Shown here: positions 1 through 64,000 of the stretch, one piece after another | Position numbering within the stretch: position 1 is the first letter of the stretch | Layout of the letters: each line of letters opens with the position of its first letter | Source: Bacteroidales bacterium UBA5072 | GTDB taxonomy: Bacteria > Bacteroidota > Bacteroidia > Bacteroidales > UBA10428 | Assembly (NCBI GenBank): GCA_002415855.1 | Contig: DIAS01000056.1 | Location: 2,274 to 66,273, forward strand | Direction of reading: 5' to 3' | DNA: 64,000 bases | Translations under genes and position numbers: made by a program | Notes under the pieces: generated by a model | The model's database searches: none | What the model saw: only the letters and a program-made list of their open reading frames with translations | What the model was told of the DNA's origin: nothing

Positions 1-224
1 TTTGTGTGAATCCGGCTTTTAAAGAATTGGAAGTAAATCTTCGTAAGGCAGGCCTGAACATTAAGGATATACACGATCTCGAAATTGAAGTGGACAAAAT
101 TACAGGAATACCAAGCCCACTTGAATATACTGATAAAATCGTGGGAATTGTTGAGTATCGTGATGGTACCGTAATCGATGTAATTCATCAGATCGTGGAG
201 AAAAGTGATTATAAACTGTATTGA
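1..224 (+). CDS. 3' end of a gene truncated by the window edge; possibly the C-terminus of citrate lyase alpha subunit (CitF)
   Basis: The frame stays open back to nt 3, so the GTG at 6 is probably internal. The tail ...IVEYRDGTVIDVIHQ... resembles what I recall of CitF C-termini. Its TGA stop overlaps the TTG start of the downstream citX/citG fusion (TTGA). The call rests on memory plus synteny only. Confidence 0.4.
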   Translation, partial: CVNPAFKELEVNLRKAGLNIKDIHDLEIEVDKITGIPSPLEYTDKIVGIVEYRDGTVIDVIHQIVEKSDYKLY

Positions 225-1612
225 AAGCCATCGAACCACTGCAGTCATTATTAGATTCCCGGGATGAGCGGGCCAATCTTCGCAAAAAGATTGCCCTCAC
301 AGGAATCCCATCGGTTAGTTTAAGCCTGAACGTTCCCGGTTTTCCGAAAAGCAATACCATTACGCAAAAGTTCTTTTATATCTGCCTGGAGGATCTAAAT
401 TACTTTTTAAAAGCCAACCGTATTTCGGTCAACCACGAAGGCGCAATCTATCAAACGGATATGGCCGGCGATTTTTTTATCGCACCATTTTCAGCTACAC
501 AAATAACAACGATTGAAATTAAGCAGCTATGTGAACAATTTGAAGAAAGACATCCTTTAGGAAGATTTCTGGATGTAGATTTGACTGATGGCACAGGTGA
601 TCCGGTTTCGTCAGGAAAGGCCAAGCTCTGCTTTTTCTGCCGTCAGAAGCCTGCTGATATATGCAGGCACGAAGAAGCACATGATCTGAACGAATTAAGA
701 AAATTCATGTTTTCGAAGATGGAAATGTTTTGTACCCATCATCGCGAAGCGGAGCTGAGCAGAGAGATTTCTTCCCTGGCCCTTAAAGCCATTCTTTATG
801 AAATATCCCTGACACCGAAACCCGGTTTGGTTGATAAACTCAGCAACGGTAGTCATACCGATATGAGTTTTCGGACTTTCATCGACTCCTCGGCTGCTAT
901 TTCGGCTTATTTTGCTGATTTGGTTCAGGCAGGTTTTGCTTTTCATGCAAATGACCTGGTCAAGGCACTCCCCATTGTGCGTAATATTGGCCTACGAATG
1001 GAAACTGCCATGTTTTCCAGTACACAGAACGTAAATACACAAAAAGGGCTCATTTTTCTTATGGGCATATCTTTATTTGCCCTTGGTTATTTGTTCGCCG
1101 GGCAGGAAAAGTTCGAGACTGAAAAGTTCCGAGAAATAATAAAACAGATTTGTAAGGATTTAATTCACAAAGAACTGGAGTATCCAGATCCGAGAGAGAA
1201 AACACATGGTGAAGATATCTATTGCAGGTATTCTGTTTCAGGAGCCAGAGGGGAGGCAGAGAGCGGATTTCCTATGGTTTTTGAGTTTGGGCTTCCGGAA
1301 TTGCTCAAATACAGGGAACTGAATGAAGAAGCACTGCAAAAGGCTTTTCTCTCAATAGCCGCACACAACAATGATACGAATATTATTTACCGCAGCAACC
1401 TTGACGTACTGAAGAACTTTAAAATTCTATCGGGTAATGCGTTAACCCATTTTAATCCTGAAAGTTACAGGCAATTAATGGATTACTGTGCAAAAGAAAA
1501 TATTTCCCCGGGAGGTTCTGCTGATCTGCTGGCTTTGACCATTTTTGTATATTCATTGATTACATCAGGTGACACAGATAAATTTACATGGTGGATAAAA
1601 CATGATCCATGA
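221..1612 (+). CDS. citXG: bifunctional CitX/CitG: apo-citrate lyase phosphoribosyl-dephospho-CoA transferase fused to triphosphoribosyl-dephospho-CoA synthase
   Basis: The N-terminal ~170 aa are CitX-like (LLDSRDERANLRKKI...). The C-terminal part carries the CitG/MdcB signature LTPKPGLVDKLSNGSHTDM. TTG start; 4-nt overlaps with both neighbours. Confidence 0.8.
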   Translation: MKAIEPLQSLLDSRDERANLRKKIALTGIPSVSLSLNVPGFPKSNTITQKFFYICLEDLNYFLKANRISVNHEGAIYQTDMAGDFFIAPFSATQITTIEIKQLCEQFEERHPLGRFLDVDLTDGTGDPVSSGKAKLCFFCRQKPADICRHEEAHDLNELRKFMFSKMEMFCTHHREAELSREISSLALKAILYEISLTPKPGLVDKLSNGSHTDMSFRTFIDSSAAISAYFADLVQAGFAFHANDLVKALPIVRNIGLRMETAMFSSTQNVNTQKGLIFLMGISLFALGYLFAGQEKFETEKFREIIKQICKDLIHKELEYPDPREKTHGEDIYCRYSVSGARGEAESGFPMVFEFGLPELLKYRELNEEALQKAFLSIAAHNNDTNIIYRSNLDVLKNFKILSGNALTHFNPESYRQLMDYCAKENISPGGSADLLALTIFVYSLITSGDTDKFTWWIKHDP

Positions 1613-2694
1613 ATTTTGAAGATACTGATTTTCGGCAGGAAACGATCGATCTGGAAAGTCCGTTCGATGTTAAAAGACTAAAAGATTTTCTTTCCCCTTT
1701 GGGGTTTGACTTCGACCCTTCGGAGGTGGAATGTACCATGATTGTTTACAATCTGAAGGGAGAACTGGTTGGAACGGGATCCCATCAGGGCAGAATTTTA
1801 AAATATGTGGCGGTTGCACCAAAATTTCGCGACACCACTGCCTTCGCTCTGATAGTTACCTACCTGACGGAGAAGCTGTTAAAAATTTATAAGCATACTT
1901 TCGTTTTTACCCGTCCTGAAAATGCAATACATTTCCGCGGACTGGGATATAATGAAATTGCCACTGCCCCACCACTCTTTACGGTGCTGGAACTCGGTTT
2001 TGAATCCATCCGCACCTATCAGAATTATCTTAAAACATTAATTCTACCTGCGAATACATCAGCTGTTGCTGCAATTGTAGTCAACTGCAATCCATTTACA
2101 AACGGACATAAATTCCTGATCGAGAAAGCTGCCCTGGAAAATGAAGTTGTTTATCTTTTTGTTGTGGAAGAAGAAAGATCGGCCTTTCCTTTTTCTGTGC
2201 GTTTTGAATTGATTCATAAAGGAATTGAACATCTTGCTAATGTAGTGATGGTACGGGGCGGTATGTATGTAGTATCGGGTGCCATTTTCCCTTCCTATTT
2301 CTTGAAATGTGAAGCGATTGATGAGGTGATGCAGAAACAGGCTGAACTGGATGTGACCGTATTTGCAAAATATATAGTTCCTGTGTTGAAGATTCGAAGG
2401 CGCTATGTAGGAACCGAGGTGCATTGTAAAACTACTGAAGCCTATAACAATGCCATGAAGTCTATTTTACCTGGCTTTGGGGTTGATGTTATTGAAGTGG
2501 AACGCAAGGCAATCGGGACTGATATCAATGGTTTGCCTGATTACATCAGTGCATCAAAGGTTCGGCAGGCCATTAAGGAAGACCGGCTCATGGATGTGCT
2601 CGATTTTTTGCCTGATTCTACCAGGGAATTCCTGTTGTCGGATGATTCCCTCGTGGTCAGGCACAGCATTAAGTCGGGTCATGGAAGACACTGA
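1609..2694 (+). CDS. citC: [citrate (pro-3S)-lyase] ligase
   Basis: N-terminal acetyltransferase-like part plus a cytidylyltransferase-type motif VNCNPFTNGHKFLIEKAA. ATGA overlap with citXG. Confidence 0.85.
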   Translation: MNFEDTDFRQETIDLESPFDVKRLKDFLSPLGFDFDPSEVECTMIVYNLKGELVGTGSHQGRILKYVAVAPKFRDTTAFALIVTYLTEKLLKIYKHTFVFTRPENAIHFRGLGYNEIATAPPLFTVLELGFESIRTYQNYLKTLILPANTSAVAAIVVNCNPFTNGHKFLIEKAALENEVVYLFVVEEERSAFPFSVRFELIHKGIEHLANVVMVRGGMYVVSGAIFPSYFLKCEAIDEVMQKQAELDVTVFAKYIVPVLKIRRRYVGTEVHCKTTEAYNNAMKSILPGFGVDVIEVERKAIGTDINGLPDYISASKVRQAIKEDRLMDVLDFLPDSTREFLLSDDSLVVRHSIKSGHGRH

Positions 2695-2866
2695 GTTATG
2701 CTCAGTTTAAGCTGTATCAACAACAAAGCCCCGGATTGCGGGAGTATTATTCATTCATAATATAAAAAGGCCTGTTCATATAACACCAGCGCCCAACGAT
2801 CAAAAAAAAAATATGTTTTATGTCATTTATCGTATAAAAAACAATTGAAAACTAATCTCACCTATC

Positions 2867-3271
2867 ATGGAATCTATCAATATTGAAGCAACGGATTCTA
2901 CTCCGGCCATTAGGTTTGGAGCGGATGGAAGACTTTTCATTGAGGGACGTTCCTTGCGTCTGCACATTGTTGACTTCTACAAACCCCTGATTGATTGGGC
3001 AGGTAACCTGGAGGTTGAGACTGTAACATTCGATATAAATCTTGAATATGTTGACACCGGCTGCTCGCATTTGCTCCATAAGCTCCTGAAAACACTTGAT
3101 GTCAATAACAGCATTAAAAAGCTTATCATAAACTGGCATTATGAGGAGGTTGATTTTGATGCGTTGCAGGACGGCCAGATTTTAAAGGAAATGCTGCAAA
3201 AGGCTGAATTCAGGTTTCATGAACATCCGGAGTCAATCACCATAATCTCAGATCCTCTTAAAGATAGTTAA
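2867..3271 (+). CDS. DUF1987 / SiaC-family regulatory protein
   Basis: The N-terminus MESINIEATDSTPAIRFGADGRLFIEGRSL...FYKPLIDW matches the DUF1987 pattern as I remember it. Confidence 0.65.
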   Translation: MESINIEATDSTPAIRFGADGRLFIEGRSLRLHIVDFYKPLIDWAGNLEVETVTFDINLEYVDTGCSHLLHKLLKTLDVNNSIKKLIINWHYEEVDFDALQDGQILKEMLQKAEFRFHEHPESITIISDPLKDS

Positions 3272-3396
3272 AACATGATGCAAAATTCCCTGGGAATCAT
3301 CTATCCCTGATGACCGGGTATTCCCATTCCGTTGTCAGATTCCTCAACCAATACAGAATCTTCAATTTGTGCGGAATCTTTATACTTGCCAGTGTT

Positions 3397-5409
3397 TTAC
3401 TCGATCACGTCCTTAAGCTGGCACAGGGAATAATTCCATAAAACATCGTGCATAAAAGCCGGGAATAACTTTTTAAGGAGTTTGTTTCGGAAATTGAAAC
3501 CAACATAAATGGATAACATAAATTCACCATCAATAAACTCACTGCCCTTCTTAAGTGGATCTATCTCAAAGAAAAATATCCCGCCCCTGCCAAAGCCGTC
3601 TAAAATCTCATAACTAATATGTTTCCCGGGAATTGCCTTTAACAATTGCAGACTGAATGATAATTGATCCGGATAAATATGATAACGAATAATACTGTCT
3701 GGCTGATTTGCTTCACCTGATATTCTTCTGATATCTATAAATCTTGGTTTGAAATACTTCCTGTCCTTATCCCCGAAATTACCCAGTTCTTCGTAAATTT
3801 TATCTCTTGGAGCGCTGATTCTGATGGAATACATTCTTTCAAAATCCAACGATCCTCTTCCCAGATTCCCGGAAAACTCTTTCCTAATGGCTTCTGTCCT
3901 GGCATCAAATACCTCCTTCTGAACCCCGGTTGTAAATCGTCCAAAATTACCCCATACCAGGCCAAAGAATAATTCAGTAATGTAGTTTCTTACTGTTACC
4001 AAAAGTCCCCCGGTAAAAATCGACCATATTACAAAGGGATGGAACATCGCAACAAGGATATTACTATAAGTATCTTCTCCGCTTGCCGTATTCCATAAGA
4101 TTTTCTCAAGTCTTCTGTGCTCCAGTGCCTGCGTTTTTCTTTCTGTGATAACCGCCTGGTATATTATCCTGCTTAACAAAGAGCTGCTGAAACATACTCT
4201 GATGAACAAAAATACCAGTTTACCCAGGGTGTTATTTGTCCGGTATTTTCTGATCACCGGACCGTATCCTTCTCTGAGGCTTCCTGTATCGATACCCCTT
4301 GTTAAGATGGTTTCAGAAAGTCTGGTTGATATTTCATAGGCAGAGCCTATCCCGTCTTTGTACAAATTGGAGGTAAACATATCTCCGATAACCGCAATCC
4401 TGTCACCATAAGGATTCTTAGCTACTCCGGTGACCATATTGGGGGTGCAAATGCAAATATTCTTTAGTTTTACCCCCTGCGGGAGTATTTTTCTTATGTG
4501 GGGCAAACCCATAAATTCATTTATTATCCTCAGGTTATCCTTTGTGGTTGCATTGTCGATGGTTTTACCAATTAATACCACGGTGATGTATTTTCCCTTG
4601 GGCGCTATGGAGATCATCTCTAATTTCAGGTTGCGTGATCCGTGCAGTATGAAATAGAGCTCTCTGTTTATTTTATGCATAAACCGGTCGGTGTCTCCTC
4701 CCTGCAGCTCAAATATTATGGCCTTTCTTAACCTGGGGGGCTTGAATCCCGGAATCATTTTATGAAGGTAGGAGACGGGCTGCTTTCCAACATCAAATCT
4801 ATCACCCACTACCCCGTTCACCCCTCCTCCAAATGCAACAAAGTCTGATACAATTATTTGACTGTTGCCGTCATAACGCACAACAACCCTTCCATCATCG
4901 GAATATTGCAGATCAGTAACCTCCGAATTGATAATCACTGCGCCTTCTTTTGCGGCGCTTTCCAATAAGAAAGTATCAAAATTATAAATACTGTCACTTC
5001 TGCCCCCGGGCCTTGATCCTCTGTATACCGAGGTCATTTCTTTCAAAACCTCCAGCGATATTGTTTTCCAATCGGCAAAGATATTTATGATAACCACCTT
5101 GTCCATAATGATTCCGACAGGCAGATGGAGCCCCATCTTCTTTAAGGCATCCCCAATCTTCGGACTTAATCCTCCTGCACAATAATTACACTCTCCTATA
5201 TGGCATTCCGATCTTTTTTGTTCATCAATATTCATGCTCTTCTTCTTTTCCATGATGATGACCGCTACCGATAAACCGATCTTTTTAGAATACCTTAAAA
5301 GATCAATAGCCAGGAATGACCCGGCAGGTCCGCCGCCAATAATAACCACTTTAGCGCCATCTGGTAATCGCAACCTTTTGTATGACTTGCCAAACGAATT
5401 CGGATTCAA
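3397..5409 (-). CDS. NAD(P)/FAD-dependent oxidoreductase with a long C-terminal extension
   Basis: Rossmann dinucleotide motif VVIIGGGPAGSFLAIDLL near the N-terminus, and a geranylgeranyl-reductase-like middle region. The C-terminal ~200 aa are of unknown fold. Confidence 0.6.
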   Translation of the reverse strand: MNPNSFGKSYKRLRLPDGAKVVIIGGGPAGSFLAIDLLRYSKKIGLSVAVIIMEKKKSMNIDEQKRSECHIGECNYCAGGLSPKIGDALKKMGLHLPVGIIMDKVVIINIFADWKTISLEVLKEMTSVYRGSRPGGRSDSIYNFDTFLLESAAKEGAVIINSEVTDLQYSDDGRVVVRYDGNSQIIVSDFVAFGGGVNGVVGDRFDVGKQPVSYLHKMIPGFKPPRLRKAIIFELQGGDTDRFMHKINRELYFILHGSRNLKLEMISIAPKGKYITVVLIGKTIDNATTKDNLRIINEFMGLPHIRKILPQGVKLKNICICTPNMVTGVAKNPYGDRIAVIGDMFTSNLYKDGIGSAYEISTRLSETILTRGIDTGSLREGYGPVIRKYRTNNTLGKLVFLFIRVCFSSSLLSRIIYQAVITERKTQALEHRRLEKILWNTASGEDTYSNILVAMFHPFVIWSIFTGGLLVTVRNYITELFFGLVWGNFGRFTTGVQKEVFDARTEAIRKEFSGNLGRGSLDFERMYSIRISAPRDKIYEELGNFGDKDRKYFKPRFIDIRRISGEANQPDSIIRYHIYPDQLSFSLQLLKAIPGKHISYEILDGFGRGGIFFFEIDPLKKGSEFIDGEFMLSIYVGFNFRNKLLKKLFPAFMHDVLWNYSLCQLKDVIE

Positions 5410-5583
5410 TGGATCGGAATTTAAATCGGATGAGTTAATTACATGAAAAGTATTCCCGCCAAAGTTAAGCCTTAATGCTATCTGAAGATAAATTTATTTT
5501 GGATCCTGTGAACTTCAGAAATTTGCCTGTCCGGTTCTGCCTGAAACAACTTGTCCCCTCAATTGTTTACCAGGGAATAACCA

Positions 5584-5919
5584 ATGTCTGCAAAAATGAA
5601 TTTGAGACAGAACAAGTGCAAACCCTGTGAAGGCGGCGTTGCGCCACTGGAAAAATCTGAAATCGGTTCATTCATGGAACAATTGCACGGCGATTGGAAG
5701 ATCGTGGATGAAAACAAGATATCCCGTGAATTTTCCTTTGTGAATTACAGGCACACCATTGACTTTGTGAACCAGGTGGCCGACCTGGCTGAACAGGAAG
5801 GGCATCACCCGGTTTTGCACGTTTATTATGCACGTCTTGTTGTGGAACTTTGGACCCATGCAATAAACGGATTGTCGGAGAACGACTTTATACTGGCAGC
5901 AAAAATCGATGGCATTTGA
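5584..5919 (+). CDS. 4a-hydroxytetrahydrobiopterin (pterin-4a-carbinolamine) dehydratase
   Basis: 111 aa. Motif FVNQVADLAEQEGHHPVLHVYYARLVVELWTH is typical of the PCD/DCoH family. Confidence 0.85.
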   Translation: MSAKMNLRQNKCKPCEGGVAPLEKSEIGSFMEQLHGDWKIVDENKISREFSFVNYRHTIDFVNQVADLAEQEGHHPVLHVYYARLVVELWTHAINGLSENDFILAAKIDGI

Positions 5920-5976
5920 AAATACCCATGCAATTCGACCCGGCGAATTTTCCATGCCAACCTGCATTGTGCTGAT

Positions 5977-6477
5977 TCAGTCTGCATTCAACAGATTGTC
6001 AAGGTTTTCCAGAGCAGCGGTAAATCCTTCTTTAAAGCCCATTTCCATGTACTTTTCTACATCCGAAGATTCATTAAAACTGATTTCGACACCAACAAAT
6101 GTTGTACCCGATCCTGGCTTAAACTCCACGTTCCAAGTTGGACTTGGTAACTTCAGATCAATTTTGCCATTTTCATCACAAAAAGCATCCTGACCGGTAA
6201 ATTTCTTCAAATGTAAAATGGATTTGTAATCCGACCTGCCCCAGATTTCAGTTCCATCCGGTCCTACCATGGCATATAACCAGTATCCGCCTTCCCTGAA
6301 ATCCATAACTTTGGTTTTAGATTGCCAGGGCTTTGGCGCCCACCATTGGTCCAGTAATTGGCTCTCCGTCCATGCTGCCCATACTTTTGAGACCGGTGCA
6401 GCAAATTCACGGCTTACCTTGATTTTATTATTTTCCTTATCAACGGAAAAATTCATTAACAACAGGTTACTTTTCAT
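5977..6477 (-). CDS. SRPBCC (AHSA1/Aha1-like) domain protein
   Basis: Motif [29 protein letters not shown]. Overlaps the upstream ArsR gene by 11 nt, a common ArsR-SRPBCC pair. Confidence 0.75.
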
Positions 6478-6793
6478 TTTCGTTTGAATTTAAGTTCATG
6501 AATAACTTGTCAAGCCGATCAAAACGATCTTCCCAATGCTTTTTAAACTGGTCCAACCATTTGTCTACTTCCTTCATTTTAACCGCATCAAAATGATAGT
6601 AAATCTCCCTGCCGACTTTATCCTGTTTTAATAACTGGCATTCTGTAAGAATTTTTATGTGTTTGGAAACTGCCTGACGGGTTATGTTGAATTCTCCTGC
6701 CAGAGCAGTTGGGGTCGTTGCCTGGGTGGCAATTAATACCAGAATTGCTCTTCGTGTGGGGTCGGCAATGGCTTGAAAAACATCGCGCTTCAT
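6467..6793 (-). CDS. ArsR/SmtB-family transcriptional regulator
   Basis: [18 protein letters not shown]...[13 protein letters not shown] is a winged-HTH signature. Confidence 0.85.
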
Positions 6794-6936
6794 TGCAAGA
6801 TTATTTAATGCAACTATTCGGTTGCAAATTTACATGCAATTGTCCGGTCGTGAGAATTTTTTGGTTATAAATTTCATCTAAATAAGCCCCTTACTCCCCA
6901 TGATTTTCAACGTAAATTTGTATTTAAAATATACCC

Positions 6937-7158
6937 ATGTCTACACTTAACAGGATTCTGATACTATCTGGAGTTATCCTTATCCTTGCCGGACTCATCC
7001 TTCATTTTGCCGGCAACAAATTAAACTGGATCGGTCATTTGCCCGGCGATATCAGGATTGAAAAGGAGACCTTCAGGTTCTATTTCCCGGTCACTACCAT
7101 GATTCTCCTCAGTATCATTCTTACTGGAATCTTATGGATCATCAGGAAATTGTTATAG
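6937..7158 (+). CDS. DUF2905 small membrane protein
   Basis: 73 aa with two TM segments and the motif HLPGDIRIEKE. Confidence 0.65.
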   Translation: MSTLNRILILSGVILILAGLILHFAGNKLNWIGHLPGDIRIEKETFRFYFPVTTMILLSIILTGILWIIRKLL

Positions 7159-7332
7159 ACAAAGCACTGTTTTAATGCCTGCAAAGGTTCTTTGAGACAG
7201 CCCCGGTCCAATAATGTATGGAATTGTCATCAACGAAGAAGCATCATGACATGACATAAATAAAATTGTGTGCTTTGGCAAATATTACCATTTACTTAAC
7301 TTATTTTTATTCCGGTAATAAGGATTTTAATT

Positions 7333-8346
7333 ATGGCATTTAAGGATAATTATTCCAAAGGCTGTAAAGCCTGTCAGAATGGTAAATGGTTATGCATTTT
7401 CCTTACTTATCAGTGCAATGCTGCCTGTACATTTTGTCCTGCTCCCTTTAAAAACAGGGATCTTATTAATTCTGCCCTGGGCAATGATCCATCCACCATA
7501 CTGGGATATCTGGAATTATACCCCTTCGAGGGGATTAGTTTTTCAGGAGGAGAATGTTTTATTGTTTATGACAGAATGCTTTCCTGGCTTGATTTTTTTA
7601 AAAAGAATCAGCCACAGTTATACTATTGGGCCTATACCAATGGAATCGATATCAAAAAGGAACAGCTCGTTGATTTAAAAAACGCCGGACTAAACGAATT
7701 GCGTTTTAATATTGCCGCTTCCGGTTATAATGATCCCTTGGTTTTAGAATCCATTGCAGATGCATCAGAAATCTTTGAGCATGTAACGGTTGAAATTCCA
7801 TCCATACCCGATGATTTTGAAAAACTCATTAAGACTATACCTCTGCTGGAGAAAATGCGGGTAGACTATTTAAATCTTCATGAATACCTCCTGGTTGCAG
7901 GTGATCCGAACAGCAAGAATGCTCCGGCAGGGCGGTTCCTTATGAACCTTAGTATGCCTATGGATTATCATCAGAAAAGCTTGCTGAATACTGAGAAAAT
8001 AAGTTCTTTTTGTGCCGAGAATGATTTTAACATAAAAATAAACAACTGTTCGCTCATGAAAAAGGAGCATCAGATGTATGGAAGAAGAATAACCATGGGT
8101 ACGCTGTTTAAAGAAGATCATGAAAAGCTTACGAAGGATGGATTTCTTGAAACAATATTCTCCCCGGGGAGAATTTCTGATGAGGTGGATGAAAACCTAA
8201 GTAACTATCATAGGGCAGATCGGTCATATTTCATTCATCCAGATCACTTTACGAAAACCGGATCCGATGCTTATCTGTTAAAGATTATGCCAAAACTGGG
8301 TGTAAATGACCACCCCAGAGTCATTGAGTACACAAAGCTCACATGA
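7333..8346 (+). CDS. radical SAM protein with no SPASM tail
   Basis: CxxxCxxC motif LTYQCNAACTFCPAP and a GGE motif SFSGGECF. An extra N-terminal Cys pair is present (CKACQNGKWLC). First gene of the plus-strand operon. Confidence 0.75.
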   Translation: MAFKDNYSKGCKACQNGKWLCIFLTYQCNAACTFCPAPFKNRDLINSALGNDPSTILGYLELYPFEGISFSGGECFIVYDRMLSWLDFFKKNQPQLYYWAYTNGIDIKKEQLVDLKNAGLNELRFNIAASGYNDPLVLESIADASEIFEHVTVEIPSIPDDFEKLIKTIPLLEKMRVDYLNLHEYLLVAGDPNSKNAPAGRFLMNLSMPMDYHQKSLLNTEKISSFCAENDFNIKINNCSLMKKEHQMYGRRITMGTLFKEDHEKLTKDGFLETIFSPGRISDEVDENLSNYHRADRSYFIHPDHFTKTGSDAYLLKIMPKLGVNDHPRVIEYTKLT

Positions 8347-9674
8347 ATAATTCTTCAACATCCCACCGGTATGAGATCTCGTTCCCAGGAGGTAGAATTG
8401 TTTATCTTCCGCTGGAAGGCAGGATAATTGACATTACCGGAAAAGGAACAATTGTACTGCCTGACAAACGAAAGATTGGAATTATGATGGATCTCATGGA
8501 AGGCATGGATCCTGTGACAACAGCATTCAAGCCTGTTTGCCTGACAATATACACCAGTCACCAATGCAATCTTCAGTGTCAGTATTGTTATGTGCCGGAC
8601 AAAGAGTTGTATCCGAAAACAATTGTGGCTTCCGCCGCGGTTGATGCAGCTGCCAGGTTTGTGGCCAAAAATTGCCGGGAAAGGAAGCAGCCCTTTATCC
8701 TTGGTTTTCACGGCGGCAACGAACCCCTGATGAACCTGGGAAAAATCGAAGATCTCATTCATATTGCCGAATCTGTTGCGCAGAAAAATGATCTGGAGTT
8801 TTTGCCCTTCTGTACCACCAATGGCGTTATCCCTGAAAAAACGGCCAAATGGGCTGCCGGCATCTTTCACGGAATAACGCTTTCATGGGATGGCCCTCCG
8901 GAAATACACGACAAATACCGAAAGGATAAGTTGGGGAGAAATACCAGCCCCCAGGTCAGAAAAACGGTCGGTATCTTCAGTGATCTGATGGATCCCGGGA
9001 GACTGTCTGTACGCTGTACCATTTCCGGGGCTTCTGTGGAAAGGATGGAAGAATTGGCAGAGTATTTCAACAGGGCCGGCATAAAGCGTGTCGAGTTTTA
9101 TCCGGTTTTTAATGTCCCTGAAAAATCACTCCGGAAGGATTTAATACCTGATCCCGGGAAATTTGCATATAATTTTACTAAGGCCAGGGCTTATGGCGAT
9201 GCAAACGGGATCCAGGTCTGCTTCTCAGGTTCCAGGATCACAGATTATCACGGAAGGTATTGCATGATCCTGCAGGATAACCTGACAATAACTCCGGATG
9301 GTTTTCTGACAAACTGTTTCTTTCATACCCAGAATTATGAAAATGAATATGATCAGTATTTCTATGGCCAATTTCATCCTGAAAAGGGTCAGTTGGTAAT
9401 GCACCGGGAGAAACAGAACAGGATGAAGACAGGTTCCGTTTCCAGGCTCGTCGTGTGTTCGGATTGTTTTAACCAGTTCCACTGTTCGCAGGGATGTCCG
9501 GCAGTGTGTCCATTCGATGAAAACTTCCATGAATCAGACACTCCTGAATGCATCAAGGAAAAATGGCTGGGATTGGCCGCCATCTTGGGAAATGCAGGTT
9601 ATTTGAGAACATTTGACAGTGAAATATCGTTTGTTGAATTTTTTTCCGGTATAACAGTTCATCGATTGTCTTAA
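8343..9674 (+). CDS. radical SAM/SPASM peptide-maturase-like enzyme
   Basis: SHQCNLQCQYCYVP, GFHGGNEPLMN, and a C-terminal twitch/SPASM-like Cys cluster CMILQDNLTITPDGFLTNCF ... CSDCFNQFHCSQGCPAVCP. ATGA overlap with the upstream rSAM gene. Confidence 0.85.
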   Translation: MNNSSTSHRYEISFPGGRIVYLPLEGRIIDITGKGTIVLPDKRKIGIMMDLMEGMDPVTTAFKPVCLTIYTSHQCNLQCQYCYVPDKELYPKTIVASAAVDAAARFVAKNCRERKQPFILGFHGGNEPLMNLGKIEDLIHIAESVAQKNDLEFLPFCTTNGVIPEKTAKWAAGIFHGITLSWDGPPEIHDKYRKDKLGRNTSPQVRKTVGIFSDLMDPGRLSVRCTISGASVERMEELAEYFNRAGIKRVEFYPVFNVPEKSLRKDLIPDPGKFAYNFTKARAYGDANGIQVCFSGSRITDYHGRYCMILQDNLTITPDGFLTNCFFHTQNYENEYDQYFYGQFHPEKGQLVMHREKQNRMKTGSVSRLVVCSDCFNQFHCSQGCPAVCPFDENFHESDTPECIKEKWLGLAAILGNAGYLRTFDSEISFVEFFSGITVHRLS

Positions 9675-9954
9675 TGCAGCAAGGAAATTTTTCATGAGGA
9701 AGCGGTTAGCAGCAGAACCATACTCGGATCAGTACGCTTGATGTGCCACACAGCTTGTTGAATCAATTCGCCACTCCCGGTAGCATCCGTAAATCGCTTC
9801 AGTCAGAACTTGACAAAGTCCCTGATATTTATTACATTTGATCAAAGATGGAAAGAATGGCTATTATTCCGGTATTCATGGAAGAATCGCTGTTCATCAT
9901 TTTTTCCAACTGATGTCACTGACAGGCCAATTTATTTGATAAAGTCATGATCTT

Positions 9955-10401
9955 ATGAAAGAAACACATAACCGTCGTGTATTCCTGCAAATTGTGACAA
10001 AAGGTATCCTTTTAGGAACAATATCTTTTGGCTATTTTAAATTAGGAAAATCGTTTGAATTATCCCCCCCGGGTGATCGGATGAAGGCTCAGATTCCAAA
10101 AATTAATCCGGCCTTCAGGGTGAATGTTTTAAATGACGGTTCGGTCGAATTGTATACGCATAAGCCGGGTGGAGAAAAGGTTATTTATACGTTTGAAGGA
10201 TTTGAGGCAGAAACCCTCTTAACCATTCTTAAGCATGGAGATCCCAGTTTGTACTCACAGGAATTGGGCCTTAAATTTAATATCAGGGAAAATGATTTCA
10301 TTTCTATGGCTGAATCAACATTACGATCAATGGAGAACAAAGGATTTATCTATTATGGTGAAACAATGCTCGTAGAAATAAAGGAAGCAAGAAATGAGTA
10401 A
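9955..10401 (+). CDS. PqqD-like (RRE-like) protein with an N-terminal twin-arginine-like / TM segment
   Basis: Residues ~48-135 (PKINPAFRVNVLNDGSVELY...FEGFEAETLLTILKHGD...LRSMENKGFIY) follow the PqqD beta-strand plus winged-helix pattern. The N-terminus HNRRVFLQIVTKGILLGTISFGYF resembles a Tat signal or membrane anchor. 8-nt overlap with the downstream rSAM gene. Confidence 0.5.
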   Translation: MKETHNRRVFLQIVTKGILLGTISFGYFKLGKSFELSPPGDRMKAQIPKINPAFRVNVLNDGSVELYTHKPGGEKVIYTFEGFEAETLLTILKHGDPSLYSQELGLKFNIRENDFISMAESTLRSMENKGFIYYGETMLVEIKEARNE

Positions 10402-11722
10402 ATCATTCAGGATCTCTAGTGATCTTTTTACAATCCCTCATGAGGGTGATATTTCCATACTCTATGCCCCTAAGTTAGGCTATCTCATCAGAGCGAACAA
10501 GGATGTGATCAATCTGCTGGCTGACTTACCCAAGATCGACAGTGATCTCCTGAATGAAAAACAACGCAAGGTCCTTCAGCACCTGGAAGAACACGGTATA
10601 TTAAACGGTCCCTCCGAACCTGAAACAGGGAAAAACGGACAGGATGCATTTGCTCCTACCAGGGTCACCTTATTTCCCACCAACCAATGCAACCTGAGAT
10701 GCATTTATTGTTATGCTTCGGCAGGTGAACATCCTCCTGTGACAATGAATTGGATCTACGCCGTTTCAGCCATTGAAACGGTTATCAAAAATGCTTTAAA
10801 TACCGGTGATAAAAACATCAGTGTCGGTTTCCACGGGGGCGGCGAACCTTTGCTCCCCTGGAATTTTATAAAAAAGGTCACTGGCTATGTCCAGGAAGAA
10901 TGCAGAAAGAATAATCTGAATGTAAGCATTTATTCGGCTACCAACGGATTGCTGAGTGAGAAACAGCTTGAATGGATCACCGGGCATTTTTCTGATCTCA
11001 ACATCTCCTTTGACGGACTGCCGCATGTTCAGGACTATCACAGGCCACTGCCCAATGGCCGGGGTTCATTTAAATATGTTGACAGGACATTCAGATTTCT
11101 GGACAACAAAGGCTTTAACTATGGGATAAGAAGCACGTTCAGCGATTATAACATCGACCTGATGGAAGAGAGTTACGATTTCATTGTAGCGCATTACCAT
11201 CCAAGAACAATACATTTTGAACCTGTATTTCAATGCGGAAGATGCAAGACCAGCGGGCAATTCGATACAAACCTCGAAAAATTCGCCCGTTATTTCAAAA
11301 AAATAGATGATAAGCATGGGGACAAAAAGGTAAGATTTACCTATTCCGGATGCAGGGTTGAGACCCTGGCCGATTCCTTCTGCGGAGTTGCACGTGATGG
11401 TTTCTCTATCACCCCCGATGGTCATATAACAGCATGTTTCGAAACCACATCCCTGGAAGATCCAAAATCAAGGTATTTCTTTTATGGAAAAATTGATGAA
11501 AACAGGAACATCAACATCGATGAGGAAAAAAGGAATTACCTGCATCATTTAACGGTTGATAACATAAGGTACTGCAAGGATTGTTTTGCAAAATGGCATT
11601 GCGCAGGGGATTGTGCTGCCAAGCTCGGCCACGATGACCTTCATGGTGACCGGGGACATGACCGCTGCCTGCTCAACCGGCGAATGGTTAAGGATAAACT
11701 GGTCAGCATGCTCAGCATATAG
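10394..11722 (+). CDS. radical SAM/SPASM peptide-maturase-like enzyme
   Basis: FPTNQCNLRCIYCYASAG, GFHGGGEPLL, and a SPASM-like tail CGVARDGFSITPDGHITACF ... CKDCFAKWHCAGDCAAK. The N-terminal ~90 aa look RRE-like. Confidence 0.85.
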   Translation: MSKSFRISSDLFTIPHEGDISILYAPKLGYLIRANKDVINLLADLPKIDSDLLNEKQRKVLQHLEEHGILNGPSEPETGKNGQDAFAPTRVTLFPTNQCNLRCIYCYASAGEHPPVTMNWIYAVSAIETVIKNALNTGDKNISVGFHGGGEPLLPWNFIKKVTGYVQEECRKNNLNVSIYSATNGLLSEKQLEWITGHFSDLNISFDGLPHVQDYHRPLPNGRGSFKYVDRTFRFLDNKGFNYGIRSTFSDYNIDLMEESYDFIVAHYHPRTIHFEPVFQCGRCKTSGQFDTNLEKFARYFKKIDDKHGDKKVRFTYSGCRVETLADSFCGVARDGFSITPDGHITACFETTSLEDPKSRYFFYGKIDENRNINIDEEKRNYLHHLTVDNIRYCKDCFAKWHCAGDCAAKLGHDDLHGDRGHDRCLLNRRMVKDKLVSMLSI

Positions 11723-11754
11723 TGCATAGAATTGCTTAATATAACTACTTACTT

Positions 11755-12165
11755 ATGGCCCGGACCAAACCCCCAAACGACAGGTTAAAAGTAACCGACG
11801 GATTGCAAAATGATAATCCGGAGATAAGGGATACCATTAAGCTCAAAGTCCCCGATAAAGAGGTGCACATCATGCAGCCCGAGGAACAGCCTCCTGCAGG
11901 GGGTGGGGGCAGCAGCGGCGGGACCTGCTCCTGCCATTCGGTATGTACCTGTGTGCCGGTAAGCTCGTGTGCCTGTAACATGGTATGCACCTGCGATACC
12001 GTATGCAGCACGGATCTTTGTTCCTGTCATCCCTATTCAGGCTGCACACCGCACACCTGCACGTGTGTCCCGGTATGTTCGTGTGACTCCTATTGCACTA
12101 CTTGCTCCACCTGCTCTACCTGCTCTACCTGTACAACAGGTGGAAGTTACTGGTATCCCTGTTGA
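11755..12165 (+). CDS. Cys-rich putative precursor peptide (56-aa Cys-free leader plus 80-aa core with 22 Cys)
   Basis: Leader ...QPEEQPPAGGGGSSGG is followed by TCSCHSVCTCVPVSSCACNMVCTCDTVCSTDLCSCHPYSGCTPHTCTCVPVCSCDSYCTTCSTCSTCSTCTTGGSYWYPC. It lies 32 nt after an rSAM/SPASM gene. No signal peptide. Confidence 0.65.
   Translation: MARTKPPNDRLKVTDGLQNDNPEIRDTIKLKVPDKEVHIMQPEEQPPAGGGGSSGGTCSCHSVCTCVPVSSCACNMVCTCDTVCSTDLCSCHPYSGCTPHTCTCVPVCSCDSYCTTCSTCSTCSTCTTGGSYWYPC
12094..12132. repeat. 9-nt tandem repeat (tgcWCYacY) encoding C-T-T / C-S-T x3 / C
   Basis: Direct read: tgcactact tgctccacc tgctctacc tgctctacc tgt. Confidence 0.8.
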
Positions 12166-12204
12166 TTCTTGCTTTGATCCTTCAGTTGTAAAATCCAGAA
12201 AACC

Positions 12205-14739
12205 ATGATAACCAAAAGAATCCTGTTGCTTTCGGTGTTTATTTGCTTCCATTGGTGTCTGTTTGCGCAAACACCGGGAACTATGAAATGGGTGTTCACA
12301 ACCGGTAATGATGTTTCATCCTCCCCTGCTATTGGAAGTGATGGGACGATTTATGTAGGTTCAGAGGATAGCAAGTTGTATGCGATAAATCCGAATGGGA
12401 CAAAAAAATGGGAGTTTTTAACCGGGGGGAGTATATATATTTCTTCCCCTTCTGTTGGGATTGACGGAACAATCTATGTTGGTTCCTCTGACAATAAAGT
12501 TTATGCGATAAATCCTGATGGTACAAAAAAATGGGAGTTTACAACCGGGGGAATAATTTATTCTTCACCTGCCGTAGGATTCAATGGAACTGTATATATC
12601 GGTTCCAGTGATTTTAAACTGTATGCTATTAATCCCGATGGAACGGAAAAATGGGAGTTTTCTACAGGAAGTTGGGTGGATTCCTCCCCGGCAATTGGCA
12701 TTGACGGAACAGTTTATATAGGTTCCTGGGATAATACATTGTATGCTGTGAATCCTGATGGTACCAAGAAATGGGAATTCTCTGCCGATAATTGGATTGA
12801 TTCCTCCCCGGCAATAGGGAGTGACGGAACGATCTATGTCGGATCATTTGATAATAAAATATATGCAATAAATCCTGGCGGTACGAAAAAATGGGAGTTC
12901 TCAACTGCCGGAGCTAATAGTTCTTCACCGGCTGTTGGGATTGAAGGTACAATCTATGTTGGTTCCGGGGACGGCAAAATATATGCCATTAACCCTGACG
13001 GCACTAAAAAATGGGAGTTTCTAACCACCGGAGTTGTTAGCTCTTCGCCAGCAATAGGGAAAGACGGTACAATTTTCATTGGCTCATCACTTAATAGAAT
13101 GTACGCACTTAATCCTGATGGCACCAAAAAATGGGAGTTTTCAACCGGATTGGGTTCTTACTCCTCCCCTGCCATTGGAAGTGATGGCACAGTTTACATA
13201 GGTTGTGATGCCAGTTATCTTTATGCCGTTCGCTCGGATTGCGGAGGCCTGGCCGAAAGCTGCTGGCCTAAATTCAGAAAAAACATTGTGAACAATGGCA
13301 GTGCAGCCGCTGCTATTTATGCTGATACCAGGTTTTATGCAAAATTTACAAATGCTGCATCTCTTTCATTTGAAACCGATTTTTATAAAATACCGGGCAA
13401 ACCTGTTATCATTACCGGGATAAAATTGAGTAACAGCAATCTGTCAGCTGGATTATCGTTACCATATACACTCAATGCGGATAATACCGAATTCTTCATA
13501 CCACTCAACATGTCCAATCCACATACCGGCCTATGTGCGACGGCTATTGAACTTCAGTACCTTTATGACGGTGTTGCAATGACCAGTACGGACTACCTGG
13601 ATCTGGCCGTAATTGTTGATGACCACACGGAATTAAGCGTGGTCGGTAAAAGTGCCGTTGAGGCTTACCAGGCTTCCCTGGATGTTAATCCGATTGCAGT
13701 TGTGAATAACAAAGGCGTGATCTACAGGTTGCTGGATGAACCTGAAAAAGCCAAACCGCTCTTTAATACTGCCGTTAGTCTTGCCCTTGGGGAGTTTTAC
13801 GGATTTACCGGCATCAAAATGAATCAGGGGGTGGTCATGTCTGATCTTGGTTATAATGCGGACGCTGTGGGTTATTATGCCAACACCCTGGCGGATCTGA
13901 CAGGAGTGGAATCATCATCGGTTTTAGCGCCCCAGGTGTATTACAACCAGGCCTGGGAATATTATAATTCTGAAAGTTTTAATGACACAAAGACCAAAGC
14001 CCTCCAGACCATCAATCACCCGAAAGCAAACAACTTTCTCAAAGCGAAAGCCTATGTTTTATTAGGTTTATGCGATGCAGCCCTGGAAGATACCGCAACA
14101 GCCATTGATCACCTGCAGGATGCCGTTGATCTTGATCCTGCTTCCTGTATCGCAGAAATCGCAAAGGAGGACATTTGCATCCTGAGCACTGACCAGTATG
14201 AAAGAATATCCATTTGTGAAGGTGAAAGTTATGCGGGACTTACCGAATCCGGACAATACCTGCGCAAACTGGGATCAGGGACCGGCAGCACCAGTTATGT
14301 AATTACCATCCTGACGGTAAATCCGAAATATGACATTGCTATTGACACCACGATCTGTGAAGGGCAGAGCTATAACGGGTGGACCACAACCGGTGAGTAT
14401 GTGCAGAACCTGACTTCATCATGTGGTTGTGATAGCACAGTCACAACGTTGCTCACAGTGAAGGATTGTTCTTCTGGTATTGAACAAATGCAAAACATTA
14501 CATTTATCATTTATCCGAACCCAAGCAACGGTGATATTACAATAATGATCCCGGATAAATCTGCCGGTTCGCTTTTCATTGAGATCCAGGATATGACAGG
14601 TAACATTGTATTCAGCAACATGTTGCATTGTACAGAAAGCACTTGCAGGATTCATCTTGATCATATGCCGGCCGGAGTGTACTTTATTTCTGTTGAAAGC
14701 AGGGGAAAGAGGACTACCAAGAAAGTGATGATCTATTGA
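12205..14739 (+). CDS. secreted 8-bladed PQQ-like beta-propeller protein with TPR-like middle region and T9SS C-terminal sorting domain
   Basis: Signal peptide, then eight ~40-aa repeats (GTKKWEF.T.G.I.SSPAIG.DGTIYVGS.D.KLYAINPD). Two CEG.SY.G...G.Y...L....GCDS repeats follow. C-terminal IYPNPSNGDITI...GVYFISVES...KKVMIY is a Por/T9SS CTD. Confidence 0.8.
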   Translation: MITKRILLLSVFICFHWCLFAQTPGTMKWVFTTGNDVSSSPAIGSDGTIYVGSEDSKLYAINPNGTKKWEFLTGGSIYISSPSVGIDGTIYVGSSDNKVYAINPDGTKKWEFTTGGIIYSSPAVGFNGTVYIGSSDFKLYAINPDGTEKWEFSTGSWVDSSPAIGIDGTVYIGSWDNTLYAVNPDGTKKWEFSADNWIDSSPAIGSDGTIYVGSFDNKIYAINPGGTKKWEFSTAGANSSSPAVGIEGTIYVGSGDGKIYAINPDGTKKWEFLTTGVVSSSPAIGKDGTIFIGSSLNRMYALNPDGTKKWEFSTGLGSYSSPAIGSDGTVYIGCDASYLYAVRSDCGGLAESCWPKFRKNIVNNGSAAAAIYADTRFYAKFTNAASLSFETDFYKIPGKPVIITGIKLSNSNLSAGLSLPYTLNADNTEFFIPLNMSNPHTGLCATAIELQYLYDGVAMTSTDYLDLAVIVDDHTELSVVGKSAVEAYQASLDVNPIAVVNNKGVIYRLLDEPEKAKPLFNTAVSLALGEFYGFTGIKMNQGVVMSDLGYNADAVGYYANTLADLTGVESSSVLAPQVYYNQAWEYYNSESFNDTKTKALQTINHPKANNFLKAKAYVLLGLCDAALEDTATAIDHLQDAVDLDPASCIAEIAKEDICILSTDQYERISICEGESYAGLTESGQYLRKLGSGTGSTSYVITILTVNPKYDIAIDTTICEGQSYNGWTTTGEYVQNLTSSCGCDSTVTTLLTVKDCSSGIEQMQNITFIIYPNPSNGDITIMIPDKSAGSLFIEIQDMTGNIVFSNMLHCTESTCRIHLDHMPAGVYFISVESRGKRTTKKVMIY
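12283..13230. repeat. eight tandem ~120-nt coding repeats (propeller blades)
   Basis: The atgggagtt(t/c) (KWEF) landmark recurs at 12408, 12531, 12651, 12771, 12891, 13011 and 13131. Confidence 0.85.
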
Positions 14740-14776
14740 ACATCGCCCTGCAAGGATATATTTATTTTTCATTGGC

Positions 14777-15862
14777 TCAGGCAAATAAAATCCCTGCCTT
14801 ATGCATAATCACTGAAATATTGATATGATTCGGGCATCTTTCTTCGCAACTTTCACAGGCAATGCAGCAATCAGCCGTTACATCAAGCATGTGGTAATCC
14901 CGCTGAAAGAAGTTTTTCCCCTTGACCATATTGAATTGATTCCATAGGCCGATTACTTTTGGAATATCAATACCCTGCGGACAGGGTAAACAATAATTGC
15001 AGCCTGTACAAAGAACAAGCCTTTCATCTCTTTCCTGCGCGACCATTTCATTAATGAACGCAGTATCAATAGGGGAAAATCTCTCCCCTCCTTCGATTTG
15101 GATGTTGCTGTCAATTTCTGATTTTGTCTGCATTCCCGAAAGGACACAATGAACATGTGGATTGGAATACGCAAATTTTAAAGCAATTGCCGGGATGGTT
15201 GCATGGAAATATTCTCTAAGCCTGGGAAAATCCACAAACGAATCTGTAAGTACTCCCCCGGCCAGCGGATTCATAACGATCACTCCCAATCCTCTGTTGT
15301 ATGCATATTGAATGGCATCTTCATAGGTACGATTGAGCATATTGTATGAAAGTATAACTGCATCAAAAGGTCCCGCATCAATAAGCTTTATAATGTTTCC
15401 GGGAGTGTCATGACTGCTGAATCCCAGGTACCTGATCAGACCATCTCTTCTGGCCCGGTGAACCTGTTCGATGATCCCTTCTGCCAGAAAATGCTTCTCC
15501 CATGACTTGTATTCCAAATAATGGATGAAATAAAAATCCAGTGCTTCCCTATTATAAAGATGCAGTGTATTTTTCAGTTGCGCTGTCCAGTTTCCAGGAT
15601 CAGACAGATGGGTCGTGTTTTTGCCGCTTAAAATGACTGCTGGTTTCTGGTCATTTATTGCCAGACCAAAGACTTTTTCACATTGAAAATGACAATAGAA
15701 GGTCCCGATATCGAAAAAGTTGATTCCAGTCTTTAAGGCATAATGCATTAAAGATATGGCTTCTGTAAAATCAATTGATTGCGGTGCAATGGGCAGCCTC
15801 ATCGCCCCAAACCCAAGTGCAGAAATATAAAAGTCAGTATTTCCAAATTTTTTATAATCCAT
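14777..15862 (-). CDS. aldo/keto reductase with C-terminal 4Fe-4S ferredoxin-type domain
   Basis: AKR N-terminus (ISALGFGAMRLP). C-terminal CTGCNYCLPCPQGIDIP ... CIACESCEERCP. The start overlaps the stop of the 1121-aa gene by 11 nt. Confidence 0.8.
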   Translation of the reverse strand: MDYKKFGNTDFYISALGFGAMRLPIAPQSIDFTEAISLMHYALKTGINFFDIGTFYCHFQCEKVFGLAINDQKPAVILSGKNTTHLSDPGNWTAQLKNTLHLYNREALDFYFIHYLEYKSWEKHFLAEGIIEQVHRARRDGLIRYLGFSSHDTPGNIIKLIDAGPFDAVILSYNMLNRTYEDAIQYAYNRGLGVIVMNPLAGGVLTDSFVDFPRLREYFHATIPAIALKFAYSNPHVHCVLSGMQTKSEIDSNIQIEGGERFSPIDTAFINEMVAQERDERLVLCTGCNYCLPCPQGIDIPKVIGLWNQFNMVKGKNFFQRDYHMLDVTADCCIACESCEERCPNHINISVIMHKAGILFA

Positions 15863-18800
15863 ACTGCATCAATTCTTCCACCATTTTTGAAATATGCCAT
15901 GATCCGGAACCGGTAAGCCGGAATTCACTATCCGATTTCTCAATAAGGTCATAACTCAACCACTTTTCAAAGAGTGTCTCCATTTTAAAGTAGGTGACAT
16001 CACTCTCCGGAACGATACCACCGATCAGTCGTGCTTTAATCAAACGTCGTTCCAGTTCCCTGGGCTTAAGATATCCACCACCCTGCAGTGGAGGAGAAAT
16101 CATTTGTTTATGAGACAGATACTCTTCAATCCACTGATGTACATAGTAGTAGTCATCAAAAATACCATCTGCCGTCGGACCCAGGGCCAGCAAATCTTCA
16201 TTCCGGCATACATGATTGTAATACAGGTTTCTATCCTCTTTCTTGGCATAATGTACAAAATGATTCTTCTTATACCCCGATCGGATGAGATATTGGTCTG
16301 CCAGTTGAAAAAGAAAATAATCATAAACCGGTGATCTTTTAAAACCTCCAATATTAGCAAAGAAAGCCTTGTTCTTATCGGTGATGTTCAATTGATACAG
16401 GGAGAAACCGTGTATTCCGGATTTGCATAACTCAGCCAACGTATGTAACAATGATCCCGCATGCTGAAAAGGAAGGCCGTAGAGTACATCAACGGAAACT
16501 ACAAAACCCATTTTCATGGCGTCCTCAAGTTTTAATAATACCTCCCGGGCCGTTTCTTTTCGGCCCAAAATCTTCCTGATTGGATCATCCAGGGTTTGAA
16601 CCCCAACCAGTAACCTGCGAAATCCTGCTTCAGACAATATCCTAAGCTGTTCCCCGGAAAGCAAGCTGGTTGTGGACTCCAGCGCTATTTCAGTGGTGTC
16701 GGTGATTTTCAATCCCTTTCTCAAACGATCGGTTAAAGCATGGAGTTTTTCCGGCGGCAAATAGCCAGGAGTCCCTCCGCCAAAATGAATGCTTGTTACC
16801 GGCCTTTCGGTGATATTGGAATTTTGCGTCCACAATGCTATCTCTGAAAGCAGAAGCCTCGTAAATTCGGATATTTTTTCAGCGTTTCTTTCAGGAACGG
16901 CCATGGAATAACAATCACAAAAGTTACACTTCCTGTCGCAAAAAGGAACATGCACATATAACGAATAAGGACTGGAAACTGGTTTTGAGATCTTCTCCTG
17001 AAGGACCTTCCAGCACTTATCCGGGCCATGGAGTAATCCGTTTTCCAGCCATTCAGGTGAAGGCATGGTTTTCAATCTGTTGTGGTAATCTCCGGGGACC
17101 TTTTCCCATTGCTGCTGTATCCTGTCAAAATCCGTTTCAGGCGGGATCTGATGTTCAATCCGTTGAATAACCCTTTCGAACTTATCCGTATTCTTCTTCT
17201 TTTTTCTCAGAATCTGCTGACTTTTCTTGCCGGAAGCTGCTGTCATTTTTTTCTCCCAATAGACCCGGCAATAATTACAGGAAAAGCAATTATGATCACA
17301 ATACAAAGTGTGCTTAAAGAACGCCTGGTCAATATCAATAGACTCGTTTACGGAAGCAGGTCCTCCGCCGATCTCATTTGGGCTCAGGTCTTTTCCCTTA
17401 AAGTAATGCGTAAGGACTTTCAGGTAATTATCCGGGTTTCTCAGTGTACTCCTGCCTGCGAGCTTCAGGTCATCATATAATCCATCATACAGGTCAAGGA
17501 ATTGTGGCAATATCCATGCACCGGTCAGACGAAGCCAGGGATGCCGGAAAAGCAGCTCCCGGCAAAGTGACTCAGGATGTCTAATACCTGGTGATCCCAT
17601 TTCATAAAAATGCTGTATCCGGTGAACGCAACCAGGTAGACAGGCCTCATTAACGAGCAGACGAATTTCACCCTGGAAGCATTTTCTGATTTGGTTCAAT
17701 ACTGCTATATTTCTCAGGATCTTTCCGGAAGGAACGACAGTGTCAAACAATCCTTCCAGCATGATTAACTGGGAAGATGATGCAATATCCATCAAGGTGG
17801 AAGCCGTAAGGGATATTTCAGGAAATTCCTTTCTGATCAATCGTGCCAGATCAACATTTGACAAGGTAATTTCCCGGATTTCAGTTTTTTTGATGATCTT
17901 TTCAATTTGCTGAATAATTGAAGGTCCGATTTTTTCAACCTTATCAGGTAAAACGATAGGATTGATGATCAGGTTCTTTTTGCACTTTGTTTCTTCCAGG
18001 AAAGATGCCAGATGTATCATCGGTTGAACCGGACGTCCTGAAGGTATTGTAGTGTCTGGCAAAGGAAAATAAATACCACGAATGCTTTCCCCATGAACGG
18101 AATTGAGTTTTTCCCAGAATTCTGGCGGTTGGTCAATATAGGGAATGGTGTATTTTGAGGCGACTGCATTTTTCTTGCTGCTGTCATTGACCGTCCCTCC
18201 CCCTGCTTGAATAATTTCCAAGCCTGATTTGAGATATGCCGTTGACGGAACCGGCTGCCCGTTCTCTATTCTCTTAAACCGGTTCAAAACCTGTGCCCTG
18301 CACCCTCCATAACATTCACCCTTGAGGAAGAGATCACATTTCGTGCAGTGGGGGAAAATCCCGGTCGACCTGAAAGGTTCCATTTTTTTAAGAAATACCT
18401 TTCCTATCTCGCCGGTATCCTGATAATCACTCAGCTTTAACTTTTCAGTGGCATGAAAAAGGGGAAAACACGAAACAACATTTCCATCCGGCAGTATATC
18501 AGGGAGAGGATTACACCTTTTTCCAATGTCTTTATAATGTTCTTCAATCATTTCTTTAAGTTCCTCAGGGAACATACATGGGACAAAACCACAATCGAAA
18601 CTTATCCGAACGTTCTTGCCGGACGCATCCTGAAGAAACCGAGCCAGATGGTTACCTGTAGCCTGATAGAATTTAGGATGAAGATATTGATTGGCAGGTG
18701 GTACAACAGGATGCGCAAGCCCTAGCCTGATATCAGGAGCAAGGTTGTACCTTTCGATCATTGGCAAAACATAGTCCAGATCCTGCCCGGGACGATAGAT

Positions 18801-19217
18801 ATTAATGCCCAGTCCCGCCTTTCTTCCGAGAAATGCAAGTGCCCTTCTCTGAGCCTTTAGATCAGCATGTTCATCGGAAGGATCAATACAATTAATACAA
18901 AATTTTATTCTTTCATCAGGGAATTGATCAATCTCAGCAAGTATATTTTCCTTCATCAATCCATTGGAGAATATGCTGATATTGAATCCCTCATCTAATC
19001 CAAGTCTGATAAGGGAAAGGAATTCAGGATGCAAAGAAGGCTCCCCACCCAGCAGGCGAAGCTCGCTGACACCGGAATTCTTTAAAAATCCCAGAATATG
19101 AAAGAAATTTGAAAGGCTCATGCTGCTTGTTTCAAATGCTCCCGATTTTCTGAATCCTGTAGCGAAGCAATAGGAACAGTTACGATTGCAGGAATCAGTT
19201 ATGATAAGATTTGCCAT
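15852..19217 (-). CDS. three-domain fusion: radical SAM/SPASM-like + peptidase-U32-like + HemN-like radical SAM
   Basis: aa 1-320: ITDSCNRNCSYCFA, LLGGEPSL, CTKCDLFLKGECYGGCRAQ. aa ~355-655: U32-like (EITLSNVDLARLIRKEFPEISLTASTLMDI, LLVNEACLPGCVHR, LKLAGRSTLRNPDNYLKVLTHYFKG, CDHNCFSCNYC). aa ~745-1121: HemN/HemW-like (YVHVPFCDRKCNFCDCY, IHFGGGTP). Confidence 0.8.
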   Translation of the reverse strand: MANLIITDSCNRNCSYCFATGFRKSGAFETSSMSLSNFFHILGFLKNSGVSELRLLGGEPSLHPEFLSLIRLGLDEGFNISIFSNGLMKENILAEIDQFPDERIKFCINCIDPSDEHADLKAQRRALAFLGRKAGLGINIYRPGQDLDYVLPMIERYNLAPDIRLGLAHPVVPPANQYLHPKFYQATGNHLARFLQDASGKNVRISFDCGFVPCMFPEELKEMIEEHYKDIGKRCNPLPDILPDGNVVSCFPLFHATEKLKLSDYQDTGEIGKVFLKKMEPFRSTGIFPHCTKCDLFLKGECYGGCRAQVLNRFKRIENGQPVPSTAYLKSGLEIIQAGGGTVNDSSKKNAVASKYTIPYIDQPPEFWEKLNSVHGESIRGIYFPLPDTTIPSGRPVQPMIHLASFLEETKCKKNLIINPIVLPDKVEKIGPSIIQQIEKIIKKTEIREITLSNVDLARLIRKEFPEISLTASTLMDIASSSQLIMLEGLFDTVVPSGKILRNIAVLNQIRKCFQGEIRLLVNEACLPGCVHRIQHFYEMGSPGIRHPESLCRELLFRHPWLRLTGAWILPQFLDLYDGLYDDLKLAGRSTLRNPDNYLKVLTHYFKGKDLSPNEIGGGPASVNESIDIDQAFFKHTLYCDHNCFSCNYCRVYWEKKMTAASGKKSQQILRKKKKNTDKFERVIQRIEHQIPPETDFDRIQQQWEKVPGDYHNRLKTMPSPEWLENGLLHGPDKCWKVLQEKISKPVSSPYSLYVHVPFCDRKCNFCDCYSMAVPERNAEKISEFTRLLLSEIALWTQNSNITERPVTSIHFGGGTPGYLPPEKLHALTDRLRKGLKITDTTEIALESTTSLLSGEQLRILSEAGFRRLLVGVQTLDDPIRKILGRKETAREVLLKLEDAMKMGFVVSVDVLYGLPFQHAGSLLHTLAELCKSGIHGFSLYQLNITDKNKAFFANIGGFKRSPVYDYFLFQLADQYLIRSGYKKNHFVHYAKKEDRNLYYNHVCRNEDLLALGPTADGIFDDYYYVHQWIEEYLSHKQMISPPLQGGGYLKPRELERRLIKARLIGGIVPESDVTYFKMETLFEKWLSYDLIEKSDSEFRLTGSGSWHISKMVEELMQYGL

Positions 19218-19218
19218 A

Positions 19219-19488
19219 CTATGAGCTTAATAAACTGCTGACGATCCAACTGTCAATATTCTTCAACATCCAGAGCACAGTTTCCGGCTTATCCTTTTTT
19301 AAAATCGGGGCCAGCATATCGGACATTGCGGTAAATGAATAACCCTGCTGGATCATATTCCACAAAGCTGCTTCCGGATATGGAATAACTACCATTTTGT
19401 TCAGATCTCCCGAATAAACCTTGATACAGTTAACTTCAGTCGCATACTCAATCTGCCCGTTCAGGCTATATCTGGTCTTAGGATTCAT
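19219..19488 (-). CDS. PqqD-like (RRE-like) small protein
   Basis: 89 aa. KMVVIPYPEAALWNMIQQGYSFTAMSDMLAPIL...WIVSSLL fits the PqqD pattern. 11-nt overlap with the upstream rSAM gene and a 1-nt gap to the downstream fusion gene. Confidence 0.5.
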   Translation of the reverse strand: MNPKTRYSLNGQIEYATEVNCIKVYSGDLNKMVVIPYPEAALWNMIQQGYSFTAMSDMLAPILKKDKPETVLWMLKNIDSWIVSSLLSS

Positions 19489-20896
19489 GGTTGCTCCAGT
19501 CCGTTAGTTTATCACTGCGCTGCATCGAGAACTTTCTGAGCTGCTGTTCGTCTCCCAAAAAGACTTCGAGAATACCTGGCTGATCGATCTTTCTCATCAT
19601 ATCAATTATTCCCAGAATACGGGTTTGTCTGCAATAATTATCATATACAACAGGTGATCCCGGATAAGTAACATCTACATGACACCCCCCGGCACATATC
19701 CATTTGCAGAAGCATGAAGTGCAACGCGGCTTTTTCTTCACCAGATCGCGTAATCCGGCTATTTTCTCCTGTGAGATGTGCATTCCCCCTGCTTTCATTT
19801 TTCCAACGGACAAATCGAGTCCCCTTTCCTCCCATCTATTCGGTAATAGATAGCAGCTATTGATCTCCCCCTCCGGAGTGACAATAAGTGTATCCTTACC
19901 AACAGGGCAGGAGGAAAATTGAGGTTTTTCCGAAGCAAAGGATGAGTTAAGAACAGTAACGTTATACTTATCAGCTATCTGAAGAGATCGGAGAAATTGT
20001 TCTGCAAACATATATGGATCCGGTTCCAACAGGCCTGCATCTCGCGAGCCTTTATTGGATTTCAGATTCTCAAAATTGATGATCGAAGGCCTAAATGTTC
20101 TGCAAAACCAGTCGGTAATTTCAGGCATTCTGCGAACGCTGACATTACTGATGCATGCTCGCAGGTAGAGTTCAGTGTTGGACTCACTGACAGCCCTGGC
20201 AAATCTCACTGCAGGCTCAAAACTGTCCTGCTTGTTGCGCATTGGCCTTTGTCGGTTCTGAATATCTTCAGGACCATCCAGGGACAGAACCACAGCATTT
20301 ATGTGATCAGTAACAAACCGTGTGATTTTATCAGAAACCAGTCCATTTGTAGATACCTCGAAATAAGGAAGCAGGTCATACTGATCTGCGATCATTCTGG
20401 CATAATGTACAGCAACACTTACAACATCGGGTGCATACAACGGCTCCCCTCCAAAGAAATGAACTTCGAGCTTCTTCTTGTTCAATTGTTTCATTCGGCT
20501 GGCCATCCAATCGATTGCTGCAATTGCCATTTTATAACTCATTTTTTTATTTCTTCTGCCGACATGCTCAAAGTCACAATAATGGCAGGCGCCGTTGCAA
20601 GCTCGGGTCGGGATTAATCCGAGAAAATACGGATCAGGATTGCCTGCGGGTTCACCAGGTAATTCCCTGGTTGATTCCTGTAATGCATTTAAGATAGTAT
20701 CAATTGCTTTTTTCTTAGCCTGGTTTTCCTGCTTCTTTATCAAATAATCATACAGATAGCTTACAGCAGTTTTATCTGTTAATGCAGTTATGGCCTTCAG
20801 TGGTGAATAAATGATAAAATATTCATTTATGGGCAAAACATAGAGTTGTTCAACATCATTAAAATTTTTTGCTTCAATATGAACCAGATTACTCAT
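19478..20896 (-). CDS. radical SAM/SPASM peptide-maturase-like enzyme
   Basis: IPTRACNGACHYCDF, HFFGGEPLY, and a SPASM-like tail FSSCPVGKDTLIVTPEGEINSCY ... CTSCFCKWICAGGCHV ... YCRQTR. The N-terminal ~90 aa look RRE-like. Confidence 0.85.
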   Translation of the reverse strand: MSNLVHIEAKNFNDVEQLYVLPINEYFIIYSPLKAITALTDKTAVSYLYDYLIKKQENQAKKKAIDTILNALQESTRELPGEPAGNPDPYFLGLIPTRACNGACHYCDFEHVGRRNKKMSYKMAIAAIDWMASRMKQLNKKKLEVHFFGGEPLYAPDVVSVAVHYARMIADQYDLLPYFEVSTNGLVSDKITRFVTDHINAVVLSLDGPEDIQNRQRPMRNKQDSFEPAVRFARAVSESNTELYLRACISNVSVRRMPEITDWFCRTFRPSIINFENLKSNKGSRDAGLLEPDPYMFAEQFLRSLQIADKYNVTVLNSSFASEKPQFSSCPVGKDTLIVTPEGEINSCYLLPNRWEERGLDLSVGKMKAGGMHISQEKIAGLRDLVKKKPRCTSCFCKWICAGGCHVDVTYPGSPVVYDNYCRQTRILGIIDMMRKIDQPGILEVFLGDEQQLRKFSMQRSDKLTDWSNHES

Positions 20897-21025
20897 GTAA
20901 AAATGGATAAAGAAGATTCTTCTGTTGTAGGATCAATTTATAAAAATTCCGGCATCTTTTTAGATCTTTCTATTAATAATCAAGAAACCGACGATTTTAA
21001 ACCTATTTCCCGAAATCCGTCCCGT

Positions 21026-22384
21026 CTAAAACACCATCGTGAAAACTGTTTCTTTCTCAGGTATTGAATACACCGATATCGTACCATTATGCAAATGCAT
21101 AATTTGCCTGGATAAACTCAGTCCTATTCCTGATCCTTTTTCCTTTGTGGTAAAAAAAGGAATGAAGATCTGGTCGATCAACTCAGGCGGAATTCCTTTC
21201 CCATTATCCGACACCTGAATGATCACTTTCCCGTTTTCGCTGTGGAATACCTTCAATTTAATGACCTTGTTTATTTTTTCAGTTGCTGAAAGTGACTCCA
21301 TGGAATTCTTGACCAGATTGATCAGTATTTGTTGGATCTGCGATTTATCAGCCGTAAGCTCAATATCTTTCCTGGTAATTTCAGAAATACAATTGATACG
21401 ATTGGTCTGCAATTCTTCACCAAGCAGTATCTCACAGTTAGTCAAGAGTTCCCGTATAGCAAAAGTCGACATGACCGGTTGAGGTAATGCATTAAATGCC
21501 TTGTAATGCTCAACAAAGCTTTTCAGACCCTCACTTCGCTCATGGATAATGGACAGCCCGGAAATTGCTTTTTCACGCATGCGATCCCATTGCTGGCTTG
21601 ATATAGCACTGTCACCTGTATCTTTCCCCGAAAAATAACTGCTTAGTGTAGCAGTAGTGGAAATAATCGGTGCAAGAGAATTCATGATCTCGTGGTTCAG
21701 TATCCGTATCAGTTTTTGCCAGGATTCGAGTTCTTTCCTGTCAAGTTCATGTCTGATATCCTGAAAGGTAATTATCTTCAGTTCCCTGTCAACGAGTTTC
21801 AGGACTGTGCTGTTTAAGGACAAAGAGACAGTATCATTGCCAGTATTTACCTGAATAAGCCTTTTCTCGGAAGGTCTGATAGCATGAAGGATATCACCTA
21901 AGCCTTTCTGATGATTATTAAGCTTATCAATCTTGTGTATTGTTTTTATTCCCAGTAAATTTTTGGCAGCCTTGTTGATGATGTCCACCTTACCATCCGG
22001 CCCAAATGAAATAAGTCCGGTTTGGATGCTTTCAACTATCGTTTTAAAGTATTGATCTTGTATGGCATATTTAATTCTGATGGATTTAATCAGCGTATTT
22101 ACATCATCCATGGATTTATAAATATTACGGAACTTTCTTTTACTCCTGTTAAAAGATAAACCTGAATCCTCGTTCTTTATGGAATCAAAAAATCCGGCAA
22201 GATCACGGTTGGTTTTGTTCACATAATAAATGAAAAGAATTGCCTGGAGAACAATCAACAAGCTTAAATTAACCAAGGAGAAATAGTTGCCTGAACCATA
22301 CCAGGTAAAAGCAAATATCATGCAGTTGGCAGTCAGGAGCAACACACGGACAACTACATTCACATAAAAGTGAAGATTAACCAT
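21026..22384 (-). CDS. sensor histidine kinase (2 TM, PAS, HisKA, HATPase)
   Basis: H-box LNHEIMNSLAPI, N/G boxes NLVKNSMES ... DNGKGIP ... GSGIGLSLSRQI. Confidence 0.85.
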   Translation of the reverse strand: MVNLHFYVNVVVRVLLLTANCMIFAFTWYGSGNYFSLVNLSLLIVLQAILFIYYVNKTNRDLAGFFDSIKNEDSGLSFNRSKRKFRNIYKSMDDVNTLIKSIRIKYAIQDQYFKTIVESIQTGLISFGPDGKVDIINKAAKNLLGIKTIHKIDKLNNHQKGLGDILHAIRPSEKRLIQVNTGNDTVSLSLNSTVLKLVDRELKIITFQDIRHELDRKELESWQKLIRILNHEIMNSLAPIISTTATLSSYFSGKDTGDSAISSQQWDRMREKAISGLSIIHERSEGLKSFVEHYKAFNALPQPVMSTFAIRELLTNCEILLGEELQTNRINCISEITRKDIELTADKSQIQQILINLVKNSMESLSATEKINKVIKLKVFHSENGKVIIQVSDNGKGIPPELIDQIFIPFFTTKEKGSGIGLSLSRQIMHLHNGTISVYSIPEKETVFTMVF

Positions 22385-22411
22385 GGTTCATGGATTAAGG
22401 TGGATAAAAAA

Positions 22412-23788
22412 TCAGGTAGTATATTTTTTTAACTTATTGTACAGCGTTTGCCTGCCAATCTTAAGTTCCTTTGCCGTCCTCGACAGGTTGCCTTTATTTC
22501 GTTCCAGTATTGATAGTATCGTATGCCGTTCGGCCTCCTCGAGTGTATTAAATGCTTTGTGTCCGATGACAGGATTAAGATTCCGTTTATCCACAAAAAA
22601 GTCCGCAGCCTGAAGTATATTGGAACTGCTTAAAATAACAGCCTTTTCAACAGCATGCTGTAATTCACGGATGTTCCCCGGCCAGGGATATTCCTTAAGC
22701 GCCTGCAATGCATACTGATGGATCTGAATAAGGGGTTTGGAATACTTTGTCCTGTAATAATCCAAATAAAACCGGATGAGCACCGGAATGTCCTCAATTC
22801 TGGCACGCAAGGGAGGGATAGCCAGTTGTATGGTGTTGATTCTGTAAAAAAGGTCTTCCCGAAAGGCATTGTTCTGGATCATTTTTTCAAGATCCTTGTT
22901 AGTGGCACAAACAAATCTCACATCAACTTGTGTACTTTTATTGGAACCCATTGGGCATATCTCCTTGTTCTGCATTACTGAAAGCAGTTTCGCTTGCATG
23001 GATAGGGTGAGATTTCCGATTTCGTCAAGAAAGAGGGTGCCCCCGGAAGCTGATTCAATTTTACCGATCCGGTCTTCCCTGGCATCTGTAAATGCGCCTT
23101 TGACATGCCCGAATAATTCACTCTCAAAAAGGTTCTCATTCAGTGATCCCAGATCAACCCGCATGAAAATCTCATCCCTCCTTTCTGACTGCTTATGAAT
23201 TTCCCTGGCGATTAGCTCTTTACCCGTTCCATTTTCACCGGTAATGAGCACACAGGCTTCGCTTAACGCAATCTTGGGAATGGCATTATATATATTATCC
23301 ATACTTTTTGAAGGGCCTCTTATAAGGTTAATACCATTTCCCAATGATTCTGCAAGATTTTTCTGGTTTTGTTTAAGCTTTTTTACCTCAATTTTCGACT
23401 TTCTGAGATTGTATGCTGATTGAATCGTTGCAAGCAATTTATAGTTGTCCCATGGTTTTACAACGAAATCTGTTGCGCCCTCTTTTATTGCCCTCACCGC
23501 CATTTCAATGTCCCCATATGCAGTTATATGTACCACAACAGCATGAGGATCGATCCTGAGTATTTCCTTAAGCCAGTAAAAACCTTCATTTCCGGTCATT
23601 TTACCCGCCGAAAAATTCATGTCGAGCAAAACAACATCAAAGTTCTCCTGCAAAATAAGCTGAGGAATACGGTTTGGATTGCTGACCGTTATGATCACCC
23701 CAAAATAATCTTCCAGAAAGAGTTTCAGCGAATCAAGAACACTCTTGTTGTCGTCGACAATCAGAATTTTGCCTTGCCTGAATTCCAT
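22412..23788 (-). CDS. sigma-54-dependent response regulator (REC + AAA+ + Fis-type HTH)
   Basis: ILIVDDN ... LLDMNF (REC), GENGTGKE Walker A, ESELFGH (GAFTGA-region), and a C-terminal HTH RTAKELKIGRQTLYNKLKKY. Confidence 0.9.
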   Translation of the reverse strand: MEFRQGKILIVDDNKSVLDSLKLFLEDYFGVIITVSNPNRIPQLILQENFDVVLLDMNFSAGKMTGNEGFYWLKEILRIDPHAVVVHITAYGDIEMAVRAIKEGATDFVVKPWDNYKLLATIQSAYNLRKSKIEVKKLKQNQKNLAESLGNGINLIRGPSKSMDNIYNAIPKIALSEACVLITGENGTGKELIAREIHKQSERRDEIFMRVDLGSLNENLFESELFGHVKGAFTDAREDRIGKIESASGGTLFLDEIGNLTLSMQAKLLSVMQNKEICPMGSNKSTQVDVRFVCATNKDLEKMIQNNAFREDLFYRINTIQLAIPPLRARIEDIPVLIRFYLDYYRTKYSKPLIQIHQYALQALKEYPWPGNIRELQHAVEKAVILSSSNILQAADFFVDKRNLNPVIGHKAFNTLEEAERHTILSILERNKGNLSRTAKELKIGRQTLYNKLKKYTT

Positions 23789-23827
23789 ATTACTATCTGT
23801 ATTATAGAAGGTAAAAGATACTAAAAA

Positions 23828-23867
23828 TGTCTTATTTTAAGACAACTATTGTCCATAATCATGACAA
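23828..23867. promoter_or_regulatory. two TGTC-N9-GACA palindromes, candidate enhancer (UAS) sites
   Basis: TGTCttattttaaGACA (23828-23844) and TGTCcataatcatGACA (23850-23866). Their starts are 22 bp apart, and they lie ~65-100 bp upstream of the -24/-12 element. Confidence 0.3.
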
Positions 23868-23928
23868 TTCATTTTTTCTTAAACTGAATTTTTTCGTAAA
23901 TTGCTAATAATTAGATACAAACGAAATA

Positions 23929-23943
23929 TGGCATGTATATTGG
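23929..23943 (+). promoter_or_regulatory. candidate sigma-54 promoter (-24/-12)
   Basis: TGGCAT-gtata-TTGG compared with consensus TGGCAC-N5-TTGC. Located ~60 nt upstream of the ATG at 24005 and divergent from the sigma-54 regulator gene. Confidence 0.5.
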
Positions 23944-24004
23944 ATTATAAGGAGTACATTTTGGCTCATGATTTAGTGTTCATTACCCTGTAATAAAACA
24001 AGCA

Positions 24005-26362
24005 ATGTTCAGGAGTCATTTAATAATAGCTCTACGCAACATCTGGCGAAACAAAACATTCTCTGTCATCAATATAGCCGGTCTGGCCTTGGGTCTGGCC
24101 ATTTCTATTACTATCTGGATCTGGATCAGGTTCGAATTAAGTTACGATGGTTTTCATGAACATAAAGAGGACATATTTCTTATTGAACAGACCATTCAGA
24201 TCAGTGACGGAGAATACAAAACCTCTCGTTGCGGATCCGCTTATGCACCTGCTCTCGAATCGAAGTTTCCTGAGATCCGGAAAAGCGTTCGTATAGGGCC
24301 CTCGCTAGAACTGCTGCTCACCACCGAAGACGATATGGATAGTACAACCCGGGAACAAAAGAAATTTATTGAAACACGTGTGCTGGCTACGGATTCTACA
24401 TTTTTTGAAGTATTCTCCTTTCCATTGGTTGAGGGTATCCCAAAAACAGTACTTAAAGACCCGTATTCAATTGTAATTACACAACATATGGCTGAGAAGT
24501 ATTTTGGATACAAGTCTCCTATGGGAAAAATAATCAGAATCAATGACTCCTTTAATTTTACCATTACTGGTATTGCCAGGGATGTCCCCGAAAACTCCAG
24601 CATACAATTCGATTTTCTTATTCCGTTCTGGTTTATGCAGGAAATGGGGTACGACCTGAACAGTTATGAAGGAACAAATTTTACCAGCTTCGTTTTATTA
24701 AATGAAAATGCTGACTACAAAAGCCTGGATGCAAAAATACCCGGTTACCTGAATTCCCTGCACACCTCGGAACTCAATCCGCATCAGTTTCTTACTTCAC
24801 TGAGCCGACATCATCTGTATGGGGAAGAACTCAATTACATAGGTGTATACTTGAATACCATCGTAGCCATCATGATCCTGTTAATCGCCTGCATCAATTT
24901 CATTAATCTTTCAACAGCAAGGTCACTGAGCAGAGCAAGGGAAGTCGGGATAAAAAAAGTTGCCGGTGCAACCCGTTCTCAATTGGTACGGCAATTTTTG
25001 GGTGAATCGATGGTAATGACAATTATTGCTGTTAACCTGGCATTACTGATGGTTGAAAGGATTCTTCCATTTTCTGACAAATTGTTGCAGACCCGGTTGT
25101 CCCTCCAATATAATGATATTCATTTCGTAATTGGAATAATTATACTTACAGCAGTAACGGGTCTTTTGGCAGGTACTTATCCTGCATTTGTACTTTCCTC
25201 CTTCAAACCGGCAATCATCCTCAGAAGTAAGTTGATTTCCGGATCAAGAGGTGGTCGCTCAAGAAAAGTGCTGGTCATTGTGCAATACACATTCTCAATA
25301 CTTTTTATAATTTGCACGCTCGTCATGTCTAGGCAATATGACCATCTTATGAATGCGGATCCGGGTTTTAACCGGGAAAATATTCTGTATTTCAGGCTGA
25401 GGGGAAATGCACATAAAACTTATGAACTTATGAAGGAAGACCTGATAAAGAATCCGTCAATCAGGTCGGTTACCACTGCATCAGAAATTCCGAACAATAT
25501 CTTGAGGGGAGATATCGAGTGGGGTGATAAAACCCGTAAAAAAAATGTAATTGCCAGAATCATGTGGTGTGGTTTTGATTTCACAACAGCTTTGGGTATG
25601 AAAATGAAGGAAGGCAGGTTCTATTCACCTGATTATGCGCTGGATTCAACGGATGCGATTGTTGTGAATGAGGAAGCAGTAAAAATTATGGGTTGGAATA
25701 ATCCCGTAGGGCAAAGATTTCTGCTGTTTGATAAGGAATATACCGTAATAGGCGTGGTTGACAAAATAAGTTTCTTTCCGTTTAATATAGGCGGTTCAGC
25801 ATTAATTCTGCCTTTCGGTGCTTCGAACAATTATGTTTATGTGAAGCTTCATGAAGGGTGGTCCAATAAAGTCATTGATGATATCCGTGGTATATTTGAA
25901 AATTATAACGCTGCATATCCCTTTGAATTTAACTTTCTCAAAGACTACAAATACGACATGCTGAAATATGCAGACGTTAACAAAAGGATATTCATCTTCT
26001 TCAGCTTCCTTGGTATATTCGTCTCCTGCCTGGGTTTACTTGGCCTTGCCATTTATGTAGCGGAACAGAAAAGAAAAGAGATCTGTATACGAAAAGCATT
26101 CGGATCAACTCACTGGCAGATCGGCATGCTTTTCATCAGTAGCTTCACAAACCTCGTTTTCCTGGCCAACCTGATAGCAATTCCTTTGTCCTATTTGGTC
26201 ATGCATAGTCTGCTGCAATTCTTTACACAAAGAACAGCACTAAGCTGGTGGATCTTCGCCCTTTCAGCCTTGATATCCCTAATTTTTTCAATTCTGACAG
26301 TGACTTCCCAGTTATACAAAGTTACAGGTACAGATCCGGCCAAGTATTTACGATACGAATGA
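24005..26362 (+). CDS. ABC transporter permease, FtsX/MacB type (two FtsX modules)
   Basis: N-terminus MFRSHLIIALRNIWRNKTFSVINIAGLALG. Large periplasmic domains, a duplicated 4-TM FtsX module, and a C-terminus ...DPAKYLRYE. Confidence 0.85.
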   Translation: MFRSHLIIALRNIWRNKTFSVINIAGLALGLAISITIWIWIRFELSYDGFHEHKEDIFLIEQTIQISDGEYKTSRCGSAYAPALESKFPEIRKSVRIGPSLELLLTTEDDMDSTTREQKKFIETRVLATDSTFFEVFSFPLVEGIPKTVLKDPYSIVITQHMAEKYFGYKSPMGKIIRINDSFNFTITGIARDVPENSSIQFDFLIPFWFMQEMGYDLNSYEGTNFTSFVLLNENADYKSLDAKIPGYLNSLHTSELNPHQFLTSLSRHHLYGEELNYIGVYLNTIVAIMILLIACINFINLSTARSLSRAREVGIKKVAGATRSQLVRQFLGESMVMTIIAVNLALLMVERILPFSDKLLQTRLSLQYNDIHFVIGIIILTAVTGLLAGTYPAFVLSSFKPAIILRSKLISGSRGGRSRKVLVIVQYTFSILFIICTLVMSRQYDHLMNADPGFNRENILYFRLRGNAHKTYELMKEDLIKNPSIRSVTTASEIPNNILRGDIEWGDKTRKKNVIARIMWCGFDFTTALGMKMKEGRFYSPDYALDSTDAIVVNEEAVKIMGWNNPVGQRFLLFDKEYTVIGVVDKISFFPFNIGGSALILPFGASNNYVYVKLHEGWSNKVIDDIRGIFENYNAAYPFEFNFLKDYKYDMLKYADVNKRIFIFFSFLGIFVSCLGLLGLAIYVAEQKRKEICIRKAFGSTHWQIGMLFISSFTNLVFLANLIAIPLSYLVMHSLLQFFTQRTALSWWIFALSALISLIFSILTVTSQLYKVTGTDPAKYLRYE

Positions 26363-26377
26363 CCGTACAGAAGACTC

Positions 26378-27727
26378 CTAAAAACCTAGCACAAATTGGG
26401 TTTGCTCCATCGGCTTCGAAAAGACGGATATACTTCCCTTATGCAATCGCATGATCTTTCGGGACAGACTCAATCCTATCCCGGAACCATTTTCTTTGGT
26501 GGTATAAAAGGGTATGAATATTTTCTCGATTTCATCAGAAGTAATGCCCTTCCCGTTATCGGAAACAGTGATTTTAAGTCTCCCCGTGGCACCCTCAGAA
26601 ACACTGATGGTGATTTTTTTATGGGCTGTATCCTTCAATGCATCAATGGCATTGTTAATGATGTTGATCATTACCTGATTCAGCAGCTTTTCATCTCCGA
26701 TGAGTTCTTCCTGTGATCCTTTCTTCGTTATTCTTAGGTCGACCTTTTCCTCATCTAACCGATTCTTCATCAACAACCGCAATGCCTTTAACCAATTACT
26801 GATATGTATTGGTTTAAAAACAGGATCGGGGATCCTGGTTAGCTTTCGGTAATCTTCAACAAAACGCATCAGTCCTTTTCCGGTGTTTTCAATTACCTCC
26901 AATCCGTGAATGATATTGGTAACGTGCCTTTCGGTAACTTCATGGGCTGGTAAAGGATTATTGTTCCTGATAAAAATACGTGACAGCGTACTGCTCAATG
27001 AGGTAATGGGTGCTATGGAATTCATGATCTCATGTGTCATAACCCGGATAAGCTTTTGCCAGGAATCAAGTTCATTTTCTTCGATCTCGGCTTTGATATC
27101 GGAAATAGAATAGAGCCTGTACCTGTTCAGACCAAAATTCAACAAGGCCACTTTCAGGGAAAACAAATGCAGCTCTGTTCCGTTAAGCACTTTAATCGTA
27201 CGACTCTGGCCGGGCGTAATGAGCATCATCTGTTCATATAGGTCCTTGTTCTTTTGCTTAAGCAGATCGATATGACTAATAGAAGGCAGACCGATGAAAT
27301 CCAGGGCCGAATCATTAATCTGCTCGATGTAGCCCTTTTCGTCAACAGCCAATAACCCGGTAGCAGAGGATTTCAGCATTTCATGAAAGAACTTTTCGTT
27401 GTGCTCGTTCACAATTTTTATATCGGCGATATGCTTGTTCAGTTTGTTGAGACTTTGGTGCAAAGCGAGCAAAGACCCGGGACGAATATGTTCGGTATAA
27501 TGAAGTGTCGTGTCATCGTTTGTAACTGCGTCGAAAAAAAATGCCAGTTTGCGGTTCACACTATTCAGGAAATATAAAAGGCTGAAGAATAGAATCAGAA
27601 CGACCAAAACCAGGGGAGTAGCAACAAGCCAGTTGCGATGATATGAACCAATAGCCAGGCCTGCCGTGGCAACGGCAAATAGCAAAAGTCGGATGATGAC
27701 AGACAGGTTGAATGATTTATAAATCAT
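26378..27727 (-). CDS. sensor histidine kinase, paralog of 21026-22384
   Basis: Same architecture. H-box MTHEIMNSIAPI; DNGKGIT ... GSGIGLSLSRKI. Confidence 0.85.
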   Translation of the reverse strand: MIYKSFNLSVIIRLLLFAVATAGLAIGSYHRNWLVATPLVLVVLILFFSLLYFLNSVNRKLAFFFDAVTNDDTTLHYTEHIRPGSLLALHQSLNKLNKHIADIKIVNEHNEKFFHEMLKSSATGLLAVDEKGYIEQINDSALDFIGLPSISHIDLLKQKNKDLYEQMMLITPGQSRTIKVLNGTELHLFSLKVALLNFGLNRYRLYSISDIKAEIEENELDSWQKLIRVMTHEIMNSIAPITSLSSTLSRIFIRNNNPLPAHEVTERHVTNIIHGLEVIENTGKGLMRFVEDYRKLTRIPDPVFKPIHISNWLKALRLLMKNRLDEEKVDLRITKKGSQEELIGDEKLLNQVMINIINNAIDALKDTAHKKITISVSEGATGRLKITVSDNGKGITSDEIEKIFIPFYTTKENGSGIGLSLSRKIMRLHKGSISVFSKPMEQTQFVLGF

Positions 27728-29099
27728 ACTTTTTTATTTTATTGTAAAGCGTCTGGCGTGATATTCCCAGCTGACTTGCAACGGCAGTGTGCTTCCCGTT
27801 ATGCTTGTCGAGTGCAGCTTCGATCATATGTTTTTCCATCTCATCGAGGGTGAGCAAATTGGTCCCTGTAGCCTTACCAGCCGATTTAAAAACAAAGTCA
27901 TCAGGAGTCAGGGTTCCGGCATCGCTGAGAATCACTGCTTTCTCAATTGTATGCTGCAATTCCCTTACGTTTCCCGGCCAGGGATATTCCGATAGCTTAT
28001 GCAAAGCCTTAGGACTGATTTTAAGCGGAGGCTTACGGTACTTTCTTTCAAAACAGGCAAGGAAGTAAGAAGCCAGGGATTCAATATCGCCCCCCCGTTC
28101 ACGAAGCGGCGGGACCTCGATCCAGATGGTGTTGATCCGGTATAGCAAGTCTTCGCGAAATCTATGCTGTGCAACGAGTTGTTCCAGATCGCAGTTGGTG
28201 GCGCAAATAAGACGGATGTCAACAGGAACAGTCTGGTTGGAGCCGACAGGAATTATGGTCCGGCTTTGCAGCGCGGTCAGCAGTTTTGATTGAAGCGCAT
28301 GTGGCAGGTTGCCTATTTCATCAAGGAAAAGTGTTCCTCTGTGGGCAAGTTGGAATTTCCCAATGCGATCTTCATGCGCATCGGTGAAAGCCCCCTTTTT
28401 GTGACCGAAAAGTTCGCTTTCGAATAGCGTTTCCGGGATTGCTCCCATATCAACGCTTACCAGTAATTCGTTGTTTCGTTCCGATCTCCGGTGTATCTCG
28501 TATGCCACCAGCTCCTTCCCTGTTCCGTTCTCACCTGTTATCAGAACATTGGCATCGGTTTTGGCCACTTTTGCAATGGTCTGCATCATGCTTATAATCC
28601 CCGGAGAGGTTCCTACCATTTGCCGCTGTTCCTGATTCAACTCTTTCTTAATGGTTTGTTCCCTTTGCTTCAACTCTTCTACCTGCACAATGGAGCGCCT
28701 GAGCTTCAGCGTAGCCAGTAAGGTTGCCAGTAACTTCTCATTTTCCCAGGGTTTTAAAATAAAATCGGCAGCTCCGTTCTTTAACGCTTTAACTGCAAGT
28801 TCAACATCACCATAAGCGGTAATCATTACTACTTCGGTTGTTGGTGATCTTCTCTTTATCTCACCCAGCCAGTATAATCCCTCATTACCGGTATTAATCC
28901 CGGCAGAGAAGTTCATATCGAGCAACACGATATCGTAATCCTCCTTTTCTAAAGCAGCAGGGATTAAATTCGGATTGGCCAGGGCTACAACCAGCTCGAA
29001 ATCAAGCTGTAGAAGCATCTTTAAGGCACTAAGCGCATTTTTATTGTCATCTACAACAAGTATTCTACCATTTTGCATGATCATGATCTTAACTATCAA
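27717..29099 (-). CDS. sigma-54-dependent response regulator, paralog of 22412-23788
   Basis: ILVVDDN, GENGTGKE, ESELFGH, and HTH VASQLGISRQTLYNKIKKY. The true start may be a few codons inside (MQNGRILVV). Confidence 0.9.
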   Translation of the reverse strand: MIVKIMIMQNGRILVVDDNKNALSALKMLLQLDFELVVALANPNLIPAALEKEDYDIVLLDMNFSAGINTGNEGLYWLGEIKRRSPTTEVVMITAYGDVELAVKALKNGAADFILKPWENEKLLATLLATLKLRRSIVQVEELKQREQTIKKELNQEQRQMVGTSPGIISMMQTIAKVAKTDANVLITGENGTGKELVAYEIHRRSERNNELLVSVDMGAIPETLFESELFGHKKGAFTDAHEDRIGKFQLAHRGTLFLDEIGNLPHALQSKLLTALQSRTIIPVGSNQTVPVDIRLICATNCDLEQLVAQHRFREDLLYRINTIWIEVPPLRERGGDIESLASYFLACFERKYRKPPLKISPKALHKLSEYPWPGNVRELQHTIEKAVILSDAGTLTPDDFVFKSAGKATGTNLLTLDEMEKHMIEAALDKHNGKHTAVASQLGISRQTLYNKIKKYDL

Positions 29100-29222
29100 A
29101 TGTATGGAACTTCTGAAACAGGTTAAAGAAAGTGTCCAATTATTTTACACATTGTGGTGATTATTTTACAGTTTTTACAGAGGCAATTTCATAAGTGGTT
29201 ACCTGTGAAACAAATACATATG

Positions 29223-29237
29223 TGGCATCGAATTTGA
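29223..29237 (+). promoter_or_regulatory. candidate sigma-54 promoter (-24/-12)
   Basis: TGGCAT-cgaat-TTGA, 24 nt upstream of the ATG at 29261. Same form as the element at 23929. A direct repeat ATTATTTTACA x2 (29139-29149 and 29160-29170) lies upstream. Confidence 0.5.
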
Positions 29238-29260
29238 CCTTTTTGCTAAAAACTTGCAGC

Positions 29261-29974
29261 ATGATAAAAACCATTGATCTTACCAAGGTTTTCCGTACCG
29301 ATGAAGTGGAAACTACAGCCCTCAGTAAAATAAATCTTGCAGTCAGAAAAGGCGAGTTTGTCGCCGTTATGGGTCCTTCGGGATGCGGAAAATCGACCTT
29401 GCTGAATATTATTGGTTTAATTGACAATCTCACGGAAGGACAATATTTCTTCGACGAAAAAGATGTTTCAAAACTGAAGGAAGGAGACCGCACACAAATG
29501 CGTAAGGGAAATATCGGGTTTGTGTTTCAAAGCTTTAACCTGATAGATGAGTTGACAGTATTTGAAAATGTGGAATTACCTCTCGTGTATATGCGGATCC
29601 GGGAATCAATCCGCAAGAAGATGGTGGAGCATATTCTGGAAAGGATGAAGATCGGCCATCGCAGAAGTCATTTCCCCCAGCAACTTTCGGGAGGACAGCA
29701 GCAACGCGTTGCAATTGCCCGTGCTGTGGTGGCAGGTCCCAAACTAATCCTTGCCGATGAACCTACCGGTAATCTCGACTCAAAGAACGGTCTCGAAGTG
29801 ATGAAATTGTTGTCAGAGCTGAACAAGGAGGGAACAACCATTGTTATGGTCACCCACTCTGAAAGGGACTCAGGCTACGCGCACCGTGTGGTAAACCTTT
29901 TCGACGGCAGGATCATCACCGAAGAAATGAAGAGGAGTATGGAGGTGGCTTACCGGGAGAGTGAGGAGATATAA
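29261..29974 (+). CDS. ABC transporter ATP-binding protein (MacB/LolD type)
   Basis: Starts MIKTIDLTKVF. Walker A GPSGCGKST, signature LSGGQQQR, Walker B LILADEPT. The GTG-extended ORF from 29195 would cover the sigma-54 element, so the ATG at 29261 is preferred. Confidence 0.9.
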   Translation: MIKTIDLTKVFRTDEVETTALSKINLAVRKGEFVAVMGPSGCGKSTLLNIIGLIDNLTEGQYFFDEKDVSKLKEGDRTQMRKGNIGFVFQSFNLIDELTVFENVELPLVYMRIRESIRKKMVEHILERMKIGHRRSHFPQQLSGGQQQRVAIARAVVAGPKLILADEPTGNLDSKNGLEVMKLLSELNKEGTTIVMVTHSERDSGYAHRVVNLFDGRIITEEMKRSMEVAYRESEEI

Positions 29975-30233
29975 GGAAAGAAGGTAAATGGTAAACAGTA
30001 AAAGGTTGCTGCCGTTGCTGCACCAATACTCCAGTCAGAATTTCAGGCAATACAGGCTATCACCAGAGTTGTGCAGACCGGCATGGTGTTTTCGTTGGGA
30101 AGCATGAAAATAGAAGAACCCAAGGCATGTTTCGGGGTGGTCGAAGGCGGGTTTATCTTCATCATGGAAACCACCCGCGGAAAGCATAAGAGAGAAGCCG
30201 TAAAGCAACATCAGACTGTGATTTCAGGAAACC

Positions 30234-32606
30234 ATGAACGTAAAATTTTATTCTATGATTAAGTATTTCTCCAAAATTGCCTTTCGTTACCTGTGGCACC
30301 ACAAAACATACAGCGGCCTCAATTATGCCTGCCTGGCATTCGGATTTAGCTGTGCCATTATTGCAGCACTTTATATACTCAATATATACAGTTACGACAA
30401 ATTTCATAAAAACTATGACCGGCTCTATGCTGTTGAAGCCCTGGTAACTTTTTTTAACGGGGATCAATTCCCGAAAGAATATCTTTCTGCTTCACTGCCT
30501 GATTTGCTGAAAAAACATGCCCCGGAAATTGAAGAGATAACCAGGGTCGCCGAACGAAGCTTTTCTTTTGTCAGTGGAGACAAAACGCTCATTTGTGATG
30601 GATTATATGCTGACAACAACTTTTTCGATGTCTTTACTTTTCCATTAATTCAGGGGAATAATCTCGATTTGCTCAGTGATCTGAACGCAATAGCAATTTC
30701 GGAACCAATGGCCATGAGATTCTTTGAAAGTACTGATTGCGTAGGTAGGTTCCTTATTCTAAAAGACGGGCAAAAACAGGGAGTTTTTAAAATTTCCGGT
30801 GTATTCCGGAAAGTTCCTGCTCAATCGTTCATGCAGTTCGATTTTGTAATTCCTTTCTCAAAATTCCTCGCAGAAAACAGTTATGCCCTCGAAGCCGGGG
30901 CTTCCTCCAACCTGACCTGGATAGTATTGAAGCAAAATATTGATTATAAGTTAGTGAATAACAAGATAAAAAAGCTGATCGAAAGCCAGGAAGCCAATTT
31001 AAACCAGGAATTGTTCCTGTTTCCGCTTAAAGAAAAGATATTATACGATTATGCCGGCGGCAAGAGGATATGGGGTGAGATGCAAAGGGTTGTCATTGTT
31101 GGTGCTGTCGGACTGGTAATTCTTTTAATTGCATGTTTCAATTTTATAAACCTGGCTATAGCTGTAAATATCAGGAGGTATCGCGAAGCCGGAATCAAGA
31201 AAGTGGTTGGTTCAAAAAAATCCATAATTGTCTATCAGTTTCTGGGCGAAACATTGGTTATTATTCTGGCAAGCCTTTCAAGTGCTGCCTTGTTGGTCAA
31301 TCTGCTTCTGCCTGAGCTGAACGCTATGCTGAACACCAATATTCATCTCCGCTTGCTGGATCTCAGGATGATCGCATTTTTCATATCTGTTGCCCTGTTT
31401 ACGGGTTTGGTTGCCGGTTTATTTCCAGCCCTGTACCTCGCATCATCCACCCCCCAGAGTATTTTAAAAGGAAATACAATTACCCGACACAGTTACAGTA
31501 TTTTACGACAAAGCCTGATCGTTTTCCAATTCACCATTCCTATTGCACTGATAATATGCATGATGATTATTAAAGCCCAGGATAGCTACATGCGCAATTA
31601 TGATGTCGGGGTGGATAAGGACAAGCTGATCGTTCTGGAAAATTCTGAAAACATGATGAACCATGCCGATGCAGTAAAGACTGAATTACTTGCTATTCCA
31701 GGTATTGAGGGAGTAAGTTACACCAATTGCATCCCCTCCAGAGGAGCAAGGGTTTCAAATGAAGTCAGCTGGGAAGGTAAGGATGTTACGGAAAAACTCC
31801 ATTTCTGGTGCATCAATGCTGATTTTGATTACAACAAAGTGGTAAAGATCAACATGTTCGATGGAAGATTCTTCGATCCTGCATTTCCTTCCGATTCTGA
31901 GTGTTATGTGATTAATGATATTGCCGCACAGGTGATGAAGAATGATAATCCGCTTGGTTCAACCATCACGCTCGATGGAAAAAAAGGAACGATCATCGGC
32001 GTCATTAAGGACTTTTATGCAATTGATCTTGCCGGACCCCTGGTACCTGTGATCATTGGCACTGGACCAGCCCCAAAACCATCACTGCTGGTAAAGTATT
32101 CATCCGGGACATACGCTTCCATAACCGATGAAATTAAGAAAGTCCATAACCGGTACTGCCCCGACACACCCTTTAAGGCAACGCTGTTTCGTGACCTGGC
32201 CTCTTACAGCAATCTGAGTCTGCCTTCCATGCTTATCGGACTGGCTTTTATGATTGCTTTGTTACTGGCATGCATGGGATTGTTCGGACTCGCATCGTTT
32301 ACAGCTGAAAGCAGGACCAAAGAGATCGGCATCAGGAAGACAAACGGGGCAACAACGAAATCGATTATGGGTCTGTTGCTTACCAATTACATCAAATGGC
32401 TGACCATTTCATTTTTAATCGCCTTACCCATAGCATTTATTTTAGGGAAAACCTTTCTGGCAAGGTTCTATTTTCATACGCCAATCCCGCTTTGGGCATT
32501 TCTGCCGGGACCGGCAATTGCTTTTGTTGTTGCATTATCAACGGTCAGTTCCCAAACCTGGAATGTTGCACGAAGAAACCCTGTGGAGGCGTTGAGATAT
32601 GAATAA
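30234..32606 (+). CDS. ABC transporter permease, FtsX/MacB type
   Basis: MIKYFSKIAFRYLWHHK is a family-typical N-terminus, so the start could be the ATG at 30255. C-terminus RRNPVEALRYE. Confidence 0.85.
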   Translation: MNVKFYSMIKYFSKIAFRYLWHHKTYSGLNYACLAFGFSCAIIAALYILNIYSYDKFHKNYDRLYAVEALVTFFNGDQFPKEYLSASLPDLLKKHAPEIEEITRVAERSFSFVSGDKTLICDGLYADNNFFDVFTFPLIQGNNLDLLSDLNAIAISEPMAMRFFESTDCVGRFLILKDGQKQGVFKISGVFRKVPAQSFMQFDFVIPFSKFLAENSYALEAGASSNLTWIVLKQNIDYKLVNNKIKKLIESQEANLNQELFLFPLKEKILYDYAGGKRIWGEMQRVVIVGAVGLVILLIACFNFINLAIAVNIRRYREAGIKKVVGSKKSIIVYQFLGETLVIILASLSSAALLVNLLLPELNAMLNTNIHLRLLDLRMIAFFISVALFTGLVAGLFPALYLASSTPQSILKGNTITRHSYSILRQSLIVFQFTIPIALIICMMIIKAQDSYMRNYDVGVDKDKLIVLENSENMMNHADAVKTELLAIPGIEGVSYTNCIPSRGARVSNEVSWEGKDVTEKLHFWCINADFDYNKVVKINMFDGRFFDPAFPSDSECYVINDIAAQVMKNDNPLGSTITLDGKKGTIIGVIKDFYAIDLAGPLVPVIIGTGPAPKPSLLVKYSSGTYASITDEIKKVHNRYCPDTPFKATLFRDLASYSNLSLPSMLIGLAFMIALLLACMGLFGLASFTAESRTKEIGIRKTNGATTKSIMGLLLTNYIKWLTISFLIALPIAFILGKTFLARFYFHTPIPLWAFLPGPAIAFVVALSTVSSQTWNVARRNPVEALRYE

Positions 32607-32656
32607 TGACACATTGCGACACGACTTTAAATAATTAGGCTAATAAACCGGGAACC

Positions 32657-35035
32657 ATGATTAAATATTTCTTAAAACTGGCCATCCGCAAATTTCAATC
32701 CAGTTGGTTACTGTTTGCAGGAAGTATTTTCACGGTGTCCACGGGAGCCTTATGCCTATCGCTTTTGCTATCCTATGTTGAAAATGAACTCACCATGAAT
32801 GGATTTCATAACCGCGAGAAGGATATCTACATGATGACGTTTCAAATATCACCGGAGAGCCAGCGTGACCCTTGCGATGCCAGTAGATTATTAAAATTCG
32901 ATTACAAAGACTATCCTGAGCTTGAAAGTCTTGTAACACTTAAGAAATACACCAAAGATGAAATAAAGGTCATAGCCGGAGAATCGTCCTTTTCACCTGA
33001 AGTACTCATTGCCGACAGCACTTTTTTCAATTTTTTCGACTTTAAGCTTTTAACCGGGAATAAAAAAACAATACTTGCTGATCCCGGCACTGCCATAATT
33101 ACCGAAGACTATGCCCGAAAAATATTTGGAAACGAAGATCCTGTCGGGCAGGAGATTAAAGTAACTACCCGTGTAAGTAAAACATTTACAATACAAGGGG
33201 TACTTGAAAAGCTGCCCTCCAACAGCTCCATTACCTTTGACATAGTTATTCCCAGCCATTCCGGCACTTATGAAAGACCCGGAGCTGATTTCCTGCTCGT
33301 AAACAAACCATTTAATCAGAAGGCGTTTGAGAAGAAAATTGAAAACATGGGAAATTCCATGTTCTCGGGAAGTAAACTGGGCTTACTATCTTTTAGCGAA
33401 ATTTATTTCTGTGAAAACCCCAATTTCGTTTTTAAACTCATCTTCACACGTTTTGGGGATAAAAAGAATGTTCATGTGTTAGGTGTAATCATGCTTATCG
33501 TTTTCGCCATAACGGTATTGAATTTTAGCGGCTTTCAGATCATTCAAATCAATGCAGGCATAAAGGATATTGGATTAGGGAAGGTTATGGGCATAAAGAA
33601 AAGGGAACTTCTTATGCAAAAAGCAGTCGAAATCATGGTGCTGATCTTTTTATCCTCCTTGGTAGTTACCTTTGCCTATGTGGCTGTTCTACCCTATTTT
33701 AACAGTTTTACCAAGGTTTTACTTTCTCCGTCTGTATTGAAAATTATCGTGCTGAACGTTGCAATCATTATCGCTCTTTTTGCATTGGCGTTAATATATC
33801 CCACTATGATAGCCTTGAAGATCCCGATTATCAGTAGCCTGAAGGGGAAAGTATTTTCGGGCAGTTTTCTTGCCAGTCAAAAATCGATTGTAACCATACA
33901 ATATACGCTTACGATAGCTTCCATTGTAGCTTTTTTAGTGATTTTCAAACAGGTATCATTTATGTTACATAAAAACCCTGGATTTAGTCCTGAAAATGTG
34001 ATCAGGGTAAACATGTATAAGGAATTGCCTTTTACCGGGAGTGAGAATGATTGGAAGAAAAGGGAGGCTGAAAAGCAAAAAAGCTACCAGTATTTACGGA
34101 ATGAACTGGCATCTATTCGGGCTATTGAAGCCTTTGCACAGGGTGACGCTCCTATTAACCCTCAGGTACTCATGTCATGGAAACTGAAGGGAGATGAAAA
34201 GGCCTATTTAAGTACGCACGGTTTGTTTGTACAACCGGATTATTTGCAGGTGCTAGGGCTTCAACTTTCTGAAGGCCGGTTTTTTGACGCAAAATTAGAT
34301 AAATCGAGAGCGAATAGAATTGTAATCAATGAAGCAGCAAAAAAATACTGGGGGATTAAAGACATTCGTGAAAGCTTTTTGCAGATGGGGGAAGGAGATA
34401 GCGCAGGACATGAAATCATAGGTGTGGTGAAGGATTTCAACTTCCAGCATCTTTCAGGTAAGCCCCAACCTTTGGTCATGTCCTATTTTGAGGATATAAG
34501 CATGGGTTTTCTCATCAGATTTAAAGAAGGTTCAGTGCATAGTGGGTTACAATCTGTTGCAAAACTATTTAAGGAAGTCAATCCGGGAGAAGATTTCAGT
34601 TACAGCTTTCTTTCAGATGAAATCGCAGTGCTGTACCAAAAGGAAAAACGGCTAAGCCAGATATACTTTGTATTCACTATCATTGCTTTGTTAATTACAA
34701 CCATGGGGATATTTGTAATTGCCGTTCACGATGCACAACGGCGCACCAAAGAAATCGGTATCCGTAAGGTGAACGGCGCCCGGATTGGTGAGATTATGTT
34801 TATGCTCAACAAAGACTTTGTGAAGCTGGTTCTTCTTGCCTTTGTCATTGCCTGCCCCATTGCCTGGTATGCCATGCACAAATGGCTGCAAGAATTTGCC
34901 TATAAAACAGCCTTGAGCTGGTGGGTATTTGCAGCTGCAGGAGCAGTTGCGATAACAGTTGCGTTGCTTACGGTGAGCTGGCAGAGCTGGCGGGCGGCAA
35001 CAAGAAATCCGGTGGAGGCGCTGAGATATGAATAA
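32657..35035 (+). CDS. ABC transporter permease, FtsX/MacB type
   Basis: MIKYFLKLAIRKF... with a duplicated FtsX module. C-terminus TRNPVEALRYE. Confidence 0.85.
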   Translation: MIKYFLKLAIRKFQSSWLLFAGSIFTVSTGALCLSLLLSYVENELTMNGFHNREKDIYMMTFQISPESQRDPCDASRLLKFDYKDYPELESLVTLKKYTKDEIKVIAGESSFSPEVLIADSTFFNFFDFKLLTGNKKTILADPGTAIITEDYARKIFGNEDPVGQEIKVTTRVSKTFTIQGVLEKLPSNSSITFDIVIPSHSGTYERPGADFLLVNKPFNQKAFEKKIENMGNSMFSGSKLGLLSFSEIYFCENPNFVFKLIFTRFGDKKNVHVLGVIMLIVFAITVLNFSGFQIIQINAGIKDIGLGKVMGIKKRELLMQKAVEIMVLIFLSSLVVTFAYVAVLPYFNSFTKVLLSPSVLKIIVLNVAIIIALFALALIYPTMIALKIPIISSLKGKVFSGSFLASQKSIVTIQYTLTIASIVAFLVIFKQVSFMLHKNPGFSPENVIRVNMYKELPFTGSENDWKKREAEKQKSYQYLRNELASIRAIEAFAQGDAPINPQVLMSWKLKGDEKAYLSTHGLFVQPDYLQVLGLQLSEGRFFDAKLDKSRANRIVINEAAKKYWGIKDIRESFLQMGEGDSAGHEIIGVVKDFNFQHLSGKPQPLVMSYFEDISMGFLIRFKEGSVHSGLQSVAKLFKEVNPGEDFSYSFLSDEIAVLYQKEKRLSQIYFVFTIIALLITTMGIFVIAVHDAQRRTKEIGIRKVNGARIGEIMFMLNKDFVKLVLLAFVIACPIAWYAMHKWLQEFAYKTALSWWVFAAAGAVAITVALLTVSWQSWRAATRNPVEALRYE

Positions 35036-35100
35036 CGGGAAGAGCTGAAACCTGAAAACCCTGAAAAGATCAAACCAAAGAATCAAGAAGAACAAAAAAT

Positions 35101-37536
35101 ATGTATATGTTGAGAATCATCCGGAGATTGTATCATGGATTATCCTGGTTTATTATTAATCTGGTTGGATTAAGCACAGCCATGGCCTGCCTGTTGGCTA
35201 CGTTATTATTTGTGCTGAATGAACTTGGTTATGACAGAATGCATGCAAAAGCAGGAAGGATCTATCGTGTGACAACTGACAGCAACGAAGGGGCAACTTC
35301 AATGCATCCCGCCCGGGTTGCCGGTGACTGGCCCAAACAACTAATGCTGGACTATCCAGTTATCGAAAAAATGGTAAGGTTGGTGCCATTTCGGAAAGCT
35401 GTCGTAAAAATTGGTGATCAAAAATTCTTTTGTTCAAATGCCTTTTCAACCGATAGTTCATTCTTTGATGTATTCGATTTTAAAATCATATCAGGAAATC
35501 CGGAAAAGGCATTTTCCCTTCCGGGCCGGGCATTTATCTGCAAAAGTCTGGCCATGAAATATTATGGGAACATCAATGTGACAGGCCGTGAAATAACCAT
35601 CATGCACCAGCAGGATCCTAATCCCAAAACGTACATGATCGATGGCGTTATGGAGGACTTTCCTGAAAATTCGCACTTTCATGCCGAATTGCTGACCTCT
35701 TTTACCACTGTTGAAGATCGAACAACCTGGGCTTATACCTATTTCCTGATGAAAGCGGGTACCGATGTGGAAGCATTGCGGAATACCATTCAGCAGAAAT
35801 GGATAAAAGAAAACAAAGATAAATCGTCCATTCAAATTCTATACTTTCAGAAACTTACTGATATTCATCTATTCAGCCACAAAGCACGAGAAATGGAAAA
35901 GAATGGCGACATCCGTTCACTCCTGCTGTTGGGGAGCGGAGCCATGATCATTCTTTTTATCGCACTCTTTAATTTTTTGAATCTTACCCGTGTTCAATTC
36001 ATTTCAGGATTGAAATCGATGAAGGTTAAAATGATAATTGGTGCTTCAAAAATGCGTGTGGCCTGGGAAATGATAACCAGGTCGTTATTACTCTCCGTGC
36101 CGTCCTTCCTGACAGGCCTGATCGTGGCAACAGAACTAGGCAGGATACTTGGTATAAGCATTCTTCAGCCAGGTCAGATCAAAGGAATTATTTTTGTTGC
36201 TGTCGGATTCATCGCAGTAATTGCCCTTATTTCGGTATTTCCGCTTGTCACATCCGGATTTTCAATAGAAAGAAAAGATACGGTTACCGAAAGGAATTTG
36301 TATGGAGCACCCTTAATTGCACAAATTGCACTATCGGTAATAGCCATCACCTGCACAATTGGTTTATACCGACAGTTGGATTACATAAGAAACCAACACC
36401 CGGCCTCACGAAATGCAAATATGCTGGTAATTCCCGATAATCCATGGGAGACGGTGCAACGATACGATGCTTTTAAAAGCGAATTACTGAGTCATACCTC
36501 CATAACCAATGTAACTGCCGCAATGGAAGAACCGGGAGGTGATATCCTTGACGGTTGTCTTTTTGAGATGGAGGGAGTGGATACAAAAGAAGATCAACCC
36601 ATAAATATTTTTACAATCGATGCTGACTTCTTTAATACGATGGGTATTCGTCCATTAGCCGGAACAACCGACATCGATTTTACACCTTCGCAACAATGGG
36701 AGGCAACAGCAATTGATTTAAATACGCTCCGTAACAAGGGTAGCGGTAATGAGCAGGAAATAGCTGAAATGGAAAGAAAGCTTGGGAATTATCGCGAGAA
36801 ATACATCCTGAATGAAAGCGCCCTCAGATTATTGGGTATATCGAATCCCCAGGATGCCATCGGAAAGCGTTTCAGGCTGACATTCTTCATACCGGAGCTG
36901 TTCCCCGAAGGCGAAGTGATCGGGGTTGTCCCTGATTTCCATTATACTAACCTGTTTAGCCAGGAAAAACCCCTGGTGATTGCCCCGCGTAAGCTTTTCA
37001 ATTATTGCTTTATTGTCGGCATTGATCCCCTGCAACGGAAAAAGGCGATAGCAACAATTCAGTCAGCCTGGCAAAAAACCAATCCTGAATATCCACTGCA
37101 ATTCGAATACATTACCGAAAGTTATCAGAAAGTTTACACAACGGAATATTCACAAACAAAGGTTTTGTCGCTCTTTGCCGTGATCTCGGTTATTATATCT
37201 GCAATGGGGATTTTTGCCCTTGCTGCGTTCAGCATGCAACGCCGTACCAAGGAAATTGGCATCCGCAAGGTAAACGGTGCCCGTGTTTCGGAGGTTATGG
37301 CTATGCTCAACAAGGACTTCGTGAAATGGCTGATCATTGCCTTTGTCATCGCCTGCCCCATTGCCTGGTACGCCATGCATAAATGGCTCCAGAACTTTGC
37401 ATATAAAACGATATTACATTGGTGGATTTTTTTGGCAGCAGGAGCAGTGGCAGTGTTGGTAGCGTTGCTTACGGTTAGCTGGCAGAGTTGGCGGGCAGCA
37501 ACCAGGAACCCTGTGGAAGCACTGAGATATGAATAG
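35101..37536 (+). CDS. ABC transporter permease, FtsX/MacB type
   Basis: Same architecture. The C-terminal ~100 aa are ~80% identical to the preceding paralog. Ends TRNPVEALRYE. Confidence 0.85.
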   Translation: MYMLRIIRRLYHGLSWFIINLVGLSTAMACLLATLLFVLNELGYDRMHAKAGRIYRVTTDSNEGATSMHPARVAGDWPKQLMLDYPVIEKMVRLVPFRKAVVKIGDQKFFCSNAFSTDSSFFDVFDFKIISGNPEKAFSLPGRAFICKSLAMKYYGNINVTGREITIMHQQDPNPKTYMIDGVMEDFPENSHFHAELLTSFTTVEDRTTWAYTYFLMKAGTDVEALRNTIQQKWIKENKDKSSIQILYFQKLTDIHLFSHKAREMEKNGDIRSLLLLGSGAMIILFIALFNFLNLTRVQFISGLKSMKVKMIIGASKMRVAWEMITRSLLLSVPSFLTGLIVATELGRILGISILQPGQIKGIIFVAVGFIAVIALISVFPLVTSGFSIERKDTVTERNLYGAPLIAQIALSVIAITCTIGLYRQLDYIRNQHPASRNANMLVIPDNPWETVQRYDAFKSELLSHTSITNVTAAMEEPGGDILDGCLFEMEGVDTKEDQPINIFTIDADFFNTMGIRPLAGTTDIDFTPSQQWEATAIDLNTLRNKGSGNEQEIAEMERKLGNYREKYILNESALRLLGISNPQDAIGKRFRLTFFIPELFPEGEVIGVVPDFHYTNLFSQEKPLVIAPRKLFNYCFIVGIDPLQRKKAIATIQSAWQKTNPEYPLQFEYITESYQKVYTTEYSQTKVLSLFAVISVIISAMGIFALAAFSMQRRTKEIGIRKVNGARVSEVMAMLNKDFVKWLIIAFVIACPIAWYAMHKWLQNFAYKTILHWWIFLAAGAVAVLVALLTVSWQSWRAATRNPVEALRYE

Positions 37537-37600
37537 TATTGAATAGGTCTGGCCTGGACGAAAAGTCCTCTTTCAGAAATTGTTTTAGCCTGGTAACGCT

Positions 37601-40600
37601 TCAGTTGCGGGGAATGGTAAAATGAAAAATCGTGCCCTTTTGCTCCTCACTGTCGCACCAGATCTTGCCCCCGTTCTTTTCCACAAATTCGCGGCAAAGC
37701 AGCAAGCCCAGGCCCGTACCTGTCTCCCCTGCCGTACCGTTGGTTTTGTATTTAACATCGATGCGGAATAATTTCTCCATGTTTTCAGGCGAAATACCAA
37801 CCCCCTGATCCTTTACCAGGACCTCATACAAATCAGGGTGTTCCTTGATATCAACCTCTACTGATCTTTCTCCCGAGGTGTACTTCACGGCATTATTGAC
37901 CAGGTTTCTGATCACCGTATTGATCATTTCCCAGTCGCCAAAAGCAAAATGATCCCTGTCAACGGTATTTCTGAGGATAATTCCCTTTTCCCCGGCCGTC
38001 ACCTTGTGCAAATTGACATTTACCTCCACCAGTTTTGAAAGATTGAACCGTGTCGGGGAGAACACAATGCCTCCCCGCTGCGATCTTGACCAGGTAAGAA
38101 GATTCTCAAGTAGCTTATAGATCAGTTCCACCAGCTGATGGATCTTTCCCAATCCTGTCCGCTTGTCCTGTTCTTCCAGGTTGTCATAATTACGGCTGAG
38201 CAATTCACTCATCGAATAGAGGCTTGAAAATGGTCCTTTCAGGTCATGCGCCAGTATGGAAAAGAACTTGTCCTTGGTGGAATTGAGTTCATCCAGTTTG
38301 TCCTTTTGCCGGACAATTTCTTCCGTACGTTCATTTACTTTCATTTCCAGCGTATGTTTCTCTTTCACCAGGGACCTCTCTCTCCAACGGATGAAAAGAA
38401 AGATTGCTGTCAGCATAAGCAGGATGTAGGTCAGGATAGCATATTTGCTTTTCCACCAGGGAGGTGCAATATAAATACCAAGGCTGGTCGGATTATCGTT
38501 CCATAATCCGTCACTGTTGGTCCCCTTAACCCTGAAGATATACTTACCGGGAGGCAAATTGGTAAAATGTACAAACCGTCTGTTTCCAACATTGATCCAT
38601 TTATCCGACAGAGGTTCCAACTGGTAGGCATACTGGTTTTTCAACGGATCGGAATAGTCAAGCGCTGCGAACTCAATGGTGAATGAATAATCCCTGAAGG
38701 TAAGCCTGATCTCATTTTTATATACACTTACAGTCGATCTTACGCCATTGTTTTCCTTTTCAAACGAAGTGATTTTTACAGGCGGATTATAATCATTGTC
38801 CTGAAGGGAATCTGGAAAAAATGAGATAAATCCGTCCATGCCTCCGAAAAACAATTCCCCGTCCTCCCCCTTGAAAACTGCTTTGATATTGAATTCCATT
38901 CCCTGTACCCCTTCTTCAAGCGCAAATGCCTTGATTGTCTGAGAGGCCTGATTATACCTGGCAAGGCCATTCCCTGTTGTGAACCACAGGTCATGATTGT
39001 TGTCTTCCATGATATCATAGATAATGTTGCTGGGAAGGCCATCAATCATTGTGAAGCACCGGAATACTGAATCTGATAGACTGAACCTGTTGACCCCGGT
39101 GCTTGTTCCGATCCAGATATTGCCGCTGAAGTCCTCACACAGTGAAATGGTATAATTATCGCACAAAGTATTTACCGATCCCTGTTGCCGCAGATAGTGG
39201 TGAATAGTCCCTTCCCTTGGTACGTAACGATCTAGGCCATTGGATGTGGCTATCCAGATGTTTCCGTCCCTGTCCTCAAGCAACGAATATACCAGGTTAC
39301 TGCTGATGGTAAACGGTGATCTGGTCCCCGACTGGATAATCCGGCTTTTTTTTGTTTTAGGATCCAGCTGAAAAATGCCATTTCCTGTTCCGATCCAGAT
39401 ACTGCCGCCGGAATCTTCAATGATGCAGTAAACCCGGTTCCCATTGAAATACCCCGAGTCCCTGACACCCAGGTATTCCTGGAAAGGAATGAATTGCCCG
39501 GTTTCACGAACGAATATAAAAACCCCGTTTCTGGTGCCCAGCCATATTTTTGCCTGGCTATCCCTGAAGATCACATGCACGTTATTCTCAGGAATATGCA
39601 TTTTGCCATGAAATTCAGATGAATATTGTTTGACTTCCCGGGTTTTGCGGTCAAAAATGTTCAGTCCCTTGTTCCAGTTGCCAATCCAAATTTTTCCGTC
39701 ATCATCCTTGAACAGGGATGCGATGACATTGTCCAACAAATCAACCGAGGCAGGATCTTCTGACTTTTTATAATGCCGGAATTTTTTCTTCTTCAGGTCC
39801 ATTTTATCAATACCTGCAATGGTGCCGATCCACAGATTTTGTGATTTGTCCTCATAGAGTGAATACACGATATCATGGCTGAGGTAATTGGGATTGTTTG
39901 CCAGGCTCCTGAAATGACTGATATGTTCCGGGTTACCCGGTACAGCGTATGTCATCTTGTTCAACCCGCCTTCCTCGGTCCCGATCCAAAGAGCCCCGGT
40001 ACGGTCCTGTGTGATCGACCGGATAAAATTGCTGCTCAAAGTGTTATCACTGCTCTCATCATGAAACCTTCGCGAGAATACGCCTGATTTTTTGTTGTAA
40101 ATGTTTAATCCGTTCCGGGTTCCGACCAGGATGTTCCCTGCCCTGTCTTCGTATAAAGCGGTAATATGGTTGTCACTGAGCGAATGAACATCGTCAGCAT
40201 CATGGACAAAGTTCCTGAATTGCATGTTCCGGGGATCAAAACAGCTCAGCCCGTGTGTGGAGGCAATCCAGATAAGGCCATCCCTGTCGTATATGATGGG
40301 ATATCCGATATCATAAAGAATGCCTTCATACCCGTACAGGTTATTGTAAGTCTCCAGTCTTCCGGTTACGAGATTAAGCACAGATAAGGCAGGCGGTGTA
40401 TTGATATAAATCAGTGAATCGTGAGCAGTTATACCGTAAACAAAAATGTCATTGATCACAGAACCCGGAATTCTGTGATTGATCACCGTAAACTTACCTG
40501 TTTTTTTGTCAAACCGGTTCAAGCCTCGCTTGGTGGCAATCCACAGATTACCGCTTTTATCCTCGGTGATACCATAAATCCAGCTGCTTGAAATTGAGGT

Positions 40601-40837
40601 TGAATCATTGGGATTAAAGAAATACTTTTCAAAAGTATACCCGTTAAACTTGTTTAGTCCGTTCTGGGTCCCAAACCAGATAAATCCTTCAGAATCCTGA
40701 AAAATACATTTGATTTCACTTTGTGATAATCCGTCTTTGACCGAGTAATGCTTAAAGCTCGTTTGCTGGGATCGCACCGGGATAATCCCGCAGATCAGCA
40801 GGATGTATATCAGGTATGTGGTCCGGAATGCTGTCAA
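37601..40837 (-). CDS. sensor histidine kinase with periplasmic two-component-regulator propellers and Y_Y_Y domain; no receiver or DNA-binding output
   Basis: Repeated ...G.IWIGT..GL..... propeller motifs and Y_Y_Y (LPPGKYIFRVKGTNSDGLWN). One TM, H-box FFSILAHDLKGP, and HATPase NLVNNAVKYT ... GTGLGLLLCREF. The protein ends directly after the ATPase domain. Confidence 0.8.
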   Translation of the reverse strand: MTAFRTTYLIYILLICGIIPVRSQQTSFKHYSVKDGLSQSEIKCIFQDSEGFIWFGTQNGLNKFNGYTFEKYFFNPNDSTSISSSWIYGITEDKSGNLWIATKRGLNRFDKKTGKFTVINHRIPGSVINDIFVYGITAHDSLIYINTPPALSVLNLVTGRLETYNNLYGYEGILYDIGYPIIYDRDGLIWIASTHGLSCFDPRNMQFRNFVHDADDVHSLSDNHITALYEDRAGNILVGTRNGLNIYNKKSGVFSRRFHDESSDNTLSSNFIRSITQDRTGALWIGTEEGGLNKMTYAVPGNPEHISHFRSLANNPNYLSHDIVYSLYEDKSQNLWIGTIAGIDKMDLKKKKFRHYKKSEDPASVDLLDNVIASLFKDDDGKIWIGNWNKGLNIFDRKTREVKQYSSEFHGKMHIPENNVHVIFRDSQAKIWLGTRNGVFIFVRETGQFIPFQEYLGVRDSGYFNGNRVYCIIEDSGGSIWIGTGNGIFQLDPKTKKSRIIQSGTRSPFTISSNLVYSLLEDRDGNIWIATSNGLDRYVPREGTIHHYLRQQGSVNTLCDNYTISLCEDFSGNIWIGTSTGVNRFSLSDSVFRCFTMIDGLPSNIIYDIMEDNNHDLWFTTGNGLARYNQASQTIKAFALEEGVQGMEFNIKAVFKGEDGELFFGGMDGFISFFPDSLQDNDYNPPVKITSFEKENNGVRSTVSVYKNEIRLTFRDYSFTIEFAALDYSDPLKNQYAYQLEPLSDKWINVGNRRFVHFTNLPPGKYIFRVKGTNSDGLWNDNPTSLGIYIAPPWWKSKYAILTYILLMLTAIFLFIRWRERSLVKEKHTLEMKVNERTEEIVRQKDKLDELNSTKDKFFSILAHDLKGPFSSLYSMSELLSRNYDNLEEQDKRTGLGKIHQLVELIYKLLENLLTWSRSQRGGIVFSPTRFNLSKLVEVNVNLHKVTAGEKGIILRNTVDRDHFAFGDWEMINTVIRNLVNNAVKYTSGERSVEVDIKEHPDLYEVLVKDQGVGISPENMEKLFRIDVKYKTNGTAGETGTGLGLLLCREFVEKNGGKIWCDSEEQKGTIFHFTIPRN

Positions 40838-40964
40838 TTTGTTACTGTAATGATCGTCACTAATTTACGCAATTACACAACTCAAATCAATCCATTGGGC
40901 TGATATTTGATAAAAAATAAGGTCCATGCTCCTGATAATTAACAGGCAACAGTATCTAAATGCC

Positions 40965-43613
40965 TTACAGTGAAAACCAGTAGGAGAGTTTAATCAGGAA
41001 TACATTGTGGGGAACGACCGAGAACAGCTCTTTCATATCATTGCCGTACGAAAATGTTCCGGTCGATTCAGTGCTTGTCCTGCCTTGCGACCATACCAGG
41101 TACAACGTTGAACCGGGCAGGTACTCCCACCGGAGAACAAGGTTTGAGCGGAACTGCCGGAAGTTGAAGTCTGGATTACCGATATAGTAGTCATCGGTAC
41201 CGTCCGTATTTTCATCAACCGAATACAGGTTATCCGGTATACTGTAACTGATCTCGCTACCGGAGAAAATATGGTACCGGTCCGTATACTTGTCCGCATC
41301 CGGTTCAGTGATCCTGCTGAAATTGGTGTACTTTCCTGCCGAGACGAATGGCTGGCCATAGTACTCCAGGGAAAGTTCCGGATTCAGGGTAAAATTCACC
41401 CGGAAAGTAAAACTCATGGTTTCCTGATCCAGTTCGGCAAACAGATACCGGGGATCACCATCCATATCGGTAGTTGTCACATATTGCAGTTGATTGTTTT
41501 GAATGCTGTAAGTAGGCTCAAATGAAATGGATAATGCATTCATCGGTTGGATATTGGCCCCCAGCCAATATTCATGATACCGGTAACTGTTCTCATCACC
41601 CAAACCATGATAATTGCCGATGTACAGAGATGCCTTCTTTGACTGGTCGGTTGAAACGTTCAGATTCATTTCCGTGCCCCCCGGCAGAATGATTGACGGG
41701 CCACCCCGCAGCAAGCTGGTTGATGTATTTTCCGTGATCCTTGTTAAGTTACCATTGATGCGCCAGCGATTCTTAAACTGGGAATTGAAATTTGTGTTCA
41801 GCAGAAAGGAAAGCAGTTTTCCCGAGAAATTCCAGTACATCCAGTAATTCGTATTCAGGTAAAAGTTATTGAAGATTGAAAAAGGATCCCGCAAATAGTA
41901 GGCTACCCAGGTACCCTGGTGAATGACATCTGAATAACGCATGTAGCCGATATCATTAAATTCCAGTCCCGGTGACCGCACGGTAAAACTGGTTTCAAAC
42001 TGCAGCTTCTTTTGGCTGTATCTTCCCATTTTGACAGTCCCGCCATAACCTGGCAGCGAAGTCAGGGAGGAATCAACAGAAAGATATTCAGCATCCGGGC
42101 GCTGGTAATACCTGGCCGAGGACCGCTGTGTAGCGATAAGGGCTTCTTCCTTCCCCTTCACCTCGCTGAATTCTGCATTGCCTGCCACGTACCAGGTACG
42201 TTCCTTCCAGTTGTGTTTGAAATCGATGCCACCTGTATAAGCTGCTTTATGCAGGTAGTCAAGGGCAGGGTTATTGATATCCCTGTTCACGGCGGTGAAT
42301 ATGCCCCCGATCACTGTCTCCCCTTTGTTAAAATCCTGCTGTACCCGTCCAACCAGGTAACTGGTAAGCGGCTCTACACTTTCCTTTCTCCGGATCCCGG
42401 CACTGTCAATAATTGCATTTTCATTGGAAGTAATACTTTCCAGAACACCAACAGACAATCCCTTTTTTGTCTTGCCCGACAGCTTCATTGCAGCCAGGAT
42501 CGTAGTAGCTTCGGGCATATCCACGTATTCAGAACCTGAAACTTCGGGGTAATTGTGCGGATATCTTCCGATCCGGCGGGAATAGAAGAGATTATCAGCT
42601 CCCATGTTGCTGATGACAATTGTGCTTGTGGGACTGAACTCGTAAATATTCTTGCCTTCAACAAATAAAGGACGCCTTTCCGAGAAATAGGTTTCGAAAG
42701 CTGTCAGGTTAACTTCGGATGGATCCGCCTCCACCTGCCCGAAATCGGGATTGATAGAAAAGTCGAGCATAAAATCGTTGGTGATCGCTAATTTCCCGTC
42801 GAGCCCTCCGGTGAAGGAACTCGATTTGCCATCCAGAAAGGGATTACCGGGCACTTCTTCAAAACGCTCCATGCGGGCAACGGCATAAGGCATCAGCTCG
42901 ACCTGCCGTTTTGGTTTGATATTGGTTATGCCGTGAAGTTCTCCGAATAAATGGACCATTCCGGGTGAGCCCTTGGGTATGAACTGCCAGGTTGAACGCT
43001 CTTCCAGCCGGAAAAGGTGGCGCATCAGCTGGATCCCCCATACATGTTCATCCTTTTTGCCGAACCTGAGCTGGCTGAACGGGATCTTCATCTCGGCACA
43101 CCAGCCCTGGTCATCGATGGAGGTCTTCAGGTACCATACAGGATTCCAGCTGTCGTCCCAGTTATTCCCGTCGTCGGTTATCGCCTCATCGCCCTTTGTA
43201 CCCGAGGCCATGGCAGTAAAGGAGAAGGCAGTTTGCTGGTCATAGTAACTGTCGATATTGATTTCTACCATGTCCCCGTCGAAGTTATCCCTGCGCGACA
43301 TCCTCCGGCTTATTTTTTTCGGTTCGGTATCAAAGGCACGAATAAACACATACAGGTTGTTATTGTCATACAGAATTTTAAACGAGGTCTGTTGCGAGGG
43401 CGGTTTATTTTCGTATGGCTGGGTCTGGATAAAATCTCCGCCCCATTCCACCTGGTTCCAGCAGCTGTCATTCATCAAACCGTCTATAACAGGGACCTCC
43501 CGGGTTAAAACGGTCTGATAGGATCTCTTTTCAACGGTTTGTGAATAACTGGATGAAAATAAGATGATTAGAAGGAAGCCAATAGCTTTTCCATTTAAAA
43601 ATAAAGTTTTCAT
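40965..43613 (-). CDS. DUF5916 / CBM9-like domain outer-membrane-type protein
   Basis: Signal peptide. The N-terminal CBM9/DOMON-like region (IDGLMNDSCWNQVEWGGDFIQ) is followed by a long beta-rich region ending in an aromatic residue. Confidence 0.6.
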   Translation of the reverse strand: MKTLFLNGKAIGFLLIILFSSSYSQTVEKRSYQTVLTREVPVIDGLMNDSCWNQVEWGGDFIQTQPYENKPPSQQTSFKILYDNNNLYVFIRAFDTEPKKISRRMSRRDNFDGDMVEINIDSYYDQQTAFSFTAMASGTKGDEAITDDGNNWDDSWNPVWYLKTSIDDQGWCAEMKIPFSQLRFGKKDEHVWGIQLMRHLFRLEERSTWQFIPKGSPGMVHLFGELHGITNIKPKRQVELMPYAVARMERFEEVPGNPFLDGKSSSFTGGLDGKLAITNDFMLDFSINPDFGQVEADPSEVNLTAFETYFSERRPLFVEGKNIYEFSPTSTIVISNMGADNLFYSRRIGRYPHNYPEVSGSEYVDMPEATTILAAMKLSGKTKKGLSVGVLESITSNENAIIDSAGIRRKESVEPLTSYLVGRVQQDFNKGETVIGGIFTAVNRDINNPALDYLHKAAYTGGIDFKHNWKERTWYVAGNAEFSEVKGKEEALIATQRSSARYYQRPDAEYLSVDSSLTSLPGYGGTVKMGRYSQKKLQFETSFTVRSPGLEFNDIGYMRYSDVIHQGTWVAYYLRDPFSIFNNFYLNTNYWMYWNFSGKLLSFLLNTNFNSQFKNRWRINGNLTRITENTSTSLLRGGPSIILPGGTEMNLNVSTDQSKKASLYIGNYHGLGDENSYRYHEYWLGANIQPMNALSISFEPTYSIQNNQLQYVTTTDMDGDPRYLFAELDQETMSFTFRVNFTLNPELSLEYYGQPFVSAGKYTNFSRITEPDADKYTDRYHIFSGSEISYSIPDNLYSVDENTDGTDDYYIGNPDFNFRQFRSNLVLRWEYLPGSTLYLVWSQGRTSTESTGTFSYGNDMKELFSVVPHNVFLIKLSYWFSL

Positions 43614-43862
43614 CAGATTGGTAAATTGGGTCTATTAAAGCAAACGTATAATAATGACCTTAATTATTGGGAAACGCTGCATGATCGGACTTTTTAAATC
43701 ATCCCTCCGCCACTTTAACCGAAGTCCTTCGTTTATTTATCCGGCAGTGCTTTTACACTTTTTACCGGCCCTGTGCAGCAAAAAAGTAACTGTTGCGTCT
43801 TTAATAAGCTGTATCGGAATTTAATCCAATTACGCTGAAGTTTTACCAACAACCTTAAAAAT

Positions 43863-44828
43863 ATGAAAAAATCAATCAGCCAAGGCTTTATTTTGTTTTT
43901 TCTTTTCTTGCTTGCTTCACTTACCTCCTGCGTTACTTCCCAATCCTGGGTCCCTGTGAAGGGGAACGGTGAATCCGAAGAGAAGAACTATACCGTTACT
44001 GACTTTCACGGAATTGATGTTTCAGGCGGCTTCGATGTTGTATTGGTACAGGGGCCTTCTGATGGCCTTACCCTGACCGCCCAGAAAAATCTATTCGAAC
44101 ATATCACCGTGAAAGTGGACCAGGGAATATTGAAAATATACACCGAAAACAACATCATGGCTACCCGGCCTTTGAAAGCCCGGATAACCTTCAGAAGCAT
44201 CGACAACCTGAAGGTTTCGGGCGGCGGTGACGTTACATCTGAAACCACGATTGAAGTTCCTGATCTGGATGTTTCAATCAGCGGTGGCGGAGATTATTCC
44301 ACCTTCGTCAATACAGGCAAATTGAATTTTCATATCAGCGGAGGCGGTGACGCTGAAATAAACGGAAGTATTAAGACATACAACGTTGATCTGTCCGGAG
44401 GAGGCGATATCCACAGTGAAATAGCCAGTGGTACAGTTAACTGCAGGATCTCCGGAGGAGGAGATATGACACTCTTGAACAAGGAAAAAGGCACCGAAGC
44501 CGACATTGACATCAGCGGTGGCGGCGATCTGAAGGTGGACATGAACATGGAAAGGCTGAAAATCTCAGTATCGGGAGGAGGGGATGCAACGCTTGCCGGA
44601 CAGGCTTCAGAGCTGGAACTGACCATCAATGGCGGTGGTGATGTTTTTGCTGCTGATCTTGCAGCCGGTGTTGTTACCTTTCAGGTCAGCGGAGGATCCG
44701 ATGTCCACGTAAATGCATCCCGCGAAATTACCGGTCATATTTCAGGCGGTGGCAATGTTTACTACTCAGGAGGTGCAGAAAAAATCGACGTTGACGCCAG
44801 AGGTGGTTCAGAGATTCATAAACAATAA
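43863..44828 (+). CDS. lipoprotein with head GIN domain (DUF2807) repeats
   Basis: Lipobox LTSC. About ten repeats of (I/V)SGGGD. Confidence 0.7.
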   Translation: MKKSISQGFILFFLFLLASLTSCVTSQSWVPVKGNGESEEKNYTVTDFHGIDVSGGFDVVLVQGPSDGLTLTAQKNLFEHITVKVDQGILKIYTENNIMATRPLKARITFRSIDNLKVSGGGDVTSETTIEVPDLDVSISGGGDYSTFVNTGKLNFHISGGGDAEINGSIKTYNVDLSGGGDIHSEIASGTVNCRISGGGDMTLLNKEKGTEADIDISGGGDLKVDMNMERLKISVSGGGDATLAGQASELELTINGGGDVFAADLAAGVVTFQVSGGSDVHVNASREITGHISGGGNVYYSGGAEKIDVDARGGSEIHKQ

Positions 44829-44877
44829 TGGTCTTTAGCCTGACAGGTTTTATGATCCTGCCAGGTGGAGTATTTCG

Positions 44878-44911
44878 AAACCTGACAGGTTATAATAAAA
44901 CTGTCAGGTTT
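44878..44911 (+). terminator. hairpin, probable intrinsic terminator
   Basis: AAACCTGACAG-gttataataaaa-CTGTCAGGTTT (perfect 11-bp stem) followed by cttgtttc. Located 50 nt after the stop at 44828. Confidence 0.5.
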
Positions 44912-45065
44912 CTTGTTTCAATTATTTAACTTTGTCACGGGAATTCATGCCCACAGGAATGAACCCGAAACTGGAAAAATTATCCTGTCACGCAACTTTT
45001 TGCCGCTGATTTTGTCTTACTACAGGTACAACATACAAAGTACATAACGATGAAACTTTAATTCC

Positions 45066-45728
45066 ATGATAAGCACTATGAAAACACGAATATTTATTCC
45101 ACTGGTACTTTTATCTGCCTATTTTTTAACCAGTTGTAAGCAAGATGAAATAGTTTACTATTCCGAACTGGGCAATATTAGAATTGCCAATGACAGCGCC
45201 ATCATTGAAACAGATGCAGGCGACCGGCTGCTTGTGCATAATCCTGAAAGTATAAGCCCCACTGTTGCGAACAATGACCGGGTACTGGTTGATTTCTCGC
45301 TTGTTGAAGGTACCGCTCCTGCAGGCATTGATTATGTCATTGATATCATAAACCTTATGGAAGTGTTGGTAAAGCCTGTTATTGTTATTACACCGGAGAA
45401 TGCTGATTCCATTGGCAATGATCCTATTACTGTCAGTAACCTTTGGCTCGAAAAGAACTATCTGAACCTTAGTTTCACATTCTTCGGGGGAGAGCAGGGC
45501 CATATCATCAACCTTGTTCGGAATCCCGGGGAAATACCTGTTGACACTGTTGACCTTGAAATCAGGCACAATGAGCACAATGACAATGGCACATACTATT
45601 ATATTTCCCTGGTTTCGTTCGACCTGACCTCACTGCAGAATGAAGTCGCTGACTCGGTCATTCTCAGCGTCAAAGCCTATGAAGGAGATAGCCGGACTTT
45701 TCAGAAATTCATAACCTATAAGTTCTGA
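45066..45728 (+). CDS. hypothetical lipoprotein
   Basis: Signal plus lipobox LTSCKQDE and a beta-rich body. No family recognised with confidence. Confidence 0.5.
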   Translation: MISTMKTRIFIPLVLLSAYFLTSCKQDEIVYYSELGNIRIANDSAIIETDAGDRLLVHNPESISPTVANNDRVLVDFSLVEGTAPAGIDYVIDIINLMEVLVKPVIVITPENADSIGNDPITVSNLWLEKNYLNLSFTFFGGEQGHIINLVRNPGEIPVDTVDLEIRHNEHNDNGTYYYISLVSFDLTSLQNEVADSVILSVKAYEGDSRTFQKFITYKF

Positions 45729-45737
45729 CAGTCTCTT

Positions 45738-46400
45738 TTACCTGGAAGCCATTTCCCGCAATTCGCCTGATTCATAAGTAACTTTTCCCTGCGGCAAACC
45801 GGCTATTTTTATCATCGCCTTTGCCACATCGCGGGCACTGATTCCCCTGTATTTGCTGAAGGGCCCTGCGAACATCCACCCGAAAACTTTCATGAAGTTG
45901 AGGGCAGCCTTTTCTCCAAAACGGTATTCCTTCCGGTTTCCCATCAGCAGGGAAGGACGGACAACCTTTATATTGCCCTTGTAATATGTTTTCACGGAAT
46001 TCTCCATTTCACCTTTGGTTTGCAGGTAGAAATTGAAAGAGGAGGCCAGGGCACCCAATGATGAAATTACCACCATGCTGGGAACTGAAAGCTCTTGTGC
46101 CAGCTTGGCGATTTGTACCGGGATATCCAGGTCTACCTTTCGGAAGGCCGCTTTTGACCCGGCAGTCTTAATGGTTGTACCAATGCAGCAGAAATAGGTT
46201 TCCGCGTTTAATTTATCCTTGAACTGCGATAGCTGTGAGTAGTCTGGCAGTATTATTTGTTCAAGTCTGGAATCTGAATCCGGAAGATCTTTTCGTACTA
46301 CAGCAACTACCTTGTCGTAATCACTGCTTTCCAGAAGTCCCGAAACAAGTTCTCTGCCAACCAGCCCGGTGGCACCGAAAACAACGGCGGTTTTATTCAT
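45738..46400 (-). CDS. NAD(P)H-binding atypical SDR oxidoreductase
   Basis: VFGATGLVGRELV glycine-rich motif; 220 aa. Confidence 0.75.
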   Translation of the reverse strand: MNKTAVVFGATGLVGRELVSGLLESSDYDKVVAVVRKDLPDSDSRLEQIILPDYSQLSQFKDKLNAETYFCCIGTTIKTAGSKAAFRKVDLDIPVQIAKLAQELSVPSMVVISSLGALASSFNFYLQTKGEMENSVKTYYKGNIKVVRPSLLMGNRKEYRFGEKAALNFMKVFGWMFAGPFSKYRGISARDVAKAMIKIAGLPQGKVTYESGELREMASR

Positions 46401-46540
46401 TTTGTAACAATTTCAAATTAAATTCCCATTTAAATTTATTAATCCAAAGTTATCATACCTTTTCGACACATAAGTCAATTCTTGAAATTTTCTATTTGAG
46501 CTTACTAATGTAATGTTTTAAGGCTAAGTAATCCCTTACC

Positions 46541-46624
46541 ATGTTTTTCGGTACACCGCCGTTTGACAGAAATACCTGCACTTGCGACTGCATAACCTCA
46601 TCACGCTATACCAGGATGAATTAG
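46541..46624 (+). CDS. unannotated 27-aa micro-ORF MFFGTPPFDRNTCTCDCITSSRYTRMN
   Basis: Read by hand: ATG at 46541, TAG at 46622, in-frame TAA at 46529. TCTCDCITSSRYT resembles TCICDCIATSHTY in the tail of the downstream WD40 protein but uses different Cys codons (tgc versus tgt). Expression is unproven. Confidence 0.3.
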   Translation: MFFGTPPFDRNTCTCDCITSSRYTRMN

Positions 46625-46831
46625 TCATCCTTACCGGAGTAAAAGGATGATCAGCCTTAAATTGTGAGGATTATAAATTCTTAGCCTAATAAACTATTAA
46701 TTATTTTTTTGTAATTTTAAATATGCTATTCTACTGGAAACCAGTATGAAATAGGAATCATCAATAAGTCAACTTGAATAATAATTAACAAGGAATCCAT
46801 TGTCTTCCAACATACTTTTAATTGTACTAAT

Positions 46832-48232
46832 ATGTTGAAGAAAAATAGAAAAAAACAAACGGAAAAGCCCCAGATCTATGCCTTAAAAAAGGACAAAAAT
46901 GTGTTTTCTTTGTCACGTAAAGAATTCCTCGGAGCTCTTGGTACCATAGGCGCAGGCATGGCGCTATTACCAACTGATGTTATTGCAGATAAAATAGAGG
47001 ATAGCGGTAATAAACACTCCGCATTTAAAGCACATTCCAATACGGTCAACTCAATCTGTTTCAGTCCCGATGGCAAAATACTGGCTTCAGGAAGTAGTGA
47101 TAATACAATAAAACTATGGTCTATACCTGATGGGCAACTGCTGAAAACCATTGAAGGGCATACTAGTTCTGTCCTATCTGTATGTTTTAGCCCCAATGGC
47201 GAAATGCTGGCGTCGGGTGGTTGGGATCGTACCATAAAACTATGGTCCATGCCTTACGGACAACTATTGAAAACCTTAGAAGGGCATTCCAGGGATGTTA
47301 CATCAGTGAGCTTTAACCCCAATGGAAACTTACTGGCATCGGGGAGTGGGGATGATACCATCAAATTATGGTCAGTCCCTGAAGGAAATCCCCTTAAAAC
47401 ACTAAAAGGAAATTCCGGTCGTGTCTGTTCGATATGCTTTAGCCCCGATGGGAAAATACTGGCTTCGGGGAATGATTATTCTACGATTAGACTCTGGGAT
47501 GTCCTGTCATGGTCTGCCCCCAAAGGTAAAATACTTAAAACCTTAAGGGGACATTCCAAGGGTGTTAAAACAGTTTGCTTTAGCCACGATGGCAAAACAT
47601 TGGCTTCGGGGAGTGAAGATACAACCATAAATCTATGGAAAATACCAAAAAGCAAAAAGCAGAAAACCATAGAAGCAAATCCCGCTGATATCTTTGATGA
47701 AATCTTGTCAGTAAGTTTTAGCCCCGATGGAGAAACTCTTGCATCGGGTAGTGATAATACAATAAAACTATGGTCTATACCCGATGGACAACTATTGAAA
47801 ACTTTTGAAGGGAGTGCAATCAAGTCAGTTTGTTTCAGCTCCGATGGAAAAATCCTTGCATCGGGGAGTGGAGATGACACGATTAAGCTGTGGACATTGC
47901 CAGATGGAAAACCTGTTTATGTTTTATTCGACCCGGCAGCTACTGAGAAAACATATGCACGAAAAGTGCGGCAAATGGGACTGGAAACCCATACTCTGCC
48001 TTGCGGTGCGCCAATACCTGCCGGTGCTACTTGTATCTGTGACTGTATAGCCACATCGCATACATACCCGGGTTCTCAAACTGTCTGCACTTGCGATCTC
48101 ATTACCATACCAGTAGATTCGCCATTGTCTGTCGGTATGGTTTGTGTTTGTGATACCATTGTTGTTGGAACCTACACCGCGCCTAACAAAGGTGAAAGTA
48201 CAATTTATATGACCTATTGGTATCCCAATTAA
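46832..48232 (+). CDS. WD40 (7-repeat) protein with Tat-like signal and Cys-rich CxCD C-terminal tail
   Basis: N-terminus LSRKEFLGALGTIGAGMALLP. Seven repeats of the form H...V.S.CFSPDGK.LASGS.D.TIKLWS. Tail: ...PCGAPIPAGATCICDCIATSHTYPGSQTVCTCDLITIPVDSPLSVGMVCVCDTIVVGTYTAPNKGESTIYMTYWYPN. Confidence 0.85.
   Translation: MLKKNRKKQTEKPQIYALKKDKNVFSLSRKEFLGALGTIGAGMALLPTDVIADKIEDSGNKHSAFKAHSNTVNSICFSPDGKILASGSSDNTIKLWSIPDGQLLKTIEGHTSSVLSVCFSPNGEMLASGGWDRTIKLWSMPYGQLLKTLEGHSRDVTSVSFNPNGNLLASGSGDDTIKLWSVPEGNPLKTLKGNSGRVCSICFSPDGKILASGNDYSTIRLWDVLSWSAPKGKILKTLRGHSKGVKTVCFSHDGKTLASGSEDTTINLWKIPKSKKQKTIEANPADIFDEILSVSFSPDGETLASGSDNTIKLWSIPDGQLLKTFEGSAIKSVCFSSDGKILASGSGDDTIKLWTLPDGKPVYVLFDPAATEKTYARKVRQMGLETHTLPCGAPIPAGATCICDCIATSHTYPGSQTVCTCDLITIPVDSPLSVGMVCVCDTIVVGTYTAPNKGESTIYMTYWYPN
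47020..47915. repeat. seven tandem ~126-nt coding repeats (WD40 blades)
   Basis: The segment aatacaataaaactatggtctatacc(t/c)gatgg recurs nearly identically at ~47103 and ~47758. The LASGS/IKLWS landmarks recur about every 126 nt. Confidence 0.7.
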
Positions 48233-48739
48233 AGGTCTAAGAATAGGAATAACCCCGGTACGTTAAAATACAATATATTACCTGTAAACAAAAAACTGCT
48301 AATTTGCTCATAGCAAACAAGCACAACGGCATTAAACAAACTGACAGAAGTCCTGGTATGTAAGCATTAGTAGAGGATGTTTCTTGTCAATAAGGGTGAT
48401 TCGGAATCAAAATTTGATGAAAATACATTTTAATAAAAACATCAAACCAATGAATCAGTATAATCAAGTTTCAGAAAGATTTAAATTGTATCAGTAAGGC
48501 AATAATGAATTTTTGGATTGGATCGAATAATTGTAAAGGGTATAACGCAACATTAAAACTCTTGGAGGTGATTTCAGGCAAACCATTCATCAGATCGGTT
48601 GCTAATCTGGAAAACTGAAATTAATTAATGACTACTCTGCCGGGCAATGTATTGCTTCAGTGAAAGAATTGCAATTGCCACAAAACAATGTCTGGATGTT
48701 AAAAATCTGATTATATTCTGTTTGCGGGGGTCTTCAATC

Positions 48740-49087
48740 TTAATTGTCTTCTTCAAGGCTATTGTGATCATCTCCGCCTAAACTGTAATAGTTATTCTCT
48801 TCATCTTCGCTGCCAATGTTTTCCTGAAAATCATCCAATTCGGCTCCTGGAACATCCAAGTCGCTTCCGGAAAAATTATCATCAAAATCCTTTTCGTCAT
48901 TTTCCTCGTCTCCATAATCTGATTCTTTTGTTTTGGAAATATCCTCAGGATTTATTTCTCGCTCTTCCACATATTTGCTGTAAATATCTTCGCTGGCTGG
49001 ATACCTTTGGTATCCCGACAGATTTTTCTGCTTCATTCTGATTTTCTTCGTCGCAGAAAGGTCAGTTTTATCATTCTTTGCTTTCAT
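48740..49087 (-). CDS. hypothetical protein with strongly acidic, probably disordered C-terminal half
   Basis: MKAKNDKTDLS... then a D/E-rich tail (DYGDEENDEKDFDDNFSGSDLD...SEDEENNYYSLGGDD). The longer ORF to 49165 would overlap the upstream gene by 47 nt, so the ATG at 49087 is preferred. Confidence 0.45.
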   Translation of the reverse strand: MKAKNDKTDLSATKKIRMKQKNLSGYQRYPASEDIYSKYVEEREINPEDISKTKESDYGDEENDEKDFDDNFSGSDLDVPGAELDDFQENIGSEDEENNYYSLGGDDHNSLEEDN

Positions 49088-49118
49088 TTTCAAAAATGAA
49101 TGGTGTAAAAAGAGCAGA

Positions 49119-49304
49119 TCACACCTCTTCAAGAATTGTGCATAATTCTTTATACGTTTTCCCAAGCTTTTGAGCTATCATATCCAGCAAATCTTCCTGG
49201 GTACTATGTCTCCACTGGAGATCCGCATTTGTTAACAGGGGAAATCTTTGTCTGAGTTTGCTTCTCAAATCATTCCAATAGATTACATCTAATTCCTGGT
49301 TCAT
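49119..49304 (-). CDS. CsbD-like small stress protein
   Basis: W.DLRSKLRQRFPLLTNADLQ....QEDLLDMIAQKLGKTYKEL follows the CsbD/YjbJ pattern (W..(F/L)K.K.....LT..D). Confidence 0.45.
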   Translation of the reverse strand: MNQELDVIYWNDLRSKLRQRFPLLTNADLQWRHSTQEDLLDMIAQKLGKTYKELCTILEEV

Positions 49305-49369
49305 TATTATTGGTTTTTAAGTGATTATTAAACAACTAAAAGCAAGTTAATCCCGGCGGAGTGATAGCT

Positions 49370-49525
49370 TTACGTTAAGACGCGGCGTAAACTATAAAGG
49401 AAAAGAATTATGACAGCTGCTGCTGCAAGCATAATGTAGGCAACCTCACCGGTCTTGAAGACAAAAAACATAAGTGCCCAAAGTGCTATAAGCAGCACGA
49501 CGCTGATAATTAGTATTTTTTTCAT
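49370..49525 (-). CDS. unannotated 51-aa two-TM mini-protein (lmo0937-like)
   Basis: Hand-translated: MKKILIISVVLLIALWALMFFVFKTGEVAYIMLAAAAVIILFLYSLRRVLT. Below the ORF-track length cut-off. Confidence 0.4.
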   Translation of the reverse strand: MKKILIISVVLLIALWALMFFVFKTGEVAYIMLAAAAVIILFLYSLRRVLT

Positions 49526-49686
49526 GACTTTATGATTTTCAGCAGGTTGATATTACTTCACTTGATATACTAAAAGTACTTCAAATTCAAGCGGTAAGCG
49601 TTACATAATTTAAAATAAGATTTACATCATTCACACATTGGTGAGTTTACTTCGATGTATCTGCTTTGCAAGCACGAGAAATGACT

Positions 49687-52062
49687 TCACAAATGAGGCT
49701 GGATTGGCTTATTCAGGTTCTTAAAATTCTCGATGGTTAATCGTGCCATCAGGTAACTTACAGTTGATTCTGCACCCTGGTTGAGATTCACATGAGCTTC
49801 CTCGAGACCGTCATAGCAGCCCCCGGTACAGGGGTTATAGATAATCTGGTGCAGGCGGTTATTCCCTAAAAACCAGTTGAATGCAGTTACCATTTGTTTG
49901 CCATATGCTTTGTCCCCAAAAACATCGTAAAATTTGCTTAATGTCATCACGGTGTAAGCAACATCAATGGGTTGTTCACCAAAATGACCGGCTTTCTGCC
50001 CCTTTTTTAACCAGTGTTTATTGGAAATTACTTCAATCCCGTTTTCATTAAAGGTTCGTGACACAAGAAAATTAAACGACGATATGGCAATGTCCCTATA
50101 AATTGCATCTCCGGTCAGTAACCAGGTATATAACATGGCTTCAGGCAATATGCTGTTCGCATAGGTAAGATAGCCTTCAAACCATTCCCATGTTGAGCCC
50201 GATTCATGTTTATACATCTGAACCAAACGATCAGCCAGCGTTTTTATGAGGACGAGATTCTCAGGAAGCCTTGTGTTGATTTGATAGAAATAAATCCCCT
50301 TTATTGCGAATGCCATGGCACGCGTAGAGTGCACATTAGCTATACGATCCAGCGACTTCTTAAGAATTTTTATGGCCTCTGAAATGATCTCCTGGGGAAG
50401 GAGGCCGTTTAATGATGCAACAAATCCCAAAGCCCAAACAGCCCTTCCGTTGGCATCATCTAAATTGGTATTTTTGTTTTGACTGGTAAAGTTGTTTTCC
50501 TTATCTACATAATTAAAAAATTTACCGGTAGGCTGCTGGCAGAATTTTATGAAATTGAGGTATTTAAGGATAAAGTGCACATCTTTATCCTCCCCCGTAA
50601 GCTGGTAGTGCATGCACATGGCCACAAGGGCCCTTGCGTTATCATCAAGTGTGTAACCTGATTCAATATCGGGTTGATTGATTTTTGAAAACTGAATGAT
50701 ACCGGTGTTGGTCGTCATTAGTTTCATATGATTCAGGTTTAGTTCAGGCAGATTATAGCTTACAGTAATTTTGCCGCAGGAGATTTTTTCGAACAGCATA
50801 GCATGTGAAACAGCAGAATTTTCCCAGGCTGTGGAAACTATTTTCTGTAAGGTATTTGAGCTGATACTTCTTCGCAATGGTTCATTTTTAAGTAACCTGA
50901 TTACACTATCTGATAATTGCTGTGCGTTGCGGAAATCAAAGATAATTCCTGTATCCCCGGTCAATACTTCCCTTGCATGCGGAATAGGGGTAGAAATAAT
51001 GGGACAGGCGCAACTCATGGCATAGGAAAACGTTCCGCTTACTGCCTGGTTAGGATCGTTAGTTGTAAACAAATAAATATCTGTAAGTTGCAAGAATTCT
51101 AGCAGTTCCGGTAAAGCCAAATATTTGTTAATGAATATCACATGATCTGACAATTCATATAGTTTTACTTTCTGCTCCAAGCTTTCACGGTATTCTTCCC
51201 CTTCTGTTTTCTTAACTTCAGGGTGTGTTTTGCCAATGATCAGAAATACTGCTTCAGGGCATTGGCTGATTATGGCAGGTAATGCTTTAATGGTTGTTTC
51301 AATACTCTTGCCGGAACTGAGAAGACCAAACGTAGTAAGGACCCTACGGCCTTTTAACCCATATTTCCTTTTTAAAAGGTCCTTGCTTAAATGTGGTACC
51401 AAATGTGTGCCATGGGCTATCACCGTTATTTTCGGTTCCGGTACTCCATAATCACTCGTTAAAATCGCGGCGGAATTATGGGTCATTACTACAATTGACT
51501 CGCATACAGCTGCAATGCTAAATATTTTTGTTTTTAAAAGTTTATCCGGATGAGGCAATACCGTATGAAAAACAATAACAACCGGCTTGGAAAGTTCAAA
51601 TAAAAACTGCAGAAATGACTGCTCCTGTAATTTAAAAAAGCCAAACTCATGCTGGATCAGCACAATTTTGATACGATGGTCGTTGTTAATAGTGGCTGCC
51701 AGTTTTTCATATTCGGCTGCTAATGATGTATTGAGAACATATTTTACTTCAACGGGATAGGTATAATTAATTTCTCCTGTTTCCAAGGCACAAACTCTTA
51801 TTGACAATGAATTGCTGAATTTATTATTCAGTGCCTTTATCAAATCCTGGGAATAGGTTGCTATACCGCAAACCCTCGGTGGATAGGAGGTAATAAACAA
51901 GATTTCGGCCAGATCAAGGCTATCATGGTTTGGTTGACTTTCAACGTATCTTGGAATGATCCTTGAATCAACAGCATTTTCTAAATCACTCCACTCTTGT
52001 TTCAATGCAATCATATGTTCAAATTCCTTCGTAACGAGTTCATTTTTCATCTCTGCTGTCAT
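49687..52062 (-). CDS. glycosyltransferase (GT4-like) fused to a large C-terminal domain
   Basis: The N-terminal ~430 aa have a GT-B/GT4 layout (ITSYPPRVCGIATYSQDL ... FTTNDPNQAVSGTFSYAMSCACPIISTP). The C-terminal ~350 aa are helical, possibly (alpha/alpha)6-like. Confidence 0.7.
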   Translation of the reverse strand: MTAEMKNELVTKEFEHMIALKQEWSDLENAVDSRIIPRYVESQPNHDSLDLAEILFITSYPPRVCGIATYSQDLIKALNNKFSNSLSIRVCALETGEINYTYPVEVKYVLNTSLAAEYEKLAATINNDHRIKIVLIQHEFGFFKLQEQSFLQFLFELSKPVVIVFHTVLPHPDKLLKTKIFSIAAVCESIVVMTHNSAAILTSDYGVPEPKITVIAHGTHLVPHLSKDLLKRKYGLKGRRVLTTFGLLSSGKSIETTIKALPAIISQCPEAVFLIIGKTHPEVKKTEGEEYRESLEQKVKLYELSDHVIFINKYLALPELLEFLQLTDIYLFTTNDPNQAVSGTFSYAMSCACPIISTPIPHAREVLTGDTGIIFDFRNAQQLSDSVIRLLKNEPLRRSISSNTLQKIVSTAWENSAVSHAMLFEKISCGKITVSYNLPELNLNHMKLMTTNTGIIQFSKINQPDIESGYTLDDNARALVAMCMHYQLTGEDKDVHFILKYLNFIKFCQQPTGKFFNYVDKENNFTSQNKNTNLDDANGRAVWALGFVASLNGLLPQEIISEAIKILKKSLDRIANVHSTRAMAFAIKGIYFYQINTRLPENLVLIKTLADRLVQMYKHESGSTWEWFEGYLTYANSILPEAMLYTWLLTGDAIYRDIAISSFNFLVSRTFNENGIEVISNKHWLKKGQKAGHFGEQPIDVAYTVMTLSKFYDVFGDKAYGKQMVTAFNWFLGNNRLHQIIYNPCTGGCYDGLEEAHVNLNQGAESTVSYLMARLTIENFKNLNKPIQPHL

Positions 52063-53083
52063 AAGTTAATAATTCAGTCAATAATGCGGGCAAATTCACA
52101 GAGGCACAGGCAATCTGTGTATCTGCTGCTCCATAATAAATAAACAGGGTATTTCCAAAAATGGCGCTCCCTGAGGGAAAAACTACATTATTCACTTCGC
52201 CAAGTAATTCCCATTCGAATTCTGGTGAGAATAAAGCATAGGGTAATCGGGCAATTTCTTTTGCCGGATCATTCAAATCCAATAATGCAGCGCAGGCAGA
52301 ATAAATAACCCCATGTTGCGTCTCTTTCACTCCATGGTAAATCAGCAGCCATCCGTGTTCTGTTTCAATGGGAGGGCAACCGCTGCCAATATAGCTTAGC
52401 TCATGTGCATGAACAGGATCCATAACAATATGATCCTGAAGACTAAAAAAATAATTGTCCCAAAATTCTTTGGTGAGTTCCTTTACGCTATTTACCGATA
52501 CAACTTGAATACCAGGCCTGATCCGGTGGAAAAACACCAGTTTGTTATTGATTTTTCGGGGAAAGAAAACCACATTTTTATCCCACAGCATAATTTTTCT
52601 TTCAGGATCTGCTTCCTGGTAATAGAACTTATGATTGCGGTAGTAATTTTTGTTGACCTTACCAGCTGATTCAGCAAGAAATACAAATTCAGCATAGGTG
52701 ATTGGGGGGACAATGATTCCTTGCTTTTCAAAATGCTTTAAGTCCTTCGAAATAGCCAAAGCCCCACGGGCATTTGTGCCATCGTATCCTGTGTAGGTCA
52801 TATAATACAGACCATCAATTTTTACAATCCTAGCATCTTCAACACCATGCGACTCATAATCGAACTCAGGCAACATGAAAGGCTTATCCCATCTTTCAGC
52901 AACTGTTAAAGGACCATCGAGCCTGCAGTATCCGATGCTCGAATGGTTTCCTTTACGAACAGCCCGGTAGAAAACATGAACACTGTCGCCTACACGTATT
53001 ACTGCCGGATTTAATACACCTTCGTTTTCAAATTCCAAATCAGTCTTTGATAATAAAACGCCTTCTTTTTTTACCTCTATCAT
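52040..53083 (-). CDS. GH130-family glycoside phosphorylase/hydrolase (DUF377-type)
   Basis: GVLNPAVIRVGDSVHVFYRAV ... EDARIVKIDGLYYMTYTGYDG ... LLIYHG are five-bladed propeller motifs of GH130. 23-nt overlap with the GT gene. Confidence 0.75.
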   Translation of the reverse strand: MIEVKKEGVLLSKTDLEFENEGVLNPAVIRVGDSVHVFYRAVRKGNHSSIGYCRLDGPLTVAERWDKPFMLPEFDYESHGVEDARIVKIDGLYYMTYTGYDGTNARGALAISKDLKHFEKQGIIVPPITYAEFVFLAESAGKVNKNYYRNHKFYYQEADPERKIMLWDKNVVFFPRKINNKLVFFHRIRPGIQVVSVNSVKELTKEFWDNYFFSLQDHIVMDPVHAHELSYIGSGCPPIETEHGWLLIYHGVKETQHGVIYSACAALLDLNDPAKEIARLPYALFSPEFEWELLGEVNNVVFPSGSAIFGNTLFIYYGAADTQIACASVNLPALLTELLTYDSRDEK

Positions 53084-54195
53084 GGTGATTTGTGTAAAAT
53101 TTTTTTAAAGATTGGTTTGATGATCAATAATGGGGGCATGGTATCGCCCAATAAAAATCCCCAGGGTTTTAGGGGCTCAATATGATCAAAAATCAGTTTA
53201 ATAATAGCCGTAAGCGGAATAGCAATTAACATTCCAGGAATGCCCCATAAAGCGCCAAATGTGATAACTGCGATGATGGAAATAAGGGCATTGATTTTTA
53301 CTTTTGATGCGACGATTTTTGGAACGATGTAGTTATTATCAATGAATTGGATGAAAACATATAGTGCCAGGACCAACAATGCAAACCACGGCGATGTTTT
53401 AGTAACTATAGCAATCATCATCGGCAACGAAGCCGCAATCCAAGAGCCGATATAGGGAATAAGATTAAGAAATGCTCCAATTATTCCTAGTACAAGGGCA
53501 TACTCTATTCCCATTATCAATAGGCCAATAGAATATAATGCAGCAATTATTGCAGTTTCTATGAGCAGTCCGATGAGGTATTTTTGTATGAGCATTTTAA
53601 TCTGGGTAATGATTTCGTTCACTTCCTCACGGTTGCTGGCACCAAATAGTTTGCGAAAAAATTCAAGCAGGAGTGGTTGGTAAAGAATTATCATAAAAAT
53701 GTACACGGGAATTAAAATAATTACAACTATCATGTTGCCAATGCCGATAATTGTTTGCCCAATAGCAGAGCTGCTGGTATTGATGAAGTCACCTTTGGTT
53801 TCTGTAATCCAATCATGGAACTTATCCGGTTTTACATCGAAATAACCTGATAACCCTGTTATTGCATTATTAAGAATTGTGATGAATTTATCCATGAGCA
53901 CAGGCCATGATTCTGTAAACCGGCTTGCCTGCGAAAACAAAAGAGCACCAAACGCTGCAATTACCAATAAGGTAAGGAATAAAGTTATTATGATTGCCAC
54001 TACCCTGTTTATTTTCAACCGTACAAAAATATTCACAACAGGGTGGAGCACTATGGCGATGATTACTGAGAAAACGAGGGGAATAATAATACCCTTTGCG
54101 ATGTACATCAGTGTTAACAAGGCTATCAGACCAATAAGCATAATAATGGCCTTTGCATATAGCGGGAATTTTATTTCTTTAATAATCAAGGCCAT
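53080..54195 (-). CDS. AI-2E family transporter (PerM-like)
   Basis: Eight-TM profile with the conserved LNLIPYIGSWIAA segment. ATGA overlap with the GH130 gene. Confidence 0.8.
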   Translation of the reverse strand: MALIIKEIKFPLYAKAIIMLIGLIALLTLMYIAKGIIIPLVFSVIIAIVLHPVVNIFVRLKINRVVAIIITLFLTLLVIAAFGALLFSQASRFTESWPVLMDKFITILNNAITGLSGYFDVKPDKFHDWITETKGDFINTSSSAIGQTIIGIGNMIVVIILIPVYIFMIILYQPLLLEFFRKLFGASNREEVNEIITQIKMLIQKYLIGLLIETAIIAALYSIGLLIMGIEYALVLGIIGAFLNLIPYIGSWIAASLPMMIAIVTKTSPWFALLVLALYVFIQFIDNNYIVPKIVASKVKINALISIIAVITFGALWGIPGMLIAIPLTAIIKLIFDHIEPLKPWGFLLGDTMPPLLIIKPIFKKILHKSP

Positions 54196-54218
54196 ATAGA
54201 ATTCATTTATTTGCTATG

Positions 54219-54620
54219 CTAATGAGTTAAAGGTCCACTTTTATTGAAAATATGCTGAATGAACTGCCGACCGTATGATTTAATCATACCAGCATGCCGG
54301 GCCACAACATTTGTAACACCAAACTGCAAAATTGCACCAAACAATTTTCTAACCCTGTTGACAGACGTACCCACAATCATCTTCTTTGAAAGATACCCGG
54401 TAACCAATCCCAGCATGGTGCCTATGATATTATCAATCAAATAAGGTGATGAGGTTATATCGTTCAGGGTGCTCCTGAAAAGGTTTACCGGCTTTAAACT
54501 ATCGTAGACAGGGTAGAATTCCTGCTTTAATCGTTCCAATTTAACGGCTTGATCAGCTTCTAGTAATTCAATCGCCTTTTTTAGCCCGGTTGTGGAAGTT
54601 ATGTTTTCCATGTATGTCAT
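54219..54620 (-). CDS. hypothetical protein (partner of the YtxH/holin-like genes)
   Basis: 133 aa; 4-nt overlap with the upstream gene. No motif recognised. Confidence 0.45.
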   Translation of the reverse strand: MTYMENITSTTGLKKAIELLEADQAVKLERLKQEFYPVYDSLKPVNLFRSTLNDITSSPYLIDNIIGTMLGLVTGYLSKKMIVGTSVNRVRKLFGAILQFGVTNVVARHAGMIKSYGRQFIQHIFNKSGPLTH

Positions 54621-54970
54621 TTAAGCACTTGCTTAATAAAATAATTACCGATAAGCCTCTTGAACCATTTATGCATGAGAAAATGCAAAACAATTGCTGA
54701 AATTCCATAAAAAGCAGCCACCACAAAGAAGCCAAAATAAACATTGCCAAGGATCTCCCCAAGCCAGAAGGCTAATCCCAAATTGAGAAAGATCATGAAT
54801 GATGCAATCAAGAAAAAGACAATCGCATGGGGTACAAAAGAAGAAACGACATCTGATGATTTATCCAGGGTTTTGAGTTTTACCAACTCATAGCTTGTTT
54901 TGCCGTATTCTGCAGCTCTTTCCAGCAATGACTCAATCAACTTCGCAGTGTCTTCCATGGCTTCGGTCAT
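54617..54970 (-). CDS. phage-holin-family / Holin-X-like membrane protein
   Basis: An amphipathic N-terminal helix followed by two TM helices. Typical neighbour of YtxH in Bacteroidota. Confidence 0.5.
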   Translation of the reverse strand: MTEAMEDTAKLIESLLERAAEYGKTSYELVKLKTLDKSSDVVSSFVPHAIVFFLIASFMIFLNLGLAFWLGEILGNVYFGFFVVAAFYGISAIVLHFLMHKWFKRLIGNYFIKQVLK

Positions 54971-54978
54971 TATTCTAT

Positions 54979-55299
54979 TCAGCTCCTGGCTGCTTTTGCA
55001 TCTTTTTGAGACTCCTCAGATTTAGTCTTACCCTGTTCAGCAAAGTCGGTAACTTCCTCCTTTGCCCTTTCAAATTTTTCGGTGATGTTGTCAAGAAATT
55101 CATTGAATTTTTCTTTCAATTCATCTGCATAAGCCTCTCCCTTTTTAGCTATTTTTTTCCGGGTTTCCGAACCTTTTTCCGGGGCAAATAATATCCCCAA
55201 CAATGCTCCGGCGGCAACGCCAGCCAAAACACCCAATAATACTTTTCCTGAACTCATAGTTATATTTTTAATGATTTTATTAAATTCCAATTTGGCCAA
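54979..55299 (-). CDS. YtxH domain protein
   Basis: LLGVLAGVAAGALLGILFAPEKGSETRKKI followed by a charged coiled region. Confidence 0.8.
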   Translation of the reverse strand: MAKLEFNKIIKNITMSSGKVLLGVLAGVAAGALLGILFAPEKGSETRKKIAKKGEAYADELKEKFNEFLDNITEKFERAKEEVTDFAEQGKTKSEESQKDAKAARS

Positions 55300-55422
55300 T
55301 TCAAAGAAGGTCTGAAAAGGGCGATAATTTTAGGATCAACCTGTATATTACGCCCTGCCCATCCGGTGAGAAAAGCTTTCAGTCCCTTTTGTAAATTATC
55401 ATTCAAAATTTCAGCAATGATG

Positions 55423-55578
55423 CTAAAGAGCTCTTCTCCCCTGAATAACCCTAAATAGTATTACAATTATTGCAACTACAAGAAGAACGTGAATGAGACC
55501 TCCGGCATTGAAGCCAATTAGTCCGATTGCCCATGCAATAATCAGGACCACTGCAAGGATGTAAAGTGAATTTCCCAT
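55423..55578 (-). CDS. unannotated 51-aa lmo0937-family membrane mini-protein
   Basis: Hand-translated: MGNSLYILAVVLIIAWAIGLIGFNAGGLIHVLLVVAIIVILFRVIQGRRAL. This closely matches the family pattern I recall (..ILIILW.IGF......GLIH.LLV.AII..L...I.GRR). Confidence 0.6.
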   Translation of the reverse strand: MGNSLYILAVVLIIAWAIGLIGFNAGGLIHVLLVVAIIVILFRVIQGRRAL

Positions 55579-55657
55579 GTCTTTGAATTTAAGTTATTAC
55601 TGTTAAAATATATTCGAGTGTAATCTATTTGTGCTTTAACCGAATTGATAACTTCTT

Positions 55658-56032
55658 TTAATCGTATCCACTTTTTATGATGGTCGAAATCATTTTGAAG
55701 CGCTCGTTGGCTTTTACAATATTGGATGAATGAGCCGGTATAATAATGGACTGTCCGGTATCCAGCAAATTAGATATCCCATCAATTAAGATCTCAGCCC
55801 TACCATCAATGATTTGGACAAAAGTGTCGAACGGAAGGATTTTTTCAGCCAGGGCTTCACCAGTATCAAATGAAACAGCGCTGATATTGCCTGTCGTTTT
55901 CTTTATTATTGATTTAATGACAACCGTATTAGGAACATATTCAATTATCTCAACAATAATATGCGCTTTTGCTTTTTCAACCCCGTTGTTATCCATCTTT
56001 TCCAGTTTATTTGCCAATGTATGTGTCCTCAA
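55658..56032 (-). CDS. cupin domain protein
   Basis: 124 aa with a beta-barrel pattern (...FVQIIDGRAEILIDG...IIIPAHS...). Confidence 0.65.
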   Translation of the reverse strand: MRTHTLANKLEKMDNNGVEKAKAHIIVEIIEYVPNTVVIKSIIKKTTGNISAVSFDTGEALAEKILPFDTFVQIIDGRAEILIDGISNLLDTGQSIIIPAHSSNIVKANERFKMISTIIKSGYD

Positions 56033-56163
56033 TAGAGATCAAAGGTTGATTTTTCGTCCGGCCTTTGATAAAGTTGGCTTCTTGGGAATATTAATTTCCA
56101 TAACAAAGGTGAAACCCTTTATTTCAGGAATCATTACACAATTCAGGGAATAAGTTACATCAT

Positions 56164-56724
56164 TCACACATTCCCCAGTGCTTTGCGCCTTTTGTGCTTG
56201 AGGTTTTTAAAGTGAGATGGGGTAAGTCCTGTCATTTTTTTGAACTGGTTTGACAGGTGGGCTACACTGCTGTAATGGAGTTTATCCGCAATTTCGGTAA
56301 GATTGAGCTCATCATACACGAGCAGTTCCTTTACCTTTTCAATTTTATGAGCCAGGAAAAACTGCTCAATGGTAGTTCCTTTAACTTCTGAAAAAAGATT
56401 TGCCAGGTAAGTGTAATTGTAATTGAGCTTTTCGCTCAGGAAATCGGAAAGATTTGTTTTGATTTGTTCATCGGTATAATGAACCAGTTCAATGATAGTA
56501 GTTTTTATTTTTTCAACCAGGATGCTTTTTTTATCGTCCATCAATTCCAGCCCGGTTTTTCTTAAGGCAATGCTCAGATTAACTAATTGCTCATTCGAAA
56601 TATCTTCCATAATATCAGCTTCACCCAGTTCAACGGAAGTGTAATGCAACCCGAGCTTTTCCAACTCGGATTTCACCACCATTTTGCAGCGGATGCAAAC
56701 CATATTTTGAATGTAGATCTTCAA
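56164..56724 (-). CDS. AraC-family transcriptional regulator with N-terminal HMA-like domain
   Basis: (TTG)KIYIQNMVCIRCKMVVKSELEKLG is a family-typical N-terminus. C-terminal HTH LTEIADKLHYSSVAHLSNQFKKMTGLTPSHF. The ORF is open up to 56838, and the start choice (TTG at 56724 or ATG at 56703) is uncertain. Confidence 0.75.
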   Translation of the reverse strand: MKIYIQNMVCIRCKMVVKSELEKLGLHYTSVELGEADIMEDISNEQLVNLSIALRKTGLELMDDKKSILVEKIKTTIIELVHYTDEQIKTNLSDFLSEKLNYNYTYLANLFSEVKGTTIEQFFLAHKIEKVKELLVYDELNLTEIADKLHYSSVAHLSNQFKKMTGLTPSHFKNLKHKRRKALGNV

Positions 56725-56935
56725 ATATTGTTTAATGCTGATTTCTTGTCTCCTGCAAAGCAAATTTACAAATATTCGCTCCTGTTTTTGTGAAATGTTT
56801 AACTTCGCAGTCAGTTTTTCACTTGCCCGTATTTCCATTTAATTACCTATTAGGACTATTCCCCTGATAATCAAAATTCCGGGATTTGAAGCATAAGACC
56901 TTCAGATCCGATTGGTCATTTTAACTTCAAAGATC

Positions 56936-57574
56936 ATGAAACCACTTGCCATTTTCATTGCAATTCTGCTGAATTCTGCAGGAATAATTGAACCCCGGGA
57001 CATTCCTAAAAACATGGATTACGGAATCTGGAAAATGGTCAAAAACGCAGATGGCGTTCAGTCTTTTGTCCGCTGGACAACAACCATTGAAGGAGTGCGG
57101 GCACGGGAAAGAAAGGGAGAGATGACTGTTAATTGTACGCTGCAGGATGCTGTGCGTCTTCTTTCCGACGGAGGATCAACAGCAAAATGGATGTCAGGTG
57201 TGGATGAAAACTATGTTCTTGCCCGCATCAATGCCACTGAATGGTACACATATACGCTGTTCAGCATCCCATGGCCTTTTAATAAACGCGATCTGGTATC
57301 CTATTGCAGGTTGGTCTCCGATCCTTCACATGGCGTTGCAAACATAGCCGTGGTTTGCAAAGACAAGTATGTCCCTTTGAAACCAGGCATAACACGTTTA
57401 ACTGATTACAGGGCTACCTGGGTGATTACCCGGCTTGATGAAAAGAATGTAAGAATTTGTTTCAGTGCGATATCCACAGCGCGGCCGATTTTACCCAGAC
57501 CGGTTCAGGATCCGGTCATAGAATCTGCATTTCATAACAACCTTGTTCATCTCAGAGAAATATTATCAAGCTAG
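56936..57574 (+). CDS. START/SRPBCC-like lipid-binding protein with signal peptide
   Basis: MKPLAIFIAILLNSAG, then W.......GV....R........R.E..V and later W... motifs typical of START-like folds. The ATG at 56936 is preferred over the TTG at 56912. Confidence 0.5.
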   Translation: MKPLAIFIAILLNSAGIIEPRDIPKNMDYGIWKMVKNADGVQSFVRWTTTIEGVRARERKGEMTVNCTLQDAVRLLSDGGSTAKWMSGVDENYVLARINATEWYTYTLFSIPWPFNKRDLVSYCRLVSDPSHGVANIAVVCKDKYVPLKPGITRLTDYRATWVITRLDEKNVRICFSAISTARPILPRPVQDPVIESAFHNNLVHLREILSS

Positions 57575-57586
57575 GGTATATCAGAT

Positions 57587-59536
57587 TTATACATCCGTTT
57601 CCTTCATGTCCGTTCCGTTCCGGATGATAGCACTTGCCTGTTCACTCAATTCAAGCCAACGATCAGTTTTCTGATCGATTAAACCAATGATCTCACCAAT
57701 ACGGCCTGACTGAGTGACCAGTTCTTCTGGCTTAAGTGTGCCACTATTAAGTAAGGATTCGATCGTGCATTTTTCCTTTTCAAGATCCTCTATCTCAGCT
57801 GTGAGTTGTTCAAATTCCCTTTTCTCCTTGAAAGTGAGTTTTTTCTTAAGTGAACTGTCAGGTTCCTTTGTATTTGTAAGGGTAGTTCCTGCCCCGGTCG
57901 GTATTTCGGGGCGACGGGCTTCGATCTCCACTTGTTTCTGAGAAGCACGGTAATCACTGTAGTTGCCCGGAAAATCATAAACTGCTCCAACTCCTTCAAA
58001 AACAAAGAGATGATCAACTATTTTATCCATGAAAAAACGGTCGTGTGAAACAATAATGAGACACCCTCCGAAACTGTTCAGGTAATCTTCCAATACATTC
58101 AGGGTGACAATATCGAAATCATTGGTGGGTTCATCCAGGATCAGGAAGTTCGGATTGCGCATCAGCACGGTCATCAGATACAGACGACGCTTTTCACCTC
58201 CGCTTAGTTTGTCTACCCGTACATATTGCTTCTCAGGGGGAAAAAGGAAGTGGATGAGAAACTGTGTGATGGACAACTGGCGTCCGTCTCCCAGTGTGAT
58301 CACCTCGGCTATGTCCTGCAATACATCTATAACACGCTGACCCGGCTTAAAATCCAGGCCTCTTTGCTGATAATAACCATATACAACGGTCTCTCCCTGT
58401 TCTATTTTACCTGAATCAGGTGCCAGCAGTCCGGTGATGATATTCAGAAAGGTTGTCTTCCCAACGCCGTTGCGCCCGATGATACCCACTTTTTCGCCTT
58501 TTGTAAAGGTATAATTGAAATCTTCGAGTATTACCATATCACCAAAACGTTTGGTGACCTTTTCAAGCACCAGGATCTTCTTCCCCAGGCGCGAGGATTG
58601 AACACTGATGGCTACCTGGCGATCATTGCGACGGTATTCCGATTGCTTCTTCAGGTCATAGAATGCATCAATGCGATATTTGGCCTTTGTGGTGCGTGCT
58701 TTGGGCATGCGCCGCATCCATTCAAGCTCGCCGCGTAAGAGGTTTTGAGCTTTTTCGGTTTCTAATGTCTTGTTGAAAAGCCGTTCTTCACGCTTCTGAA
58801 GAAAAAGAGAATAATTGCCCTTATAGGAATAAACCCCCTGTTCATCAATCTCAATGATCTCATTACAAATGCGGTCCAGAAAATAACGATCGTGTGTAAC
58901 CATGAGCAGGGTAACACGGGTTTTCATGAGGTAGTCTTCGAGCCATTCGATCATTTCCAGATCCAGGTGATTAGTGGGTTCATCCAGAATTAGAAAATGC
59001 GGCTCGTTTATCAAGACGACCGCCAATGCCAGACGTTTAACCTGCCCGCCTGATAAGGCAGCTACCAGCTGATCTTCATCATTGAGCTTCAGCACACCAA
59101 GTATCTGCCTGATCTTTGAATCAAGGTCCCATGCCTGGTGAAAATCCATTTGTGCCGTGGCTCCCTCCAGTTTCTTCTGGTTATGTTCATGCAAGGCAAG
59201 TTCATAATCACGCACTGTTTCCATGAGCTTGCCGGGGGCCCCGTATACGGTCTGGAACAGGGTAAGCCCGGGGTCGAACTGCGGGTCCTGCTCGAGGTAG
59301 CCGGTTTTGAGGTCCCGGTTAAGGTAATAGTTGCCCGTATCGAAGGTATCCTTTCCTGCCAGGATATTCAGCAGGGTGGTTTTGCCGGAGCCGTTCTTTG
59401 CAACCAGCGCTACTTTACGGCCCTCATTCACGTTAAAAGTAATATGGCTGAATAGGTTAATATCACCGAAAGATTTAGAGGCATTTTCGACCAGCAGGCA
59501 CGTACTCATCTGTTGCAGGATTATGATTTCGTGCAA
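57587..59536 (-). CDS. ABC-F family ATPase (Uup/YheS-like)
   Basis: Two ABC cassettes (GKNGSGKTT ... LSGGQVKRL ... LILDEPTNHLD; GRNGVGKTT ... LSGGEKRRL ... LILDEPTNDFD), a charged linker and a C-terminal coiled coil. The start may be the internal MSTCLLVEN (59509). Confidence 0.9.
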   Translation of the reverse strand: MHEIIILQQMSTCLLVENASKSFGDINLFSHITFNVNEGRKVALVAKNGSGKTTLLNILAGKDTFDTGNYYLNRDLKTGYLEQDPQFDPGLTLFQTVYGAPGKLMETVRDYELALHEHNQKKLEGATAQMDFHQAWDLDSKIRQILGVLKLNDEDQLVAALSGGQVKRLALAVVLINEPHFLILDEPTNHLDLEMIEWLEDYLMKTRVTLLMVTHDRYFLDRICNEIIEIDEQGVYSYKGNYSLFLQKREERLFNKTLETEKAQNLLRGELEWMRRMPKARTTKAKYRIDAFYDLKKQSEYRRNDRQVAISVQSSRLGKKILVLEKVTKRFGDMVILEDFNYTFTKGEKVGIIGRNGVGKTTFLNIITGLLAPDSGKIEQGETVVYGYYQQRGLDFKPGQRVIDVLQDIAEVITLGDGRQLSITQFLIHFLFPPEKQYVRVDKLSGGEKRRLYLMTVLMRNPNFLILDEPTNDFDIVTLNVLEDYLNSFGGCLIIVSHDRFFMDKIVDHLFVFEGVGAVYDFPGNYSDYRASQKQVEIEARRPEIPTGAGTTLTNTKEPDSSLKKKLTFKEKREFEQLTAEIEDLEKEKCTIESLLNSGTLKPEELVTQSGRIGEIIGLIDQKTDRWLELSEQASAIIRNGTDMKETDV

Positions 59537-59704
59537 AGTTGCGCAAAAAAGCCAACCTGTAAAAATATAGCTACATGCGCTTGACTAATTAATGCAGAAA
59601 ACTTCGCTGCTAGCTGTAACCTTTACCAGTTATCATTCTTTTTTATAGCTTAGCATTTCTGAGAATTGGAAATTGAACGTGTCAGAAAACTCAAGGCATT
59701 CTGA

Positions 59705-60679
59705 ATGAAAATTGCAGTTACCGGGGCCTCCGGACATGTCGGGACAAACCTTTGCCGCATGCTGCTTGACCAGGGTCATCAGGTGAAAGCACTGGTACAT
59801 CAGGAAACAAGAAGCTTGTCTGGCTTGCAGATGGATTTTGTGAGGGGCAATATTACGTGTGAAACCGACCTGGTAGATCTTTGCCGCGATTGCGACGTGG
59901 TATATCATCTGGCAGCAACCATCAGCATGCGAAAAAGAGATCCTAAGTGCCGGGAAATCAATATTAACGGATGTAATAACCTGTTGAGGGCCGCAAAGAA
60001 AACTTCTGTTAAGAAAATCATCCATTTCAGTTCTATTCACGCCTTCTGTCCGGAACCCTTTGATCATGAGCTGAATGAATCGCGAGAGCTTTGTCTTAAA
60101 AGTACTTTTTCATACAACCAGTCAAAGGCATGGGGTCAGAAGATAATGTCAGAAGCCTCCTCGGAGGATCTGCAGGTTGTTGTTATCAATCCGACCGCCA
60201 TTATTGGCCCCAATGACTTCAGACCTTCCCTGCTCGGTATCGCCCTGCTCAGGTTTTTTAAGGGACAGAATCCGGGTCTTATACCGGGCGGCTATGATTG
60301 GGTTGATGTGAGGGATGTTTGTTCTGCGGCAATCAATGCCTTACAGTCAGGCATTGGCGGAGAGTGTTACCTGATCGGAGGCGGCTGGCAAAGCCTTGAG
60401 ACCGTGGTTCATGAAATCGGGAAGCAGGGCGGGCACAAACCTCCGCGACTGAACCTGCCCATGTGGATGGCGAGGATCGGTGCACCACTGCTTAATTTGC
60501 ATGCTCTGGTAAGCAATAAGGCTCCCCTGTATACTGCCATGACCCTGGATACTTTGGAACAGAGCCACAGAAATATTTCATGCAAAAAGGCCAGGTTAGC
60601 CTTACAGTACCAACCTCGTCCATTTGGTGAAACTATAGCTGATACCATCAAATGGTTTCAGGATAACAAATATTTGTAA
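59705..60679 (+). CDS. NAD-dependent epimerase/dehydratase family SDR (dihydroflavonol-reductase-like)
   Basis: VTGASGHVGTNLCRML; YNQSK catalytic motif. Confidence 0.8.
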   Translation: MKIAVTGASGHVGTNLCRMLLDQGHQVKALVHQETRSLSGLQMDFVRGNITCETDLVDLCRDCDVVYHLAATISMRKRDPKCREININGCNNLLRAAKKTSVKKIIHFSSIHAFCPEPFDHELNESRELCLKSTFSYNQSKAWGQKIMSEASSEDLQVVVINPTAIIGPNDFRPSLLGIALLRFFKGQNPGLIPGGYDWVDVRDVCSAAINALQSGIGGECYLIGGGWQSLETVVHEIGKQGGHKPPRLNLPMWMARIGAPLLNLHALVSNKAPLYTAMTLDTLEQSHRNISCKKARLALQYQPRPFGETIADTIKWFQDNKYL

Positions 60680-61437
60680 TGGAAAAGAGCGCTTTTACTA
60701 TCCTGTTGCTGGGGTGGATGATCCTGGCCTGTATTGTGTTTGCCGTATTAATGATCATAACGGCACCCTATGGACGACATTCCAGCAGGAAGTGGGGTGT
60801 TACCATCCCCAACAGCGTAGGATGGATCCTTATGGAAGCTCCGGCATTGCTGATTTTTCTGTATTTCTTCCTTGCAGGCAATGCGGATAAAAGTGCAACC
60901 GTATGGATCATAGTCATTTTATTTACCCTGCACTATATCAACCGGTCATTGGTCTATCCGCTCAGAATCAGAACAAAAGGCAAGGAAATGCCCTTGCTGA
61001 TTGTGTTCATGGCCATTTGTTTCAATGCAGTGAATGGTTTTGTCAACGGCTATTTTCTGGGCAGCCTGCAGGATCAGTACAACCTTTCCTGGATGTATGA
61101 CATGAGATTCATTGCCGGAACAAGCCTGTTCCTGACAGGAATGATTATCAACGTATCTGCTGACGAGCGACTGATACGTCTGAGGAAAAACAGCGGCAAT
61201 GGATACCAGATTCCTTACGGAAGACTTTTCAACAGGATCTCGTGTCCGAATTTTTTCGGAGAGATTGTTGAATGGGCAGGTTTTGCCCTGTTATGCTGGT
61301 CATTACCGGCTCTGTCGTTTTTTATGTGGACATTGTGTAATCTTGTGCCCAGGGCGATTGATCATCACCGTTGGTATAAGAGGCAATTTGCGGATTATCC
61401 GGCCGAAAGAAAAGCCGTAATTCCCTATTTGATTTAA
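60679..61437 (+). CDS. 3-oxo-5-alpha-steroid 4-dehydrogenase (steroid 5-alpha-reductase) family membrane protein
   Basis: Multi-TM protein with C-terminal ...CPNFFGEIVEWAGFAL...A..HH.WY...F..YP..RKA.IP. The start overlaps the upstream stop. Confidence 0.75.
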   Translation: MEKSAFTILLLGWMILACIVFAVLMIITAPYGRHSSRKWGVTIPNSVGWILMEAPALLIFLYFFLAGNADKSATVWIIVILFTLHYINRSLVYPLRIRTKGKEMPLLIVFMAICFNAVNGFVNGYFLGSLQDQYNLSWMYDMRFIAGTSLFLTGMIINVSADERLIRLRKNSGNGYQIPYGRLFNRISCPNFFGEIVEWAGFALLCWSLPALSFFMWTLCNLVPRAIDHHRWYKRQFADYPAERKAVIPYLI

Positions 61438-61521
61438 TGACCTTGGCAATGTGCTACAATAGAAAAGATTAATTTACTGAATTGTATATTTTTGTAAGCA
61501 AAGAATCAGGAGGAAAATTCA

Positions 61522-63108
61522 ATGAAAACTTCATGCAAACTGATCATAGTAATTCTTGCACTGTTTATTCCCGGAAGGTTCATAGCCAGTTCCAATGCCC
61601 AGCCGGTAAAAGTGGATGGTGGTTTGGTTGAGGGAACTGTTGAGAACGGAATTTCGGTTTATAAAGGGATCCCCTTTGCTGCCCCTCCGGTGGGAGATCT
61701 TCGCTGGCGTGCTCCCCAGCCTGTCAGAAGCTGGGAGGGCGTTCTGAAAGCCGATAAATTTGCCCCGGCCTGTCCGCAAATGCAGTTTGTTATGCCGGGT
61801 GCCGCAAAGCTGGAAACATCGGAAGACTGCCTCTATCTGAATATCTGGACACCCGCCAGTTCAGCCGGTGAAAAGTTGCCGGTATTGGTTTGGATATACG
61901 GAGGCGGTTTTGCGATGGGTTCAACCGCGACACCACTTTACAGTGGAGAGCAGTTCACGAAAAAAGGAGTTATCCTGGTCAGCATTGCCTATCGGGTAGG
62001 TCCCCTGGGATTTATGCCGCATCCTGAACTCACCGCTGAATCGGAAAATCATGTATCCGGTAATTACGGACTGTTGGACCAGATCGCAGGATTGAAATGG
62101 GTGCAACGTAATATCAAAGCTTTTGGTGGCGATCCTGAAAGTGTGACCATTTTCGGAGAATCTGCAGGTGCTATCTCTGTTAGCATGCTGGCTGCTTCCC
62201 CGCTGGCAAAGGGACTTTTCAGGGGTGCCATCAGTCAAAGCGGCGGTTCCTTCAGCCCGGCACGAACGGATAAAGAAGATGACACCATGCAACGTCTCAG
62301 CGGTGCAGAAACTTCAGGTGTTGAATTTGCGAAACGGATGGGAGTGAATTCCCTGGCGGAACTGCGTAAACTTTCTCCTGATGCCTGGTTGAAAGATCCT
62401 GCATCACAAATGGGAGGTTTCTGGCCTGTAATCGACGGGTATGTTATCACAGACGATCAGTACAAATTGTACAAAGCAGGACAATACAATGATGTGCCGG
62501 TGATTATTGGCACCAATTCCGATGAGGGATCCATGTTCGTCAGGCCAACAAAACCCGAACAATATACAGAAGCCGTACGGTCACGTTTCGGGCCCTGTGC
62601 CGACAGGGTTTTGCAGCTTTATCCGGCTGATGATGAACTTACAACGGTGAAATCCATTTCAGGCATATTCCGCGAAGTGGCTTTTGCCTGGCCTTCATGG
62701 ACATGGGCCCGTTTGCAGACGGAAACCGGTAAATCAAAGGTCTTTGTTTATTACTTCGACCAGCCCCAGTCCGCCTCCATCTTCCCTTTAGCCTATAAAT
62801 CAGACGGTGCCTCGCATGGATCCGAGATTGCCTATGTTTTTCAGCACCTCGATCAAAATCCCAATTCAAAATACACTGACCAGGACAGGACATTATCGGA
62901 AATCATGTCCACGTATTGGACCAACTTCGCAAAATATGGTGATCCCAACGGGAAAGGTCTTCCGGAATGGCCTGTTTTTAAAGATGGCGAACCAAATGTG
63001 CTGCATCTGAAAGGTACGCCATTCGCAGGACCGGTTCCCAACCTTGATAAGCTGGAATTAATGGAGGAGTACTTTACCTGGAAGCGGGCAGCCGGTGATG
63101 CACGGTAA
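61522..63108 (+). CDS. carboxylesterase/lipase type B
   Basis: Signal peptide, EDCLYLNIW, catalytic-Ser motif FGESAGA, and GGGF oxyanion region. Confidence 0.9.
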   Translation: MKTSCKLIIVILALFIPGRFIASSNAQPVKVDGGLVEGTVENGISVYKGIPFAAPPVGDLRWRAPQPVRSWEGVLKADKFAPACPQMQFVMPGAAKLETSEDCLYLNIWTPASSAGEKLPVLVWIYGGGFAMGSTATPLYSGEQFTKKGVILVSIAYRVGPLGFMPHPELTAESENHVSGNYGLLDQIAGLKWVQRNIKAFGGDPESVTIFGESAGAISVSMLAASPLAKGLFRGAISQSGGSFSPARTDKEDDTMQRLSGAETSGVEFAKRMGVNSLAELRKLSPDAWLKDPASQMGGFWPVIDGYVITDDQYKLYKAGQYNDVPVIIGTNSDEGSMFVRPTKPEQYTEAVRSRFGPCADRVLQLYPADDELTTVKSISGIFREVAFAWPSWTWARLQTETGKSKVFVYYFDQPQSASIFPLAYKSDGASHGSEIAYVFQHLDQNPNSKYTDQDRTLSEIMSTYWTNFAKYGDPNGKGLPEWPVFKDGEPNVLHLKGTPFAGPVPNLDKLELMEEYFTWKRAAGDAR

Positions 63109-63115
63109 ACCAATT

Positions 63116-64000
63116 TCAGTTCTCCACAAGAATAAACTGTACCGACAACGGCGGTGATTTAATCTTAAAAGTATTGGTCATGGACGACGAATAAGGTTTA
63201 ATGGTAAGCAGATCCTCAATCGGACCGCCCAGGGTCTTGCTCGGACCGATACCATTTACAAATACCTGCCATGACATTTCCCTGGCAGGTGATGCTTCGC
63301 CGCTCCTTTCATTGCCTCCTGTAAGGTTGTAATAGTAAAACCGCTTACCCGGTATGAAATTCATGAAATAGAACTGCACGGTTTGTGCAGTGGTTCCCTT
63401 ATTCATCAGGATGATCCCCATTTCGCCCGATGAAAACGTGGAAGGATAGACGATGATATCCGCAGTGGCACCGTCCATGGCATGATTCACCATTTTATCG
63501 CCCATGAAGTGCTGAAAGTAGTACATGTAGTAAAACATGGCGCGGGGATTTCCCCTGCCGGCCATCCCATCGGGATCGGTGCCAAGGCTGAACATGCCCA
63601 TGTCATCGCCTTTGCTTCCCCACCCGTTAACGACATCCCAGCGGTTGCCCATACCATATTGGTTCTTGATCATCTCTCCCAGCACCTGCACGGCGTGCAT
63701 ACCGTTGATGTAAGATGAGGTCTGGCCCGAACCTTCTGCAAAAATATTCCATTCAGTCATGGTAGTGGGTTTCAGCGGAAGGCCGTTTTTGACAGTTTCG
63801 TTCTTTGTTTTACCGGGGTAATAGGCAACCTCTGTCCTTACCGAGTTAAGAATTGATTTCGCGTTGGAATTCTGTCCGTAAGGTGTGAAATAGGTATGAT
63901 CAACCATCCAGTCGGGCGAATTCCCTGCTCCTTCAAAAACGCCAACGTCATTCTGTGAACCTATGTATATCGTATGACCAAATTCTGCAGCCGCTTTGCG
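63116..64000 (-). CDS. probable glycoside hydrolase (TIM-barrel catalytic domain plus C-terminal beta-sandwich), 5' end outside the window
   Basis: The frame stays open from 63907 to the window edge (...EFGHTIYIGSQNDVGVFEGAGNSPDWMVDH...). TMTEWNIF resembles a clan GH-A nucleophile motif. Family not assigned. Confidence 0.35.
   Translation of the reverse strand, partial: RKAAAEFGHTIYIGSQNDVGVFEGAGNSPDWMVDHTYFTPYGQNSNAKSILNSVRTEVAYYPGKTKNETVKNGLPLKPTTMTEWNIFAEGSGQTSSYINGMHAVQVLGEMIKNQYGMGNRWDVVNGWGSKGDDMGMFSLGTDPDGMAGRGNPRAMFYYMYYFQHFMGDKMVNHAMDGATADIIVYPSTFSSGEMGIILMNKGTTAQTVQFYFMNFIPGKRFYYYNLTGGNERSGEASPAREMSWQVFVNGIGPSKTLGGPIEDLLTIKPYSSSMTNTFKIKSPPLSVQFILVEN

Follow-up and report, generated by a model that had tools for sequence, protein, structure and literature searches.

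A widespread radical-SAM system of oxygen-avoiding bacteria that appears to modify a conserved cysteine-rich protein tail ending in HYWYPN

We identify a widespread system of oxygen-avoiding bacteria whose five to six radical-SAM enzymes, together with a hydroxylase-like domain, seem to modify a conserved Cys-rich, HYWYPN-ended protein tail. Its genes lie in two convergent operons (positions 7333–20896) within a 64,000-nt stretch of a Bacteroidales genome, which was analysed as a whole (hereafter, the window). We interpret this cluster as one leader-guided multi-enzyme system that would mature the Cys-rich C-terminal tails of ribosomally made substrates prior to export, and assign this reading a probability of roughly 0.6. 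The gene arrangement is not due to chance: the gene order of the window is kept in relatives at 53–66% identity, and its component set is found again in 80 genome loci. The initial annotation had proposed a single RiPP-like system with an unusual enzyme content that matches no named class. This proposal is supported, with none of the ten proteins reaching the curated NCBIfam cut-offs; furthermore, the system is undescribed in the literature searched for it and absent from the curated families searched.

All ten previously delineated open reading frames are present, joined by overlaps of 4, 8, 11 and 11 nt or gaps of 1, 32, 37 and 39 nt, the sole exception being a 280-nt non-coding gap (9675–9954). 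The count of six radical-SAM domains also holds, with CX3CX2C motifs in A, B, D, J and H (residues 10–17 and ~758–765) and Pfam Radical_SAM matches above the gathering score in A, B, D, J and two stretches of H. Homologues of J, I, H1, H2, B, H3 and a D-like enzyme were found together in 80 genomes from about ten phyla of anaerobes, where they co-occur with substrates bearing Cys hexads and the terminal motif described below. These relatives are all metagenome-assembled genomes, with no cultured model organism among them. In the 46 loci of at least 18 kb, H2 is always encoded, H1 and J in 45 cases each, a D-like enzyme in 41, B in 39 and H3 in 35. The conserved component set comprises the SPASM enzymes J, B and D/D2, the SPASM-U32 pair H1–H2, the HemN-like H3, and the PqqD-like I and C/C2; the D2/C2 pair, which accompanies long substrates elsewhere, is absent from the window.

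The plus-strand operon begins with A (7333–8346), a 337-aa radical-SAM protein (Pfam Radical_SAM, 36.8 bits) with the motif CNAACTFC and an additional N-terminal CxxC...C, for which the best NCBIfam match was HxsC (39.8 bits, cut-off 268). Homologues of A occur in 21 of the 80 loci, often adjoining H2 or B, and the E operon of L089 and L093 starts with A and B. The radical-SAM/SPASM enzymes B (8343–9674, plus strand), D (10394–11722, plus strand; the partner of E) and J (19478–20896, minus strand; the first gene of its operon) are PapB-like, scoring 98, 141 and 120 bits, respectively, against a cut-off of 340, and the match of D covers profile positions 5–318 of 330. Across their full length, the SPASM enzymes are most similar to the PapB, SCIFF and QhpD maturases of NCBIfam. 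In L001, L005, L006, L088–L095, L101 and L104, a D-type gene immediately precedes the gene of the E family. The 280-nt gap takes the place of D', a further radical-SAM/SPASM enzyme, in the order (A-)B-D'-C-D-E-F of L089, L092, L093 and L104; it holds no Cys-repeat open reading frame and no substrate-gene remnant, and a 269-nt gap occupies the equivalent place in the P0002 contig. G (14777–15862, minus strand) was correctly assigned as an aldo-keto reductase (Pfam Aldo_ket_red, 110 bits) fused to a 2x[4Fe-4S] ferredoxin-like domain (Fer4_9). With homologues only in Bacteroidales-type loci (L001, L008, L039, L095 and L101), G is an accessory specific to its lineage that may supply electrons.

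The 1121-aa protein H (15852–19217, minus strand) consists of three domains. The profile of its N-terminal radical-SAM/SPASM domain H1 (residues 1–335; 18213–19217; profile A2) matches SkfB, PqqE (6–312), SuiB and anSME across the SPASM length, and its invariant cysteines are C10, C14, C17 and eight others. The AF2 model of H2 (residues ~355–660; 17238–18155; pLDDT 91) has a predicted U32 fold, with the U32 peptidase Mk0906 (5d88) as the best Foldseek match (E 2e-9, TM 0.69), and cysteines C526, C530, C552, C640, C644, C647 and C650 are invariant. The U32-like domain suggested earlier is thus upheld by fold, whereas the Pfam U32 score remains sub-threshold (17.1 versus 22.4 bits). H3 (residues ~732–1121; 15852–17024) is a HemN/ChuW-like radical-SAM domain with the motif CDRKCNFCDC, matched by the NCBIfam HutW/ChuW model (204 bits, E 3.5e-60, cut-off 400) and, in the PDB, by HemN (1olt, 1.9e-24) and the radical-SAM methyltransferase NocN (7.6e-18).

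I (19219–19488, minus strand) is an 89-aa predicted leader-recognition protein whose family is present in ~69 loci, always immediately upstream of H1 and ending at the H1 start. Profile A4, with the window's I as its first row, matches the lasso-peptide RRE proteins TfuB1 (5.5e-6) and TbiB1 (9.9e-6) over the full length, and two family members match Pfam PqqD below threshold. C (9955–10401, plus strand; 148 aa), in which an N-terminal RRxFL and hydrophobic stretch precede a putative PqqD-like domain, can be aligned over its whole length with the C2 family (hhalign probability 92%), the RR being invariant; the top PDB matches of the C/C2 profile are PqqD (3g2b, E 0.017) and TfuB1 (E 0.034). An RRxFF motif is present in C/C2, and the D. 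limicola homologue of C matches TIGR01409 (TAT_signal) with 28 bits. Of the two PqqD-like proteins in the initial annotation, both can be maintained at the family-profile level, while the window's own C and I match no PqqD model directly. Judged from these profiles, I and C are PqqD-like, putative leader-binding proteins, and we propose C as the leader-binding partner of D.

The Cys-rich precursor-like frame in the plus-strand operon, E (11755–12165), indeed encodes 136 aa with 22 Cys: a leader (11755–11916; PNDRLK...VPDKEVHIMQ...GG) is followed by a core (11917–12162) of 82 residues, not 80 as first given, which contains all 22 Cys, CxC hexads and a YWYPC end. No signal peptide was found in E, which AF2 predicts to be disordered (pLDDT 41). 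Its family, with leader and core both conserved, comprises 33 clusters at 90% identity and is rare (only 41 clusters among 1.8 billion representatives). The T9SS propeller assignment of the downstream protein F (12205–14739, plus strand) is likewise sound: a Sec signal, a PQQ-like beta-propeller, TPR repeats and a T9SS C-terminal domain are present, with Beta-prop_ACSF4, PQQ_2 and Por_Secre_tail above the Pfam threshold. The suggested link of this propeller to the system holds within Bacteroidota: none of the long Bacteroidota-type E loci examined lacks an F-like protein after E, and an F-like gene has this place in the window, the P0002 contig, L001, L006/7, L088, L089, L091–L093, L095, L101 and L104.

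E is the rarer, short, signal-less form of substrate; most substrates are 450–550 aa long and combine a long N-terminal leader and a Tat signal, in many cases joined by a lipobox, with a WD40 propeller. Their tails carry repeats of the hexad [V]-C-[T/S]-C-[D/N]-[T/S]-[V], in which Asp/Asn and Thr/Ser occupy fixed, conserved positions and successive CxC units are spaced by 6 in 176 instances, and end, strictly C-terminally, in [H/T]YW[Y/R/H]P[N/T/C/S]. The terminal motif is present in 94 non-redundant substrates; in 75 of these an uncharged run follows RRxF, and 36 show a lipobox-like Cys. In most substrates a leader motif, ExP[E/Q][V/I][Y/F], stands 18 residues ahead of the twin-arginine signal (ExPEVY 18 residues before RRxF in 53), and TIGR01409 scored above cut-off in three tested proteins. 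Not all substrates share the same middle domain, and some have none: there are short forms, as well as Anaerolineae forms that have Pro/Thr linkers and non-propeller domains. A motif scan revealed a second substrate gene in the window, outside the cluster: S (46832–48232, plus strand) is a 466-aa long-form substrate with the leader EKPQIY, a Tat-like SRKEFLG plus hydrophobic stretch, seven WD40 repeats (Pfam), the sequence TLPCGAPIPAGATCICDCI, three CxC[D/N] units and a TYWYPN end. It shares 42–48% identity with the substrates of L050, L052 and L053, and its tail is shortened, without the last ~28-aa hexad block present in those proteins. The HYWYPN tail, the Tat-signal WD40 substrates, this second substrate gene, D' at the gap and the lineage restriction of the aldo-keto reductase were not part of the initial annotation.

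An unlikely but serious alternative is that the tail becomes a protein-derived redox cofactor or catalytic module, like the CTQ gamma subunit of quinohemoprotein amine dehydrogenase (QHNDH) or the TTQ subunit of methylamine dehydrogenase (MADH), with a thioether-braced tail and an anaerobically hydroxylated, methylated Trp/Tyr of HYWYP acting on the propeller (WD40 in S, PQQ-like in F). This would be a sharper version of our preferred reading that names the end product. The propeller is fused to the tail or encoded adjacently in most cases, the C-terminus bears an invariant aromatic motif, the SPASM enzymes resemble QhpD, the U32-fold domain could stand in for the O2-dependent QhpG, the hosts are anaerobic, and substrates are exported by Tat, as are folded or cofactor-bearing proteins. 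However, the middle domain can vary or be missing, WD40 and PQQ-like propellers are not mutually homologous, the loci share no conserved cytochrome or other redox partner, and QhpA, QhpB, QhpE, QhpF and QhpG homologues are absent.

It is improbable that two or three independent, ordinary ranthipeptide or sactipeptide clusters lie side by side, with the U32, HemN-like and aldo-keto reductase components as unrelated neighbours. No J, I or H genes were found in the available flanks of the D'-C-D-E-F modules of L005, L006 and L088, and distant E-like peptides with other C-termini accompany a single D-like enzyme (L107–L135), as this alternative would have it. Against it, B of the plus operon is in most other phyla fused N-terminally to H3 of the minus operon (840–1045 aa, in most loci), and the fusions differ between lineages, including H1+H2, H1+H2+H3 and H1+H2+B+H3 (L002 and L016). 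These fusions tie the convergent operons together, and we consider both to be one system. Moreover, E operons have A, B, G, H2 and H3 nearby, A-B-D'-C-D-E-F is colinear in L089 and L093, G, H2 and H3 are convergent to E-F in L101, the whole set occurs together in 35–46 of the 46 large loci, and E has the same tail signature as the substrates of the general system.

The CxC spacing resembles that of metallothioneins, and the tail is found as a portable module at the C-terminus of diverse passenger domains and of lipoproteins, with a strictly C-terminal, sorting-tag-like motif. It might hence be metal- or cluster-binding, structural or anchoring, its Cys remaining free thiolates or disulfides while the radical-SAM enzymes act elsewhere or on the terminal motif only. 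We find this highly doubtful: the tail is accompanied by four distinct, conserved SPASM enzymes of the peptide type and by two conserved RRE-type proteins, the fixed Asp/Asn and Thr/Ser of the hexad fit cross-link acceptors as in PapA and QhpC, and sortase-like or metal-handling genes are not conserved in the loci. A non-peptide pathway (anaerobic sulfatase maturation, heme/anaerobilin, PQQ/cofactor metabolism or lipid modification) is barely credible, resting only on weak similarities (anSME, 60–71 bits; ChuW/HemN for H3; MoaA/viperin for H1 and A) that are all far below cut-off, with sulfatase, heme, pqqA-C and lipid genes absent nearby and RRE proteins and gene-encoded substrates conserved. 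Two outcomes named at the outset as refuting the RiPP-like proposal did not materialize: the NCBIfam search places no radical-SAM protein inside anSME or cofactor families, and homologous clusters do not lack the Cys-rich frame, a substrate-type protein being encoded in 40 of the 46 large loci.

For the leader-guided system that we favor, the reaction types are inferred by analogy, as no chemistry was observed and every enzyme is far below curated family cut-offs. The E modules of L005, L006 and L088 without J, I or H in the available flanks, the missing D2/C2 pair of the window and the shortened tail of S also count against this reading. No conserved protease or exporter was found in the loci, which fits export by Tat and processing by signal peptidase; long substrates would be exported folded by Tat and lose the leader along with the signal peptide. 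The main substrate here would be the signal-less E, working with the T9SS-secreted propeller F, so that E and F would correspond, as separate proteins, to the propeller-tail fusion S. A and G would be accessory, and H3 might transfer methyl groups, the target residues of A and H3 being guesses. The leader motif (DKEVHIM in E) would be bound by I, together with H1, and by C, together with D; among known systems, QhpC is cross-linked by QhpD via its leader (PMC7876137). The PapB/QhpD-like SPASM enzymes could then link hexad Cys by thioethers to Asp, Asn, Thr or the C-terminal residue, and PapB is known to form Cys-Asp/Glu and C-terminal thioethers (PMC9413430, PMC12373016). H2 might hydroxylate an aromatic residue of HYWYP, again a guessed target, without requiring O2, as UbiU/V-type U32 proteins do. 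In the Qhp system, the O2-dependent QhpG dihydroxylates a Trp of QhpC (PMC7876137), and U32 proteins are Fe-S, prephenate-dependent hydroxylases (PMC10990095, PMC6747719).

All ten open reading frames (ORFs) of the initial annotation were recovered at exactly the coordinates it gave, and its gene-junction lengths agree. The cluster (7333-20896) begins with the plus-strand genes A (7333-8346; a radical-SAM (rSAM) protein with the motif CNAACTFC), B (8343-9674; rSAM/SPASM), C (9955-10401; 148 aa), D (10394-11722; rSAM/SPASM), E (11755-12165; a 136-aa Cys-rich precursor) and F (12205-14739; PQQ-like propeller, TPR repeats and Por_Secre_tail by Pfam). The convergent minus-strand operon comprises, in gene order, J (19478-20896; rSAM/SPASM), I (19219-19488; 89 aa), H (15852-19217; 1121 aa) and G (14777-15862; Aldo_ket_red and 4Fe-4S domains by Pfam). 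The proposed count of six rSAM domains holds, since Pfam Radical_SAM passes its gathering score in each of A, B, D and J and twice in H. The link of F to type IX secretion is likewise supported: the protein ends in the Por_Secre_tail sorting domain of T9SS cargo (PF18962, 55 bits, cut-off 27; TIGR04183, 42 bits, cut-off 23).

The rSAM/SPASM enzymes of the cluster combine the CX3CX2C motif with, C-terminal to it, a SPASM domain for auxiliary clusters. Of these, B, D and J are nearest to the PapB ranthipeptide and SCIFF (ScfB) maturases, whose NCBIfam profiles are covered end to end, at 98-141 bits against cut-offs of 340-425; the top maturase score is that of D against PapB (141 bits, cut-off 340), and every other maturase family reaches a smaller fraction of its cut-off. 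None of the named maturase families in NCBIfam (PapB, ScfB, CcpM, CefB and others) reached its curated cut-off, and for B, D and J the anSME, QhpD, HxsB and cyclophane families scored below PapB/SCIFF. A shows a weak likeness to HxsC (NCBIfam), and H1, the rSAM/SPASM domain in the N-terminal third of H, matches SkfB, PqqE, SuiB and anSME through the SPASM region in a PDB sequence search. PapB makes thioethers from Cys to Asp/Glu and to C-terminal residues (PMC9413430, PMC12373016), and QhpD makes thioethers in QhpC (PMC7876137). A protein-derived redox module of the QHNDH/MADH type, made anaerobically, is not excluded, unlikely as we consider it; the QhpD equivalog TIGR03906 gave 63-85 bits against a cut-off of 453 (NCBIfam), and the cluster lacks genes for a subtilisin, a dihaem cytochrome or a QhpG-type protein. 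Assignment to the anSME, PQQ, heme or Moco pathways was rejected because the scores are sub-threshold (for the anaerobic sulfatase maturase, 60-71 bits against a cut-off of 349 in NCBIfam) and the context genes are missing; a Pfam scan of 30 window ORFs detected no sulfatase. The cluster is of an already known kind, leader-guided rSAM/SPASM maturation, and the earlier judgement that it fits no named class stands, as NCBIfam curated models cover none of the components.

Of the further domains of H, the U32-like one (H2) had been inferred in the initial annotation and is upheld as a fold, not as a Pfam match: PF01136 gives 17.1 bits, under its gathering score of 22.4. When residues 335-700 of H were modelled by AF2 with 53 homologues, the model reached a pLDDT of 91, and its best PDB match by Foldseek was the U32 peptidase Mk0906 (5d88, E 2.2e-9, target TM 0.69); the next matches were generic TIM barrels at E 2e-4 or weaker, five orders of magnitude behind. 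On this model, H2 is predicted to adopt the U32 fold. One homologue (P0111) has a precomputed PF01136 match. The region contains seven invariant Cys (C526, C530, C552 and those in C640-650), not aligned to the UbiU/V ligands. The U32 family members UbiU/UbiV, TrhP and RlhA are Fe-S proteins that have been implicated in hydroxylating aromatic rings without O2, in a prephenate-dependent manner (PMC10990095, PMC6747719). H3, the C-terminal third of H, contains CDRKCNFCDC, a CX3CX2CXC motif, and resembles HemN/ChuW: it is closest to HutW/ChuW (E 3.5e-60), residues 742-996 match HemN (1olt) and the rSAM methyltransferase NocN in a PDB sequence search, and the NCBIfam scores stay below the equivalog cut-offs (HutW/ChuW 204/400, HemW 130/205, HemN 123/325 bits).

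Direct Pfam and NCBIfam scans of C, E and I returned zero matches, so family profiles were needed. The two PqqD-like proteins of the initial annotation, C and I, accordingly find support only through their families; the window's own sequences match no PqqD model in Pfam or NCBIfam. An HMM seeded with I placed a homologue directly upstream of H1 in ~69 loci, and the cleaned I-family profile, with the window's I as its first row, matched two leader-recognition proteins of lasso peptides along their entire length, TfuB1 (E 5.5e-6) and TbiB1 (9.9e-6); two members of the family fall just under the Pfam PqqD threshold. C aligns end to end with C2, a family of ~150 aa in 51 loci, in which an invariant N-terminal RRxFF is joined to a C-terminal domain with PqqD and TfuB1 as its top PDB matches, at a marginal E of 0.017-0.034. 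The hhalign probability is 92% for C versus C2 and 88% for C2 versus I. Judged from these profiles (~1e-5 for I, 0.017 for C/C2 against PqqD), both C and I qualify as PqqD-like, putative leader-recognition elements (RREs), at profile level only. All C and C2 proteins (C2 in L001-L087) start with an invariant RRxF(F/L) that resembles the Tat-like motif of the substrates described below, followed in C2 by an acidic amphipathic stretch without a signal h-region and in C by a hydrophobic stretch (in the window, after RRVFL); this could reflect signal mimicry or Tat hitch-hiking. At one locus (L048:4895-5701) the PqqD-like module occurs twice, in tandem, within the C2 protein. The window lacks the pair of C2 and the SPASM enzyme D2 that accompanies long substrates elsewhere, and no homologue of either was found in the rest of it.

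Full-length relatives of H share 50-66% identity with it, and its first ~650 residues constitute a highly conserved stand-alone family in many phyla, with a mean column identity of 50%. On the contig at 66% identity the gene order is kept, with a 127-aa ORF in place of E; at 53% identity (L001) every component is present in rearranged order, together with two Cys-rich ORFs. GTDB species genomes were scanned with the H N-terminal profile, 133 genomic stretches were confirmed and the best 80 loci were kept. These 80 all come from metagenome-assembled genomes (MAGs) and belong to Acidobacteriota, Desulfobacterota, Chloroflexota, Planctomycetota, Bacteroidales, Coriobacteriia, Armatimonadota, KSB1, Vecturithrix and others; overall, the system occurs in at least 133 species-representative genomes, from phyla that include Acidobacteriota, Desulfobacterota, Chloroflexota, Planctomycetota, Bacteroidota and Actinomycetota. 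BLAST comparison of the window proteins with six-frame ORFs of the best 80 loci revealed a recurrent set, consisting of a D-like SPASM enzyme, J, the small protein upstream of H1, H1, H2, a B-H3 fusion (840-1045 aa) and, in many cases, A. Of the 46 loci that span 18 kb or more, H2 was found in 46, H1 and J in 45 each, the D-like enzyme in 41, B in 39 and H3 in 35. Clustering of all ORFs of the 80 loci yielded no protease, exporter or any other conserved family, the further clusters being antisense shadows of conserved genes. In a Bacteroidales MAG (L039), the cluster is split into many short ORF fragments in successive frames, which look like assembly frameshift errors rather than real pseudogenes.

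The fusions vary by lineage and include H1+H2, B+H3, H1+H2+B+H3 (~1550 aa; L002, L016) and H1+H2+H3 (window, L001, L008, L039). B is encoded in the plus-strand operon and H3 in the minus-strand operon, and elsewhere they are fused, which is direct evidence for a joint function of the two convergent operons. The reading as two unrelated clusters lying side by side was rejected on account of these domain fusions.

The substrates of leader-guided maturation were sought as CxC-rich ORFs in the loci of relatives. Nearly every locus codes for between one and four proteins whose terminal part consists of repeats like VCTCDTVCTCDTVCSCVG, with the unit [V/T/I]-C-[T/S]-C-[D/N/V]-[T/G/S]-[V/I] and a dominant six-residue period, followed by a strictly C-terminal motif, which among 94 non-redundant substrates is HYWYPN (34), TYWYPN (12), HYWRPN (11), HYWYPT (11) or a close variant. 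Most substrates are 450-550 aa long. In these, a conserved ExP[E/Q][V/I][Y/F] comes first and, ~18 residues on, RRxF[L/I/V]; the signal is followed by WD40 repeats or another passenger domain, then TLPCGSPIPPGAVCTCNCV, the hexad repeats and the terminal motif. RRxF with an uncharged stretch 12 or more residues long was found in 75 of the 94 substrates, 36 of which also have a lipobox-like Cys, and the Tat-signal model TIGR01409 scored above its cut-off in all three proteins tested (two short substrates and one C homologue). Short forms (120-190 aa) have nothing beyond leader, signal and tail. At eight loci (L013, L014, L022, L052, L053, L136, L140 and L142), between two and four genes for long-form substrates stand in tandem. 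The window has its own long-form substrate, S (46832-48232, plus strand), with EKPQIY, the signal SRKEFLG (a Tat-like RK variant followed by an h-region), seven WD40 repeats, three CxC[D/N] units and a C-terminal TYWYPN; compared with its orthologues, it lacks the last ~28-residue hexad block. S is an orphan gene, 26 kb from the cluster and amid unrelated genes.

E represents a third substrate form, without a signal, with hexads as in the others and with a YWYP[N/C] end. As a short precursor beside a maturase, it consists of a 54-aa leader and an 82-aa core, in which lie the 22 Cys that had marked it as precursor-like from the start. Grouped at 90% identity, its family comprises 33 clusters, and a set of 1.8 billion representatives contains only 41 at 50%; the family has a conserved leader of its own, PNDRLKK...IKIPDKEVHIMQ. 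Desulfonema limicola dnl_52100 belongs to this family, and the E module of D. limicola is stand-alone. Modelled by AF2 with the family alignment, E was disordered (pLDDT 41) and offered no structural clue; disorder is usual for precursor peptides. More distant CxC-hexad peptides occur in metagenome loci (L107-L135), each with one D-like rSAM/SPASM enzyme, an E-like leader (KPNxRLK...ELKKPNxEMHL) and different C-termini (CVPVH, VCVGY, VCYWY); these look like a broader superfamily of hexad-repeat precursors.

E-family metagenome loci contain a stereotyped operon, (A)-B-D'-C-D-E-F (L089, L092, L093, L104), where D' is a further SPASM enzyme, with G, H2 and H3 convergent or nearby in L095 and L101. 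An F-like propeller/TPR/T9SS protein follows E in the window, in a relative's contig (P0002) and in L001, L006/7, L088, L089, L091-L093, L095, L101 and L104. The 280-nt gap of the window (9675-9954) lies at the exact place of D' in related operons; D' has been lost from the window and from the P0002 contig, and the gap contains no remnant substrate gene and no small ORF. Stand-alone D'-C-D-E-F modules (L005, L006, L088) lack J, I and H as far as the flanking sequence extends. In L088, L095, L101 and L104, the F-like gene is followed by one for a ~305-aa rSAM protein, ~30% identical to H1, which the window lacks. A sigma-70 promoter/terminator scan gave counts at shuffle level and is ill-suited to Bacteroidota promoters.

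Around the cluster, two histidine kinase and NtrC-type sigma-54 response regulator pairs flank the minus-strand operon (21026-23788 and 26378-29099, both minus strand); the other loci showed nothing that would tie these pairs to the cluster. Also adjoining the cluster (24005-26362, 29195-29974 and 30234-37536, plus strand) are four paralogous permeases of the MacB/FtsX type (785-811 aa) and an ABC ATPase, and a MacB-type permease is found upstream of the E module in L006. Such permeases could export E, but their genes are abundant in Bacteroidota. Citrate lyase accessory genes (221-2694, plus strand; CitX-CitG fusion, citrate lyase ligase) and a pterin-4a-carbinolamine dehydratase gene (5584-5919, plus strand) are unrelated to the cluster, as is, as far as seen, that of a 670-aa protein with a weak, sub-threshold N-terminal match to FAD-binding Pfam DAO (3397-5409, minus strand).

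Our analysis establishes the component set, its fusions, the co-occurrence with the tail family, the leader-signal-tail layout, the RRE-type proteins and, by modelling, the U32 fold. The chemistry can only be proposed by analogy. The leader motif would be the docking site of I with H1 and of C with D (or C2 with D2); the SPASM enzymes may link hexad Cys by thioether to Asp, Asn, Thr or the terminal residue; H3 might methylate, and H2 might hydroxylate an aromatic residue of HYWYP. Long substrates would then exit via Tat, with the leader presumably removed by signal peptidase I or II. E and F together look like a split analogue of the propeller-tail fusion, and since C has both an RR motif and a stretch of hydrophobic residues, Tat hitch-hiking of E is conceivable. 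The most novel possibility, to which we give a probability of only about one in four, is a widespread, hitherto unrecognised anaerobic pathway in which propeller (lipo)proteins exported by Tat would have their C-terminal tails turned into a module braced by thioethers, with a modified Trp/Tyr-derived redox centre; it would involve the first peptide-directed, rSAM-fused U32 hydroxylase and a Tat n-region that doubles as a RiPP leader.

Both the architecture and the substrate class were not known before: a full-text search of the literature found no description of the system, and the combination of four SPASM enzymes, SPASM-U32 and SPASM-HemN fusions and two RRE proteins is absent from the literature searched. 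The system would enlarge radical-SAM peptide and protein maturation by a large, phylogenetically broad family. U32 proteins would gain a candidate protein substrate, and the field of O2-independent hydroxylation a system that can be reconstituted; the inferred RiPP-style leader recognition within a Tat signal peptide would tie post-translational tailoring to folded-protein export, and the hexad-repeat tail gives MS-based searches for new cross-link chemistry a defined target.

Among known systems, the HemN-like class C rSAM methyltransferases (ChuW/HutW, NocN, NosN) share CX3CX2CXC with H3, which is nearest to ChuW/HutW, HemN and NocN; unlike them, it scores half of the HutW cut-off, is fused to SPASM enzymes (B, or H1-H2) and presumably acts on a peptide tail. 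H2 resembles the U32 hydroxylases (UbiU/UbiV, TrhP, RlhA) in its TIM-barrel fold, as modelled, in invariant Cys that suit Fe-S binding and in its anaerobic hosts, but differs in its sub-threshold Pfam score, and the substrates of the known members are quinone precursors or RNA, not peptides. We know of no U32 hydroxylase among these that is an rSAM/SPASM fusion.

QHNDH biogenesis (QhpC/D/G/E/F) offers a parallel that is largely inferred on the cluster's side: rSAM/SPASM enzymes acting on a leader-held Cys-rich subunit, several Cys-to-Asp/Glu thioethers, hydroxylation of an aromatic residue, cytoplasmic modification before export and a product that acts with a beta-propeller subunit. In contrast, the cluster has no QhpA, QhpB, QhpE, QhpF or QhpG homologues, its hydroxylase candidate is a U32 domain rather than a flavoprotein, export is predicted to proceed via Tat with the leader within the signal peptide, the hosts are anaerobic and the tail is a hexad repeat.

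Compared with the ranthipeptide/SCIFF systems (PapB-PapA, ScfB-ScfA), the cluster scores only one-third to one-half of the curated cut-offs, unites four SPASM enzymes and two other rSAM domains in one system, joins U32-fold and HemN-like domains to SPASM enzymes and lacks a dedicated protease or exporter. Its substrates are mostly 450-550-aa (lipo)proteins with a predicted Tat signal, modified, we infer, only in the C-terminal tail, and the core is conserved as strongly as the leader. Nevertheless, it shares with these systems rSAM/SPASM enzymes that match PapB and ScfB over their full length, a Cys-rich substrate with acidic or amide residues at fixed spacing, a PqqD-like leader-recognition element and, in E, the leader-core layout.

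Follow-up and report, generated by a model that had tools for sequence, protein, structure and literature searches.

The 64,000-nucleotide stretch of DNA analysed here (hereafter, the window) contains a short ORF whose predicted product joins a leader devoid of cysteines to a core that is packed with them. The question raised by this locus is what such a product might be: a leader-guided substrate for Cys-directed cross-linking by the adjacent enzymes, as originally predicted, a metal-binding peptide, or no protein at all. Literature searches (Tat with PqqD or RiPP; Cys-rich/SPASM/Bacteroidetes; WD40/radical SAM; U32 or HemN/SPASM) found no earlier description of this system.

A conserved family of Cys-rich precursor peptides

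The ORF and its parts, all on the plus strand, are as follows.

11755..12165, plus strand: precursor gene, 136 aa and a stop codon (translation, homologues, purifying selection in frame)
11755..11922, plus strand: leader, residues 1-56, free of Cys, with a Gly-rich hinge at its end (conserved alignment columns)
11923..12162, plus strand: core, residues 57-136, 22 Cys in CxC hexads V-C-T/S-C-D/N-x (homologue alignment)
12094..12131, plus strand: 9-nt tandem repeat TGCTCTACC, 4.2 copies, coding for a variable C(S/T)TC run (Tandem Repeats Finder)
12148..12162, plus strand: C-terminal motif YWYPC, the last residues of the protein (homologue alignment)

The translation agrees with the original reading of the sequence in all compositional details. 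The Cys-free leader ends in PPAGGGGSSGG, and a recount of the core gives 22 Cys, 15 Thr and 13 Ser, that is, 50 of 80 residues. Seven CxC doublets (TCSC at residue 58, VCTC at 64, SCAC at 72, VCTC at 78, LCSC at 89, TCTC at 102 and VCSC at 108) are accompanied by the CxxC run CTTCSTCSTCSTC, with CxxC at residues 114, 117, 120 and 123, which is encoded by the tandem repeat listed above. A hydrophobic N-terminal segment is absent, in accord with the lack of a signal peptide. Among the window ORFs of at least 200 aa, Cys accounts for 1.36% of the residues, so that the probability of finding 22 or more in 80 positions is about 1e-22 and the Cys density of the core is far above chance; no other window ORF of at least 40 aa has a higher Cys content.

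The surrounding sequence is, as had been pointed out, GC-rich and poor in stop codons (local GC 0.57 compared to about 0.40-0.45 in the flanks), and four further ORFs of 77-88 aa overlap the region in other frames, which is what would be expected if the ORF itself were spurious. However, a search for homologues, which the original prediction had called for, identifies 33 proteins (E-values from 5e-58 to 8e-16) whose alignment covers the whole protein, beginning with the first Met and running to the stop, and which come from several phyla. Compared with its three nearest orthologues, the gene is saturated at synonymous sites (pS 0.7-0.8), whereas pN is only 0.10-0.12 for the core and 0.15-0.25 for the leader. 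Because full-length homologues coincide with saturated pS and low pN, the annotated frame is real; together with the conserved synteny described below, these observations rule out a spurious ORF, an explanation that is effectively refuted and retains next to no probability. Judged by its pattern of substitution, the precursor ORF is a genuine conserved coding gene, and by the same measure the core is slower-evolving than the leader.

Both regions are conserved among the homologues, which was another comparison suggested originally. The leader contains the invariant or near-invariant motifs P7-x-D9-R10 and K31-I/V-P33-D34-K35-E36-V-H-I-M40-Q-P-x-E44. In the core, 15 of the Cys are invariant or shared by at least 90% of the sequences, and the hexads place Asp, Asn, Thr and Ser beside each Cys; the C(S/T)TC repeat segment differs in length between homologues. 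The protein ends in YWYPN in most homologues as opposed to YWYPC here, with Y132 and P135 at least 90% conserved, and several homologues have Tyr, Phe, Ile or Arg in place of Trp133. The core is nearly identical between phyla, and its conservation above that of the leader argues for a constrained structural role and against a diversifying toxin. A search of Pfam and NCBIfam with E-values up to 0.1 matched the precursor to no family. An AF2 model built from a 34-sequence alignment has a pLDDT of 42 and lacks secondary structure; as modelled, the core is without an autonomous fold, and this result carries no further information.

A locus with multiple radical-SAM enzymes

The conserved system spans approximately positions 7333..20896 of the window on both strands and includes six radical-SAM domains. 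Apart from the precursor, it consists of the following features.

7333..8346, plus strand: small radical-SAM protein, 337 aa, weakly HxsC-like, no SPASM match (Pfam/NCBIfam)
8343..9674, plus strand: maturase A, radical-SAM/SPASM, 443 aa; orthologues in many, not all, related loci
9955..10401, plus strand: 148-aa small protein with a twin-arginine signal or anchor and a putative PqqD-like RRE-type domain; in 18 of 18 related loci
10394..11722, plus strand: maturase B, radical-SAM/SPASM, 442 aa, directly upstream of the precursor; orthologues 47-72% identical in 18 of 18 loci
12205..14739, plus strand: secreted partner, 844 aa, with Sec signal, PQQ/BamB-like beta-propeller, beta-sandwich and TPR module, and T9SS C-terminal sorting domain (Pfam, NCBIfam)
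13315..14184, plus strand: conserved beta-sandwich and TPR module of the 844-aa partner (own alignment; PDB matches are TPR proteins only)
14777..15862, minus strand: aldo/keto reductase fused to a 4Fe-4S dicluster domain (Pfam); orthologues adjoin the system in loci L006, L007 and L017
15852..19217, minus strand: 1121-aa fusion of a small radical-SAM domain, a U32-like middle part and a HemN/ChuW-like (class C) radical-SAM domain (Pfam)
19219..19488, minus strand: conserved 89-aa ORF after the fourth SPASM-type enzyme; homologous to 11710..12060 of locus L022
19478..20896, minus strand: radical-SAM/SPASM-type maturase, 472 aa; orthologues 30-41% identical in the fused-type loci L021-L023, L026, L027, L029 and L030

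Related loci, 18 altogether, were compared from Bacteroidota, Rhodothermales, Ignavibacteriae, KSB1 and Desulfonema limicola. The expectation that homologues of the peptide would neighbour radical-SAM/SPASM genes is borne out in every one: the peptide gene is immediately preceded by an orthologue of maturase B, and the order small Tat/PqqD-like protein, maturase B, precursor is the same in all 18. Four to seven radical-SAM domains are linked to the peptide in all systems. The continuation of the system along the minus strand, to about position 20896, had escaped the original prediction. Neither the window genes nor the 18 related loci include a conserved protease or transporter in the cluster, no remnant of the missing fourth SPASM paralogue is seen in the gap at 9675..9954, and a promoter/terminator scan, of little further use for a Bacteroidota-type genome, places no terminator between the precursor and the gene that follows.

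Orthologues of the 337-aa protein are 42-49% identical in loci L008, L012, L014, L016, L018 and L020 and 32% identical in the fused-type locus L021. The 1121-aa fusion scores 204 bits with the NCBIfam ChuW/HutW model, under the cut-off, and its three parts are separate genes in split-type and fused-type loci. The 89-aa ORF is kept beside the 472-aa-type enzyme. The original prediction counted two PqqD-like proteins in this region; the second of these, presumably the 89-aa ORF, has no Pfam match and is related to the PqqD-like family by hhalign with a probability below 1%, so that this part of the prediction is not confirmed.

The maturases resemble thioether-forming enzymes

Maturase relatives number more than 1,100 at E-values of 1e-40 or better. 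Across six divergent members of the B family, the residues C99, C103 and C106 (CxxxCxxC) are invariant, as are C330, C348, C394, C397, C403, C407 and C425, which make up a complete 7-Cys SPASM motif. In Pfam searches, Radical_SAM is matched above the cut-off and SPASM weakly. On these sequence features, maturase B can be assigned to the superfamily of radical-SAM/SPASM peptide maturases.

Among the NCBIfam models, the best match is PapB (NF047865), with 141.3 bits for B, 98.1 for A and 119.6 for the 472-aa enzyme (cut-off 340), and the SCIFF maturase model TIGR03974 gives 115.0, 87.6 and 112.5 bits, respectively (cut-off 425). The best PDB match of maturase B is CteB (5wgg, E-value 1e-25). Thus, the best curated models and the best solved structure are all thioether-forming, as predicted for the neighbours of the peptide. 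The QhpD equivalog model TIGR03906 yields 84.6, 62.9 and 80.7 bits for the three maturases (cut-off 453). Sactisynthase models score far below their cut-offs (RumMC, 64.7 compared to 720; StsB, 47.2 compared to 625; the PDB match to SkfB has an E-value of 1.6e-7), and so do models of maturases with Cys-rich targets (CcpM, 83.5 compared to 500; CefB, 82.4 compared to 600; CXXX-repeat, 60.2 compared to 350; TIGR04463, 75.6 compared to 525). Because all the maturases fall far below the cut-offs of characterised families, the reaction that they catalyse could differ. The N-terminal domain of maturase B was compared to the PqqD-like family (hhalign probability 8%) and is not proposed as an RRE of its own.

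A small protein with a twin-arginine motif and a putative PqqD-like domain

The 148-aa protein encoded upstream of maturase B has, in its N-terminal part, NRRVFLQ followed by a hydrophobic stretch, which is a Tat-type motif, and R7, R8 and F10 recur in at least 90% of 48 representatives of the family. A member-by-member Pfam scan of these 48 proteins detects PqqD in 19 (best E-value 3.6e-6), TAT_signal in 15 and the Rieske Tat signal UCR_Fe-S_N in 21; the window's own protein has no direct PqqD match in Pfam. An AF2 model from a four-sequence alignment (pLDDT 55) consists, with low confidence, of three strands followed by three helices. Foldseek, started with this low-confidence model, places the lasso-peptide RRE TbiB1 with its leader on top, a weak match with the probability of 0.90 and an E-value of 0.05, and a search of the PDB with the family profile identifies a lasso PqqD chaperone with an E-value of 0.046. 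In the acidobacterial locus L025, a protein with an RRHFIR signal reaches 51.9 bits with the PqqD model (cut-off 23.4) and adjoins a Cys-rich peptide and a B-like enzyme.

No clear signal-peptidase site was found in the signal region of the small protein, and the signal could be an uncleaved membrane anchor. That a discrete PqqD-like protein bears a conserved twin-arginine signal had gone unnoticed in the original prediction. Neither the window nor the related loci yielded a match to a TatA motif, which is uninformative given that tat genes are usually located elsewhere in the genome.

A secreted partner and Cys-rich tails on propeller proteins

The propeller/TPR partner always accompanies the system. 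Its beta-sandwich/TPR module is found in every related locus with enough sequence, and the Desulfonema version has other N-terminal domains.

Eight proteins, encoded in loci L021, L022, L023, L026, L027, L029, L030 and L007 (14764..16227 in the latter), carry a similar Cys-rich C-terminal tail on a WD40 propeller. These tails close with YWYP or YWHP and one more residue (N, T or C). The fusion proteins are 440-620 aa long, each with its own twin-arginine signal (TIGR01409 is above the cut-off in L026) that terminates in an AxA site or a lipobox, and their genes are flanked by orthologues of the window's enzyme set. The occurrence of a similar tail with the same terminal motif on Tat-signal WD40 propellers is another feature that was not part of the original prediction. 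The core profile scores 8-16 bits with the fused tails and up to 8.7 bits with a reversed-sequence control, the similarity being short and of low complexity. Because these scores are close to the control, homology of the tails is not claimed on profile scores, and the link rests on the common motif, the terminal YWYP and the enzyme set. A leader common to the N-termini of the fused proteins was likewise rejected, the leader profile having matched only L022, weakly, at 8.3 bits, which is a hint only. Small ORFs in the fused-type loci match the PqqD-like family with probabilities of 1.7% (174-aa ORF in L026) and 33% (165-aa ORF in L022). Since Cys-rich tails sit on Tat-signal WD40 proteins amid the same enzymes, an extracytoplasmic destination is suggested for the peptide as well.

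Proposed function

Enzymes of the PapB/SCIFF type and their relative QhpD form thioethers from Cys to Asp, Glu, Thr or Asn, the class of bridges being defined by a bond between the Cys sulfur and the beta- or gamma-carbon of another residue (PMC8326336), and Tat hitchhiking of partners that lack a signal is an established mechanism (PMC4273604, PMC10924467). The original proposal of a leader-guided substrate of Cys-directed cross-linking is supported by the homologues, the synteny and the best matches of the maturases, the chemistry being inferred from the latter. The precursor can be read as a leader-guided substrate of multiple thioether formation that would be exported through Tat on a Tat-tagged chaperone and would act together with an envelope propeller protein, a reading that appears evenly poised between being right and being wrong.

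In molecular terms, the 136-aa peptide, the coding gene of which is established, would be made in the cytoplasm, where its conserved leader is probably held by RRE-type domains. By analogy with their closest characterised relatives, maturase B, maturase A, the 472-aa enzyme and, in other loci, the fourth paralogue might plausibly, at roughly even likelihood, convert many of the 22 Cys into intramolecular thioethers. The acceptors would be neighbouring Asp, Asn, Thr or Ser carbons in the V-C-T-C-D-x hexads, resulting in a rigid, sulfur-rich ladder, and the two small radical-SAM domains, the HemN/ChuW-like and U32-like domains and the reductase could contribute further tailoring. The gene fusions hint, with somewhat less assurance, that the peptide may leave through Tat with its leader still bound to the twin-arginine PqqD-like protein ('hitchhiking'). 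What it does in the envelope with the secreted beta-propeller/TPR protein is more doubtful still; it may be a structural or ligand/metal-binding appendage and not a diffusible antibiotic, and the invariant YWYP at the C-terminus of the peptide may be where the TPR module takes hold.

Alternative explanations differ from this scheme mainly in the fate of the core. The peptide could be cross-linked, relieved of its leader and secreted as a RiPP natural product (a bacteriocin or a signal) with the help of an unlinked protease and transporter, in which case the PqqD-like protein would serve as the RRE and its RR segment as a membrane tether. The succession of leader, Gly-Gly hinge and core, the adjoining SPASM maturases and a PqqD-like partner typical of RiPP clusters are all compatible with this possibility, and so is the signal of the small protein, which has no clear cleavage site and in 21 of 48 members resembles the uncleaved Rieske Tat anchor. 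However, none of the 18 loci has a conserved protease or transporter, a Tat anchor would put the PqqD domain outside the cytoplasm, apart from the enzymes, and the core, conserved above the leader and near-identical across phyla, is unlike the diversifying cores of antimicrobials; moreover, a similar tail on Tat-exported propellers of 440-620 aa points to modification of proteins as opposed to a small product. A secreted natural product therefore appears rather unlikely. The linkage to beta-propellers, strict or as outright fusion, is also in keeping with the peptide being the small subunit of an extracytoplasmic enzyme or complex, cross-linked in the cytoplasm and then embedded in the propeller in the manner of the QHNDH gamma-subunit or the MADH light chain, with the Tyr/Trp C-terminus perhaps becoming a cofactor through the action of the HemN-like and U32-like enzymes and the reductase. 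The match to the QhpD model at 80-85 bits, the conservation of Y132 and P135 in YWYP and the presence of several additional redox-type enzymes agree with such a role, for which the leader-bearing QhpC, which acquires its thioethers in the cytoplasm and then moves to the periplasm (PMC7876137), provides a precedent. Yet the QhpD scores are far under the cut-off of 453, Trp133 gives way to Tyr, Phe, Ile or Arg in several homologues, the partner propellers are of the scaffold type (BamB/PQQ_2-like or WD40) with no catalytic signature found, and the cluster genes scanned include no cytochrome, QhpE-type protease, QhpF-type transporter or QhpG-type monooxygenase, all of which makes an enzyme subunit unlikely.

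The remaining alternative, named already in the original prediction, dispenses with cross-linking: the 22 Cys would be free thiols that bind Cu, Zn, Cd or Fe-S in a metallothionein-like or other metal-binding peptide, exported in loaded form by Tat, while the radical-SAM enzymes would serve another substrate or load the cofactor. CxC spacing is typical of metallothioneins, and AF2 predicts no fold without a ligand. Tat is the usual route of cofactor-loaded proteins (PMC5936819). Against metal binding, no metallothionein or ferredoxin family is matched in Pfam or NCBIfam, the CxC spacing departs from the CxxCxxCxxxC pattern that is usual for Fe-S, a metal-binding peptide has no need of a conserved leader and hinge, four to seven radical-SAM domains accompany the peptide in every system, and the window cluster holds no other candidate substrate, the precursor being by far its most Cys-rich ORF. 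A plain metallothionein, which finds no family match and would leave the strict radical-SAM linkage unexplained, was rejected, and a metal-binding peptide with free thiols appears quite improbable.

Returning to the leader-guided thioether substrate, the broadest form of the proposal is accordingly worded with caution: we tentatively suggest a previously undescribed system in which a Cys-rich module, on its own here and joined to WD40 propellers in other loci, might be turned into a thioether-laddered, tailored appendage by up to six or seven radical-SAM domains, its free-standing form hitchhiking through Tat on a twin-arginine RRE, and in which the product would be part of an envelope protein and not a diffusible compound. 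If so, this would be the first case of a leader-binding chaperone that doubles as an export tag, and the twin-arginine signal on the PqqD-like protein would suggest how RiPPs without a dedicated transporter exit the cell. The family would be widespread and uncharacterised (Bacteroidota, Rhodothermota, Ignavibacteriota, Chloroflexota, Acidobacteriota, Desulfobacterota, KSB1) and would blur the border between RiPP natural products and post-translational modification of proteins. With an 80-residue core, 22 Cys and six radical-SAM domains, the product would rank with the most densely modified ribosomal peptides known and the enzymes would be a source of new radical-SAM chemistry; the fixed propeller/TPR partnership and the very conserved core would point to an envelope role in anaerobes as opposed to that of an antibiotic.

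Comparison with known systems

The closest parallels are the ranthipeptides/SCIFF (CteA/CteB, freyrasin PapA/PapB, NxxcA/NxxcB), in which a leader-bearing, Cys-rich precursor is likewise encoded beside radical-SAM/SPASM maturases. Asp, Asn and Thr acceptors lie beside the Cys here, and freyrasin has six Cys-Asp bridges (PMC8326336). The differences are considerable: SCIFF precursors are defined by about 45 aa and six Cys, whereas the present peptide, which matches no precursor model, has 136 aa, with 22 Cys in an 80-residue core built of CxC hexads. Each system here has four to seven radical-SAM domains instead of one, a Tat signal on the RRE, an obligatory propeller/TPR partner and fused, protein-borne versions, and the distribution covers Bacteroidota, Chloroflexota, Desulfobacterota and others as opposed to Clostridia or Bacilli.

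The beta-subunit of QHNDH is a beta-propeller, and QhpC/QhpD offers a second parallel. There too, a leader-bearing polypeptide is cross-linked through thioethers by a cytoplasmic SPASM enzyme and then becomes part of a periplasmic multi-subunit enzyme (PMC7876137). However, QhpC has 4 Cys and a Trp-derived quinone, neither a haem subunit nor QhpG is present here, and the QhpE protease and QhpF ABC transporter of that system are absent, the route proposed here being Tat. Among Tat hitchhikers, such as PaoABC and the small and large subunits of hydrogenases, a twin-arginine partner similarly co-exports a signal-less partner after cytoplasmic maturation (PMC4273604, PMC10924467). The known carriers are cofactor-bearing enzyme subunits, whereas the putative carrier here is a RiPP-type PqqD-like protein and its passenger a cross-linked peptide, a combination for which no case was found in the literature searched.

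Repetitive Cys-rich cores with SPASM maturases are also found in CcpA/CcpM, CefA/CefB (Cys at every fifth position), CXXX-repeat peptides and the partners of TIGR04463, but the respective precursor models are not matched, and these families have other Cys spacings, terminal motifs and accessory genes. Finally, metallothioneins are similar in their high Cys content, CxC motifs and lack of an aromatic-rich fold, from which the present peptide is set apart by its leader and its aromatic C-terminus, both conserved, and by the radical-SAM genes that obligatorily adjoin it.

Cys-rich precursor family

The plus-strand ORF at 11755..12165 translates into the 136 residues of the original prediction, with the composition described there: the leader (residues 1-56) is free of Cys and ends in PPAGGGGSSGG, and the core (residues 57-136) contains 22 Cys, 15 Thr and 13 Ser, with seven CxC doublets as well as a CTTCSTCSTCSTC run whose codons make up a 9-nt repeat (12094..12131). 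The GC-rich composition (up to 0.57 vs ~0.42 nearby) and the additional open frames (four) were likewise confirmed. Given the Cys frequency of the window (1.36%) as background, the probability of 22 Cys in 80 residues is ~1e-22, and this density is not approached by any other window ORF.

The precursor has no match in Pfam or NCBIfam. A search of 5.8 billion proteins identifies 33 homologs (E-values from 5e-58 to 8e-16), all labeled 'hypothetical' and none with a Pfam domain. Their alignment contains three conserved regions: the leader, with P-N-D-R close to the N-terminus followed by IKIPDKEVHIMQPDE; a Gly hinge between leader and core; and the strikingly conserved core, with the consensus GGTCSCHSVCTCVPVSxCxCxMVCTCDxVCSTNxCxCxPFxGCxxHxCxCxPVCSC, followed by a Cys-Ser/Thr segment of variable length and, at the C-terminus, by YWYP (almost invariant) and one further residue. 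In this alignment, Cys is the final residue (window 12160..12162) of the closest clade (P0001-P0006 and the related loci L006, L007 and L010) and of L020, a more distant member; most other lineages have Asn at this position, a few Ser or Thr. Compared with the three closest orthologs, synonymous sites are saturated (pS 0.7-0.8) and pN is low (0.10-0.12 for the core, 0.15-0.25 for the leader), which indicates strong purifying selection on this frame. The precursor is a real gene and a member of a family; the tighter constraint on the core than on the leader is unusual for a RiPP.

Conserved gene neighborhood

Contigs encoding the homologs, along with 25 loci from one-genome-per-species contigs, were compared with the window proteins using tblastn. 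The gene immediately 5' of the peptide gene in 18 distinct loci is an ortholog (47-72% identity) of the radical-SAM/SPASM maturase B (10394..11722, plus strand, 442 aa). The hosts are Rikenellaceae and Bacteroidales MAGs, Cytophagia, Rhodothermales, Ignavibacteriae, KSB1, a MAG labeled Bacillota and the isolate Desulfonema limicola. An ortholog of a small protein (9955..10401, plus strand, 148 aa) precedes B, detected by tblastn in 16 cases and by reading the frame in two. Many loci also carry a second B-like paralog and orthologs of the radical-SAM/SPASM maturase A (8343..9674, plus strand, 443 aa) and of a small radical-SAM protein (7333..8346). The second paralog is not in the window, where a search for its remnant found nothing; its site in other genomes corresponds to a 280-bp non-coding gap (9675..9954) that includes a sigma-70-like promoter match (9810..9838). 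In L006, L007 and L010, the closest relatives of the window, the region up to 8 kb 5' of the small-protein gene contains no A or small radical-SAM gene. The first B-like maturase of D. limicola (L004, CP061799) is in two pieces (6843..7046 and 7040..8167), a 67-aa ORF for the N-terminal domain and a separate ORF for the radical-SAM/SPASM part, which could reflect a frameshift, a pseudogene or a sequencing error. The B ortholog of an Ignavibacteriae MAG (L017) matches in two adjacent frames (5334..6026 and 6028..6654), probably because of a frameshift or faulty assembly.

All loci for which sufficient sequence is available share a further gene, for a secreted protein with a beta-sandwich and TPR module (window 13315..14184). 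This module is usually located C-terminally to a PQQ/BamB-like propeller or, in Desulfonema, to LamG and PKD domains. The window representative (12205..14739, plus strand, 844 aa) combines a Sec signal with a T9SS sorting domain. Two or three tandem paralogs of this gene are found 3' of the peptide gene in L011 (9058..13454), L014 (10420..14967) and L018 (7874..10971).

The small protein family includes 57 representatives identified by an exhaustive HMMER search. In an alignment of 48 members, R7, R8 and F10 show at least 90% conservation, with a hydrophobic stretch after them; scanned singly, 19 of these members match Pfam PqqD (best E-value 3.6e-6), 15 TAT_signal and 21 the Rieske Tat-signal model. 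The family profile weakly matches a lasso-peptide PqqD chaperone in PDB, and a low-confidence AF2 model (three strands, then three helices) gives as best Foldseek matches the RRE TbiB1 in complex with leader peptides. By these sequence and fold similarities, the small protein is predicted to be a PqqD-like domain behind a twin-arginine signal. Independent support comes from an Acidobacteria MAG (L025), where a 121-aa Cys-rich peptide (9983..10348) is flanked by a B-like radical-SAM gene on one side and, on the other, by the gene (about 10452..10892) for a protein that starts with MQRRHFIR, an RR-type signal, and has a clear PqqD domain (51.9 bits, cut-off 23.4). This peptide ends in Tyr-rich repeats, not YWYPN, and the locus encodes a second PqqD protein (about 12530..12814) without a signal. 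The signal region of the small protein has no clear cleavage site and so may be a membrane anchor.

Convergent with the plus-strand cluster is a minus-strand set:

14777..15862, minus: aldo/keto reductase with a 4Fe-4S dicluster domain
15852..19217, minus: 1121-aa fusion of a small radical-SAM domain, a U32-like middle part and a ChuW/HemN-like radical-SAM domain
between the 15852..19217 fusion and the 19478..20896 enzyme, minus-strand group: conserved 89-aa ORF
19478..20896, minus: fourth PapB-like SPASM-type enzyme, 472 aa

Orthologs of these parts are found alike in loci with a free-standing peptide (split type) and in those where the Cys-rich segment is the tail of a WD40 protein (fused type); around its fused substrate, L021 has counterparts to all the radical-SAM and U32-like parts of the window set. 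Fused-type clusters contain four to five radical-SAM genes each and, with the minus-strand set included, six radical-SAM domains surround the single Cys-rich ORF of the window. The system is larger than the plus-strand genes alone. In other loci, the three parts of the 1121-aa protein are separate genes. Some U32-family proteins are oxygen-independent hydroxylases, a hint of hydroxylation under anoxic conditions. A sensor histidine kinase (21026..22384, minus) and a sigma-54 NtrC-type response regulator (22412..23788, minus) are encoded immediately upstream of the minus-strand radical-SAM genes and may regulate the system. Upstream of the cluster are ORFs that by eye resemble an ArsR-type regulator (6467..6793, minus) and an SRPBCC/AHSA1-type protein (5977..6477, minus), and a DUF2905 membrane protein (6937..7158, plus; Pfam 6.8e-24); no link between these and the system was seen in the other loci.

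Fusions to WD40 proteins

Seven fused-type loci, from Anaerolineae, Flexilinea, Leptolinea, Bacteroidales, Porphyromonadaceae and a gammaproteobacterium, were retrieved with the pattern VC[TS]CD..VC; an eighth fused protein is encoded in L007, a split-type locus closely related to the window.

Fused WD40 proteins
L021, 8312..10180
L022, 9008..10378
L023, 8798..10189
L026, 8765..10150
L027, 8732..10150
L029, 8786..10153
L030, 4570..5895
L007, 14764..16227, C-terminal SHYWYPC

The fused proteins (440-620 aa) begin with a short extension and a twin-arginine signal (SRRDFL...; TIGR01409 above the cut-off in L026) that terminates in an AxA site or lipobox, followed by a WD40 propeller and a Cys-rich CxC tail. 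The tails in the seven loci end in HYWYPN, HYWHPN or HYWYPT; all eight proteins are encoded amid radical-SAM genes and have YWYP or YWHP plus one residue at the C-terminus. In L007, the fused protein gene lies 2 kb downstream of the partner-protein gene, and the fused and split forms both occur within 5 kb. Similarities of the precursor's core and leader to the fused proteins are short, and the core profile scores the tails weakly, with a reversed control reaching similar values; the tail-core link is carried instead by the common motif, the identical position of the terminal YWYP and the common enzyme set. By their domain arrangement, these fusions point to an extracytoplasmic fate of the Cys-rich module.

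Predicted chemistry and export

The top-scoring models for B, A and the 472-aa enzyme are PapB (141, 98 and 120 bits, respectively) and the SCIFF maturase (115, 88 and 113 bits), all far below the curated cut-offs. The nearest solved structure to the B-type maturase is CteB (E-value 1e-25), and B contains the CxxxCxxC motif and seven invariant SPASM cysteines. Thioether bonds from Cys to side-chain carbons of Asp, Glu, Thr or Asn are the products of PapB, CteB, NxxcB and their relative QhpD (PMC8326336; PMC7876137). The core hexads V-C-T/S-C-D/N-x place potential acceptors beside every Cys, so that, given these thioether-forming relatives, thioether laddering appears to be the best-supported chemistry for the core.

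Direct support extends to the conserved coding gene, its obligate neighbors and their domain content. On the mechanism suggested here, the leader would be bound by RRE-type domains and, while still in the cytoplasm, the peptide would receive multiple thioethers from the SPASM enzymes, with tailoring of the product by other enzymes of the cluster. Because no protease or transporter is conserved in the cluster, the predicted leader-binding protein has a Tat signal and the fused forms have signals of their own, the modified peptide would be co-exported with its leader-binding chaperone, in line with the hitchhiker principle described for PaoABC, among others (PMC4273604, PMC10924467). Once exported, the peptide would work together with the propeller/TPR protein outside the cytoplasm. 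The invariant YWYP at its end would be consistent with this, as C-terminal peptides are common ligands of TPR modules.

Comparison with known systems

A full-text literature search found no description of this system. We rate it as belonging with the radical-SAM-modified Cys-rich ribosomal peptides, a known class; that its export logic and protein-appendage role are something new in kind is possible, though less likely than not. The systems closest in their working are ranthipeptide/SCIFF maturation and QhpC/QhpD, the window system scoring below the curated membership thresholds of both. It differs from them in Cys density and spacing and in the number of enzymes and, unlike them, includes a predicted Tat-tagged RRE, an obligatory propeller/TPR partner and protein-fused forms.

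Follow-up and report, generated by a model that had tools for sequence, protein, structure and literature searches.

INTRODUCTION

Among the described radical SAM (rSAM)/SPASM maturases, PqqE acts with PqqD toward PQQ, MftC with MftB toward mycofactocin, and QhpD toward the quinohemoprotein amine dehydrogenase gamma subunit. PqqA and MftA carry conserved aromatic residues at or near their C-terminus, and QhpC and PapA contain Cys-rich repeats. Two further families are pertinent: the HemN family, to which the class C rSAM methyltransferases NosN, NocN, and TbtI belong, and the U32 family, in which UbiU/UbiV serve ubiquinone formation, RlhA generates ho5C2501 in 23S rRNA, and TrhP generates ho5U34 in tRNA.

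Here, we report on a 1121-aa protein, encoded in a 64,000-nucleotide stretch of DNA from Bacteroidales bacterium UBA5072 (hereafter, the window), in which modules resembling all three kinds of enzyme are joined. The protein belongs to a conserved multi-rSAM set with a PqqD-like partner that is undescribed; our searches of the literature and NCBIfam gave no description of this tag-associated system, and the NCBIfam models recognize neither its precursor nor the middle module (M2) of the enzyme. The system is widespread, and it appears to modify chemically proteins that bear the six-residue C-terminal tag HYWYPN.

RESULTS

Architecture of the 1121-aa enzyme

The open reading frame lies on the minus strand, with its ATG at 19217 and its stop codon at 15852-15854. 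Translation reproduced the extent and length proposed in the initial annotation, as well as every motif quoted there, and supplied the strand, which that annotation had not given. The gene and its parts are as follows:

15852..19217 including the stop codon, minus strand: three-module enzyme M1-M2-M3, 1121 aa (ORF list, translation, full-length orthologues, AlphaFold2)
18273..19217, minus strand: M1, radical SAM domain plus SPASM-like auxiliary-cluster region, aa 1-315 (Pfam, alignment, Foldseek)
18162..18272, minus strand: disordered linker, aa 316-352 (pLDDT <50; variable in length and sequence in the alignment)
17253..18161, minus strand: M2, divergent U32-type TIM barrel, aa 353-655 (AlphaFold2, Foldseek, Pfam, phmmer links, hhalign)
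17118..17252, minus strand: long helical connector, aa 656-700 (helix 648-690 in the AlphaFold2 model)
15855..17117, minus strand: M3, HemN-like radical SAM domain, aa 701-1121 (NCBIfam, PDB matches, Foldseek)

This is one real gene, and it encodes a multi-cluster iron-sulfur enzyme of three independently folding modules. The full-length AlphaFold2 model (mean pLDDT, 84.8) contains three confidently folded modules, and continuous orthologues of 1087-1121 aa with 50-66% identity were present in independent assemblies (P0002-P0006, L001, and L006). The N-terminus (MANLIIT..CNRNCSYCF) matches the consensus start of the family. The motif cysteines are invariant or nearly so in alignments of 34 and 119 homologues, and are thus conserved features rather than chance occurrences. 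Pfam and NCBIfam recognized two rSAM domains, the C-terminal one being HemN-like, and the assignment of the modules as rSAM/SPASM, U32-like, and HemN-like rSAM, which had been made from motifs, held for all three by Pfam/NCBIfam, Foldseek, and alignment.

M1 carries CX3CX2C at aa 10-17 (CNRNCSYC), GGEP at aa 57-60, and CTKCDLFLKGECYGGC at aa 291-306, with invariant cysteines at 209, 214, 235, 250, 291, 294, 302, and 306 in the alignment. Its rSAM/SPASM-like character is borne out by these cysteines, by Pfam matches to Radical_SAM and Fer4_12, and by Foldseek matches over about 350 columns to SPASM maturases, namely, anSME (4k37; 7e-8), SuiB, ChlB, and SkfB. Matches to NirJ and AhbD were weak (about 23 bits).

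M2 contains LLVNEACLPGCVHR at aa 520-533, KLAGRS at aa 585-590, and a C-terminal CX3CX2CX2C motif (CDHNCFSCNYC) at aa 640-650; Cys 526, 530, and 552 are invariant, the KLAGR motif is kept, and conservation of the module as a whole is high and extends to many invariant residues other than cysteine. Modelled alone, it reached a pLDDT of 94.4, and its best Foldseek match was the U32 protein Mk0906 (5d88; E value, 1.3e-9), the matches after it being generic TIM barrels with E values no better than 2.6e-4. The Pfam U32 score of M2 itself is below cutoff (17.1 versus 22.4 bits), and 11 of 34 homologues matched this model weakly. The proposed U32 resemblance is nevertheless supported by structure and by a transitive link: among second-tier phmmer relatives (E values of 1e-20 to 1e-11, full length), seven of the nine tested pass the Pfam U32 cutoff, and hhalign placed M2 in register with the E. 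coli U32 proteins (E value, 0.0012). Some loci encode M2 by itself, in a gene of about 310 aa; the module is therefore not a linker or a TIM-barrel extension of a neighbouring rSAM domain, and we rejected that reading.

M3 bears LYVHVPFCDRKCNFCDC at aa 753-769, containing FCDRKCNFCDC, and GGGTP at aa 813-817. The expected HemN-like identity was recovered by sequence, with HemN (1olt; 2.9e-25) and NocN (2.2e-18) as best PDB matches, and by Foldseek (1olt at 1.4e-22; TM 0.73 over 435 columns). NCBIfam scores were 204 bits for HutW/ChuW (cutoff, 400), 130 for HemW (205), and 123 for HemN (325); because M3 falls below every equivalog cutoff, methylation, decarboxylation, and ChuW-like chemistry are indistinguishable for this module.

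Fusion patterns across phyla

M1, M2, M3, and a fourth rSAM/SPASM module, MX, were found in about 80 loci of at least 10 bacterial phyla, encoded individually or fused in different combinations. This distribution substantiates the suggestion that the gene is a Rosetta-stone fusion; genomes with all modules as separate genes, which had been proposed as a check, were found in Chloroflexota and Actinomycetota. The fusions over these loci were M1+M2 (38), MX+M3 (29), M1+M2+M3 (3), M1+M2+MX+M3 (2), M2+M3 (1), and M1+M3 (1). In most other phyla, MX and the HemN-like module share one polypeptide: in Ca. Vecturithrix (L002), M1+M2 form a protein of 694 aa and MX+M3, encoded next, one of 895 aa, whose M3 part is 43% identical to aa 660-1121 of the window enzyme, and L005 shows the same split (41% identity). 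The four-module fusions measure 1523-1577 aa, and alignment with P0008-P0010 places their extra module MX at the connector (aa 656-700). All four modules were present in 50 of 81 loci; some loci with M1, M2, and MX lack M3, and many of those contigs are truncated. MX, the genomic context, and the putative tagged substrate all lay beyond the view of the initial annotation.

Operon and neighbouring genes

Four tightly coupled genes form the operon, and the enzyme is encoded by the third; the order is r472 rSAM/SPASM enzyme, PqqD-like protein, 1121-aa enzyme, and aldo/keto reductase with a ferredoxin-like domain. The other members are:

19478..20896, minus strand: r472, 472-aa rSAM/SPASM peptide-maturase-like enzyme, operon gene 1 (NCBIfam)
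19219..19488, minus strand: 89-aa PqqD-like peptide-recognition protein (member of a roughly 97-aa family)
14777..15862, minus strand: 361-aa aldo/keto reductase with a C-terminal 2x[4Fe-4S] ferredoxin-like domain (Pfam Aldo_ket_red, Fer4_9/Fer4_17)

The r472 gene, whose product scored below the NCBIfam cutoffs for PapB-like (119.6 bits) and SCIFF maturases (112.5 bits), shares 11 nt with the gene that follows, and almost every locus has a gene of this type upstream of M1. The PqqD-like gene lies directly upstream of the 1121-aa enzyme, one base before the start codon, and its family is present in 57 loci. The 89-aa window copy had no significant Pfam match, and its L005 orthologue meets the Pfam PqqD cutoff (23.4 bits). 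The aldo/keto reductase gene overlaps the 3' end of the enzyme gene by 11 nt and occurs only in Bacteroidales-type clusters, where the P0002 contig, L001, and L006 all have it in this position.

Further members and neighbours lie on the plus strand:

7333..8346, plus strand: r337, 337-aa radical SAM protein, accessory member (Pfam Radical_SAM; family in 21 loci)
8343..9674, plus strand: 443-aa rSAM/SPASM enzyme, likely the MX orthologue (32% identical, with an E value of 4e-55, to MX in the 895-aa protein of L002)
9955..10401, plus strand: 148-aa protein without family assignment; hydrophobic segment with RRVFL at the N-terminus (translation; L001 and P0002-contig orthologues)
10394..11722, plus strand: r442, 442-aa PapB-like rSAM/SPASM maturase, adjoining the precursor (NCBIfam PapB 141 bits, below cutoff)
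12205..14739, plus strand: 844-aa PQQ-repeat beta-propeller with TPR and a type IX secretion tail (Pfam)

The gene for the 148-aa protein, which had no Pfam or NCBIfam match, is translationally coupled to r442, and the 844-aa protein is a conserved neighbour in Bacteroidales-type clusters (P0002 contig, L001, L006, and L074).

A C-terminal tag marks the putative substrates

Two genes within the window end in a shared tag:

11755..12165, plus strand: 136-aa tagged precursor (translation; orthologues in L001, L006, and L074; tag family)
46832..48232, plus strand: 466-aa WD40 protein with the C-terminal tag, second predicted substrate (tag scan, Pfam WD40, translation)

The precursor comprises a leader, GGGGSSGG, 22 Cys in CxC repeats, and a C-terminal SYWYPC-stop. 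The WD40 protein ends in ...VCVCDTIVVG...MTYWYPN-stop, lies 27 kb from the cluster, and represents a family found in 49 loci. The tag reads [H]-Y-W-[Y/H]-P-[N/C/T/S]-stop, usually preceded by CxC repeats, and in many precursors the repeats begin with CxCH; its Y, W, and P are invariant, with exactly one residue after P. It terminates 82 ORFs in 54 of 81 loci (reversed-sequence controls, 0), and the remaining 27 loci had no tagged ORF within the fetched flanks. Tagged exported proteins range from 51 to >500 aa, many with Tat-type signals and some with a lipobox-like Cys.

The association also held from the tag to the enzymes. A metagenome scan for the tag DNA pattern returned 69 true tagged loci, and among loci of at least 8 kb, rSAM genes of the system accompanied the tag in 15/15 tagged versus 0/17 untagged cases (M1 in 10 of the 15, M3 in 10, and M2 in 4). 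An r442-type gene is the nearest enzyme gene to the tagged ORF in 17 of 34 cases. In L055 and L056, the tagged precursors are cysteine-poor, and r472, M1, M2, MX, and M3 are present with no r442-like gene; thus, the core enzymes track the tag rather than the CxC repeats.

DISCUSSION

Proposed chemistry

The best overall explanation, to which we assign a probability of roughly 60%, is that the enzyme is a post-translational maturase of the aromatic C-terminal tag, with M1, M2, and M3 acting in sequence; each catalytic role is proposed by analogy. From the fusion of the modules, we infer that they would work as one complex on one substrate; the initial annotation had likewise suggested that crosslinking, hydroxylation, and C-methylation may be combined on a single substrate. 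The PqqD-like partner would bring the enzyme to tagged peptides and proteins, where M1 may remove a hydrogen atom and, via its auxiliary clusters, a second electron, giving an oxidized aromatic intermediate in the form of either a cation or a crosslink. As in UbiU/UbiV, RlhA, and TrhP, M2 could then finish an O2-independent hydroxylation on the ring of a Tyr, Trp, or His residue, for which prephenate may supply the oxygen. Subsequently, M3 might transfer a methyl or methylene group to an sp2 carbon (class C, as for NosN, NocN, and ChuW) or, alternatively, oxidatively decarboxylate the single residue after proline. The r442-type PapB-like paralogues probably form thioether links in the CxC repeats. 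Proteins ending in HYWYPN may represent the first experimentally tractable substrate of U32 hydroxylases that work free of oxygen; we found no report of a U32 protein in peptide maturation in the literature searched.

The likeliest alternative concerns the step assigned to M2. M2 could be a redox or scaffold domain rather than a hydroxylase, i.e., an Fe-S electron-transfer or docking barrel serving both rSAM modules, so that the tagged peptide would receive only crosslinks and methyl or decarboxylation changes. We regard this as unlikely. It would fit the partly kept canonical U32 four-Cys motif, the new C-terminal CX3CX2CX2C, and the sub-cutoff Pfam score. U32 chemistry as used here is drawn from PMC6747719 and PMC10990095; the clusters of U32 proteins have been proposed to form an electron-transfer chain, and direct in vitro hydroxylase activity has been shown for none of them (PMC10990095). 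Against this stand the retained hallmarks (the UbiU C193-equivalent position, K[IL]xGR, and the barrel) and the many invariant non-cysteine residues, as expected for an active site.

That the tag serves mainly as a C-terminal sorting or anchoring signal, with the rSAM set attaching or processing an anchor (e.g., a lipid or cell-surface link) and no cofactor-like or crosslinked structure being made, is improbable in our judgment. The placement of the tag at the very end of exported proteins that differ widely in size, their Tat-type signals and occasional lipobox-like Cys, and the type IX secretion cargo of Bacteroidales clusters would all agree with sorting. However, sortase-, exosortase-, and rhombosortase-like genes are absent among the conserved families, the tag comes without a transmembrane segment, and we know of no sorting system that has five to six rSAM domains and a U32 barrel as components.

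We give still less credence to an enzyme acting on a tetrapyrrole or other small-molecule cofactor, in the manner of HemN, ChuW, NirJ, or AhbD, with the peptide genes unrelated or mere cofactor recipients and the CxCH of the first repeat as potential attachment sites. ChuW/HutW is indeed the top curated match of M3, ahead of HemW and HemN; M1 weakly matches NirJ and AhbD; CxCH opens the repeats in many precursors; and a reductase lies downstream of the enzyme, as ChuY follows ChuW. Yet the HemN-family scores are all far under the equivalog cutoffs, the best structural matches of M1 are peptide-modifying SPASM enzymes, 57 loci have the gene for the PqqD-like protein directly upstream, the association between enzyme and tag holds whichever of the two is taken as the starting point, and the clusters showed no genes for tetrapyrrole biosynthesis.

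Finally, an assembly or frameshift artefact merging two or three genes, a concern raised in the initial annotation, is negligible and was rejected: the related locus L074, broken into many fragments, illustrates how poorly this gene can be assembled, but its errors split genes rather than merge them, seven independent orthologues are continuous, the connector between modules is a conserved helix, and other phyla carry other fusion permutations.

Comparison with known systems

M3 shares with the HemN family the CX3CX2CXC cluster motif after LYVHVPFC, GGGTP, and whole-domain structural likeness, in addition to sequence matches to HemN and NocN. It differs in scoring roughly half of every curated cutoff (HutW, HemW, and HemN), in its conserved N-terminal extension (MPxPxW), in being always fused to or beside SPASM-type rSAM modules, and in its predicted substrate, a peptide C-terminus.

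Likewise, M2 resembles UbiU/UbiV, RlhA, and TrhP in its TIM-barrel fold (5d88 being the only solved U32 structure), in its K[IL]xGR motif, which aligns with the KIEGR of U32, in having one Cys directly after the equivalent beta-strand and one aligned with UbiU C193, and in conserving cysteines, which would suit Fe-S binding. The substrates known for the U32 family are aromatic or heteroaromatic rings, a property shared by H-Y-W-Y in the tag. In contrast to the canonical CX6CX15CX3/4C, M2 has CX3CX21C and keeps the four-Cys motif only in part, and its C-terminal CX3CX2CX2C is new relative to the family. Unlike known U32 proteins, which act on a quinone precursor or RNA, M2 shares either its polypeptide chain or its gene neighbourhood with radical SAM enzymes and has the peptide tag as its predicted substrate.

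M1 is alike to PqqE, MftC, QhpD, PapB, anSME, and SuiB in its rSAM core and CX2CX5-7CX3C auxiliary-cluster region. As in PqqE/PqqD and MftC/MftB, a small PqqD-like partner gene is present; the tagged substrates are genetically encoded and carry conserved aromatics at or near the C-terminus, like PqqA and MftA, and share Cys-rich repeats with QhpC and PapA. The window-type system differs from PqqD-partnered maturases in three respects: (i) it has five to six rSAM domains, compared with one in PqqE-, MftC-, and QhpD-type systems; (ii) it adds the U32-like and HemN-like modules; and (iii) many of its predicted substrates are WD40 proteins of full size that carry Tat-type signals, rather than short peptides.

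Integrity and motif content of the 1121-aa enzyme

The gene for the enzyme (15852-19217, minus strand) is an uninterrupted ORF of 1121 aa, according to both the list of ORFs in the window and the translation. All of the motifs quoted in the initial annotation were located in the translated protein, at the following positions.

Motifs of the 1121-aa enzyme
aa 10-17: CNRNCSYC, cluster motif of module M1
aa 291-306: CTKCDLFLKGECYGGC
aa 520-533: LLVNEACLPGCVHR
aa 585-590: KLAGRS
aa 640-650: CDHNCFSCNYC
within aa 753-769: FCDRKCNFCDC
aa 813-817: GGGTP

The protein contains 29 Cys residues in total; when 34 and 119 relatives were aligned, the Cys of the motifs proved invariant or almost invariant. 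AlphaFold2 prediction of the full-length protein (mean pLDDT 84.8, pTM 0.49) yielded three confident modules, with a disordered linker at aa 316-352 and one long helix at aa 648-690. Orthologues that are likewise continuous (1087-1121 aa) and share 50-66% identity with the enzyme occur in independent metagenome or MAG assemblies (homologous proteins P0002-P0006 and related loci L001 and L006, the latter from a Rikenellaceae MAG). A frameshift or assembly artefact is thereby ruled out as the origin of the fusion, contradicting the possibility, raised at the outset, that separate genes had been merged by a frameshift.

At one further locus, L074 (Bacteroidales MAG CAVOWZ010000017.1, 5950-14430), the orthologous cluster is broken into many short ORFs, apparently by frameshifts. 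This fragmentation most likely reflects consensus errors of the assembly; a reading as pseudogenization would need a check of the reads.

The middle module as a U32-type barrel

In the initial annotation, the middle module (M2, aa 353-655) was called U32-like on the basis of motif resemblance. Pfam annotation supported the three-domain reading in part, as the radical SAM (rSAM) domains scored above their cutoff, whereas the U32 model stayed below it in the enzyme itself. More specifically, Peptidase_U32 (PF01136) matched aa 441-489 only, with 17.1 bits against a cutoff of 22.4 (E 0.0035), and weak matches (E ≤ 0.01, the best being 7e-5) were found in 11 of 34 homologues. AlphaFold2 prediction of M2 alone (pLDDT 94.4, pTM 0.92) produced an alternating beta/alpha barrel, for which the top PDB match in Foldseek was the U32 protein Mk0906 (5d88; E 1.3e-9, TM 0.69 normalised to the target). 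The runner-up matches were generic TIM barrels (2.6e-4), five orders of magnitude behind 5d88.

A phmmer search with M2 against 1.84 billion representative proteins recovered ~50 close family members and, as a second tier, stand-alone proteins 310-350 aa long (E 1e-20 to 1e-11, 25-32% identity over nearly the full length), and seven of the nine second-tier proteins tested passed the Pfam U32 cutoff, with up to 52 bits. Comparison of the M2 family with E. coli UbiU, UbiV, RlhA, and TrhP by hhalign gave the correct register at an E of 0.0012 and a probability of only 19%, which is weak support for the register only. A search of PDB sequences with a profile built from the alignment of the family returned rSAM matches to the N-terminal part only and was uninformative on M2, because full-length rows dominated the profile.

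When M2, the second-tier (bridge) family, and the four E. coli proteins were aligned, a strand-plus-Cys element was common to all (VNEAC in M2, GALC in U32), and the M2 motif K[IL]xGR fell opposite the U32 motif KIEGR. Three Cys residues are invariant in M2 as CX3CX21C (C526, C530, and C552); C552 aligned with UbiU C193, and C526 lay within one position of UbiU C169. Canonical U32 proteins bind a [4Fe-4S] cluster through a four-Cys motif, CX6CX15CX3/4C (PMC6747719). M2 lacks the fourth canonical Cys and has a separate CX3CX2CX2C motif at its C-terminal end (aa 640-650), which is new relative to canonical U32 proteins and common to the bridge family. Taken together, the Foldseek match to 5d88, the transitive link through phmmer to proteins that pass the Pfam cutoff, and the shared motifs identify M2 as a divergent member of the U32 superfamily, in agreement with the original motif-based call.

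The stand-alone proteins of 310-350 aa (P0166-P0203) carry an M2-type VNExCLxxCPxR motif as well as a C-terminal CxxNCxxCxxC motif that is not present in E. coli U32 proteins, and they appear to constitute an uncharacterised U32 subfamily bridging M2 to canonical U32 proteins. The contigs carrying P0188, one of the second-tier proteins, proved too short to show its gene neighborhood.

The flanking radical SAM modules

M1 and M3 belong to the radical SAM superfamily. Two stretches of the enzyme match PF04055 (Radical SAM; 125.1 bits against a cutoff of 29.5), and the rSAM motif CX3CX2C is present as CNRNCSYC in M1 and as CDRKCNFC in M3. M1 (aa 1-315) matches Radical_SAM and Fer4_12 in Pfam and has a GGEP motif, and its auxiliary-cluster region consists of C291-x2-C294-x7-C302-x3-C306 together with the invariant C209, C214, C235, and C250. 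The closest structures to the M1 model in Foldseek are SPASM-type peptide or protein maturases, namely, anSME (4k37; 7e-8), SuiB, ChlB, and SkfB, over ~350 aligned columns, with TM values of 0.52-0.59 for anSME and SuiB. The Pfam SPASM model (PF13186) has no match in the enzyme and a weak one (E 5e-4) in just 1 of 34 homologues. The auxiliary Cys region and the predicted anSME/SuiB-like fold characterize M1 as a SPASM/twitch module, as first proposed. M3 (aa 701-1121), with CX3CX2CXC and GGGTP, has HemN (1olt) as its best structural match (Foldseek 1.4e-22, TM 0.73; phmmer 2.9e-25) and also matches the class C methyltransferase NocN (phmmer 2.2e-18). The earlier observation of three modules and its domain reading, including the HemN-like assignment of M3, are correct.

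Fusion permutations across genomes

Our protein search recovered a handful of three-module proteins, as against more than 100 clusters of ~650-aa proteins covering M1 and M2 only. In L002 (Ca. Vecturithrix), a 694-aa M1+M2 gene is followed by a gene for an 895-aa protein whose C-terminal half is 43% identical to M3 and whose N-terminal half is a further rSAM/SPASM module, termed MX. L005 has the same two genes 6 kb apart, and four-module fusions occur as proteins of 1523-1577 aa. The likely MX orthologue of the window (32% identity to MX, E 4e-55) is a separate gene. A scan of one genome per GTDB species identified 78 loci, almost all from MAGs, in Bacteroidales, Acidobacteriota, Desulfobacterota, Chloroflexota, Planctomycetota, Actinomycetota, Verrucomicrobiota, Lentisphaerota, KSB1, Armatimonadota, and other taxa. 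The modules were mapped by BLAST of ORFs over 81 loci.

Module combinations in 81 loci
M1+M2: 38 ORFs
MX+M3: 29 ORFs
M1+M2+M3: 3 ORFs, in Bacteroidales-type loci only
M1+M2+MX+M3: 2 ORFs
M2+M3 without M1: 1 ORF (L034, 2867-4810, 647 aa, at a contig end)
M1+M3 without M2: 1 ORF (L057, 10001-12280, 759 aa)
Four modules, each as its own gene: many Chloroflexota and Actinomycetota loci (e.g., L081, L064, L070, and L076)

Fifty of the 81 loci contain the complete set of four modules. Given this co-presence and the permutations of the fusion, the modules almost certainly act together. Judging by L034 and L057, fusion partners are interchangeable, and modules encoded by separate genes, a pattern for which a search had been suggested, were found in the Chloroflexota and Actinomycetota loci as well as among the split fusions. 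The permutations also provide a map of working pairs, i.e., M1 with M2 and MX with M3.

Gene neighborhood in the window

The enzyme gene is the third in a compact minus-strand operon, in which adjacent genes overlap by 11 nt or lie 1 nt apart. The order of the genes listed below is also kept in the contig of P0002 and in L001 and L006.

Genes accompanying the enzyme gene
19478-20896, minus: r472, rSAM/SPASM protein (operon)
19219-19488, minus: 89-aa protein (operon)
14777-15862, minus: aldo/keto reductase with a 2x[4Fe-4S] domain (operon)
7333-8346, plus: r337, rSAM protein
8343-9674, plus: MX
9955-10401, plus: 148-aa protein
10394-11722, plus: r442, PapB-like rSAM/SPASM protein
11755-12165, plus: 136-aa ORF, candidate precursor
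12205-14739, plus: 844-aa protein with PQQ-repeat propeller, TPR, and type IX secretion C-terminal domain

The 89-aa protein is one of a ~97-aa family with members in 57 loci. The member encoded in L005 reaches the Pfam PqqD cutoff, which suggests that the family is a predicted peptide-recognition partner; the window copy has no significant Pfam PqqD match of its own. The 148-aa protein, which is translationally coupled to the PapB-like rSAM protein and kept in Bacteroidales-type clusters, has an N-terminal NRRVFLQ followed by a hydrophobic segment. It has no family match and no significant BLAST similarity to a ~156-aa RRxFF family of 52 other loci. The 844-aa propeller protein is a conserved neighbor in Bacteroidales-type clusters, and elsewhere propellers (WD40, NHL) themselves bear the C-terminal tag described below; a propeller theme thus recurs through the system.

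Beside the cluster lie two paralogous pairs of a histidine kinase and a sigma-54-dependent NtrC-type regulator (21026-23788 and 26378-29099, both minus). Because these two regulators adjoin the cluster, we looked for a sigma-54 promoter; no consensus is present at 20897-21025 upstream of the enzyme operon, and the 48 matches across the window, against 56 expected, are not above chance. At 24005-26362, 29195-29974, and 30234-37536 (all plus) lie genes for one ABC ATPase and four large permeases of the MacB/FtsX type (785-811 aa), an array that may be linked to export of modified products. Other genes in the window encode citrate lyase accessory proteins (221-2694, plus; a CitX-CitG fusion and the ligase CitC), a 670-aa FAD-dependent oxidoreductase that weakly resembles geranylgeranyl reductase, QhpG, and halogenase-type flavoproteins (3397-5409, minus), and a 1078-aa hybrid sensor kinase of the usual Bacteroidota type, carrying Reg_prop and Y_Y_Y domains (37601-40837, minus), followed by DUF5916/CBM9 and DUF2807 proteins.

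A shared C-terminal tag on candidate substrates

The 136-aa candidate precursor consists of a leader, a glycine run, and 22 Cys in CxC repeats (TCSCHSVCTCVPV...CSTCSTCSTC), and it ends in SYWYPC. It is conserved in L001, L006, and L074, and matches no Pfam or NCBIfam model. ORFs of widely differing size in related loci share this type of C-terminal tag, the composition of which was counted in 34 non-redundant tails.

Residues of the tag in 34 non-redundant tails (positions relative to W)
-2: H 30
-1: Y 34
W: W 34
+1: Y 27, H 6, F 1
+2: P 34
+3, then stop: N 22, C 8, T 3, S 1

A six-frame scan of the loci (1.5 Mb) detected 82 tagged ORF ends in 54 of 81 loci and none in reversed-sequence controls. 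The smallest of the tagged ORFs has 51 aa and the largest exceed 500 aa. WD40 beta-propeller proteins form the largest conserved group (49 loci, median 466 aa); besides a Tat-type RRxFLG signal, they have a leader at the N-terminus (...DDRLK...PEVY...). Two shorter Cys-rich precursors that were tested reach the NCBIfam TAT-signal cutoff, and the shorter Cys-rich precursors have a Cys directly past the hydrophobic stretch of the signal, resembling a lipobox. The window itself encodes a second tagged protein 27 kb from the enzyme genes, a 466-aa WD40 protein (46832-48232, plus) with a Tat-like N-terminal signal region and the C-terminus ...LPCGAPIPAGATCICDC...VCVCDTIVVG...MTYWYPN-stop.

Reciprocally, scanning a metagenome collection with a DNA pattern for HYWYPN plus stop returned at least 120 stretches, and at least 69 among the matches listed are genuine tagged loci, in which CxC repeats precede the tag. 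Among the listed matches, rSAM genes of the system were found in 15 of 15 tagged loci of at least 8 kb versus 0 of 17 chance loci (M1 in 10, M3 in 10, and M2 in 4 of these tagged loci), and in 18 of 21 tagged loci of 3-8 kb versus 0 of 16 chance loci. With a PqqD-like partner and a co-encoded precursor bearing a conserved region predicted to be modified, the system has the makeup of a RiPP-type pathway.

In L055 and L056, tagged precursors are almost free of Cys, and r472, M1, M2, MX, and M3 are present but an r442-like gene is not; moreover, the r442-like gene is the enzyme gene closest to the precursor in 17 of 34 cases. This gene content and proximity suggest that the CxC repeats are the target of r442 and the tag that of the core enzymes, the 1121-aa enzyme among them.

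Three to four tandem tagged paralogues with HYW[YH]P[NT] ends occur in L005 (14231-18257), L012 (11622-14998), L018, and L020, those of L005 and L012 being of WD40 type. One enzyme set therefore appears, from gene arrangement, to serve multiple substrates.

Proposed chemistry

The mechanism that we infer as a whole combines oxidation by M1, oxygen supply by M2, and HemN-family chemistry by M3. The PqqD-like protein and the leader would guide the substrate to a complex formed by r472, M1-M2, and MX-M3, in which M1 would oxidise Tyr, Trp, or His of the tag and M2 would provide oxygen. Oxidation by rSAM/SPASM enzymes such as anSME proceeds by H-atom abstraction followed by electron removal via auxiliary clusters. 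The near-universal pairing or fusion of M1 with M2 suggests such a division of labor. [quoted passage not shown] An rSAM/SPASM domain performs oxidation of this kind. M2 could also have a redox or docking function in place of oxygen delivery, and U32 hydroxylation, that of UbiU/UbiV included, has so far not been reconstituted in vitro (PMC10990095).

Following M1 oxidation and M2 oxygen supply, M3, mostly fused to MX, could transfer a methyl or methylene group onto an sp2 carbon, as NosN, NocN, or ChuW do, or else catalyze a HemN-like oxidative decarboxylation of the free C-terminal carboxylate. The latter would be a plausible target because exactly one residue strictly follows the tag proline. 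As for a role of the enzyme in a tetrapyrrole pathway, this is a low-probability reading, and M3 scores below every NCBIfam equivalog cutoff: 204 versus 400 for HutW (ChuW/HutW), 129.7 versus 205.4 for HemW, 123.2 versus 325 for HemN, and 99 versus 321 for HemZ. The Bacteroidales-specific reductase may supply electrons or reduce the product.

On a more far-reaching reading, the H-Y-W-Y-P-N tag would be converted without O2 into a hydroxylated, crosslinked aromatic structure, i.e., a protein-derived quinone-like cofactor or warhead at the C-terminus of Tat-exported WD40 and Cys-rich proteins, through two-electron oxidation by M1 and oxygen from prephenate delivered by M2. The probability of this reading is roughly one in four. 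The idea in the initial annotation that crosslinking, hydroxylation, and C-methylation may be coupled on one substrate is a reasonable hypothesis, and the system context and candidate substrate, our main additions to it, make that mechanistic idea directly testable. If the far-reaching reading is true, the enzyme would be the first of the U32 type to have a peptide as its substrate and the first case in nature of an rSAM-U32 partnership, and the pathway would parallel, under anaerobic conditions, the O2-dependent steps by which PQQ, TTQ, or CTQ are made.

Significance and comparison with known systems

Full-text searches of the literature yielded no description of an rSAM-U32 partnership (including rSAM+U32+HemN and U32+SPASM fusions), of U32 proteins in peptide or RiPP maturation, or of the tag sequences and the combination of WD40, rSAM, and Tat, and neither the precursor nor M2 is covered by a model in NCBIfam (June 2026). 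U32 proteins form a large, mostly uncharacterised family whose known substrates (polyprenyl phenols, ribosomal and transfer RNA) are difficult to work with. In the present enzyme, a U32-like barrel shares one polypeptide with a probable radical-generating partner, with a short, genetically encoded, invariant tag as candidate substrate, and such a peptide tag would open U32 chemistry to synthetic peptides and mass spectrometry. The system extends across at least 10 phyla, mostly of uncultured anaerobes, with up to six rSAM domains, and its new C-terminal tag on exported WD40 and Cys-rich proteins delineates a broad, unexplored class of proteins predicted to be modified.

Each module falls in a known superfamily and none within a curated equivalog definition; as predicted from its genes, the system is an rSAM-based peptide or protein maturation system with a new tag and new module types. 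The nearest analogies at the system level are the maturation of PQQ, of mycofactocin, and of the gamma subunit of quinohemoprotein amine dehydrogenase, in which a PqqD-type partner and an rSAM/SPASM enzyme act on aromatic and/or Cys-rich targets. Unlike these three, the present system has five to six rSAM domains together with U32-like and HemN-like modules, and its predicted substrates are often whole exported WD40 proteins.
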